Positions 1-64,000 of a stretch of DNA of 64,000 nucleotides are shown here, one piece after another. The position numbers and the translations under genes were made by a program. A model generated the notes under the pieces. That model saw only the letters and a program-made list of their open reading frames with translations, was not told the DNA's origin and ran no database searches. The DNA lies in the NCBI GenBank assembly GCA_040954595.2, contig CM082584.2, positions 12,685,166 to 12,749,165 of the forward strand. The letters run 5' to 3'. Within the stretch, counting starts at the first letter, position 1, and each line of letters starts with the position of its first letter. Origin of the DNA: Balanoglossus misakiensis (lineage: Eukaryota > Animalia > Hemichordata).

Positions 1-2380
1 GTTTCAGTTTAAAAGTCTCGTCTTTTTAATAAAGTGATGTCGTGTGCGACTTTGCCCTGCCGGTACAACTGTAACAATTTATTGGCGGTATTCATGTACG
101 TACATGCCCCGTGCCCATCGTCGCCCCCATTGTGCAAAGTCTTTGTGTTATCACAGCATTTTTTTACCCCAAGGAGTTAGATTTTTTTTTTTTTGCCGGG
201 CCAACGCAGTGAAGTGAAACAGGAACCCTCCATAAAAATGACAAAATGGTCACTTTGTACTGATAACGTACATTTTAGGAGTTCCGAGGAATGGAAGAAG
301 GTTCTGTGAGAAAAAAATTAAGTAATGATATAGACTGTTGGCCACCTGGCATTAATGGAACTTTTGTGCTTTATCAAGTTTGAAAGGAGTTTTAAAATTG
401 CGAAAAAAGGACGAAATGGCATTTCAAACACTTTCTTTTCCATCTAAGACTGCAGAAGTGTGAAAATTATAAATTTCATTAAATTAAAACCTCAAGAAGA
501 TTTCATGCATATTGGGAAGGGTTTCTGCAGGTCATGTGACAATAGCTTAAATCAACTGTTGTCAACTTCAAAGAAATGTGAAATCTTTATTAAGAGACTT
601 AAAGAGACAACTAGCACTATGCAAAGGTGTCTGAAACTAAAGTAAGCAGAAAACAAAGAGTATTGTTATCTGTTTTGACATTCAAGGACACATCCCCATG
701 GATGCCCCACTCTGAGACAACACTGTTGTGTTTGCTGAGACAAAAAAAGTAATGGCGGCTCCTTAAAGAAGTTCCCAAGGATTAATTCTGAATGGTGTGG
801 TGATATTTTACATTCAGGCGGCCAGACACTGCATTTGGAACATGTCAGAACAGAGTGGTTTTTAAAAGATAAGTTGGGAGATTGTTAGGTTGCAATCAAG
901 TGACAGATTATAAGTACTGTAGTAATTTAAGACAAATATATGGCACTACTATATTGCTACACCCAGTACTATGTCTAGACATGCGGTTTTGGCACAAAAT
1001 GAGTTTGAATTTTGCCAAAATTGAAAGTAAAACTGAGTAAGCTTTCACTTCCAATCCTGGCTATGCAGGCCAACTTTTATGCCCCAATTTTAGGGGGTTA
1101 GTAGGTCACACTACCCACTGCCAACAAAGGGAAGCCCTCTCTATGTGTTCAAGCATTAATTTGTAAATAGAAGTAGGCAAGTGTCCAAAAAGAGAGAGAA
1201 TTGTCTACAGGAAACAATTCTGGCCCAGTCAGGAAGGATGCCAAGAATTGTCAGGGCATCCCCCAGTTGAACAATTGAAAGTTGGCAGGTCTTCACAATT
1301 ACCTGGGCTGAATTGGGACATAGGAAGGTAAACTCCTGAGGCAGAAGTGGTTGTGCTGCCGACCAAGTTTGAGATAGTAAAGCTCACTATGGGCCCGACA
1401 AACAGACGCACTGTGTGTATTTTGTCTTCATAGCTGGTTTCCAGGAGGGGGTACCACAGGAACGGTTGTGGTTAATATTTTACTTTACCGACCTTGTGAT
1501 CATAGATATGCACACACACAGCCAGAAGGCAGGGCTTGGGTTGTAATCCTTCTGCCGACAAAATGCTGTAAATGTCAGTGTCGCAAAGGAAGACATCCAT
1601 TCATCGTATCACATTCGCCACAAAGCTTGAGAAATCTCAAGGAAAGCATTGTGCCCCATTTGCTAGCTACGTGCCCAAGGAAAGGAACCCAATGATGAAT
1701 ATGCTCAAACTACCAAACAGAAGAGTGCACCATTCGAAGCATATCCGTGAAGTGTTTACGGTATGCGAAGTACGATAAATGGCAGAGTGCAGTGTACAGA
1801 TGAGGTTCTCTCGTCATCTGTGTTTTCAAGTTTTCAGTTGAAACGCGATACTGTTTTCCGCGGTTGTGTTTCGCTTCTTTCTAGCAATCATAGTGCATCG
1901 ACCGGAGATGAATGAATCGGGAGCCAATCAGGCGCGTTTTCGGCCCTCGTGTGTGATGTACGTTTATGCCCTGACGTTTGTTACGAGATGTTGGGTTTCG
2001 CAGTGCTTTATGGGATGAGAGAAATGATACTGCCCATAAATGTGTGTGTTTGTGTGAGAGAGGGCATTTGCCTTTGCCACTGAACTACTTCTCGCCACAC
2101 GAGTCTTCACGTGCACATGACAACCGAAAGCCTCTCCTGTACAACCAAAAACCAGTGACTGACAACAGTGACATTTTTGGACTAGTAAATATTCAAATCA
2201 AATCAAGTACCAGCGAGCATTTAACTACTATCCTTTTAAATTTCAAAAGAAACATACGGTAATAAAAGTTGGCCGTTTTTTGCCTTTAAAAAGTGGAAGA
2301 ATGGTATTGGTGTTGCTGAGTCTTAAAGATCTTTTGTGAGAGTGTTAACATCTGAATAGTAACAATCCAATTGATATCTT

Positions 2381-2463
2381 TTAACCCTTTCACCACCATG
2401 GTTCAGTCCAAGCCCATTGTTTTCTATGGTAAGGTTGGACCTGAGGGTGAATTAAAGGGTTAA
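2381..2463. mobile_element. Short MITE-like element with TTAACCCTTT...AAAGGGTTAA termini (piggyBac-like TTAA ends), copy 1
   Basis: Perfect 10-bp terminal inverted repeat including TTAA. The internal sequence is close to the reverse complement of 10019-10080. Confidence 0.65.
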
Positions 2464-2691
2464 ATCTTGGTCCAGAGGAACTCTGGACTTGTTTCTGTGA
2501 ACATCATGAAAGCTGAATAGGACTTTATCTGTGTGGGTGTATAGTCCTTTCAGATTTCCAATTCACATTCTTTGTGTGACAAGTTACACCCACATTCTGT
2601 CAACTGTATCCTCCAAAACATACATGTACTACTGTGTCTCCGTTGAGCCACTGGTACATGCATTTTGAGGGTGTTGATCATGCTACTTCCA

Positions 2692-2705
2692 GTTGCCATG
2701 GTAAC
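2692..2705. promoter_or_regulatory. Consensus RFX X-box motif in the presumed NFI intron
   Basis: GTTGCCATGGTAAC matches the X-box consensus GTTNCCATGGNAAC. This is a motif match only. Confidence 0.3.
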
Positions 2706-5700
2706 AGATGTTCATTTGTTCACCCAGTGTGTATCAGGAATTTGGAAAGACCCGAGAAGTTCAGTATCCCAACAGAAAGCTGCAGATTTGTGAAGGAAGT
2801 AGTTATAAAATCAGTATTGAGAGATAAGGAAATGACATAAGGAAATAAAAAGAATATATTTGTTTCAGTTATCTGTTGGAATGTAGTCACGAGAACAAAA
2901 AATTGAACAATAGTAATTGTGGGTAGAATGTCAAAATTACTTTTAAAAAAAATCAGTTGATTCATACAAGTTCAAAAAGAGGAACTGTTTGACAAATTAT
3001 GTCCAGCAGAATATATCTAGCAACTGGAGACACAACTGGTGACGTGAGTCATTTCCTGTTTAGAGAGCATTTTCTGAGAGAGGTGTACATCCCGTCCCAT
3101 CAAGTGTTGAGTTTCACCTGAATTCTTGAAAGAATGACACAGCAGAAGAGAGATAATTATACCACATGACTAAGTGAGAGATCAGCTGAGCTGTGAACAA
3201 CTGTATGATGACAAAGCTGTATGACTACACAGTCACGAGAGTTGACTGGCAGTTTTTTTATAGACATCTGAACTGAGCATGCTCAGAATCAAAAAGGTTT
3301 ATCATCTTCAGGAATGACAAAGAACACTAAATTAAAAAGTGATTAGTCTCCGGAATGGTTTTGATGTCATGATTAAGTTGAAATGGCACACATTGATCTT
3401 CATTATTTAAAAGCATTTAGGAACATTTATAAGTGTATTTATTGTATATGGCCTCTGCATATAACTGTATTAATACCCATCTGCCTGAAGTGTTCTGCTG
3501 CTTGTTGGGTGTGACAAAGTACGCTTTCATTTCAACTTTAAAACAAAAACAAACTATTTTAGTCAAACGTTAATGATTATTGATGATAAGATATTGTTCT
3601 TTACATACCGGTAAGTGTCAATCATGAAACTTGTCAATATAAGATGGACTGGGGTCATAGGTCATTGGAGGTGACAAGAGAGGTCAACTCCTGCAGATAA
3701 ACTCTGAAGCTGGTGAGATAATACACCCAGCGCCTACTGTCACACATCTGTAGATAAGATTTTTATCAGTTTTTGTTTCAGTAACAACTGTTGTGACATG
3801 AATACAATGTATTAATAATGACAAATTTTGTAATGTGTCTTGAAAATCTGGCAAGCAATTTGCGTGAAGTTATTGCTCTTTCATGATGTAGATGTTTAGA
3901 TTATTTATTCGTGGGCGCATGTGAATTAACGTTAGATCAATAAAGAAAGTGAAAATTTTTAATTCATAATTGATACGGCTGATGATGTAACCCAACCAAA
4001 ATAGGTGAAAACAGGAAGTTCAGGCTGCTTTAAAGGCATTTGCTGGAGCTCCTCCTATCTAGGCTTTTCATTGTTTTGAATACAGAACAAAGTTTACCCT
4101 ATAAAAAGCCGAGCTTGTGAGATAATGTTATGATATCAAGCAAGGCTAAAAAGGTGTAGTTTTAGGGGAGTTTGACAATTGCACATCTGTATATCAACTC
4201 AAGGTTATATCTGACATATTCTGTGCCATAGAAACTATTACTGGTACAGTGACTATTGGTGATAAGAAAGTCAAATATACCGACTAAATGTAATAGCTTA
4301 CAGATGTTTGTCAAGTGATCTGGCTTGAATAGCAGATGACCTTGTAAATTCTATTGTAAATCTGCAAGGTTTATATCCTCATTACGACGAAATTCTATTC
4401 AGTCATAGAGCATTAACAACATTCAAATCCTCTCAAAATCCTCTCTAATTTTATCAGTCAGTAGTATTCAAGCTTTTTTGTAGTGGCAGATTTAAAAAAA
4501 AAATTAGATTGGAAAAACATTTTAAACAGATTGTGCACATAATTTCTGTGTTGAGAAGCTAAATACTTATATCTGTTTAGGACCTGACAAGAACAGACAG
4601 GCTGAATAAAAATTAGCCCAAAGTTCCAGCTGGTGGAGTGTCAAGAATTTCATATTCAGGAGACATACAACAATAAATAAATTCAGTGCGGCCAGCCACA
4701 CAACAGCTGACAGTGAAGGTCACCACATGGCATTATTGCTTGGCGTGATGTCATAATTTTGAAGGGAAAAAAGGTTTCTGTCCTGTAGCTGTGTCAAAAA
4801 ACTCAACCAGGGTAAGAGATTATTTAAATTTAGTTAGGTTAGGTAGGTGTACTATCACAACCCCCCTCAACGACATAGTCCATTTGATTGATGTGATGCT
4901 CTGAATGTTCGTAATGTCGCAGCAGGTGTAATGGTTTCCCAGAGGGAGGCATATGAAAAGCTGTGACAGCCTATTGCAGTTGTTACAAAATAATGAATGC
5001 CCCCATAAGTATTGTTCAATCCCCAAGACTGATAAATCAATAAATGTCACCAATACCGGTCTATTATGGATGAGATTGTCGCCGTTTTCTATTGCTGTTT
5101 GTTCTAGATTGTCAGGTTTTTAAATAGCTTAGATTTCTATAATAAAAGGACACTTATAAGAGCTTGTCCAGGCAGTATAACTTTATATTAAAGTATGCCA
5201 TATCAATGAGTATTGATTTCAATAAATTAATATCTTTGGTTCTGCATTATCTTCATACAAAGGGTTTGTAACAATGTTCTGTAAACTGATATTGTTGGCA
5301 GAAATCTTTGGCCAAGGGGACAAAAATAAAAACGTGATGTGTGTAACTTTCCATGTAATCAAAATACCACTTCCCATAATCAAAACAGTACGAGTCTTAT
5401 ACAGTGATTTCGAACAAAATCTGAGGTGAATTCTAGAATTCTGATATTTCATATGTATTTACAAGGACGTGTAGAAGAAACCTTGAGAAACGCGAGGCGT
5501 ACAGTTACTGTTATGTAGGAATTGAGAAGCGATTGGGTAAAAAAATGGCAGTGTTTGTAAATATTCTTTTATCACATTCTGAATGTGAAGCTTTCCATTG
5601 AGGAGTTTGCAGTAAACATAAGTCGGGCGTAACCTTGAACCGGGCGGGTGTCACACTGAGGGCAGTGATGTCAGTTTACAGATGTGTGTCCTTGAGTTGT

Positions 5701-7803
5701 GATGTAAAATGAGAATTCCCAAGCCGCCAGCGACACCGGCCACCATTGCATTGTGTTCTGGGGGAGTTGGACCAAGTGAAAAACAAGGTATCACATGACA
5801 GTCATGTGACTGCTGTTAGGGGTTACCGCGGGACAACACATTAGCTTGTTCTTGTCATAGGGGCAGAGCAATAAATATTGAGGGGGCGGGGAATAATGGG
5901 TGTGGTAATATAAACAATGGGGATTATAGATCTGATAGCAAAACTTACCTAATATGACAGTCCACTTCACCATAAAAGAGAGATGATTTCTTCAAGTTTG
6001 GCCTCTTCATTATTGAAGTTAATCCAGCCCTTATCCAGGTTGATGGGAATCTCCTCAGGGACTAAACATACCTGGAAAATTCAAGTCAACAGAAATCATA
6101 GTTATTCAATTATATGAGTATAATTTGATGTGTCAATTTTCATCTTTGAACAGTACAACAGTGATGAAGACAATTGTCATGTTGATGTGTATCAGAGATC
6201 TGTGAGGTGTGTGTGTCCTACTTCCCGAGATCAATGACCATGGAAAATTAGACGTTGACATATTGGTAGAGTTGGCATACCCCCAACACAGATAGTCATG
6301 AATGGTAACTTAATATTTTACCAGCGATCAGATCATCACATGGTGATATTGCTATGACGATATATTCTTTGTAGAAATACTCAATTGGAATTGTTATACA
6401 ACTATGATTCCATAGTTCAAGTAATTGGAGGGTCGATGTCCTCAAAGTAGGGCAAGAATGAGATAATAGTCATAAAGGAGCCCTGGCAAAACATGTGACC
6501 ACTTAACCCAGTAAAACAAGCTAGGGCATGTTTTTATTTGAATTCTTAAGTATAGCGGTTACATCAGATCATGAACAAAGCAGGGAAACCGACATTTAAA
6601 TGTAAAATTACTGAAGGAATTCTTTTATTCTTGTCAAGTTGTGTTAAAAACTCTGTGTTTGAGATTGCATGGCGTAGTGCCGTAAATACCGGTCGAACCT
6701 GACAAGTAATAACAGGTGTGCATTTATTTGTTGGCCGTCCACCAAGATGTCGTAATTTGCTTTCCGGTAATAATGTAACCAATAATTTCTTGGAACTTGC
6801 TGTTACCATGTTTTTCACACCCCCATCCTGTAACTTTATCCGACATTTCCTTTGGTGATTTTGTAATTGGTAGTTTGTTTATGATGGCGTTTCCTGCTAT
6901 CAGTTTCAACTGGATGTCAAACCCAGGGACACTACTAGTACATCGCCTGCTGCATATCTGCGGGTGGGTGTGTGTTGACTGTGGCTTGGCGGTCAATGAT
7001 TGCTGTGTTTATATACAAGTCATTGTTTGAAACTACTCTCACTGACATGAACAAGTTTTTTCCGACTGATTCCCAGTGATGCGGGAAAGAAGTTTGAGAT
7101 TCTGTGCGCCTGAGAATACTTGAAAACATGCACGGAATGTTTCGTGATGTACTAACCTTAGTTCAGGTGACCTTTACCACACAAACTCAAGAAGGCAGTT
7201 GTAAAAAAATATTTTAGAAAACAAACATGAGGGTACCACTTTGAGCAGGCTACAAACAATCTCCAAAGTGAACTTTGACCCAAGATAGCCATTGTCCACA
7301 GTGATCCTCATTGCCCTCTCATGTAATTGTGAGCTGACCCCTGACCTTAAGATGATCAGAGGTCACGCATGTTTCTGGGTCAGCAAGATCACCTTGACAT
7401 GCTAATGGGGACAGTTCCATTGAGTACAAACAATACCATGTGCATATGTAGGTATCACATGATCTGATCTTTGTAACTTTTGGAACTGTTATGAGGGGCA
7501 GGTCATTGACTGCGGGAACTTTTACATGGACAAGGGTCTTCTTACTCATTTGGGTTACAAGAACTTTAAACCCATGATAAGAATGAGATTTATGATATGT
7601 GATACACAACAACAATGATGCTGTATTTAATATTTTACTATACATATAGTCATGTAGAATTTGATTGCCAAAACTTTACCTGAAGTAGACTTGTTCTATA
7701 GTTATTTTAATATATGTACCAATATAATAATTATATGAAAATCAACATTTTTCCTCTTTTAAAGATTCTTTGACGATTTTGTCTTTCTTTCTTTTAATTA
7801 CAG

Positions 7804-10800
7804 AAAACATCCCTGTGTCGTGCGGTGTGAATTTATCCATCCGAAGTAATAGCGATCCTGATGTCGCAGGTAATTAATCTTTTACTATGCAAGATTTCCA
7901 TCAATTTACATTAAAGGGACAAAGTTGTTGGGTGGCTTTGTCCCTTTAAACATCCATGTATCTGACTATCAGCAATTGCAGAAGAAGACTGACAACAACA
8001 TTGACTTGTTAGGCACACCTGAGGCTGTTACTAAGAATAGCAGCCCAGGGGATCTGACCTTACATCTTGATGGTTGGGAATCAAATTCCGACCAGCTGAT
8101 GGCTTCCTCTCTCAGCTACGTGCGTCTTTCCTTTTCATGTAAATGCACAGGGTTTCTACATTACTGTGAGACAACAGAGGCTAACTATAGGTAGTCTAGT
8201 GTCTAGGTCTGGCATCTTTTCATTTGAACATTGTCGAGAATAAAATCACACCGTGAATTTTATCAGTGTAAAGTGGCAATGTCATGCAGGGAGATTTTGG
8301 TGCAGATATGCTGCACTGACTAGACCAGACTTAAAAATGTCAATGTTTTCATTTGCAAGGGGTCCACTTTCTAGATTTTGTGGAACTGAAACAAGAAAAC
8401 TGGAGTGACATCAGTTGCAAATACTGACTTGTGTGGAATTTCATTCCAGGAATTTATTAGTTTGAATTGACAAGATGTTTGATACAGAGGAAAGTCTATT
8501 TATGTTGATTGGTTCACTGAAATCTTAGATGTGATCTTGGTGAGCACGAGCTACATCTCGCAGTTGTTATTATGAAAGCTATCATTACGAAGAATACTTA
8601 GAAATGTTCAACGAGTTCCCCAGACCCGTGAAAATTAAAATGATCCTCAAGGTCGCAATTTTCAATTGACCAAAACAGCCGACGGCTGCATCCATCCAAC
8701 ACTCATCAGATTTCCAACCGCTAATGAGACAATTGCAGTCATGGTGACCTCTAACATTCTTCCTGCCAGCAGAGCCCAGCCCTTCAAATTAACGGCTTAT
8801 TGTTTTGTTTGATTTCAACGAGGTCACAGACAGCGGCAGGTGCTCATTATTCCACAGATTAATATTCTGTTGTGGACATTTGCGATATTATGCCATAATT
8901 AGAAAATTATCAGTATCCACCCTCATGTCTGCAGTCGCGATGATTTGCAGCATCATTCCAAAGGGCACAATTATCCTCTCTCTGTTATTTTTTAATTGAG
9001 GAGGACATTGTTTAATTAACATCATTGATTGAGTGCAGCGACTGAAATGTGTTTGATTCTGTCGCAAGGTCAGAGATAATTGCTTGGGTGGACGTTTTCC
9101 TGACTGAGCTGAGATTAAATGGCTTCCATTTGGGATTTATTTACTGTATGCTATCATTGTCCTCCACAATTCCATTTCGGAATTCGTTTTGTGTTATTCC
9201 AAAGATTCCAAGGATCTTGGTAAAATATATTTCTGACTAGAGCTGAACTGATACATGAAAATAAATTTTGACTGGCTTTGAGAAAGTGTGAATTACTAGT
9301 CAGTAGGAAATGCCATCGATTATCCAGGTGTAGACAGTCTATGACATTCTCCCATGATGCTTTTCACTTTCCATAACCACCTGATTTAAAAAAATATGGC
9401 AATATTTTAGGTTAAGTTATTTTTGTATGTGAGATTAAAAGTTCTCTGACATTGTCATGCCTGCATTGGAACGTTACATGGAGGTATACTTCAATCTGCA
9501 TATGATACGATTGATTTACTGATTAGAGCATTCCAGTGATCGAACATCATGGCACCATCCCTGAGGAAATTAACACCAAATGGACTTAGTCTCAGTTTTA
9601 TGCAAATTGGGCAGATTCCTATTTCAGTCATCACAGTGACAATGTGTCAAAGTCTGTTTCATGTTGATTTCTCACTTTGTGGTTTTGTTTTCCAGTTATG
9701 AATGGACACTGTTCCGTGGAGAATTTTTGCTCAAGTGGAGTGTTCTCAGCACAAGAACTTGTCCGTATTACAAAAAGTAAGTCAACAATCAAAGTCCTCT
9801 GTGTATGGAACCTTCCCTCCCAGGTTTCTGGTCAGAACACCAACTCTATTTTCCCCCACTGCCATTGTACATTTTGCTGGCCATGTGGTACAGTACCCAT
9901 TAAAATATTTTTGCTCCTTTTTGGAACCTTAGACCCACTGTGTAAGTTAACTTACATACCTTTACAACAGAAAGCATTTTACATCTTTAACCCTTTCACC
10001 CCCAGTACCCTCTTTAAAGGTCCAATCTTACCATTGAAAACAATAGGATTGGACTGATACATTGTGGTGAAACAGGGTTTTAAAAAATTCAAAACACTTC
10101 TGTGAAACAATGATGACAATCACAAAAGCGTGCCATACCAGTCACACACTTGCTGAATGTGATCGTTCATTGTTTGAACTGGACATTTAACATGTGCATG
10201 CGTGTAGGAACCAGGCAAGCGTGTAGTTCTGTCATGCATTTTCAAAGTGTTGAAACTTTTGTGCAGGCCGTTTGAGTTACCATGCAGTTTAGATTGATTT
10301 GAAAAGGGAGCGTGTGTTTGCACTCATAAAATCTCACAAATTTTAACTTTCTAGTGGTGCCTCACATACTGAACAGAACAGATTAGAAATCAAGCACTGT
10401 ACATGACATTTCGAAATTACGTTCTTTGTGATTTGTACTTTATTGTTTCGTCATTGTTGGACAGAGTTATAAATCTGTATGTCTCAATAGTTCAGTATTC
10501 TCACTGGCCTTTTTACTCTTAATGGCTTTTCTGTTAATTGCCGGCAGAATGACTAATTGTATTCAACACTTGGATAGACTTTCAAAGAAGTGAAAATCAA
10601 GTCACTTTGCGGCTTCATTTCAGACACGCCACATCATGTTATAATCACGCTTCATCGCACTAAGTAGCGAAAGACAATCAAAAGACAATGAGTGATGAAC
10701 GTTAAGAAAAATATTGTCACAATCATTGACTGGTAGAAAGGGGTTCTTTAAAGTGGCCTTTATGTTTCTTTGGGGACAAAACCACTGCTGTGTGGTAATT

Positions 10801-13800
10801 TTTTACAGAAAAAAGAAGATGTTGAAATTTGTGCTTAGTTCTTTACAATACATGCAATTAGCAGATGTTGTCTGAGATAGACGAATGATGAGATTTACAA
10901 CTCTGGCAGAGAGCTAGCTCGGCCAACAGGTGTTTGTTGTGAAGCTAAATTAACTACCCTCTACCTTGGGATGGCTTTAATAAAGTTGAAATACAGCTGA
11001 TTTCAGTCGAGCATAGAAAGGGTTTAAGGCATTGCCACAGCTGGTACATGTTTGCTGTTTTGGTTTGGTTTGAAGGCTTGATGGAGTTTGACTAATTTGA
11101 TTGAGTTTTGTTTTTGTAGATCCTATCATGGAGACGAATGGTGCACACAGATTGTCAACCCTTGGCGAGCTGGAATCGCCAGCGTTCTACAACTTTGGCG
11201 TCGACCAGAACATGCCACGCAACCTGGGCGGGCTGAGACGCAGCCTGCCCGGTTCGCAGCCGCAGAATCTGAAGCGAGTGAAGAGAAACTCTAGCACCAT
11301 GTCTGCAGAAGATGATGCAGACAGCGTTGGAGAGGAAACAGAGAATGTCAATTACTATGGCCGATCGCCGGCATCAATGTCCAGTCAGTCGTCCAGCTGG
11401 CAAAGTGACGTTGATCCAGGTATGGGCTGTTTTTACATACACTGATGGATAATCCAAGAATCTTTAGCACACCTGATCCTGTCACGTACAGTACAGCGTA
11501 TACTGTACTTGAAAATTGCTAGAAAAAATAAACGTTGTTTGTTTTGCCTTGTGAATAGTACAAATTTTTGCTGGTTTAATTGTGTTTGTTTTGCAAATAG
11601 AAAAGCAATATGTAATTGCGTGAAGGACAAATTAATGGAAAGCTGCATAACAACAATGGCCTTTACTCAATTTGCAAGTAATCTAATATGGAATTGAGTT
11701 GGTGTCTCAAGGTTACATTAAAATTGCATCAAATTGATAAAATCTTGAAACTAATCCTGAATATTAATTTGACAGTGAAAAGCAATTTGCATGTTGTCAT
11801 TATTCACTGGGCGGTATGAACATTGATACATTAATCCCATCTGTGTCAGGCTGATGGTCAAGAGATAATGAGATATATTATTTCCCATATGGATCGGTCT
11901 CAAATAAAATGTAGACATGCTTCTAATGTGTGTGATGCGATATATATTTTTTTCATAGCAGGGGCAAGTCCTGCGTTGCCATCACCAAACGTAGCACATG
12001 CAACCAAAGTGAAGACAGAAAAAGCAAGTAGTTTTACACAGACGGCCAACACACACCAGACACACAGTCCACATGCCGCAACAGCTCCTCAAGCGATGAC
12101 CGTTGACGGCCAGCATAGAGTACAGACCGCGACAAGAGTGCCAGGTAAGATTGCAAGGCTGCCCTCAGTTGTAATCAATAATGAATGCTTTTGTTTTTAA
12201 CAGTGATCTTATGAATACACGCCTCTACTCAGAAATTATTTCAGAAGACATTTATACATGTACATATTGATAACCTGTGAACTCAGGACACATCTAACTT
12301 ATATTCTCCAAACGATTACATCTTCCAAACAACAAACAATTCTGACATTTATTCCTTTATCGGCAGCAGCATCGTATGGAAATTCCCACTTTCAACCAGC
12401 CGGATACTATCAACAGTACCGCCTACAACCCACTTCAGATACACCCCTCTCCGACTTCGTGCAGTTAGTATGTCAAGATGCAGCTAACCAACAAGCCAAT
12501 CAGCAACAGGTACGGTATTGAAACTCTCTCTTTAATGCCACGGTTGAAGGGTCATGCTCATTACTAGGTAATTCAAGTATGTTCATCTTTTTCTGTTTCT
12601 TGCTGAGCAGCAAGGAAAAGTCTCTACTGGAAGCGTCATATCAACAAGCAGTACATCTCACACATCAGGATTCATCCCAGTTTCTGTACAGTCAACCATC
12701 CGAACATTACCCCTTGATTTGATCTACCACAATGTAAGTATATTGGCTGAAGTGGCAATCTTCTATCAACATTATTTTTGGTTATAGTGTGTGTGTTAAT
12801 GAAAATCAATCATTCGTTTTCAGAGCAAAGCCACCAGTCTGGCCCATTCAACCAGCCCAACCAAAATAGCAGGTTTCATCCCGGCCCCAATGCTGCCACC
12901 CCCGCCACCACCACCTGTGGCACGACCTGTTGCTATGGTTTCTGGTGGAACCGCTCCCGTTGCCACCACCAATGCACAGAGTGTCTCGTCGAGTGGGCCA
13001 CTCAACACGACCGGAACAGAAGGTAAATCAATGAAGTGGTATTTCGGATATTCCAATTCAGATGACATATATAACAGTAAGTCTGCAGTGAGCAGTGCTA
13101 AAAAATAATACAATTTAACTGACTTGTTCTCACATTTGGTCCCGATTCTGGCCACTTTCAGTTACTTTCAACTGTATCTTAAGAAGAGTTTGCCTTCTGT
13201 AGCGATCGCACTGACAATAATATTGCTCTTGATTATATTAACCAGGGATTGGTGGAGGTCTGACAACCACAGTGTCATCCAGCAACCCTTCCAACAGTTC
13301 CAACACAATCAGTAGCTCTCAGTACAGTACACAGTTGACGTCCTGTCCATCCACACCCCCTGTCAGCAGAACCATTATGACTAGTCCCTTTACAGTATTA
13401 GGAAGACACGAAAACGGATTCATACACCAACAGCAGGTATGTTCAAGATCCATACGCTACCTGTCAACAACTACAAACAACAACAGGATGATTCCATTAA
13501 TGAAATAAACTCCCAACTCTACCAGAATACCTTCAGAACATAATAGGTAGTATTTGATCAGTTTTGTCCAATGAAAGACAAGCATCAGATATAAAGGCCT
13601 CCAACTTAACTGACATCTCAGATGAAAATACCCCCTAACTTAACAATGACACCTCACTGTTACAGCTTCTGCCATACCCAAATATCAGCCCTGTCAACAT
13701 GCAGGCCATCAGTCCAACCACAATTAGTCTGTTGACATCGCCAGTGGCAACACCTCGGACGACACCACGCACAACTCCCGTGCCACGATGGGCAACACCT

Positions 13801-14233
13801 TTGATAATGGATGAGCCCAGTGACTACACACTGCTGACAGGGATGATCCCGGGAGTCAGTCCAGACGAACCGCTGTTAGACCACGGTAGGTATATGAATA
13901 TTTAATGTTGAAATTTGTCCATTTTTGTGTGGTAATCACATCCATGACTATATTAATGAGTATGAAATGTTATTTTTGGTATTGATATGTTCATAACCAA
14001 CTTCTTTGAAGTATTTTTTCTATTCCACAGAAGATTAATTCTTCTGTGCCTTTTTTTCTCCAAACTTGATTTCAGACTCTTCTAAGGATGTTTACTATAC
14101 ACTACCAACCCACCTTAACTCAAAGTATGGTTGCTTGGTTACAGAGCGATCGGGATTCGTTCCGGTTCAGATGCAGAGTGAACCCATGGATACAACTGCT
14201 AGTAGTGATGTTCCCACCACACCCACCAAATAA
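7804..14233 (+). CDS. NFI: Nuclear factor I (CTF/NFI), 3' portion; the DNA-binding-domain exon(s) must lie upstream of the window
   Basis: Phase-consistent GT-AG exons: 7804-7869, 9696-9776, 11120-11419, 11959/11962-12144, 12367/12370-12509, 12611-12733 (possible cassette), 12824-13022, 13246-13436, 13666-13885, 14145-14233 (TAA). Peptides ENFCSSGVFSAQELVRI, LRRSLPGS...YYGRSPAS..SQSSSW, LSDFVQLVC and PMLPPPPPPPVARPV match vertebrate NFI motifs (DSFVTSGVFSVTELVRV, MRRSLPS, LKEFVQLVC, PMLPPPPPPPMARPV). Confidence 0.93.
9987..10083. mobile_element. Short MITE-like element, copy 2 (inverted relative to 2381-2463)
   Basis: Starts TTAACCCTTTCACC. The internal GGTCCAATCTTACCATTGAAAACAATAGGATTGGACTG is near-identical to the reverse complement of copy 1. 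The right end GGTGAAACAGGGTTTTAA is degenerate. Confidence 0.65.
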
Positions 14234-17200
14234 AAACGCGTGTTGTGGTTTGATCCTTGTGTACATATTGACACCGTCTCCCACTAATAAAACTGATGAA
14301 TTTTCCCCTGGTGAAGGTCAAGCACCACAAGATGCTGGTTCCAGGCCGTTTTCATCAGATTTAGCTAATAGAACAAGATTGCTGTCAGTTTTGAGAATTT
14401 CTTTTCATGTTGCTTGAACTGTTTGCTTCACTGATGTGTTATTTTCTGCAGACATGATTTTGTTTGAAACAAAAATGTTTTCAATGATTTTATTTGGTGT
14501 GCAGAAAGATGCACTGCCAGTCCTGATTTTCTGAAAGTTAACGTTTCATTACAGAAAATAACGATACGACTGGTTGAATAAGCTCTTAGTATAAGATCAT
14601 CATCCAGTCAGAACTGGATTCTTGTGGATGGCATCGTGCAACTGATGTACATCATTGCCAAAATTCAACTCAGAAAGATAGAATATGCATGTTATGTTTT
14701 CAACTCACTCCACTTGTACCAGTATCTTTCCAAAAACCCAATCCCACAGTCATAGCATCTCTTAAGTCCCAGAGTTCAGTTTTTTCCCTCCCATCTTGTT
14801 AGATCAATTCCCATATGAAGACAATGTGGAATGCTGGAGGTGGGAGGAGTTTGGAACAAGTAAGCACCAACCGCAGAAACTTGGTTTTCACTTTCAGTTC
14901 CAAGCTACAAAGTGCATTTTGTAGAGGGTGGAGGAAATTATTTTATTCTTGTGTAGCACTTACAGTTCTCTTCAAGTGTTGGAAATTTATCCACAAAACA
15001 AAACATAACCGAACTTTGAGATACGTCCAGAAAAATCAATACAATTATATAAATCCAATGTGTGCTTGAGACACTTTGAAGGGTGATAATCACACAAAAT
15101 GTACTTTTTGAGTTACAGCGATTGCCTAGGGAACGACTTTCCTACCAGAAGTTTGTTTGTCTCATGCCATGTGTGCAGAAATGTAGTATTGGCCGAATAT
15201 ATGAATATTAGAATTGATACATTTTGGCCGGAAAACATTTCTCTGAACTGTCCAGTGTCAACTTAAATAGCAGTCTGAACAAGTTCAGTAAATTATCATT
15301 TCATTGCCATATTGATTTTCACACTTGTGATAAAAAGCTCACAATTCATTTTAGTTGCAGTTTACACTGTAAATGTTGTCTCCATGACATGCGAGATTAT
15401 TTGACAAAGCTTATGGGGCTTTCAAGCTTAACAAGCTAACTTTTAGAAGAGACATTTTGCAGAAAAAATGCAACCATTGATGGAGACACTAGCTATCAGT
15501 TAGTGGCTGTCTGAAGTCTGATTAGTTGGAGCAAAGCTCCACCTGTAATTCTGACCTTTGCTCCATCTGATCCAATGGCATTGGGTCGAGCAACTGTGAA
15601 GTCAGAAGAAGCGCTAATGTACAATTGCTGATCACTACAACAGATCGAAAAAAAGCAATATATACGGTACAACTCATTTATTGCTGTGGTGTTAATCTGT
15701 ATATGGATAGATAGGGAGCTCTTTTTGTTTCTTGTGTGTGTGTTATAAACCAGTGCAATTTCTAATAGAATTGATAGATCTATCAAGTTGATAGACTATA
15801 TATATAGCATATGTACACTCAGACATATCTTGGCTTATTTGCATGTACTTGTTAAGAACACCTGCTCTGAATAATTGTATGAAGGATATTGAACTATACA
15901 GAGAGTTCTCACTTTCATGTGTATAAAAATGAGTTTTATTTTCTATTCTACTGTCTGCAAGGATTGTTATCTGCAGAAAAGAAGCAAGCATCAAAAACGG
16001 GGAAAAATAAGTCAGAACGTCTTCCATTCATTGGTATGGTCATTTGTGTACTTACTTGGCTAGTCAAAACAGTTGATTTATAGCTCGATATGATAAGATT
16101 ATAAAACCACTTTAAACAAGAATTTACAACATCAGTAAGCAGATTTAACAGTCATCATTGAAAACAAAACCATTCATTTTCTTGAAAATGCAAATACCAT
16201 TTGTCACATGATAGAACAATTTCAGTCTGGTTGAATATAAAATATTAAAACCTATTAAAAAAAGACATTTATTCATGATGGCACGTTAGATCTGCTTCTA
16301 AATACCAATATTTTAGTAATTACCGTGTGTTTTTGACATTTCTTCATTATTTTCCATTTCTGTAGCAGTTAAATGCATTTTTTCTTGTAAGATCAAATTT
16401 TAATATATATTCCATCTTTATATAAAAAATTAGTATCTTTTACTTTCTGTGTAAAGAAAACCAAATTGTTTGTTCTTTTCTGTAAATTTTTATTTTGGAA
16501 CAAAAGATTTTTTCGAAGAAAACAAAAAGAGTCTTTTTTATTGGCAAAGAAAGGTTTGGTTTGTACAAAAATCAAGTTTTTGTAAATAGGTGTAAAATTG
16601 AAAAGGCTAACAACAAAATTGAGTGTTTTATTACTTTTTAGAAGATTTTGGTGTACAGTTTTTTGGGGCAGCAACTGAGCTGATTGATGGCTTTCATTGT
16701 GTGTGAGTGAAATTTCTTTACCAATGAACTGTTTTCTTTTATTTTGAGGAAGAAAAAACTTTTACATGATTTTTGGAATGCCAAATTTACAAAATGATGT
16801 TGATTTTGACTGTCAAATTGATTTCCTATGTGGCATAGGGCAGTTTTGTAATATACTTGTGGGAGGAACACATTGCTATGGTAACATCAATGGTGACAGG
16901 GGTGGAGATATGGATCAGCAACATTGGCCTGGCTCAACAGACAAACCACCTGGTGTCTTTGTCCTAAAACTTACTATTTAATGTTATCCCCTATCCTTAT
17001 AAAAGGCATAAAAATGATATATATTAAATTGTAGGGTTGACATTCCATTCAGAAGTTTATTTCTAGAGCTACTGTACAGTATGGCAACTATATTTATGAT
17101 AAGATAAAAATATTTATTTCTCTTCTTGAGGCAGGCACTGTTGCTTATTGTTCAAAATTGTGTGAATGGATAACAGCATTGTCCCTTGAAATGCTATTGG

Positions 17201-18600
17201 TCACAGCAGATGTTGCACAGTTTGTATGTCATATATAGGGTTAGTCTCAAACGTTGCTAATGGTAGATTCATCAGCTGATAGTTTTTGTAGCTATTCAGA
17301 ATTGAGAACTGTGTTGTTCTGTCGCCTTACTTGGGCTACTGTGGTAACATTGTTTGAGCGTGGATGGAAGAAATGAATTTGAAACGTCAGGTAGTCCTCA
17401 GACAAAAATTGCAGGATTTTTGTAAAACCTACACGCACAAATTTGCTTCTTGTTGATCACAGTAGAAGACTGTGATGAACAGAGCACCATTTGATAAGAA
17501 AAATGTTGAAAAAAGGAACCTTTCGTTAGGAACACAACTTTTGGAGAATGAGGAATTTGTTGGAATGCACCTCATAGTCAACATGCTAGCTTTCTGTCTG
17601 AGAGAAGCTGGCTGGGGATTTGACTGTAAAGCCAATTTCAGAGAGATATAGAAATGACCAACAACATGGGCTTGACGATTGGGTCACGGGTGGACTAAAA
17701 GGTTCAGTTAGTGCATGGGTGCTTGTGAACTCTCGTTTGTTGAGACCACCAAGCATATTTGCACAGAACTGAAATTTTCAGTCCAAGACACGCTTGTAAA
17801 TACATGTAATAGTACTACTGGTGCATTCCATCTATGCAAAGTAACTTTAAGGAGAGAATTCAGGTCTTTTACTTTGTGTGGAAAGTTGTAAATGGAGAGA
17901 TATATGTTACCATGGAAAGCTAGCAGTGACCATATACAGAGACCGACTGTGAAGTGAAAACAACCCAAATAGTAAACCATAGACGTGTGTCAAGCACTTG
18001 AACAACATTTGAAGTAGATAGAAACTGTCATCTTTCCCTGTCACTTGTGAAAAGTATACATAGTTTTTACAAAACCAGGAGAGTTCTGTCAGAGAGAATG
18101 AGTAAGAGAGAAGGGGGAGAGAATTAAAGTTTGTTCACCATTACTTCCAAAGAACCATGTATTTTGAATTTGCAGAAACCACTCTTAATTTGTTTCTATA
18201 ATTAACTTAATTACATTAGTACTGATAAATATAGCAACCACTTGTGTATAAAACTGAACAAAATAGTACTAGAAGTAAATATGAACTTAGATGTAAAGAA
18301 TTTTTATGAAGTATTTAAATATGGCAGTTTACTTGGAAAACATTTTATTTGATACAAAATACATGGTTTTCTTGGAAGTGTTGTATGTGCCTCACTGTTG
18401 ATATGTACAGTTTCAGTCGTGTATAAAGTTGGGATCAGATACGAACTGCCCTATTTTACATGCAGAGATTTTTAATTGTTCCAAAAAAACAATCAGAAAA
18501 TGATGAATAATAATAATGATAAGATAATATGCAACTTCTTTGACTTGCCACTGTTTTATTTAAAAAAACAGTTTAAATTAAATGTCTTAAATCTATGAGA
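14234..18600 (+). other. Putative long NFI 3' UTR
   Basis: No further coding exons. U/A-rich blocks (16380-16760), TGTAHATA motifs, and ATTAAA near 18577. The end point is approximate. Confidence 0.5.
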
Positions 18601-20635
18601 AATTTGTCTGTCATCTTTGTATGTGTCTGTGTGAAATACATTCATTACTATACTTGCAACCTGGCCAAGATGGCAGCTGATACTGATTTTAGATACTATC
18701 GCAAACTCGAAAGTTTACAAGACACGAGCGCTGATTGGTTAAAATAACGTTCGTAATCAACACGCCCCATATGTTATCCAATAGCGCGACACGTACGTTA
18801 TGACTAGGAACTATGAAGCAGACGACAATCGTCGGTGCCGATTATAACATTTCGTGGTCAAGTGAGAAAAAGAATTTCACACACCCACGACGCACGAGCC
18901 AAAGGCGAAAGAGAGACACAGAAGTTATTAGTTGGAGATGCAAGCGAGTACGTGTGAGACAAATTCCCAACTTCGAAGTGGGGAGGGGGTGTGTCACCTA
19001 TGTCATTAGCCTTTTCTCGTCCCCTTTCAACTCCGGTATCCACTACGTTCACTACTCGCTATCACACAAACTTTATCCCCTCCGAGCTCCGCACAACACC
19101 TACTACGCTACATTGTCCCTCCCCCCACGTTTATACCTGGCAATCCTGATCTCAAGCTTAGCCAAAGTTGTGTACAACTACTAGTTTAGAAAGCTTACAT
19201 ACTAGTACGCAACAAACAATTCCTTACCTTGACCTCCGAGAGTCAGTTCATTATTAGCATACTTCAACCATCTTGGGCACAAATCCAAATATTCCCGGTG
19301 TTTACACTGTATGCGAGAAAAACAGACCTAGTTTCCAATCCTAATGGCTGTGCTCGTTGGTGCGCGATATCCTCATTTTACTATAAATACAACTACACGT
19401 GGCCAGCGTGGTTCATTTCATCACAAGACAAGAGCATGTACCAAGATAATCTGTAGATGGCGCTGTTTATATGCAAATATCTCCACGGTTGAGTGCCACA
19501 CACCGTCTTTGAAGCTCAAATTCACTTGACAATTTTGTTTAATAAATATGATAAAAACATTCCAGTTTGCAGGTCTTCAGCACACATAACTAAACTATCC
19601 AACGTGGCAGTTAATTTGTTATTTTATTGTTTTGGTCCTCTGACAACACCTATGCCTAAATTTGAGTCATCCTTTTATTGACTCTACTTTCTATCACAAT
19701 GTCTCATAATATTATTCAAACAATTCAAAGACCAACGCACTTTGGTTGACTTGGTGATACTCTGATTGGCTCATATCCAAGTAAGAGTTATTTTTGGCAT
19801 CCATACATCATGTGATTGCTCTAAACAATATGAAAAAAATACTTGTGAACTTTGGTACAAACAACAAACCCCTCCTTCATGAGTTCTGACTGTCCCAGTT
19901 AAAGAGGAAAATGCCCATGCAAATGGAATCACACTTTACTTGACCAAACATAAAGCATATTATTTTGACTTTAATGCCTTCTAAATGTCAATTAATTTCA
20001 AAACATTGTCATGTGAACACATGTATAGTACCCATGCTATGCGGATTGAATTCACATTCAGAAAGCTATATTATATATCCAAGTGTGTGAAAGTTTGGTT
20101 TTAGAAAGTACTAAAATATCCATGACCAAGAATTTCCTGGAAAAGATTACTCAAAGCATATATTTGGAATTGTTTGGCTTCACAGTTTTAGTAAACATGT
20201 TGTTATCTGAGCTGCCCGGCATCTGGATGGTACAGTGATAGCGCCCTCAACATGCCACTGCAAACATTTTTTGCTGTAACATTTTTAACGTTTTTTTATA
20301 CGAAAGTTCAATCATACATTCAACAAAGAAGAGTGCCCTATAGTCCACAAATTTTACTGGTGGGGCTGTAATTGAAAGAAGTGTAATGTGTAAATAAAAG
20401 TATCAATAACCCTCGGTAATTACTGAAACAATATGGACAAGTACTTAATTAAAAATTAATCAAACCTTACACCTGTATGTAAAACCAGTCATCTATGGCA
20501 ATAAATCTCTTTGAATGAATAAAAGTTACATTATAATAATTTGAACCACCACTGTACTGAACCATTATATGATTTACTACCTGAAATACCTATCACTAAA
20601 CATTTTACAATATGTTACCATATACCTAACACCAA

Positions 20636-23600
20636 TCAAAATGAGTCTACTACTATTTCTTTACTTTGGACCTTTGCCCCTGGTCGCCTAGCAGCCAATC
20701 TCACCATCATGGTTGCCTCCTTAGCTGCGACTGACTCACATTTTTTCTTCGGTGTCACTTTCCTGCTGTCAGGTTCTGCTTTGGCAGTCATAGTTTCTTC
20801 TACTTTGAACACTACAACCTCACTTTCTATGATTTTGCCGTCCTTTTCTTGATGTGAAGTGACCGACTTGTAAACCGGTTGTATTGTTGTCTTTTTACTT
20901 TGTGTCAGTGTTTTTATCGGGTCATGGCTGTCCTCGCCTTTGTTCCATGAACGGACATCAATCTCTGGATTTCCGCTTCCCTGTGACAGGATCCGTGGGC
21001 TTGGTCCATCATCTCTCGTCGACAGCACCTGTATATCTGCAAGTTCACTACTCAGTGGCTGGGTGTGTGTGTCACGCTTTTTAGTTTTAATCTCTGACAA
21101 CCACGGAAGGGTTTCTGGACCTTTTGATTCTTTAGCTGTTGATGAGTCTAATCTCGGACTCTCCTTAGTTGGGGCATATTCAGTTTCTTTGGGTTCAACA
21201 ATCTGATCCTCTTTATTCTTTTCCACAAAAGTGAAATATGGCCTCTGATTTTTGCTGCCACCAATCTTCCTCTCAGAACTCCCCTCACCACCTTCTGCTC
21301 TTGTTCTTGTCAGGTGTCCCCTCTCTGTTTTCTCCTCCTCCCTTTTATCACTCCCCCGGCTGTGTTGGTGGGGGCTGTCCTGGCCAATGACTGCACTCAG
21401 AGAGAATCTAGAACTCAACTTCGCTGGAAGACTTTTACTTTTGTTGTGGCTGATTCTCAACATTTCACTCGGGTGTCTAGACTGCAGATCTAACGGAAGA
21501 CTTTTCAGACCCAGGTCTCTTTCACCGAACGACTTCCTCCTCTGCATCTGTTCTGCGTCCATAACAGATATGAAGGGCATCGAGTAAGCAGAGAAGAATT
21601 TATCTGTGGAATACATCGATACAGGAGAGGAGTAGTGACTGAAACGTCTCCGTAGCGACTGAGGTGAACTTGGAGCACTTTTGGCCGTCAGTTCTCTTCC
21701 CAGTTCAACCTCCGATCTGTCATCGATTGAGTCCTGTCTCATCATGTGTGATCGGCGTAGACTGGTACTTAAAATGTCTCCGTCAACCAGACTTTTTTTA
21801 ACTGTCTCATCAACCAGTGTTGGCAGAGTCAATATCTCCACCTGGCCTCTCTGTTGAAAACTGCTTTCTGACGTCTGCTTGCCAGAACTGAAGTTATTGT
21901 GAATTGATGGCAGTTTCTGTTCCTTGCGCTCAGATAGCAATATCGTATTATTCATCTGACCATCCATGTGCTTCGGAGCTTCTAAACTGTTGACCTTCTC
22001 TGCGGCTCTATCTTCCATTGCAACCTCCTTGTCTTTGTCACTTATTTTTTCTTCTGTCTCAGGTTCAGTTCTTTCAATCAATCTCTCTTCCCTGCTGACT
22101 TGTCCCCCCTCATCTGTCATCGCCAAAAAATCTGAATACCGATCCGGTCCAAAGTGTCGGTAAAATGGCGTGATACGTGTCTGTCCATGCATGGATGCAT
22201 TGCCAACATCTGCCTTGTCTTTATTGTAGCCTGCCTGATCAAGTGCAGTGATGATGTGTTTGTTGGCAATCCCTTCAAGAGACTTCTGTCTTCTCTTTTT
22301 CTTCCAGCGCCTCAGCGTGTCAATGTCATACTCGTCATTACCGTTTGATTGCTTTTTGTTACTCTCCTCCAGTGGTGTCACTTCGTTGTCAAGGCTACAC
22401 TGGATGCCAGTCTCTCTCCTTGGTTTCCATGACTGCTTCCGTTCCTGCTTTTTCATCTCCATCTCTTCCTTTTCCCTTTCCAGCTGCAACATGGACTCTT
22501 CATACCTGAAATGAAAAAAAAAATATCATGGGTGAACCTGCACAAAGAACTTCTGGCGATCAGTGGTGCTCAGGACTATGGCTTATAGACAAAAAAACAA
22601 CGAATCACTACAAAACTAATAAAATTTGTGATTACCTCTGTCTGGAAAGCCTTTCTTCTTCTTTCAGTTTTGACACAAATTCACTGTCTTGTTGGCGTTG
22701 TTTGATGTGATACTCTTCTAATTCCATCTCAAGCGATTTGAAGAATTCGTTGATGAGAACTTTCTCGCTGATGACTTCCTCTCTGTGTTTTTCGAGTTTG
22801 TCCCTCAAAGCATTCTCCCTCTCTCTGGCCTTCTCTTGATTTTCTGCATCGTTGTCTAATTCATTGCCCTGTGGATGACCAATATATTCAGTTTCAATAT
22901 ACAGTCACGGCATCCTAAAAGGCAGTATAATTCAGTCCAATTTGAATACTGTTCCTACTGTGTTGTGATTGGATAGAAAGAGTCATGTGTCAAGAAAATG
23001 CAATTAGCCATGAATCCTTGGGAAAATGGTTGACCAATAACTTTACATCACTACAGCATTGGCAAAGACAAAAATTGTGCTTTAGAGGAAGATTTCTTCA
23101 CCTGTTTGATGTACTGACTCAATGACTTCAACATTTGCAGATAGCTGAGAAGTTCATTCTGTCCCTTTCCTCTCACCACTGCATCTACACTGAGTTGTGG
23201 GGGCACGCCCAGGTAGTGTTGGGCAGTTTCTATGGCGATTTCTAGACGTTCCTCAGGTGTGTGGAAAAGAATCTCCTACAAGAGAAAGGAGGAGCAAGAA
23301 TGAGTCAGAGTGCCCTTGAACACGCAGTTTGGATCCTTTGGTTTTTAGGTTTTCACAAATTTCACTCCCCCATTCTGTGTGTATCTACTTCACGTTTAGG
23401 ATCATTGCTAGCTGAACTGCTAGAATGTAATTTTCCATAGTAAACCAAACAAATGAAAAGAAAGAAACTTATAATCCCTGATAGTGCAGATACCGGTAAA
23501 TGATTTGAAGAAAGACACCACTGACACACTGCTTATCAGAATCAGAAGAAAGCTGGAGATACTTCCCTGTGACCAAAACCAAGGACAGAAACCATTACAA

Positions 23601-26198
23601 ATTTACATGCATAAACCTCCATTATCAAGAGTTGGAAATTCTGGTGTTTTCATCAAGCAGATTGGGAAATTAGGGAAAAAGCACCTTCAACCACTGAACA
23701 TGCCAACTTGTGGATGAAGTTCTCCTACCTCGTGTGTGATTACACCATTGCAGAGATGATTTACAATGGCGCATAATATAATGCCATCCTCAAATCTATT
23801 AAATATAATACAATGATCCATTTAAGAAAATGTTGATCCTGTTTTGGCTTTCGCAAAATTTGTCTGTTCACTGAGAAACACTCGAATCACAACAAATCAC
23901 ATTTGAAATTCAAGGAATCTACCAGCCCCTGGGAGTCTGACAGTTGCTTCATATGAGTATTTAAACATGTAAAACTGTACTTACACAGTGTAATCAGGAA
24001 TTGTGATCTTCACCAATTTCTGCACCCAGCTGAGAACAGCCATGTCTTCTTTGTACAAAATCACAATCCCACCAATGTTCCTGTTACCAAATAGACTGCT
24101 GTAGTATCCATGGTAACCACCCTCAAAGCTCTTGTTCGACTTTGGCACGTTTTTGGATGTTCTGTCAGCTGTGCCTGGATGTTTCTGTTTCTGTGCCTGT
24201 GTAAGGGTTATCAACACTGGTGGCTCTGGTGTTCTGTTTGATGGTTGGTGAGATGGGCGGTTGGAATTTTCCTGTTTCCATGGTAACCTTGGATTCTTTT
24301 GGTGCCGTTTTGCATAGTTTCCTGAAACATACATAACCCTAAGGTAATACGAGAAATTTCCCCAAAACTTAGAGTTATAGTTCCACACAAAATGACATGT
24401 TATACATACCATCGAATCTGAGCCTCATTGCATGGCACAGAGCCAGAACAGCTTTCAAATTAGAGTCAACCAGATCTGTGAAAATAAAATGATTGTGTTG
24501 ATTTCACCTAGAACAAACCGTGAATCCATAAACTTTCTCTCAATATTACAGAAAGCATAGTGTTATATCAATCATCAAACTTTTACTATAGTAAGGGAAA
24601 CTGATGGGATTGTTATATACTTCATCAATCCGTCCTCAGTTCAGATGAGTACAATTGCACGTCTGCAGGGATGATCTGGTATAGTGGACCAGTCATACTA
24701 CCCTACACGGCTCTCAGATACCCCCCCCCCCCCCCCCCCACTGATAAATCAGACTTCATACCTGCAGCAGAAACATTGACCAAATTGACACCTCTCTCAG
24801 ACAGGAATTTCAAGCATCCGTCAATGTTTTCTATTTTCTGGAACCTCATCACTGGATTGTCATGGTAACAGGTTGGTACTTCACAGGCTGGAAAAGTCAC
24901 ACACATGAAAACAGTTACTGATCTGTGCGAAAAGTGTGCACTGTTAACTTAGAATTATAATATTATGTTTCAGTACCAATAACAGAGAAGTTCACAGGTT
25001 GAGAATTTCAGCTGGAGAGCCAATATCACAGCAAACACAGGGATATAGTCTCTCCAGCCATGTTCTGTCACTTCTTCTATTGCATCACATGAGTGCACCA
25101 TAGCTCATCATGATCAATACATGACAAAATGTCTGCATGCAACAAATCCCAATTGTGTTTCACACAATGACTACGTGTGACATGAGGGTAAAATGACCCT
25201 GAGAATACAAATAAAACAGTATGGTAATTACAATATGTTTTTATTTTTAGGTGGTTTCCATGGCAGCCATGACATAATGAAAGTTGATAGCATTGAAGAA
25301 TATGGAGTCTATACCCACAAAATGCTGCTGTGCATAAAAAAAAATTGATTTGCATTCAACTGTAGAGGTGGCAGCTGGCGGGATGGTTTTGTTTAGTGTC
25401 ATGTAGAATATATCGCTGCATTGTGAAAAAAGTGATAGTGATTTTTAAGCATAGTACATCAACCTAATTTACGAAATTTGCCACAACAAAAGAGAAACAT
25501 ACACGAAATAACTGTAGAAGGGAAAATGTCATATTTAATGCAATCATTGTCCTTTATATTTGCCTGTGGTGTGTTTATGTTACAGAAACCGTGCGACTAT
25601 TGAGTATGGTATTCACAAACTCTATTGAATTTTCCATTCATTTGCATTCAGAATAAATTGTTCGGCTTTCTGACTAAACATTACTACCAGCACATTCCTC
25701 TAAAATTTGCACACCTTGTTCCAGAAAAAAAACTCACTGCAGGTCGGGTAGTTGAGAACACAATGAGATCATAATAGAGATGTAATAATATCTAAGGTAT
25801 AAGGTATAATATCTGACCTAACTCTTCAGCAAGGTGAAGCAGAGTTACTCCGTCTCCAAGATCTCTTTCCAATGACACCAATAACTTGGCATCTGGCATT
25901 TCTTGGAGGTGACCATTTGCCCAATTCAACATTTCCTAATAAAAAGAAAAACACCCCAAATAATATTATTCACATTGAATATGATTGTCTATATCTAAGG
26001 CAATTAACAACAATCCCTATCTTGAAATACATGTACATGTAACAAAGAAAATCAGTATCTTGTCTTCAGTTTTACCTTTCTCTCTGAATCAACCATTTCC
26101 CCTTGCACTGATGGATTGTGGGAAGGTCCTGTGATCTTATAAAGTGGGTTGGCATTTTTGTTCCTATTAAGGATCAGCTGAGCTGTTCTGTCACTCAT
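20636..26198 (-). CDS. Tandem calponin-homology (CH1-CH2 actin-binding-type) domain protein with coiled coil and ~620 aa low-complexity tail, ~1037 aa
   Basis: Phase-consistent exons: 26198-26076 (ATG with in-frame stop upstream), 25935-25818, 24887-24762, 24475-24410, 24321-23985, 23795-23729, 23275-23102, 22868-22636, 22505-20636. CH motifs: EMLNWANGHL...DLGDGVTLLHLAEEL, RFQKIENIDGCLKFLSERGVNLVNVSAADLVDSNLKAVLAL, AVLSWVQK...FEDGIILCAIVNHL, RLEIAIETAQHYLGVPPQL. Confidence 0.85.
24721..24739. repeat. C19 homopolymer (G19 on the transcribed strand), intronic
   Basis: Read directly; about 22 nt downstream of the minus-strand donor at 24761. Confidence 0.95.
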
Positions 26199-26849
26199 TT
26201 TTGTTGCATAGTGACCAACAACTGGAAATTGTGTCTTCTAATACACTGCAATAAAAACAGAAATACAAATATTTACATTGGAGTTCTTATCAGTGTTTCG
26301 CACGGCTTAAATGAAATCCCTTGTAATTAGGTCCATACCAGGAGAAATTGACAATACATGTACATTGCAACATAATAATAGATTGACTGTTGTATGCAAA
26401 TCCTCCAGGCCAGAACTATAGCCTATGGATCCCTGGCTATCATTTGATGGGCGTGACCTGAGGTGTATATCGTCTCAAATCATCAAGTTCAATAATTCAT
26501 TGTTATACTAACCTGATCTGCAGTCACTCATGACGAACTTGGACAATTATCCATTCATTCCGATTCTGTCTCCACCGCGTGGCTCGGTGAGTAAATTCGA
26601 CAAAGCCATCATTGCTCGCCACATCATGCGTGCCATCCCTTTCACTTTTTACGCTGTGCTGAGAGGTCCGTTCCGCTCTGGTGGGCAGGCAAGGCAATGT
26701 CGGGAGGCCAACACAACAACGAAACAAATGTACCTACCCGCATGTAGAAATTGATTTGGGAGCATATGATAGCTCGCAACGAAACTTTATTTCTATGCAA
26801 GTACGGTTGCCTTTACAACGAATTAATGGGAAACCAAATAAACAAACCA

Positions 26850-26953
26850 ATCCTATAGAATAGTCTTATAAGATTTTGGCACCTTTCTTAAAGGAATCCT
26901 TTAAGAAATCCTGAAGGATTCCTATAGGAACCCTAAAAGATATTTTTGTAAAG
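26850..26953. repeat. Cluster of short palindromes (TCCT-NN-AGGA units), probable non-autonomous DNA transposon remnant
   Basis: TTCTTAAAGGA-A-TCCTTTAAGAA, AATCCTGAAGGATT and TTCCTATAGGAA occur in tandem. Confidence 0.5.
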
Positions 26954-27220
26954 TGAGAATATATAAAGTGATTTGAAAACAATCTTTGGTTGTTGAAATA
27001 GTTATAACTTATATCGGAAATGGGAAGCTTATCATTTGCACGACGTTTCAAACAAATGGCATGAATTGCGATGTTTAAGTATTCGTGTGTTTTTTTGCGA
27101 TAAAAGCACATAATCGAAAAGGCGCAGGTTTTTACGTTTACTATTAACATGGAAATGGCAGCAATATGATGCGATCATGCCAGACTTGTTTCGAATCATT
27201 TTGAATGTCGTAATCCGAGC

Positions 27221-30200
27221 TCAAGGCAAGAACCATGGAAAGGCATCAGTCTTGTGTTTGACTTTCCCTCGCCGGTCTTTTCTTGCAGCTAGTTCTGAAT
27301 TTATCAAGTCATCAACGTTCTCTAATCCCAATAACTTCCTTAAATGAATATTTTCGGTCTTATACCTGTGAATGTGTAAGCAAAATTAGAAACGTTTTTG
27401 GGAAGTAAACTTGATCAAAAAGTGCTTTTGTGTATGAAGATGACGCCATTATTCGAATTCACGAATGGTAATAACCAAAGCAATAAATGTTACATTCAAG
27501 TACATTCCGTTATATTTTATGCGTATTCACGTGATTCTCGTCAAGTTATGGCCAACTGACTTTTCACACTTTTCTGACACTTAAATGTGCACGGTAGAGT
27601 AGAGATGAAACCAAGCACGGCACTGTATACCAAAAGAACCAACGATGCGGCAAAACACAAGTAACAAAACTGCAACCTCTCAAAATTGATAATTCACTCA
27701 CCTGTTAAGATACCTTTCAATGTATCGATGGCATTCCTCCAACTGTTCTTCAGCAATGTAACACCTGCTGAGTAACGTCGCTCTCTCAGCTTCCAATGAT
27801 TGCTGTGGATTATCAATTACACCACATTTTATGTGGGTCACTCTTCATCAAATCATTGAAAGAGCTGTGATTATCGAAGTCATTTGCGCAAAAAAAATAG
27901 AATGCGGACCAACTGGATCACAACTGGAAAATGTGCAAAGGATGAATGTTACACCAACAGTACAGAGAGTGGGAGGAGGAGGAGGAGGAGGAGGAGGAGG
28001 AGGAGGAGGAGGAGGAGGAGGAGGAGGAGGAGGAGGAGGAGGAGGAGGAGGAGGAGGAGGAGGAGGAGGAGGAGGGAGAGAGAGACACCCGTACCTGAGT
28101 GTTGAGGGTAAATTCTCGTAGTTGTATTCTCAGATCACTCCATCTTGATTCATCAGTCTTCTTGATGCTGAGATAAAACGAAAGAACGGACAGATAAGTA
28201 AATTGGGGAGGGGGATTAATAGCACAGAAATAGTCCCAAGTTATAATTCGGCGTCAGTAGCAACTTAGCAAAGACATACTAGACTACGGTGCACATGCAA
28301 CGAAATAGTGGGAAAATATAGGGAAAATTGCAAGGCTGAAGAGACCGTTCCGTTGAGTACTCAATCGTATGAGATCTCTTCTACTTTTGGGTTTCAAATT
28401 TACCTTTCCATTGGTGGCAGTGGCACCGTTGCCATGGCTCTAACTTTTTCCAGTTCTTCTTGAAGTCTGGAAATTTCTTTCCTGTTTGCAGATTCTAGTT
28501 CCGGTAACTGAAGTGACAAGTTGTATTCGTCTTGTCCAAGGTCAAGTCCAATGATTTGTCTGAATGTGACCTGTTCTCTTAAATACCTTCGGAAAAAATG
28601 AAGGGGGGATACAAAACATCTTATCAAGTTTCATTAAATTTAAAGCTCTATCTTATTGTAAATCCTGCGGGATATCTTAAGATCTCAACTTTAATTTCAT
28701 TACATTTACTGCATATGTGTACACGTATTATAGACGTACCCAGATCGAGCACAAGTACGTGACGATATATGGAAAAGACAACTTGAACAATCCAGTAGTC
28801 ATAGAAACTACCACGAAGAGCGCCATCTAGCGACAGATCTTTAAATCCTGGCATGAAACCACGGGTCCAAATTAAACACTGTTTTACAATATAAATATGA
28901 CATTATGAAGTATAATATAAACCTGTAAGCTACGAGTAATTCCTCATGTCTGGCGGCAACCTTTTGAGATTGACTCTTGTACATCACAGCTGCTCTGCTC
29001 AGCTGTTCTTCTCTTGTAGTAAATGCAGTCTTTAAATCCTGTAACCCCTGGTCAACTTGCTTTGCCATGAGACAGTTCACATCTTGCTGTGATGTGAGCT
29101 TCGATTCCACATATTTCTGGGGAAAGTGTAAAAAGTGATAAAGACCTGGCTTGCGTATTTTAACTGGTAGTTTTGTTGTGGATTGGCATTATATATTTTA
29201 TTTCAAGCTGGTAAACCATCGTAAAGTTGGTGGTGCACATAGTCAGTACTGTTTTTACAAACAAAAACCCAATTAGACCTGATCATTCACTACCATAACA
29301 TATGACACTCAGAAGATGTACTTACTGCGACGTCTGAAATATATTTGGAAAGTTTCGATCGATACTCTTCATTCAGTGATTTCAGTTTATACTGAAGACT
29401 GTCATTTTGCAAAGACAAGTCGTGGGATTTGTTGGTCAGCTGAACGAGTTTCTATAAATGTGGATGAGAGAGAGAAAAGGGCTGCATAACTGAGCATGGG
29501 TTCAAGCTACATCGATCGTGGACAAAATACGTCTAGATACTAGACTAACAAAAACTGGGCCATGGAAAAATGGGCCACCACATTGTAAAGATGGTCCAGG
29601 TACAAGTGGTCCAGGAAATGGAAAAAAAAATCATTTATACAGTCTTGATTAGTGTATAATTCCTAACATGTGGACTGCGAGTTGTGATGCTACATTGATG
29701 ACAGACACATCTATGACCTGACCAATGATTTTCTTTCTACATTTGTACTTACTGTACTTTGCTGAGCGATTCTAAGCTGACTAGTCTTGACTGCTTCTCT
29801 TGCTCTGTCTAGATCGTTTCTCAGTGTTTTCCTGCATCGTTATTGGTGCATTAAAATCCACGCACGTTTAAAATTTACCGACAAAAGATGACCACAAGCT
29901 TGTTAAGTTGACCCCTCTTACACAACTATTTGCTTCAAATGATCTCCTTACTGACGGTGCTCACGAGAAGATATGGGTTTACTTTGACAACTAAAACTTT
30001 TCCCCAATGTACATATCAACTTATAAAATGACGTTTAAGTCTTAAGGATATGGCAACATCACATTATTTTTTAGTCAGTGAGTTAAATGATCTTTGTAGA
30101 GGTGAAGGGTAAACATGTCACTGTGTAGTACCAAAGAAATATTAATTTAATATGTTCCGGCCCTTAACAGAACTTAATACATGGACATTTGATATACTTT

Positions 30201-33200
30201 ACTTCTCTATTGACCCGTTATACACAATGAACATATCATTTTACATCCAGGGACGTATTTAATAATCTGCCAATCAAATACGCAAGCATTTATTTTAAAA
30301 AATAACACCATGTGAAACGGAATTTTCCCCTTTATTATCCAAAGATACTGCAATCATAATATCAGCTCCAGGTCGACATCAGACCAAAACATACTGGTGA
30401 CGTACTGGTGATTATATCAATTGTGAATTCAATGTAGGACGAAAAGTGCTGTGTGTTTCCGGTAATCTGACCTGCTCTTTATAAAACAACGATCGGGCAC
30501 ATTGAGATAACAACGTATTATTTTTGCATTAGTGACATACCCATACTTACACAAGGCTTTCTAGTTCCCTTTGCTCTATGACGTAATCAGACCTCATTTT
30601 TTGCAACTCCTTGTCGAATTGATAAGTGGTTCCAAAGAGCTGAAAGGTACATTTGTCAGTTCATTTTTTTTTGCGGATAGACAATAATACAGATCATGTT
30701 TAAAGGGAGAAATTGATAAGAGTATCGCACTGAATAAATAAAGAATATAGACAACTGAAAAGCTTGATGCAGACATTGGTATAGAATAATCGATACTCAC
30801 CCGTTTCTCAATTTCCAATTTTTCCTGTTCAGCACTGTGAGCGGTCTCCACCTTCATGTGATAAATGCAATACACGTATCAGACGTAATTCTATCATAAT
30901 TTGTTGTTGTTGTTAAATCAATTTTTACAAATGAGAACCTACTTATAACCAAAATTAATATTACCCAATGTCATTACATATACATATATATATTCACAAA
31001 CCCTATACCTTACCTCCACTTCACTTTCCCGCAAGACTCTCATGTACATATTCTTGAGTTTCTTTTGACTCTCCATCAATTCCTGTTTCTCAAACTTTAG
31101 ACGAGCGACTCTATCCTTCAGTTCTTGCAGGTTCTTCTGCACTTGATCTGTCTCCGTGCTTGACTGCATAATCTCATTTTCCAAAACCAAACACTATGTA
31201 AGGAGGAAGACACAAACATATAGGCAAGTAAAATGACTGAAACAGTTGTTGAATGAGTGATACTTGTAATACCGGTACCATTTTCCGAACACCGTGAGAC
31301 TTTGAGAGATTTAGTGTGGCTAGCAGTTGATATACAAGATTGAGACTATCTCATGTGACATAGGACAAACACAGATTATTAGAACATATTGCATACCCGG
31401 TTGGTCAACTCGAATTTGGTGTTTTCAGCCTCTTCCGTCAGACGGGTATTTGCAATCTTGGTTTCCACTAGATCTTTGGAGAGCTGTTAACAAGATGTGA
31501 AAACATTTGTGTGAATTGTCAGTGAAATTGGTGTAGCACAAGATATGGATAGTGGAGGGAAATATGGTCCACCTTTCAAATAAAGATCCTAGATCACAAT
31601 ACGAAGTCAATATCTATTGATAACTATACCCTGTTACTTACAGCAAGTTTCTCCTCCTCAGCAGTGACTAACTTCGATGACAAGTCCGTTTCTCTTTCAG
31701 CCATTACTTTTAACTTGTCTTGTAGTGACTTCACATTCAGTGGCACTTTTTCTCTTCCCTTCTATTCTCAAGAAATAGACATAGTAGATAGGCAATACGT
31801 TAATGATCATTTGTATAAATTAAAATGCTTACATCTATAACAGCATTATGCTACCTTAGATATGAACCAAAATATTTACCGTTTGAACCTTCTGTGTCCC
31901 GGCTGCTCCAGAGTCTGTCATTTCTCTTAAAGATGTTGCTAAACGTTTATTTTGTTCCCTGAGGGCGTCAATTCTAGACTTATATTTTGTTAGCAGAATC
32001 TGTAATATAAAATGAATAAGTGTAAAGGAATCACAAAAGAGTTGAGGTGGTGTGTGTGACTTACATGTACGTCCCTGTGGTTATAAAAGGTCAAAGGAAA
32101 ATCATTTCATGATGTTTGTTATATGCAAACATGGCAAGTGAATGCTGTGTCGATATTATCTTTCATATACATGTCTTGATTTCAAAAGACATGTACATGT
32201 ACAAACAATATCATTTACCTCCGCAAATGTTGAGTTGATAATTGGATAGTTCTTCACATTTGACATGACTTTGGCAACACTGAGCATGGTTCCTATTGAT
32301 TCCTGAGACTGCTGTGGCTTGAAATGTATGAGAGTAGACGTGCAACAGTTGCCGCCCAAGACAGTGGGAAGAAGGTTGACGAACTGTGATATACTGAAAT
32401 AAAAGTGAAGAGAAAGAGAACTTAAGAGTTGCAATAGCTGTATAATTGGCTGAGGACACCACAAATTTACTCGCAATACACAATTTTACATTATTTACAG
32501 TTTCAGTTGTTTTAATCTGCGAAGTTGTTGAATATGAAAAAGACAACGGTGTACTATATCTATTGGTTAATGTTTACTGACAGTACGGGTCATGTTATCT
32601 TCTGTGTACATATAGGTTCATCGTGGCGGCAAATCGGCAATGTTTTGGATTGCAGCCAAAACCACACCTGTAAACTCAAACAGTGTAAAAAGGTACATCC
32701 GCAAGGTGCGGTGATCACGAATATTATCAGTTCAAATAGAACTGCTGCACTGTGTTTGTTTCCAACTCTGGCGCGAAATGAACACAAAATTCATCATGAT
32801 TTTAATTAAACAATTCAGGCTACAATAATGAATATCATGAGAGACATAACGAAAATAAACCACAGATACATCATTTAATGCAGTAGACATATCAGGAAGT
32901 ATGATGTTATGGAATTTTACCGGGGCATGTGGTAACATGTTTGAACTCTGACCGTCAAAATATTCATGTTAAAAGATTCTCTGACATCTTTCCAATTTTC
33001 AATAACAAGGGTCGATTTACAAAGTTTACTTTTGAAAACATAACTCAGTAGCCTCTTAAAATCTCTGGCGGTTTTGGAGCAGCTATCAACTAGGTCTACG
33101 CGTGGCCTTGGCTTCAGGGTTCCGTTGGATTGTAGAGATGATATCGATATCCCAGCCAACGGTTACTAGCACTAGCTGACACAGAACAGAAACATTGAGA

Positions 33201-36200
33201 ATTGTTGTTGGAGATCATCCTCTAGACCTCCTGTTGATTTTAAGGGTGCAAAACTAATCAATGCACATCATTTTCAGTGAATTGGTAAATTTCCATCAAC
33301 TTGGAAATTTTCTGTTTGCATTTTCGAGTTTTTGTACATACCACACAGCTGACAGTAAAGCTACAACAACATATTTTATGATATTTGCATTAATAACCAT
33401 GTGACATACATTTACATCCTGTATCATATAAGTGGGTTTCATATATACAAATGAGCCAAACTCATCTCAGCCCTATATGTTGATACTTTGTTCAGCCAAT
33501 GAGATCAGAGCTTAGCTCGGCATCCTGTCACTCCTGTGATGTCATATGCATCGCATTACACCAGGGCAGTGGCGTTGTATTAGCCAGTCAACAACACATC
33601 AACATGTGATTACACCAGTTGGAAAGTCTTTCATCTCACAGTCCAGATTTAAGGTTGGTTTAAATATGACTGCGCTACTTTACATTTTATCAACAGTGTG
33701 TGGGTTTCCATGTCTAATTGTCACCCACTTTGCGAACTGTATGATCAAAGTTGGGCAATCGATGGAGCTGGAGGATACACACACAACCATCAGATCATTT
33801 TATATGGTGAACCAGACGTATCAGATTTCCCAGACAGCTGTTCCACGGAGCGACAAATGATGAACTTTCAGTAAACAACATTGTCTTTTCAAAGGCTTTA
33901 TACAGTGGTGGTTCTTCAGTATGTAAGCAGATTTGTTGCATTTGGAAGTGATGACGAAATTGTTTGAAGTCGTATGAGACCATGTGGTACAAAAACTATT
34001 TTACGAACATTTTAGAAGATCAACCATGGGTAAACAACTCAACACGCAGGGGCCTGGACTCGCTCAAAAAAAAAAATTAAGTAGGCAGCTCGAGGTTTAC
34101 GCCTTCATTGAAAGTTCAACAGTCGCATCCAATGTCAGAGAAAAAGGATGGGTATGGCGTTATAACCACCATTTTGAAAAAAGTTTTTGACTTGTTTTCG
34201 TTTTGAAAACTATTGAATGTCAATGGGATGTATATAATAATTGAGCTACTGTGTTTGGCAATGGACTGTGGTTTGCTCCAAATACACACACAAAATTGGT
34301 TAGCTTGAACTTAAAGTTTGATTAGCTGCGGAGCATTTGCTGTGGAAAATACTTCTAAAAACACAATTCATCCAAACGCATGCAGGAAGGCATAAACATA
34401 GAATTTCATGAATGTGGCCCCATTGGCCTAGATACGGAATCAACAACACGCCTTTTGACTTTTTTGAGTGAGAGACAAACACTTGCAATAATGAAAGCAA
34501 TACTGTGTTAACATGAGGTGAAGTTATGTTTGTATTAAACAAGATTTACAGCCGGGAAAGTTGTTTTCCTGATATCGTCACAAGATAAGCAGCCTATTAA
34601 AAAAGTGCTGTGGTGATAAGTCATAGCCTTGATCACACGGAAGGTTGGTGTCCAGCAATATGTCCTGATAATAGTAAAACTAAAGTTTGCAGTGTGACCT
34701 ACCGCCACTTTTGAACTTTGTAGCTCTACTATTTCAGTTGGGGGGCAACTTTTCAAGACAAAAACCAACTTTTCAAAGGGGACAAAATAGATAACTTTTG
34801 ACATTATTTTAGTTATTTAAGTATAGATAGATTATTTATGTCATAGGGTCAATCCTGGGCCAGTTGGTCACAGCTCAACTCAAAGCCAAACTCAAAATGG
34901 GCATGTTAAAACTACACACGTGCATATGCACTTATCACAGTATAAGATCAATGAATCACACACACACACCTCATTCACCCCGTGTTGCAATTTACATCTC
35001 TGGCATAGTTGTGCGTATGTGCAAGCATGGAGTCTCAGGAACGCACAAGTAACCAAACAATAAAATGCGTTGGCTGTACATATCAATGAATGTCTTTTAA
35101 ACATTAGCAATGAATCAATATGCTTATAGATTAGTTGCCACCCTTTATCCACTGCATAGCTACGAATGGATTAAAAGGCATAATGTATATCAGTAATATG
35201 TTTATACGGTTTTGTAAGTTGAGTAGACTTCCTTTATTAACATTAATACATGACTGTCTAATATGTGTACCTTTTGTGTTCATTTACAGAATAAAGCAGT
35301 GAATAAGTTGGAGCTGTAAAGAGAAGTCCAGTCTTATGTGACTACTCTTTTCTGGTGGAAAATTATTTAAAATCTCTTCAGTTGCAGTTATTCATCATTG
35401 GGTAAAATGGGATCAAAAGAAGTGGGTAAGAGTTTGTTTAGAATTTCTGGAGACAACTATACTTTGTATGATGTGTTGCTTCACCATTATCTCTCTCAAT
35501 ATATAACATCTTCTTCGGCTGGGGAGTTTGTAACAGTGAATGGTTATCTTCAACTTACATCAAAAAGTATTATTTGTAATTCAGATGTTGCAGCGTCCCC
35601 CCATCAGTTACCTGTTGAGACAGTTGTGGTGATGCAGAAGAATAATTCTACGGTATGTATAAAATGTTTAATATATCCCCAGTAGATCCTCAACCATTAA
35701 CTTTAGGCTGAATGTGGTTGTATGTGGTAGATCTGAGAATTCAAAGTAATCAAAACCATTGAAAATCTGTTATGAATCAACATTTAGTCTCTTCTTTCAT
35801 ATTCATAAGCTCAGCATGAGTTTGCGGCCATTAATTTTATCAGTCATTGTCCTCATCCTGACCTTTGCATAATGTTCCGCTAATTTTTAACACAGGTTTC
35901 CAATGGTGTAAACCCTGAGTGCCATGTGGTTGTTGAGACAGCTGCTTCTCCATTGATGACAGCAGCTCCAACACAACAAATTGAGGTGAGTTTACATAGA
36001 AGTGACACTGTATCTGTTAGAACAGACCTCTTAAACATGTCAGTCACATTACCAATAGTAGTACACTATACAAGCTTACTATTTTTTCCAGAGTAATGGG
36101 GTACTGGAAACAGAGTTTGTGGAAGAATTTTATGTAAAACGGCCTGCAGAAGACTGGTGTCTCAACTCTGTAGCAGCAATTCTATGTTTCTTTCCTATTG

Positions 36201-39200
36201 GTCTCTTTGCCTTGTACTTTTCAATTCAGGTAAGCAGTGTGTTTTTGTTGTTTTCATCTTAAAGATTTGTATTGGTACATGTAAATGTAGATGACTGGTG
36301 GTAGTGTCATATGAAGTAGGGAGAGCTAACTCTTTTCGAAACATCAGACACCTTGAAACTTGAACTACGGATTCCATTCATCAGCAAATAATCACTATGA
36401 TGGTTGGAAAGCTGACACAGATCTCACTACATACTTCTTTCCTCCCATGCAGACCCGCCAAGCAAACAGGGATGGGGACCGAAACACAGCCAAAAAGTGG
36501 TCAAGGTGGGCACATCTTACTGGTATTGCTGGAGGCCTTGCTGGGATCTTTATAATGGCAACCGTATTAGTTCTTAAATATAAATATGACTACATATAAA
36601 GTTAAGTGTCTCAGTGATGAGCAATTGCACCGTGTTCCATGAAACACATGTTGGGTCTTTGAATCAGACTGAGAAATCGTGAAAAATTTTCAGCGGGCAT
36701 GGCTTCTCTTGTGAAATGAAATGTTTTTCTTTTCACAATGCAGTTTTTATCATGTAATATATGCTGGTGTACGTGTTACAACCCTTTCAACTTCTGAAAT
36801 AGGTTGGTACTGGACTTTTGAGATATATTTTTTGAAAATGTAAGCAAAAGGGTTTATAGGAAGATTATACTGCTGCAGCTGGCACTGTTTTTGAACGTGA
36901 CTTTTCTGATATGGTCATAGTAGAGCACTAACATGACTAGTCTAGTATTTGTAGGGTTTCGATGGGAGCCACTTATGTACAAACTAAAGTACAGTAAAAG
37001 TTTGTTCAGTGGAAACTTGTCTATATGGCTACGTACTTTACCATTAACATTTGCATAATAATTTATCTGACGGTTTAGGAAAGTCCCTTGACTGGCCACT
37101 ATAGACAGGTTTGACTGACAGTATATTACATTGTGTGTACTACAGTATTTTATAGTATGGAAGAAATTGCCTTAATATGGTGGCATTGAACAAAAACTGG
37201 GCATAAATACTCTTAGAAATTAGCACACATATATATACTTCCGGAAATTCAATAAAATGTTTTTTTTTTCTAACTAATGACAAATGAGGCAAGATATTTT
37301 GGGTCTTCTGTTTACCTTTCAGGCATTTTCCGGTGTGTGTGGGTGTATGTATACATATACATGTATTTGTTGGTGGTTGGGTAGGGGCAAGCTGGTCTTT
37401 TTTTGTGTATAACTTAGTGAATTTCTTACCCATAGTTGGTCTTGTCCTGCCGTGCATCCTGGGAAGTGAGTTCAAGCGCTGACAGAATGGAATCGCTGAG
37501 TGTTTCCGTGGTAACAGTGTGATCAATGTGGTCGAGACAAATCTCAACAACTGCAAATAATGATTTCGTTGAAAGCAAGACATTGTCATGTATCTGAAAT
37601 GAAAATATAGGGAGAAAAAATTTAAAATGTTGAGCTTGATAGACCTGTATAGGGATTTAAATACCTTATGCCCAATCCCCAAATTGACAGAAAGTGGGCA
37701 ATTCTCAGAACTAATGTGGAAAACTTACTGATTCTAACTCAAGTAGGCTGACAGACGCAGCTTTGTTGAGGCCATTGAATCTTCTGTTAGACGTGGTTTG
37801 GTTGAGCATAGCAACAGTACCTTCAGATGTCTTTATTGGTAATCTTCTGACTTGCTAAATAATGTGGAGGGAAAAAATGAAAACATCTCTTTAACAATTT
37901 TTTGTTGAGCCACTCTTTGGTAGATCAAATATCCTGGTGATTCACAGATATTAATCAGGGAATCATGTACATGGAAAAATGTAAGGCATCATGAACTCAT
38001 AATAGTGAAAGATTCAATGTTTTGAGGTTTGAACTTTTTATGAAGATATGTTGGCCAACTGCACACAAGTAAGTTGATAAAGAAAACTTTGGTGAAATTG
38101 ATGTTGTATATTGCATTTAATCTTTGCCAAGCAGCAGAGAAAGTGGAACTAATAGCCAAGTTATTTGACAAGACTATAAAACAATACAATGCAATACAAT
38201 ACATTACACTACAGTGATAGCTAAGAAGGGAAATCACACTTAAGTTACATATGCCCATATATGGTGAAAGGGTTGTGTCTAAGTCTTCCAATACAGTTGG
38301 TGGTGCACTGTGATTGGCCAGATCTCAACCTTCCCTGGTAACTGTGGATAAAGTTTCATTGGTGACCATAACTGGATGAACAGCAGATTTTGGAATACAG
38401 ATGATACTTACTGACAAGTCTTGCTTTGGCTTCCCACTTTTGTTACCATCTCTGATCTCCAGCAAGTCATTCACCTGATGTTTGTAAAGCTCATACATCT
38501 CCAGTGTTACCAGTGGTTTGATATTTTTATTTTTACCTTAATGGATGAAAATGATTGAGAATGATTAATGGTCATTTGAGGACCAAATTGGATCTCGCTC
38601 GGCTGTGAGATTTTCAGCTTTGCTTAATATGTTTTGCCCAAAAGAGTAGCAATACGAAACACTGCCCTCTACCAAAATTTATGAAAGAAAGCATGCACAG
38701 GTATTCATGACTATAAGTTATAAGTATAACTTACTTTGTCTGTCAAGTTTGATAAACAAGTCCTTAAAAATCACGGAAAAGAGAGCTTTATCCTCGTCAA
38801 TGTCTTCACTTAAGGTTTGGTAATTTTGGGAAGGGTCTGATCCCTTCCAACACAGGAAACAGCAGTTGAAACCTTGCAAGAAATCGTTCAGTAGAGGTTC
38901 TAATAGCTTGTCATATATATGCCTGGTGTTGTCACTTTCCCTGAAAATCTGCCGAAACCTAAGGGTGGAAAATGACCGTGGTTCAGGAGAAGCAAATATG
39001 AGGATCACAAATACTGAATTGATTTACTCGTACTGCTAGGAAAGTGGTGTGATGGCCCAACAAACAGCAACAACTGCGAATGGAACTTAGGCCTATGAAA
39101 TGTACTTGTTGCTAACGATCTCCATGAAATATACTAGGATGAAATCTGCCCCGATTTCGCCCGCGTTGACTCACTACACAGTATCAAAATCTCAAATGTC

Positions 39201-39510
39201 AACATCAGGCAAAGATCATGATTTGTGGAATCATTACGATATCGTCAAACTTGCGTATCGTTCACTATCGTCTATCTTATCCATGATGCATGAGGCTTAC
39301 ATTAATTTTTGGAGACGACAGAGGATGTAAGATCGCCTCAACCCAAGACAACAGAACGAATAAAGACAACAAATATTGGTTTTGGTCACAGTCTTGAACT
39401 TACTCATAGCTCCTTGTTCCATCTTTGGTACAAAGTGTCGCCTGACCAACTTGGCGCAATGCAGGAATATCTCCCGGAGCTCGAAATCTTGCTGTTATTT
39501 CAACATCCAT
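27221..39510 (-). CDS. CCDC78: CCDC78-like coiled-coil protein with an N-terminal degenerate kinesin motor domain, ~822 aa, 19 coding exons
   Basis: Exons: 39510-39404, 38958-38735, 38536-38412, 37854-37729, 37593-37430, 32393-32219, 31999-31880, 31761-31642, 31483-31397, 31193-31014, 30851-30801, 30639-30551, 29831-29753, 29451-29326, 29116-28923, 28586-28404, 28167-28095, 27802-27702, 27365-27221. All are GT-AG, in phase and stop-free (2469 nt). CCDC78 motifs: EEEKLALSKDLVE, REEQLSRAA...RHEELLVAYR, LEAERATLLSRC.IAEEQLEEC..YIERYLNRYK. Kinesin-like motifs occupy the first ~307 aa. Confidence 0.85.
27972..28073. repeat. (GGA)34 trinucleotide microsatellite, intronic in the CCDC78-like gene
   Basis: 102 nt of uninterrupted GGA, lying between exons 28167-28095 and 27802-27702. 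Confidence 0.97.
35407..36599 (+). CDS. CD225/dispanin-family membrane protein (PRRT1/TRARG1-like), ~153 aa, nested antisense in an intron of the CCDC78-like gene
   Basis: Exons 35407-35425, 35585-35652, 35896-35985, 36092-36229, 36453-36599. The peptide RPAEDWCLNSVAAILCFFPIGLFALYFSIQTRQANRDGDRNTAKKWSRWAHLTGIAGGLAGIFIMATVLVL follows the CD225 pattern (P.D....S....LC..P.G..A..FS........GD...A...S..A followed by a TM helix). Confidence 0.85.
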
Positions 39511-40162
39511 TGCAGATGGCCTTCACAAGATTGCAGCAGACGATATCGACGTTTGACTCCCTAAGCAAGTTATAAAAAAATATTTGAAGTCTCGAAAATC
39601 CTGAACTTTTTTTCCGTATTTTGGCCAAGGCAACCATAGATTATTCTCTTAAAATCGAGAATAACAATTTAGGGTCACCGTGTAAAATGTTTAAATAGGG
39701 AGCAACATTTTTCTCAAATAAGATATTTAAAAAAACGACGATCTCCACAGTGACGATTGTATCTAATATAAGAACAGGACGGTGCACACCCAGTTTTCTT
39801 AGGGGGGCTGTCATTGGCCAAAGTTTCAAGCATTCTGATTGGTGAAAAGTTTTACCGCACCACAGGAGGAAGATCTACTTGTCATGTTTCTAAGACATGG
39901 TTTGTATATCTCATAAAATATACGCAGTTTACTTTAATATGACTTTGTACAACTTCTACCCAGGCCATACCCCGGGAAATCTAACGCGCAATGCACTCCC
40001 TGCACGGCGAGCGCCCTCGAGCGACGGGTCTTCCAGTTGAATTTTCTTCAGGTCATGACCCGACAACATGGTGGGTGGTGTCGATGGATACTGCAGCATC
40101 GCACGAATATAGCGTGTTTATAACGATCGCCGGCATTATATTGTAAGTTTTGATATCGCATA
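39511..40162. promoter_or_regulatory. Putative bidirectional promoter between the CCDC78-like gene and TRAPPC10
   Basis: Divergent start codons 652 bp apart, CpG-rich segment 39960-40140, and CCAAT boxes (ATTGG) near 39813 and 39838. Confidence 0.55.
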
Positions 40163-43100
40163 ATGGACTGCAAGCCGATTGTTACATGTAAGTACCACGA
40201 TCGTGCTGATAATGAAAGTATTTTCTCGACTATAAGTACATGAACCTTGGCTCCTGTACATCACTATGGATCATTGGATGTTTACGTAGTGCAACGTACA
40301 TGTACTAGTATACTGTAGTACGTCCAATGATGATCATAATTAGTCTATACAGAATCGTGTGGTGTTTTCGGGTTCTGCAAACATTATATGCCACCATCTC
40401 GCCACACACATTGGTTTTTCCAACTGCAACCGGGAAAACCATCCCGTCAATCAAACCATGATGGAGCTCCTATGAAATGTACTAATGATGAATGAGGTCA
40501 GACAGTGGATTAAAGTCTGTTGATCTTGAAAACACCAGCTACATGTATGTGATGTTGGATAATGAAGTAATGGTAGTAAAACTGTTTGAATGATGTTGAT
40601 GGTTACAGGTCATGGCGATCACGAAGTCTTTTCTTCAGTCCAGGCAGAGTTGACGGAAAGACTGCCAAGAGATGCAGTTGAGTGGAGAAGGTAAAAATTG
40701 AGTGTTCATTCAATACTAATACTTTCACCCACGATTCCCTCTTTAGAACATCAGTGCAGACAATGATGTATCCTATGTGGCAAAGATTTACCCAATCATA
40801 CTGCAGAAACCAGATGGGCTGTGTTACAATATTGATGGCTTATGTTTGCAGGTCCTATGGAAGACCTCCAAAGACTGTGAATGTTGAGGCCACCTTTGTC
40901 AACTTCACTCAAGATGTCTTACCCAAAGAAAAAGATCGCACTCTACTACGACAGCCCTTCTTTCATATTTATTGGACAGAGTGCCCGGTAAGTATCATCA
41001 TCTTTCCTGAAGAAGCTGCTCTTCTGGTGAGAACTTCAGTTTCTACTTGAAGGCAGCTTTGCATATTACATGTACACTGTAAGAACAATGATACAGGTGA
41101 TTAATTACCTGGAGATGGAATTCCCAACATCCCTGTTATACAAGGAGATCAAAACTGGCTCGATATCATATTTGCAGGATGCGGATACATACAGGGCTGA
41201 AGTGAAAGATGACATTACAGTATGGTTGCAAGTGTTAAAACAGCACAACATCCCAGACTGGTTCATCGTCGTCGTGGAGACAGACAAAATCAAGAAAGGC
41301 AACAAAACGAAACTGCTGCCACGGACATCTGTCATCGATAAAATCAAGAGTGATTTTTGCAGCAAACAGAGCAGTGATAGGTTGGTATATGTGTGCGTGT
41401 GTGAAATCCTACCTGATTTGCAAAATAGTGGCAAACAGATTTGAAAAATATTGCAGTTCAGCAGATCACATTGTCTGAGAACAATCTTGATTCCATTGCA
41501 GATGTTCAGTGTTGTTTGAATCCAACTTGCCTCCGTCAGCCCAAAGGTCTGTCGATTCATGGCAGATGTTTATCGGGAAAATTCGTCCACTGATGTTGTC
41601 AGCGTTGAATCGTAATCTCAGTCGCTACGAAGAGATGATGCGATCGCAGCGGGAAAAGCGTACCGACCCAAGATGGAATTTTCATGAGTATTTCATGCTT
41701 CAGGTAAGAGTTGCACCTATCACCTACAGGGGAAAACTACATACATGTAGGGATAGGTTTCACATATCACACTGTATTGACTATGTATCTAGTACATTTA
41801 CTATTTTCTTGATTCTTTATCAGGAGGAACTTGCATTCGTCTTTGAAATGCTGAAGTTGCCCGAAGAATCCTTAGTGCAATATGATGAGCTTGATGCTCT
41901 CTTCTCTCAATTTGTCATCAACACACAGGCAGGAGGTATGTTCCAAATGGAAATGCATCTTTTGTGAAATGGGTCTATTGATCATGTTCAGATAATCACC
42001 CAGTTAAGAGTTTGCCATGGAAGAATTCTAAATGACATCATACATGTAGGTTGCCAGGGAATCAGGGTGTGAAGATAGTAGGGGTGACAGGGTCTGGTAG
42101 ACAAATGGCAGCCATTGTATCTTTTATGAAAGAAGATTATATCGTTATGTTCTCGTTGACAGAATCTCCACGATGGCTCTCGTCATTCACCAAAGAGTGC
42201 AACTGTTGGGACGGACTGAGTTTGCCAGAGTCTGTCAACAAAGACAAACAAAAAGTGGTGCAGGAAGGCAAAGCGACCCTGCTGGACTTGCGGAATTACC
42301 TGTTTTCCAGGCAGTGTGCCTTGTTGTTCGGTCTGCAAAGACCCTGGGAGGTCGCACAGAGGTCACTGCCGTTCATGCACAACACTGTCCATGAGCTGAG
42401 CATTCTGGAGGTAGGTGATGAGGGTGCTGTCCTCTGTCAGTCATCATGCACAAACTCAACATTCTTCAAGAACTGGTATCCTGTGAAATCAAAACCACTG
42501 CGTACATGATGGCATGATGTTTATAGATTTCTCTTCTCATCTAATGATATTTTGATCACCAGAAGTCACTGCATGTGATTTTTCAATTTGATTCTCCATT
42601 CAGGTTCCCTTACCAGTTGGCAGTGTTGCATGCTGGGTATTCCTCAGCTGTCTGGAAGTGCTGCAGATGTGTGAAAGGTTCGGAAAAGCTAGTCAGGTTG
42701 ACGCATACACGCATTACACAGCTAGCTTGTGGGCGTATGCTAGAGACAAGGTATGCACAGTGTGGTCATGACTTCCTGATTCTGAAACTGGGCGAAAATC
42801 TTAAATTTATTATTCCCATTTTGTGTCATGCCAAACCAGGCAACTTTGGTGCATCATCTCTGATCTCCAACCTCACTTTGTGCGTTTACAGCTCCATGAA
42901 TTAGGAACACTCTGTGGTTTAATGCCTGACATGAAGCCGACTTCAGAACAGTTGCATCTAGTTGTGGACTTGCTGTCTGGAATGGGAAAACAGGAATCCC
43001 ATTCCTTGGAAAACTCGCCAAACCAGAAACTGAGGGAAGCCCTGAGTTCCAAGGAATCTTTCCAAAAACATTTCTTGGTAAGCAGACCTTTTCCAAGTAT

Positions 43101-46100
43101 TTCCTATCTGTATATTCACCACTTCATTACCACTGTTAATGAAGTTGTTTGAATAGTAATTGATTGAGACAATATTCATATATTTTGCAGGAGTTATCAG
43201 AGCTAGCCATGGGAACATACAAACACATTGGTAGACTACGCTGTGCCAGAAGAATTGGGAAAGACTTGGCTGTGTTTTATATGTAAGTAAACACCTCAAG
43301 TTTCATGTCTATTGGAGTATACATATATGTACATGGACAGGACTGAGACGTATGTGTGTATGTATGGCCATTTCCAGTTGCCTAATTTGTAATTGCATTG
43401 CAGGAAGAATGGAGAAGCTCACAAGGCTGAATTATTCCTGAGTGATGCACTCAGAACGTACGTAGACGAAGGCTGGGATCTGCTTGTGACCGATACAAGA
43501 AAGGAATTAGCACTGTGTCAGAAAGAAGTCAAAAGTTCAGTAAAGTATCCTTGATATTCACATCCTTAGATATAAAAGTCCTCTTGCAGTTGGTCTACAA
43601 CTTATTATTACCTGTTTGTCCTTAACATGAATGTGTTTGTAGATATGTGAAAAACTGTGCTCTATTGGCAGCAGACAAGTTTCTCTCCCTGGATGACAGA
43701 AACACGTTTTGTGATGAACTTGTAGAAGTGTCCAAGGACCTGGCTGATGGACAAAAAGATGCAGGTGAGATATTTGAAGAGATCAGTAAAAAAAACACAG
43801 CACTATTTCCTTGTATCTTCACTTTCACATGAACTTCTCTGAGGGTCAACCATATGTCATGGATTCCTTACACAGGTGAAGATGTTTTAATGAAGATGGA
43901 ACCGGTCCTGTCGTTCGTTGACATCGAGATGACCCCTGAGAGTGGAAAGGTCATTCTGGCTCAGGAGGTCATCTTGCAAGTGACCGTCTGCAGTAATCTG
44001 TCAAAAGAAATCATGTGCAATAAACTCAGCATCTTTGTCGTTCACTCATCATGTGATGACGACAGCCAATCAGAAGACAAGGTATCACGTGACTCTGTCA
44101 AGTCCAGCCAATCACAGACCTCCCTGCAACACGAATTTGCAGACAGAGTTTTCCCCAGCATGCTGGACTTCAAACATGATTGTGACTACCTGCCTGACAA
44201 GACCGCTCAATGGAGTGCCCTCGTGTGCAAAAACATGAACACGTTACTTCAGAGACAGGACAGCACATCGTCTCTCCGGAGACAGGATGTCTGGCAGAAA
44301 GAGGAATTCTCACTGGCTGTAGAAAGGACCAATGTCGTTTTGCAACCTGGTGTGAACAAGATTGAATTCAAAACTGAGGTAATAACAACACGATGAATTG
44401 CATAATATCCCGTATGGGTGAAATGTTTGTAAACTGGTACCAGATGTAGTGAATTAACTTTAAAACATTTTGCAATCATTTCTATGAGGTAATGAACCCA
44501 TGTGGTTGGTACATGCTGTTGCAGGTCACTGAGCGAGGTACCTTCACAATGAATCAGCTGTGTGTTGAGATCAACCAACTACAGCTAATACATCCACGCA
44601 TACTGCCATCACTGAGGTATGACGTCACTACCCAGGAACCTGTCGTCACTATCTCTCCATCACAAGGTACAGAATCTGTTTGTTTATGCTTAGGAAAAAA
44701 TTGCAAAGTCACAGAGTGGTATCTACTGTTTGTGACAGTACATAGCTGCCTAATTATTCCATGGGATTGGACTATGTTGCAGGCATCACATGAAAAACTT
44801 TATAACATCCACATACTCCATTTCTCTTCTCTGATTCAGAGCCGCTGTATGCAGGTATACCTCAATGGGTATCGGTCCACATTGTAACAAACTGTTACAT
44901 TGTCAGACCTGATGATGTCATCGACATCAAGGCTCCAGACGGGATGAGAATCCTGGAAACGTCCGACGATCAATACAGCATCAAGCCATCGCAGCTAGGG
45001 ACTGCACTGCAGTTGCCAGGGATAGATGCAAACAGCGAGGCTGGTGTGGAACTGAAAGTCAAATTGGATTTCCCGGATTATGATGATGATGATGATAAGG
45101 GTGATTGTGAACATCAAGATGTACAGGTATCATGCCTCACTTTATGTCTTGAGTTTTGAAATCTGACTGGAAAATCACTGGAAACTCTTCAAGAAAGTCT
45201 TGGAGTTTCAAATGATATTGAGTGTATGAATCCTAATATTCTTTGTATGATCTGAAAGAAAGTTATCAAGAGTTGTAGCTTGTGTTCCTGAAACACTGTG
45301 ATTGTAAACTGGTACTCAGCATGCTGTCCAGATTGTAATGACAGAAAAAGCTGATGCTGTCATTTTTATTTACAGCTTCAGTTGCTGTGTCCATGGTCAG
45401 AGAAACTTGCCTGCCCTTTGACGTTCCAACTGCCATTTGTAGTCAAGCATCAACTTCACACTGCAAATGAAAGGTAAAGTGAAACTGTCATCTCTTCTTC
45501 TAATTGTATCACCCACCTGTTTCTCAGAAGAAATAAAACATTATTTGTCATGAATAAGAACCTAAATGTAACTGACTCAAACTATCATTTTTTGCATCCC
45601 TATTCAGGAAATTCATTCAGGTTCAAGTGGAGGGAGTGAGTGATTTGGACTTCACACTTCAAGGAGCCACAATGAGTTATAAATCATCCGACAGTGACGA
45701 ACTGATGAAACTTGTCGGCATAAACACCAATGCTGAAATGGTGAGCTTATACTTTTGATCTTAAACATGAAGCTCTGCAGACCTTAATTCTTTGTAATAA
45801 AATTGTTTTCTCGAATTGTTTTTGCAGCACATAGCCAATAACCTGACAGCAAGCTACGTCTGGATGATCAACCAAAACATGATGACTGCTGAAAAGTTGG
45901 AGTTTGTCTTCAATGTCAAGTACAGACTTGTCAGTGATGAAATTGCTGATGTGTGGGAAAATTGCGTACATTCATTCACTGTTGCTAATTTTCAGGTAAG
46001 TCTTTCCCTACTCCCGTTGCATATTATTCTTCAATTGATGTTCAAAGTTGCTCCTTTTTGTTGCTTTATCTCAAAAGACGCGTCCAGTCAAGAAGACCAT

Positions 46101-46834
46101 ACAAGGCTATGAATATGGCAAAATCGTACATTCCAGAGTTGTCACTTTGAACATACATGCATTTTTCTCGTTGCCTCAACAGACCATGTTTGTTGTGAAT
46201 GCTGAAGTGAAGTCTCATTCCTCCGAGTTGTGTAAAGCCGGGTCCTTGTGTAATCTCTGCATCCACATAACACAACTCCACCAAGACAGCGTCACCGGAG
46301 ACACTCCCACTCCCACTCAGGCAGAGGAAGAGGCCCACGCCATATTGTATGAAGTGATATCAAACAGTGCATTGTGGGCCATCTGTGGAAAGAGCTCTGG
46401 AGTCTTCAGTCTTCCCAATGTTGCCAAGACAAGCCATGATGTTTCCTTGGAAGTGATGCCACTCATAGCAGGATATTTACCAATACCTAATGTCAAGCTC
46501 TCCAGATATATATCAGAGAAGATGAAATCTTCAGGTAAAGAGAAGTCAAAAGTTGCTACATGTATAGACATTGCTTCAGTCAAAGACTATAAAGTTTTTA
46601 TACGGCAAGCTTTTTCAACAGTGTCATTACCTTTTGAATACTCTTTTTTGTTCCGTAGACAATGACCAACAGACAGAAGACACAACCGAGTCCAATACAA
46701 GTGATGGACAAAACGACATCGGACCTCACCTGGAGCCATTCAGCGCTGGACAAGTGTACGTCTCAAGTCAGACCACACAGGTTCATGTCATGCCTGATAA
46801 TAACACCAGTACTTTAGAAGTCAGTGTCCCATGA
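40163..46834 (+). CDS. TRAPPC10: Trafficking protein particle complex subunit 10 (TRAPPII subunit, Trs130 homolog)
   Basis: About 20 exons beginning 40163-40187, 40609-40690, 40852-40987, 41178-41380, 41502-41703, 41824-41935, 42163-42410, 42604-42750, 42892-43077, 43191-43282, 43403-43544, 43643-43764, and ending at TGA 46832-46834. Peptides MDCKPIVTC, EWRRSYGRPPK, PFFHIYWTEC, LPRTSVIDKIKSDFC, QEELAFVFEML, QYDELDALFSQFV, LLDLRNYLFSRQC and LEVMPLIAGYLPIP match TRAPPC10. Confidence 0.95.
43545..43642 (+). other. U12-type (minor spliceosome) GT-AG intron in TRAPPC10
   Basis: 5' splice site GTATCCTT and branch site TCCTTAAC at 43619-43626, 14 nt before the AG. Removal restores the frame (VK|YVKNCALLA). 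Confidence 0.9.
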
Positions 46835-47492
46835 TGTCTGACCGTGCTGCAGTCCTTGGCTGGTGCCGAGCTCATTATTTCACTCACCTTATTCGAACAC
46901 TTTCTGACCATTAATTTATACACTGTGATCATCAGAGACATTGTAACTGCAAATCATAATGTGTGGTTTAATGCTAGACTCTCCCCTAAATACATGTACT
47001 GGTTCAATCATGAGATTTGCAGACTAGCACTACTGTACAGCTTCTTAGACCTAAATAAGTATGGTGTCTGAAAATATGGGTTAGTTTTTCTCCAGTTCTA
47101 CATTTCAATTCCTTCAAGATAGTTACTTACATGTATGTACATAGTCTAGAACTGACATATCAATGAATTTAAAGATGTTACAGTGTACAATCCCATGTCT
47201 GGTCTGCTTGTGAGAAATCTTCTGCACAAATGTGCAATGTAACACAAACCCCTGAAGCATGGAGCAGTCGTAACACCTAATCTTGCGATTCTTGTGCATA
47301 ATATGAAACCTCATTGATGTTTTCAAGTTTTCCTTCATGTACAAGTAGTAGTATGAATTTTCTTCATCGACAAAAAAAATGTATCTCAATAAACATAAAC
47401 CACCTGCCACTTGTGTGTCTTGTATGGTATGCCATCATCCAGACCAATATGAATATTGTTCACATATTCATAATTCTGACTCATTCCAATAT

Positions 47493-50740
<3,248 letters not shown>

Positions 50741-51648
50741 TCTCAGGGAAATTTTCACGTTGAAGAAATAGGGATTGATGTCGAGTAGCGCGTGACAGCA
50801 TGCAGCAGTAAATGGCGGACTAGACTGATAACCAGGTGCAAAATACAACCTCTGTACATCGACCTTTTGAGCAGATTAACCTTCTGACGCACCTGTACAT
50901 AAATGTCACGGCGTATAAGATTAAGAGGACGCCCTCAAATTGAAGCCCATCTATGGCACATTGTGTATTAAAGTAGTTTGAAGTTAATTTAATTACATTT
51001 ACCTTCCATGATGTTGTCTCAAATCTCGTGGAGTGACCCTGTCCCACATATACTAATATTCTAATTCGAACATGTTGCCATTGACGACACATACAAAATT
51101 AACATGCGCCCATCTACATGTATATTCGTCTACGTTCATTTACTTTTTGCCGAGTCAATTACGTGGTATGTTTTTGATATATTACCAGTAGTGGAGGGCA
51201 GGTAGCCACATATACATAAGAAATATTGTAATTTCGCTTGTTTTCTAACATTTTGCCATGCAAGACTCGGGGAAAAAAGTAAATGAGCGCATACGAAAAT
51301 AGATGAGCGCGTCTCTCCTTGTCAAAATAGCAGATGTCATGCACATTACGTAAGGACTTTAATTTGTCTAGACGTGTTGCGATTTTCATCAAACGCAGTA
51401 ATGTAGATCAAATAAAACGACAATATAAGCCCAGAGCTGCGAATACGTAGTTCTTATCCGTACTGATGTGCTGTGGTGTGAATAACTTCTATAGCTTTCT
51501 GGTTATAGAGGTCACGCAAATAAATTACTGTATTATACAGGTTAACTCGAGTATAAAGTTCATTGTTAGGGCTTCCAGGTGAATGCACAGCTGGCTGCCG
51601 CTTCAGGAACATCACCAGTCTCTCCAGTCTTAAAACTGATTACTTAAA
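50741..51648. promoter_or_regulatory. Shared divergent promoter region of the CYP4 pair
   Basis: 908 bp between divergent ATGs; TATAAA at 51552-51557 upstream of copy B. Confidence 0.5.
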
Positions 51649-55040
<3,392 letters not shown>

Positions 55041-55984
55041 GGTGTCAGTTTAACTTCGGACTAATATTCTGGTGGATTTTTTAATGTGTTCGAATTTCCC
55101 ATATTTCCTGTTTCTTTGAGATAAAAATTAGAGTTTTAATAGAACAATCCAACCACAGGACTCTGACACTTTACCGTAATAAATGAATGAAAATAACCCT
55201 ACGGTCACCTCTAATTTACATGTGTCTATATATGGTTTAAAGGGCGTGGTCAAAAGGGCGTTTCTAAGTGTTCAAATAACCACGTGGTGTCATACTTTTT
55301 CCCCGTGTGTCAATCACAGAAAATCTGGGATGTATGGCAACCACAAGATCCCACCTATACCAGACCATCAATTTTTACAGAGTGTGAGTTCCCCTTTAAA
55401 TATGTAAATGAGAAGTGAAAATAAATTTGGATGGTATTTCGTGTTATAAAATATTGGCAAAGTTTCAGCTATTGGGACTTTATTATTAATGATATTATAT
55501 TATTCTGCGTGAGTTTACTATTTTTATCCTAGAAAATAATTTACCATCGCGCATCTGCCTAATTTGAATACGATACGCCTCAAAGCTCGTCACTACATTA
55601 TTAATGGTTATCAACTAATTAGCTATACACTTGTGGTGTTGTTGACAAAACCACTTTTCCATCGATCTTGTGATCACTTTACTTTTCACGGGTCGCTTCT
55701 TGGTTACAATGACGACAAGCTATAAGGATGCCAGTCCAATAAAAAACGACAATGCTTGAGGCTGCCTGGACAATTGGTTTGTCGCTGATAGTCTAAACGG
55801 TAGCAATACATGTATAGTTCAATTAATTATTCAAATCTTAATAATCGAGATATGATAATTGCCCCCAGTAATTAGGGTTGGTGGGTGTGACATTTCTCGA
55901 TATACCCGCATCTACTGTCAAGAATTCCATTATACGTACCGTTTCTCCCATCTTGAGGACAGCCGTCCGGATATTTGCGGTACG

Positions 55985-58900
55985 ATGTCGCTGAAACGTC
56001 AAATTCTGTGGTTAACTTTTCTGGTTATAGGACATACTGGCTTCAGTGGTGAGTATTTTTCTGGTTATGCCATTTTTTCTTCTCTTTTTTTTTTGTTAAA
56101 TGCAAAGTCGATCTCTGTACATCGAAGAAAACTTAATTCACGATAAGATGAACGATTCTCTTGTAAATGTACGTTGCGTCAAAATGATTCTCCAAGATAC
56201 CCGTGTTATTTCATTTCGTTTTGTTTTCATGAAGGGGTGAAAGCCACCAACCAGTATGCACCAGGCCGGGATATGACCGAAGCGAGAATAACCATCAAGC
56301 CACTAGGATGTAGCGTCCTTGACGCGATGGCTGGAGACATTGGATTAATTGGCTATGAACAAAACAAGCTACTTACCACAATCGCAGAGGATGACAAGAT
56401 GAAGAGAAAGCCACAGTGCAGAAAGTACCAAAGGGAGGGTAAGTTCGTTCATAACGTCACAAAGAACCCCTTCCTTAGAGTACCGATCCCCTTCTCCTTG
56501 TAAAACGCTTTTCATATCAGCGAAGTATGCGTTATTATCTGAAAGGTATAAATGTATTGTTTCCCATTATGGACGAAGATGCTACTATTACGTATTTCAG
56601 TTTATCAAAATTTAACCTTAATGAAAACGGACGTGTAAAGTTCCTGAAGTTTGGTTGACAGAGGTACGTTCGTCGATGAGCGAAACATGTAACATTTCAA
56701 GATTGTACGCAAATTGAAAGAAAGAAAGAAAGAAGGTTCTCGTTTTTCATCATGCACACTATAATTGGCTGCAGGCACTCGAGTGTGTCATATTCAACAA
56801 GGGCAATCTATCACCACACTCCTTAATACTCAGACTGTATGAGAAATACCACAGCAGCTGAAAACAAACTAATTAATCTATAGCAATGGCATACAATGGT
56901 AACCCTAGCAACAACCAAAACACACGAGCAGCCAATTAACTAAATGGTCTTTGCTGCGCAATGAGCACAATGTATATTTGAGCTGCTGCTAATAATAATT
57001 AGCTTGTCTGACAGACAAGCTGTATATAAAAAAAATGATGCGAATATGCCTGAATACTTTCGGACTTGCGAAGTTGCGCGAAGAAAAAACACCATATAGA
57101 AAGGTTAGGAACCTAACTCCCGCAGTTTCTTTGTTACTTCCATAGGTAGTTATAGAAACAAACTCCCGAGTGAGTAATTACTCACGATATACAGACAATT
57201 GTTGACATATTATTTAACCTTTCCAATACAGATACATGTATGAAAATCATTATAAATACTGTCAAAATAATGCATCCTTATATTTCTGTCACTGGCAATT
57301 TAGTTGATGCGTTGACAGCCGGGAGGTAATGTCGTGGCAGTGTGTGGTTATCAGTCCCGTTTCTTTCTCCTCCCCTCCTCCTTCCCCATAGCAACGGTTT
57401 CTGCATTTTCTTTTCTTGAATTATTCAAATTTATGCACTGTTTCTAACTCACAACACTAGCTGGGAAGGATTGTAGTATATTTGTCATCTAACATCGTCA
57501 TGTTATAATTATCAAATTGTCACACGCAAAAGTTATTATTTTTGTTTCACCTACAGGTGAAGAACTTGAACTTTCCTTGAGGTGAGCAGTTCCCTTTTAA
57601 ATATCGTGTTGTCGTGGAAGGTTTAAAGATTTGATTTATTGTGCTTCGTTACCCTTCGACTTCGTTACACGACTGTCGTACCAAATACTGCGAAAGTTAT
57701 GCGAATCTCAATTAAAATATCACCTCTACATTTTCACAGCTGCCTAGAAGGATGCGACTCGATTGTTAATCCTTCAGAAACACTTCGACTCTCGGTTGAG
57801 TGTCCGGTCTGTCGTTGGTCTGACAGAGTCGAATACAGTTGGAAACTGAAAGTGGCCGATGGTTACTCTGATCGTGACGTGGACGGGTATGGAAAAACAG
57901 ACCATGCTGGTAAGGATATTACAATGGATAGATGGATTAGCGACCGAGCTTTGAGCCAATAATGTATTCACGAGATATATTCGGAAACATCACTCGACAC
58001 CGAGTTCTGATTCAAGCATCTTCCAATTCTCCTTCATTCTCGTTCCACCACAGGCTGGCCGTTCTCTGATTACAACATAACTGTCGGTGGCTTGGAACCA
58101 GGACTGCACTACACCATAGAAGTTACTGGATGGAGTCCTCACAAGTCAGCAAAGTCCACTCTGAGTAGAACATTCACAGTTAATACACCAACAAAAAATT
58201 TCCACTGTGATGTCGAACTTCAGAAAGGTATCTTGAATTCTTTTAATATTGGTTTCCCTTTTTTCAAATACGTGAGTGTAAGAAGGCTTGCTGCTTCTGG
58301 AGATTGGTTGGCATCAATACAAGTCACAGCTCTATCTCCTTTACTTCTTTTCTAGTTCAAGTCGACAAAGACTTCAACTCACTGGGACTCGTCGACTTGA
58401 AATCCATGGCGCGTGCTCTACAGAGGATGACGTCGTCATTGACCACGCCCTTGCATGAGGCAGTCGACCCAAACATGGATGATACTCGTGACGTCATTGA
58501 AGGTATTCATAGAAAACACACCTTATCAATAACGCTACAGCAGAACAATCAATTTTCTGAGCAGGGGCGTCTTCATAAAGGCGGTAATGTTCACCCCTTC
58601 TATAATTTCATGACCACATTAGTACAACACTAAAGTTACGTCATCTTTTCAGACCTCTTCACATCATTGGTCAATGTGATTGACGTCATCATAGGTCAAC
58701 CACAGAAAGATGCAGAAGTAAGTATAGGCATTTGAAGCGCAATAAATTGTAAATTCTGATACAAGATTACAGTATCTGTAACCTTCCAACCAAACACTCA
58801 TCAAACTCATCTGTTTGTATTTCAGAACAAGCAAACCGTGTCTGTCCTACTGGAAACACTTGATTCCCTGCTGGACGCTGCTTTATCGATAACACCATCT

Positions 58901-61900
58901 GGTGTTGTGTACAGTCTGAAGACAGAGACAGCTGAGGCCAAGGTGGCAAAGATGGACGCCGTTGAGGTCGCTTCCATGACACTGACTTCGGCATTTGGGG
59001 GATTTACAATTCCAAACGATCCACCTCAGAACATCGACTCGGGGCGAGTGTTTGTAAAGGTTAGCGAGTGTCACTGCAACTGTTCATCTTTCCGGTTCTG
59101 CTTTCAACTAATTGCTGAAAACCACATATGTCAAAGTGGTGATTATCTATTAAAAAGTGTAGATTAGCAGACAACAGGTTTGTGAGATTTTTGTGGAGAA
59201 ATGTGTATTGAAGCATCTACGTGTGATCTATTCGAGTTTCACTGCGTAACATTAGTACAGGTTAGATCTATTGTCAATCACTGCTGTTGTGAATGATTGC
59301 AATTTGTACCGTACGTGTTGTCCACAGTTCCTCGCCTTTGCCAAAAGTCCGTACTTCTGGAACAAACCGACAGAATTGGGAGATTCACCAGTGGTATCCT
59401 TAGTGCTGACGGACCAGTTCGGGAAGAAGGTGTCCTTTGATGGCATTCACACCGTTAGAGTCGACAATAACGACAAGCAGAGCGCGTTGGGTACCGCGAC
59501 TGATGCCGAGTTGTCCTTAGGGTTCAACAATACTAGGTTGGGGCAGTTCAACCTCACACCAGGTGTTACAGACAGTCTGGTCGCTGTAACTGTCGAATCA
59601 GACAACCCGAGAGCCGAGTATAACATTTACATGCAAGCCGGCCAAATCTCAAATGCAAAGGACGATGACACTGTGTGGAAGATTTCGGGACCCTACCCGA
59701 AGACAGTAACACATGAAATCCAAGAGAGCGGCACGTTTTACTATATGATAACTAAACCAGGTGGGATAATCGTCTTGGACGTGTACTGTGATTTGCATGT
59801 CCTAGCCACTTGGCTAGTTACAATCTACTGAACCCCCTCTGTCAATGTTGTACATAATGGATGGTCCCTTACCTTATAAAATTTCACTTTTTTCAGGTGA
59901 AGCTGATGGCAGGGATGAATTCCTCGACGTGAAGGTTTCGGCGAGGCGTCTTATTTGCCGCTACTGGAACGAAGAACACGAGGACTGGCGCTCCGATGGC
60001 TGCCGGGTACGATGAATATTCACGCGTATTGATTCGCAGCGGATCAACCAAATCACCCCGCTCCAAACGCTTTCATGTGTGACTCCGCCGCGGAGTGAAC
60101 ACAGATCTTCGAACCTTCAAAATGAGAGACGAAAAATAAAAGTATAGGAAATAGTGACAATTTAATACTCTACACGTTACCAGACATAACGCGTTTTTTG
60201 TCTTGTTTCCCTTCCGATCGTTTCCTTGTATTTTACAGCCTGTACTCTCGGAAGATCAACATTCATACACTTGTCACTGCGATCACCTGACGGCGTTCAC
60301 GGCTGCCGAGTTCACGGTTCCCGTCAACAGGATTGATTTCTCAACCGTCTTTGATAAAAACATCCTTGATAACGCCGTGGTCTTGGTCGTCATTATATCC
60401 TTCTTCGTCTTGTACGTACTTCTGTTCATCTGTCTTAGGCGGAAGGACAAGACTGATTTGATGAAGGTTGGTCTACGGTCCCATATGCTTACACTCCAAA
60501 GTTCCATAACTTCAAGAATGACTCTAACGACTTAAGAGTCCGTTTTAACTGTACATGTAAAAAAAGTTGTGGTAATGTTTCGATGTGCATTTTTACCTCA
60601 GTGGATGGTTATACCGTTGGTGGATAACAAGGAGGATGATGATTACCTGTACAAACTGACGGTGTACACTGGTATTAGACCATTTTCCGGCACTAACTGC
60701 GAAGTGTATTTTGACATTGTCGGAGAAAAGGGGAAAAGTGGAGTGAGACGTCTTTCTGATGTAAAGGGCTCATTCGTAAGTGTGTTATCCTTCTTTTTGA
60801 TCTTCTGGACATGATCGATGTACAACCCAGTATTCACTGCTAACCACAGTCTGAGTCTATCAAAACTTCCTTGCAGACGTTGTCTCGTGCCAGTGTCCGC
60901 AATTTCTCCTTGACTGTGCCGAAGGGCCTAGGAACCTTGCTGTACGTCCACATTTGGATGAAACCAAGAGGTGGTATTTTTGATCCGTGGTATCTGGAGA
61001 GGTTGCACGTAGTTGACATTCAGGCGAAAGAAAGGTAAGCGAAATGAGCACCGCTTCTGTTACCCCCAGTTTTCAATTCTTCCGTAAATATCTTTGATTA
61101 TGGTAGTGGTGGATATGATGATGATGATGGTGGTGATGTTCTTTTGCAGTTTTAATTTCGTCTGTTATGACTGGTTTGCCGTTGATCGAAGTGACACTCG
61201 AGTCGAACGCGTCCTGCCCGTCAGTGGAGATGTACAGCTGTCCTCCTTTGACCACCTGATATCGAACAACACCCGAGTGAAGTTTACTGACGAGTATCTT
61301 TGGGGATCCCTGATCAGTCGGCCGACCCACAGCTACTTCACTCGGATCGAACGACTTTCATGTTGCATCACCTATCTATACATGGCCATGTTGGCCAATG
61401 CAATGTTCTACAAGCTCAGCCCAAACGCTGAAGACACCACGAAGCAATTTGTGTTGGGGCCACTGGTGTTCACAGCGGGCACCATCTACTCCAGCATCGT
61501 CAGCTGCCTGGTAACATTACCAGCAACTGTCGTGGTGGTGGAGATCTTCCGCAAGTCGAGGCCATTTGCAGCAAGACATTGCGACACCAAACGACAAGAG
61601 CGAAAGAAGCACTACCAGGAACTGGGGAAGAAACAGAAGAAAGCTCATCCACTGCCGTGGTGGTGCAAAATCATTGGTTGGTTTCTGGTGTTCGCAAGTA
61701 TGTTTCTGTCGTCATTCTTCGTGGTGTTGTACAGTCTCCAGTGGGGACCTGATATATCTCACCAGTGGCTGACGTCAGAACTGACGTCATTCTTCCTGTC
61801 TGCATGCGTAATTGATCCATTGAAGGCAAGTAGCATACTCAACGTACGATTTGTTTTCCTTTCGGAATTTGCAACCAAAATAACTGAGGGGTTGCCACTT

Positions 61901-64000
61901 CTGCCACCATTCCACATGAAACCTAGCGAAGTAATCTTGATCTTCTCTAACCCACTGTACTCTCAATCATGATCTTGTAGGCAGTTGGACTGGCAATCTT
62001 GCTTACTTTGATCTTTGTGCTGATAAAGAAACCGTTCGTACCAGAAGCTGACAAAAACGCCGAGATAACCCAGGCCGAAAAATCTGGCGTCGATACTTTC
62101 ATGAGAGTTGGAAAAGGTAAACATTTCCTAAGAAAATATCACATTTGTCAGTCATTTCTCAAGAAAAGGGCTCAATACCTCAACAATTGTTACCAGTTTA
62201 TTATTATTCATATCATAACTATCATTATTATCCCCATTCTTATTTACAGGAGGACCATATATCAGCCCACCATCGGAAGGAGAAGTTCAGGCAGCACATA
62301 ACCGTCAAATGAAGCGAAACAACCTGAAAGATTTCTTCCGGGAGTTTCTTTTTTACATTATGTTCCTGCTTGTTGCAAGTGAAATCGCAGGCACCTACAG
62401 GTCCGGCACGATTTTCTACTCGAACAAAGCGATTATGGATGCTCTTGGTGGTTATGATATCTTAGATGTAAGTGGGTAATTATTCGCCTTTTTACCGACA
62501 CAGTCAAGACAGATTATCTGCCAAAGTATATATTTTCTTAAACAATATTTTTGTACATTATGAATTTCAGTGCCACGACTTGTCTTGCTACTGGGAATGG
62601 CTGAATGGTACTGTTATTCCTGCCGTCAATCCGGAGTACAACTATAATGGGAAAAAGATGAGGAACAGAAATCCCCGACTGTCAACCCAGGTTTCCTTCA
62701 TGTTGGGTCCTGTAACACTGCGACAATTGCGAGTTAGATCAGGTGTGTACTAGTTTTGATTTTGATCCATCTAACCACATCTACAGCAATCCATGTACTA
62801 TTGATCTGTCTCCTTTACCAATTTCATAGGCCTAATGTGAAATTATCCCTACTTATTCTTGATAGGAGAATGCCTTGTGCCAGATCCAATGGATGATATT
62901 ACACGTGTCTGTGTTCCGCCATACTCGTCTGATGTTGAACAGCACGCACCATACAACGGCAGCTGGGAGGTTGAGATGCAAGCATTCGATGACGATGAGC
63001 TCCAGTCCATCACGAAGTCGCCATGGGTACACACTCGATACTACGAAGACAACGTGACGTACGCTCCTTCTTTCTTCAGCAGTACGGGGAACAGTTACTC
63101 TGGCTACGGCTACGTGGCTGTTTTAGGGATGGATGGAGCCGAGGCAAGGAACGTCATCGAAGAACTCTTCAAATCCAACTGGATCGATCGAAACACGAGA
63201 GCAGTCTTTCTGGAATTCACCATCTACAACGCCAACATCAATGTCTACAGTCTAGTCACCTTCCTGACAGAGTTCTTCGGCACAGGCACCGTTACAGCGA
63301 CCTACAGAGTTGATTCCATCAGACTTCTGGACTTGTTCAACTTCAACTTCGACACCTTCATCTCCATCCTTTGCCACGTCATATTCTTAATCATGGTTAT
63401 TTATCTGGCGTGTTGGTGGGCCTGGAAAGCATGCAAGGAAGGTCGTAAAGCTGTGCGCGGTGTATTTAAATGCTGGGATCTTCTTCTCTTCATATTATCA
63501 CTCTGTACCATTGGTCTCTTCTTTGCACGTTTGGTCACGTGCAATGTGGTCAAGGCAGAGTTTCAAACAAACAGAGGTAAACATTCTACGTGTCTCTTTA
63601 AATCTACCCATTCTAGCTTGCATTTTCGTTTTGCATAATTAGGAGTACTGCTATATTTGCTTACATTGGATTCGTCTGTCTGTTGTTGTATATGTATGAA
63701 GATATGCACGTATACTGATAACCTTTACTGACTCGATTCATTTTTTTGTCTTTCAGCATCTTATGGGAGTGTGCGCTTCCTGATTCTCATCGACGATATC
63801 TTCAATCACTTTATTGCGCTGGTTCCCTTCTTCTGCATGGTTGGGTTCCTTCGCTTGCTCACCCTCTACAGACGCACACGAATGTTCTTCTTTGTCTTTC
63901 GCATAGCGTCTAACACCTTCATTTCCTTCTCTATCATGCTTGGCATCATATTCCTGGCTTTCGCCCAACTCTTTTATCTGTACTTCGGGAGCACCGCCAG
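55985..64000 (+). CDS. Polycystin-1-like protein (PKD1L/REJ family): signal peptide, partial REJ, GAIN/GPS, PLAT/LH2, polycystin channel region; truncated by the window end
   Basis: Exons: 55985-56048, 56235-56438, 57557-57581, 57740-57909, 58054-58227, 58356-58502, 58653-58717, 58826-59059, 59328-59760, 59897-60006, 60239-60466, 60602-60776, 60877-61034, 61150-61825, 61981-62116, 62250-62467, 62570-62742, 62866-63576, 63756-end. GPS: CRYWNEEHEDWRSDGC...CHCDHLTAF. PLAT: YKLTVYTG. Also F.CYDWFAVD, FTRIERLSCC, LRQLRV and WIDRNTRAVFLEFTIYNANIN. Confidence 0.92.
61826..61980 (+). other. GC-AG intron in the PKD1-like gene
   Basis: AAG|GCAAGT donor with otherwise perfect consensus and a TAG acceptor at 61978-61980. 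The join reads DPLK|AVGLAILL in frame. Confidence 0.75.

What the first reader, a model, noticed from the sequence alone, without database searches (positions are those of the whole stretch)
27221..39510. Kinesin 'pseudomotor' fused to a CCDC78-type centriole/deuterosome coiled coil
Seen: six exons (39510-32219) splice in phase across a 5 kb intron into the CCDC78-like exons, with no stop codon. Their ~307 aa follow the kinesin motor fold in order: VEITARFRAP (cf. V.VRVRP), YEFRQIF...IYDKLLEPLLNDFLQGFNC (cf. FDxVF...PLV..GYN), LEMYELYKHQVNDLL (cf. SYLEIYNE.I.DLL), SNRR, ISQFVNLLPTVLGGNC (cf. DSKLTRLLQDSLGGN), ESIGTMLSVAKVMSNVKNYPIIN (cf. ETLSTLRFA.RAK.IKN.P.VN). All three nucleotide motifs are gone: P-loop AYGQTGSGKT -> CWKGSDPSQN, switch I SSRSH -> AASVS, switch II DLAGSE -> EICLDH. 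Established: these motifs are required for kinesin ATPase activity; Xenopus CCDC78 acts in deuterosome-mediated centriole amplification; human CCDC78 is known as a coiled-coil protein without a motor domain. Inference: this is an ATPase-dead kinesin-fold scaffold or microtubule tether, and mammalian CCDC78 may be the stalk left over from an ancestral kinesin. The supplied ORF track shows only disconnected pieces of it.
Basis: partly seen in the sequence, partly recalled or inferred. Interest (0 to 1): 0.8.

Follow-up and report, generated by a model that had tools for sequence, protein, structure and literature searches.

The report
Acorn-worm ATP-blind kinesin-headed CCDC78 duplicate
This predicted 19-exon gene is a second, acorn-worm copy of the cilium-tip protein CCDC78; its predicted kinesin-shaped head has lost every ATP-binding motif while the sister copy keeps its ATP-binding loop, so it likely works as a motionless microtubule-bundling scaffold and parallels the loss of the whole head in birds, reptiles and frogs.

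Summary
Observation confirmed. Nineteen in-phase GT-AG exons give an 822-aa protein: a kinesin-fold head (about 1-303) and a CCDC78/DUF4472 stalk. A Ptychodera orthologue matches at 65% across the 5-kb intron junction, and its head folds as a kinesin (Z 26).

The architecture is not new. It is published for Tetrahymena I7LVY1, and 29 of 87 CCDC78 hits, from cnidarians to ambulacrarians, carry the head. The scan noted dead-headed CCDC78 before on another genome (e1-9877145).

Ordinary copy A keeps Walker A (24 of 25) but never intact switch I or II. This gene is copy B, seen in three acorn worms. It also lost the P-loop, the L12 microtubule-binding lysine and a 58-aa stalk block that one A isoform skips. 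Trees favour an acorn-worm duplication with moderate support.

Likely function: an ATP-independent bundling scaffold at motile-cilium tips, acting through the stalk as headless Xenopus Ccdc78 does. An A-B heterodimer has weak support only. Expression is untested. New variant of a known kind.

The parts
27221..39510 (-). CCDC78 paralogue B: 19-exon gene model, 822 aa
   Evidence: frame, GT-AG, phases; 65% to Ptychodera P0001 over 784 columns; 47% to Saccoglossus P0002
39404..39510 (-). exon 1, ATG, beta1 and RxR motif (aa 1-35)
38735..38958 (-). exon 2, alpha1-beta3-former P-loop-alpha2 (aa 36-110)
   Evidence: Pfam Kinesin E 9.6e-5; KIF18A alignment
38823..38852 (-). site of the lost Walker A / P-loop (CWKGSDPSQN)
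   Evidence: in the orthologue model residues 79-86 have pLDDT under 50 and no helix follows, unlike copy A
38412..38536 (-). exon 3, beta4-beta5 (MYELYK..VNDLL) (aa 111-152)
   Evidence: Kinesin E 0.035
37729..37854 (-). exon 4, alpha3 and shortened switch I loop (aa 153-194)
   Evidence: deletion shared by all three B proteins
37430..37593 (-). exon 5, beta7, lost switch II (37545-37528), shortened L11, alpha4 (aa 195-248)
32394..37429 (-). intron 5, 5036 nt, phase 2, inside the head
   Evidence: no further CCDC78/kinesin piece by tblastn, no repeat of 40 nt or more
32219..32393 (-). exon 6, L12/alpha5 (basic residues lost), LGGNC, alpha6, KNYPIIN (aa 249-307)
31642..31999 (-). exons 7-8, neck helix and start of coiled coil (aa 308-387)
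   Evidence: helix 312-345 in the orthologue model
31014..31483 (-). exons 9-10, DUF4472 (aa 388-476)
   Evidence: exon 9 E 1.2e-6, above cut-off
30852..31013 (-). intron 10 (162 nt, phase 0): position of the 58-aa block lost from all B proteins
   Evidence: the intron is too short to hold 174 nt
27221..30851 (-). exons 11-19, conserved CCDC78 C-terminal stalk (aa 477-822) and stop
   Evidence: 77-78% to Ptychodera B

Best explanation
This gene is a second acorn-worm copy (B) of CCDC78 whose head has lost Walker A, switch I and switch II and is predicted to keep the kinesin fold but not bind or hydrolyse ATP; it likely acts as a static, dimeric scaffold that bundles and caps microtubule ends at the tips of motile cilia, mainly through its coiled-coil stalk. 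Shown: the gene model, the loss of motifs, paralogy in Ptychodera, and loss of a 58-aa stalk block. Predicted: the kinesin fold (on the Ptychodera orthologue). Inferred steps: (1) the ancestral CCDC78 was already a kinesin with broken switches but an intact P-loop; (2) after a duplication, probably in the acorn-worm stem, copy B shed nucleotide binding and the canonical L12 microtubule contact; (3) the stalk keeps the tip function shown for headless Xenopus Ccdc78; (4) the head is kept as a rigid spacer or docking module rather than as a motor.
For: Orthologue P0001 is 65% identical end to end. Its head model (pLDDT 75, pTM 0.77) matches kinesins: Foldseek E 9e-18; VIA Z 26.1, rmsd 3.4, 288 aligned, against a best non-kinesin Z of 7.3. 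Ptychodera has both A (P0033/P0034) and B (P0001), only 25% identical in the head. Type A rows: Walker A in 24 of 25 that cover it, S[ST]R in 0 of 24, D+G+E of switch II in 0 of 28; B proteins have none of these. B is one clade in all trees (100) and sister to hemichordate A at 90 and 86/85. The stalk is the better conserved part of B (77-78% vs 58% for the head). Headless Xenopus Ccdc78 sits at the extreme tip and bundles microtubules in vitro (PMC12796433, sections 8, 9, 13 read). A Ccd78 gene of unknown copy marks the telotroch ciliary-band cluster 11 and neural cluster 10 in Schizocardium (PMC13554239).
Against: There are no expression, localisation or biochemical data for copy B. The B head is far less conserved than the A head between comparable species (58% vs 84%), which fits a decaying vestige as well as a new role. 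The lost 58-aa block holds a motif found in 74 of 87 CCDC78 hits, including most vertebrate ones, so the B stalk may not do all that vertebrate Ccdc78 does. The timing of the duplication is not settled: AU tests did not reject B outside hemichordate A + crinoids (p 0.063) or B with amniotes (p 0.056), and exclusive shared residues were 3 with hemichordate A and 3 with crinoids. Only Ptychodera showed both copies. The fold was predicted on the orthologue with an alignment dominated by A rows.
Confidence: 0.5

Rival explanations
1. B is the nucleotide-blind partner of an A-B heterodimer, laid out like Kar3-Vik1: the A head senses nucleotide through its intact P-loop and the B head is a foothold or brake, though neither would step.
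For: Both copies coexist in Ptychodera. ESMFold2 on the Ptychodera A (625-895) and B (520-781) stalks scored ipSAE 0.44 against a best control of 0.00 (3 controls), verdict weak support; contact agreement at least 41%, partner pLDDT at least 55. The mark was reached by 51 of 78 solved and 2 of 108 mismatched pairs, but at 0.60 or under by only 5 of the 78 and by all 4 mismatches that passed. Vik1 is a solved precedent for the fold without a nucleotide site (2o0a, Z 17; PMC4338441 passages).
Against: Paralogous coiled coils can pass by likeness to a homodimer, and the tool states that a pass does not tell which family member binds. The 58-aa deletion puts B out of register with full-length A, though in register with isoform X3. 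A lacks the catalytic switches, so there is no active Kar3 equivalent.
Confidence: 0.17
2. The B head is a vestige under relaxed selection, on a path parallel to the complete head loss in vertebrates and Ciona; only the stalk matters.
For: Head identity is 58% in B against 84% in A. The P-loop, both switches and the L12 lysine (kept in 23 of 29 A rows, 0 of 3 B, read) are all lost. The B stem is long (1.25). Headless CCDC78 is sufficient in Xenopus.
Against: The head stays in frame in three acorn-worm species; 58 of 186 comparable head positions are identical in all three, many at B-specific residues; and it still models as a full kinesin fold.
Confidence: 0.15
3. B serves centriole or basal-body amplification in multiciliated cells, while A keeps the tip role.
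For: Xenopus CCDC78 recruits Cep152 at deuterosomes and its knockdown lowers basal-body number (PMC6210342 passages). A duplicate could have taken one of the two known roles.
Against: The same review describes Deup1, the other deuterosome marker, as a vertebrate duplicate of CEP63. The headed form in Tetrahymena is tied to the tip cap proteome.
Confidence: 0.13
4. The model is an artefact: two genes or a pseudogene joined across the 5-kb intron.
For: No transcript was seen here.
Against: The intron splits the head itself; P0001 and P0002 are contiguous across the junction; 18 of 18 introns are canonical and in phase.
Confidence: 0.02

Closest known systems
Tetrahymena I7LVY1 (kinesin motor + CCDC78; ciliary tip cap candidate; PMC10522465, PMC12796433)
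   Same: N-terminal kinesin domain followed by a CCDC78 coiled coil
   Different: The passages read describe it as a predicted kinesin, with no comment on dead motifs. I could not fetch its sequence, so its motif state is untested here.
Invertebrate headed CCDC78, copy A (Ptychodera XP_070563966, Glandiceps XP_077981514, amphioxus, crinoids, molluscs, cnidarians)
   Same: Same architecture, homologous over the full length, switches I and II already broken
   Different: A keeps Walker A, a full-length switch I loop, L11, usually the L12 lysine, and the 58-aa stalk block; B has lost them all.
Vertebrate CCDC78 (Xenopus extreme distal tip protein with Ccdc33; deuterosome factor)
   Same: DUF4472 and the conserved C-terminal stalk
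   Different: No head (54 of 54 reptile and bird hits are headless; Xenopus 558 aa per the paper's supplement); most keep the block that B lost.
Yeast Vik1/Cik1 motor homology domain (PDB 2o0a, 4gkq; PMC4338441)
   Same: Kinesin fold without the elements to bind or hydrolyse ATP, on a coiled coil
   Different: C-terminal head of kinesin-14 type, partnered with an active motor (Kar3); 11-13% identity here; independent origin inferred; no active partner known for CCDC78.

Membership tests
CCDC78 family | DUF4472 (PF14739) domain | tested here: met
   exon 9 scores 29.5 bits against a cut-off of 26.6; orthologue 53.8 bits
CCDC78 family | Conserved C-terminal stalk and placement among CCDC78 proteins | tested here: met
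CCDC78 family | Cilium-tip localisation, CCDC33 binding, microtubule bundling | not testable with these tools
   shown only for vertebrate Ccdc78
Kinesin superfamily (fold) | Kinesin motor domain fold and Pfam PF00225 | tested here: met
   orthologue P0001: Pfam 50.5 bits above cut-off 29.3; VIA Z 26.1, rmsd 3.4, 288 aligned; window exon 2 alone is below cut-off
Active kinesin motor | P-loop GxxxxGK[ST] | tested here: not met
   absent in the window protein and P0001, the 2 B proteins that cover it; present in 24 of 25 A rows
Active kinesin motor | Switch I NxxSSR (motif as in PMC5076506) | tested here: not met
   deleted in 3 of 3 B; S[ST]R in 0 of 24 A rows
Active kinesin motor | Switch II DxxGxE | tested here: not met
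   0 of 3 B; D+G+E together in 0 of 28 A rows, Glu alone kept in 25
Active kinesin motor | Basic L12/alpha5 microtubule contact (YRDSK..R; role recalled) | tested here: not met
   Arg, Lys and Arg are replaced in B against kinesin-1; Lys in 0 of 3 B and 23 of 29 A rows (read)
Vik1/Cik1-type non-catalytic partner | Motor-homology fold lacking a nucleotide site | tested here: met
Vik1/Cik1-type non-catalytic partner | Heterodimer with a sister kinesin head | tested here: inconclusive
   weak support only, 0.44 vs control 0.00
Vik1/Cik1-type non-catalytic partner | Partner is a catalytically active kinesin-14 | tested here: not met
   the only candidate partner, copy A, lacks both switches and has an N-terminal head

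The most novel reading that the evidence does not exclude
CCDC78 is an unrecognised, ancient pseudokinesin family of the cilium tip that decays in steps: an ATP-binding but non-hydrolysing head (most invertebrates), an ATP-blind head (acorn-worm copy B, perhaps separately in a bryozoan), and no head (amniotes, Xenopus, Ciona). In acorn worms A and B pair as a two-dead-heads heterodimer, and with a duplicated CCDC33 they build a second tip module for particular cilia such as the larval telotroch.
Probability: 0.2. Interest if true: 0.75.

Novelty: new variant of a known kind. Interest (0 to 1): 0.5.

Why it matters
The paper that defines CCDC78 at the vertebrate cilium tip treats the kinesin head as a Tetrahymena feature absent from vertebrates, and a comparative study called CCDC78 recent and mostly limited to vertebrates (PMC8470418). 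The data here show headed CCDC78 from cnidarians to amphioxus, with broken switches in every row examined, and an acorn-worm duplicate that has also dropped the P-loop. One species, Ptychodera, therefore holds a natural pair (P-loop present, P-loop absent) on the same stalk. With headless Xenopus Ccdc78 this gives a ready series to ask what a non-motile kinesin head does at the cilium tip and why it could be lost. It is a lineage-specific variant, not a new kind of machine.

Tried and rejected
Word-index searches with exon 2 and exon 15 found nothing; this was a limit of the method, since the HMMER search with exon 15 then found the orthologues. No RNA holder was listed for 31000-39600, and no whole genome is held, so neither splicing nor a copy A in this genome could be checked. 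tblastn found no second CCDC78 piece in the window. P0004 is a repetitive spurious hit and was dropped. The careful 29-row tree did not finish (searches are quick trees), and the third AU test (B with cnidarians) was not run for lack of time. Ciona and Bugula were left out of the stalk tree; trees used 15-29 of about 90 sequences. An RFX X-box-like string 124 nt upstream of the ATG (39634; consensus recalled) is imperfect and was 1 of 6 loose hits in the window, so it is not used as evidence. Chlamydomonas FAP125 as an orthologue was a recalled lead; the passages read (PMC7596323) do not link it to CCDC78. The Tetrahymena tip structure preprint (PMC11642885) has no mention of CCDC78 or I7LVY1. 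dN/dS could not be computed because no orthologous coding DNA was available.
Full report
Gene model. The minus strand from 39510 to 27221 holds 19 exons that join in phase with 18 of 18 GT..AG introns into 2469 nt, 822 aa plus stop. The 5036-nt intron 5 lies inside the head, and the exon 5 frame stops right at the donor if unspliced, so a two-gene reading would split the fold. Of 18 exon translations scanned (exon 11 was too short), exon 2 hits Pfam Kinesin at E 9.6e-5 (below cut-off), exon 3 at 0.035, exon 9 hits DUF4472 above cut-off and exon 10 weakly. No RNA run was listed and no genome is held, so splicing is inferred from orthologues.

Relatives. HMMER with exon 15 returned 25 proteins. 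The best two are Ptychodera flava XP_070562391 (P0001) and a partial Saccoglossus protein (P0002), 65% and 47% identical to the model and contiguous across the intron 5 junction. The window is therefore likely from an acorn worm. The Saccoglossus model lacks a 29-aa block the size and place of exon 9, which suggests shared intron positions. A search with the C-terminal region of Glandiceps P0005 gave 87 proteins: 29 carry the kinesin head (cnidarians, molluscs, an annelid, crinoids, hemichordates, three unnamed), 54 reptile and bird proteins are headless, and 4 gastropod models are headless. Amphioxus is headed and the Ciona record is headless. The search was limited to 503-1603 aa and returned no ciliate, fish, amphibian or mammal.

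Two copies. Ptychodera has both an ordinary headed CCDC78 (copy A: P0033, P0034; 84% to Glandiceps P0005 in the head) and P0001 (copy B); their heads are 25% identical and both list the same longest contig length. The window gene is copy B. In a 29-row quick tree B is one clade (100), sister to hemichordate A (90), within Ambulacraria (98), on a stem of 1.25 changes per site. A careful stalk-only tree of 16 rows gives 86/85 and 89/95 for the last two nodes. A careful 15-row LG+G4 tree keeps B in Ambulacraria (97/98) but leaves the inner order open, and AU tests do not reject B outside hemichordate A + crinoids (p 0.063) or B with amniotes (p 0.056). Exclusive shared residues are equivocal (3 with hemichordate A, 3 with crinoids). 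An acorn-worm-stem duplication is the favoured reading, not a settled one. I saw no A for Saccoglossus and no B named for Glandiceps.

Motifs. Against solved kinesins and across 29 type A rows, which include isoforms and congeners: Walker A is present in 24 of 25 rows that cover it, S[ST]R of switch I in 0 of 24, and D+G+E of switch II in 0 of 28, with Glu kept in 25 and position 3 changed to Pro in 27. None of the 90 sequences checked has SSRSH or DLAGxE. PMC5076506 (passages) gives these motifs as strictly conserved in kinesins, so even copy A is predicted not to hydrolyse ATP, though it may bind it. Copy B goes further: no P-loop in the 2 proteins that cover it, a deletion in the switch I loop and no switch II in 3 of 3, a shorter L11, and loss of the basic L12/alpha5 residues (Lys in 0 of 3 B vs 23 of 29 A, read; their microtubule-binding role is recalled). 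All three B proteins also lack 58 aa at the exon 10/11 junction, exactly the block missing from Ptychodera A isoform X3. Intron 10 is 162 nt, too short to hide it. The block carries a motif found in 74 of the 87 hits. B has thus likely fixed an exon-skipped form.

Fold. AlphaFold2 on residues 1-346 of P0001, as a stand-in (58% identical in the head), gave pLDDT 75 and pTM 0.77, with the former P-loop disordered and no helix after it. Copy A's head gave 84 and 0.87, with helix 83-88 after an ordered P-loop. Foldseek's listed rows are all kinesins (best E 9e-18). VIA-align ranks a mouse sperm central-apparatus chain first (Z 26.1, rmsd 3.4, 288 aligned), KIF9 at 24.2, Vik1 at 17.0, and the first non-kinesin row (myosin) at 7.3. 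ESM Atlas places P0001 with a 230-member cluster named CCDC78-like, 100% Kinesin and 94% DUF4472.

How it likely works. Hong et al. (PMC12796433; abstract, sections 8, 9, 13, passages and supplement passages read; figures not visible) show that headless Xenopus Ccdc78 marks the extreme cilium tip, recruits Ccdc33, bundles microtubules in vitro and also affects basal-body number. The stalk is the conserved part of B (77-78% vs 58%), so the tip-bundling role is the best inference, with the head as an ATP-blind structural module. In A the head is more conserved than the C-terminal stalk (84% vs 76%), so constraint on the head relaxed in B; still, 58 of 186 comparable head positions are identical in the three B proteins. 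In Schizocardium a gene named Ccd78-1 marks cluster 11 (telotroch) and cluster 10 (neural), and Ccd33-2 marks cluster 10 (PMC13554239; passages and a marker table that was cut when stored). The suffixes hint at duplicates of both genes, but which copy is meant is unknown, and the cut part may hold more. An A-B stalk complex scored 0.44 against 0.00 for the best of 3 controls, weak support that paralogous coiled coils could earn by likeness (calibration counts under rivals).

What is known. Kinesin plus CCDC78 is in print for Tetrahymena I7LVY1 (PMC10522465 passages), and databases already annotate the invertebrate forms. Ten literature searches (open-access library only, read as listings except for the papers named) showed no title or passage describing dead motifs in CCDC78 heads, headed animal CCDC78, or a hemichordate duplicate; 'DUF4472' had 0 papers. 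PMC8470418 (passages) calls CCDC78 mostly vertebrate, which the hits contradict. Vik1/Cik1 are the precedent for a kinesin fold without a nucleotide site (PMC4338441 passages), but B fails membership because no active partner exists. An earlier scan note on another genome (e1-9877145) reached the family-level dead-head reading; I confirmed it for invertebrate switches only, and found that Walker A is usually intact.

Verdict. Real, intact and more specific than first described: an acorn-worm CCDC78 duplicate with a fully nucleotide-blind kinesin-fold head. New variant of a known kind; interest 0.5.

Noticed in passing
P0116 (Bugula neritina): This bryozoan headed CCDC78 also lacks Walker A and seems to lack the switch I region: a possible independent decay, or a faulty gene model.
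   Followed up: partly
P0036, P0039, P0044, P0058: Four gastropod CCDC78 records are headless and start near the vertebrate start, while close relatives are headed: either a short isoform from an internal start or truncated models.
   Followed up: no
PMC13554239 supplement file 5: Gene names Ccd78-1 and Ccd33-2 (but plain Spef1) hint that both tip-module genes are duplicated in Schizocardium.
   Followed up: no
window 39510-41000: CCDC78B and TRAPPC10 (+ strand, about 40000-46800; Pfam) lie head to head with a short shared upstream region.
   Followed up: partly
window 20639-25935 (-): Downstream gene with a calponin-homology domain (E 5e-4, below cut-off), charged coiled-coil exons and a 629-aa single-exon tail with no Pfam hit; unidentified.
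   Followed up: partly
window 47600-54940: Two cytochrome P450 genes in inverted, divergent arrangement with exon-sized arms 74-94% alike: a recent duplication or gene conversion.
   Followed up: no
window 11101-14400 (+) and 57600-64000 (+): 3' exons of an NFI/CTF transcription factor, and a polycystin-1-like gene with a polycystin channel domain.
   Followed up: no
window 27970-28075: A (GAG)n microsatellite of about 100 nt in intron 17.
   Followed up: no
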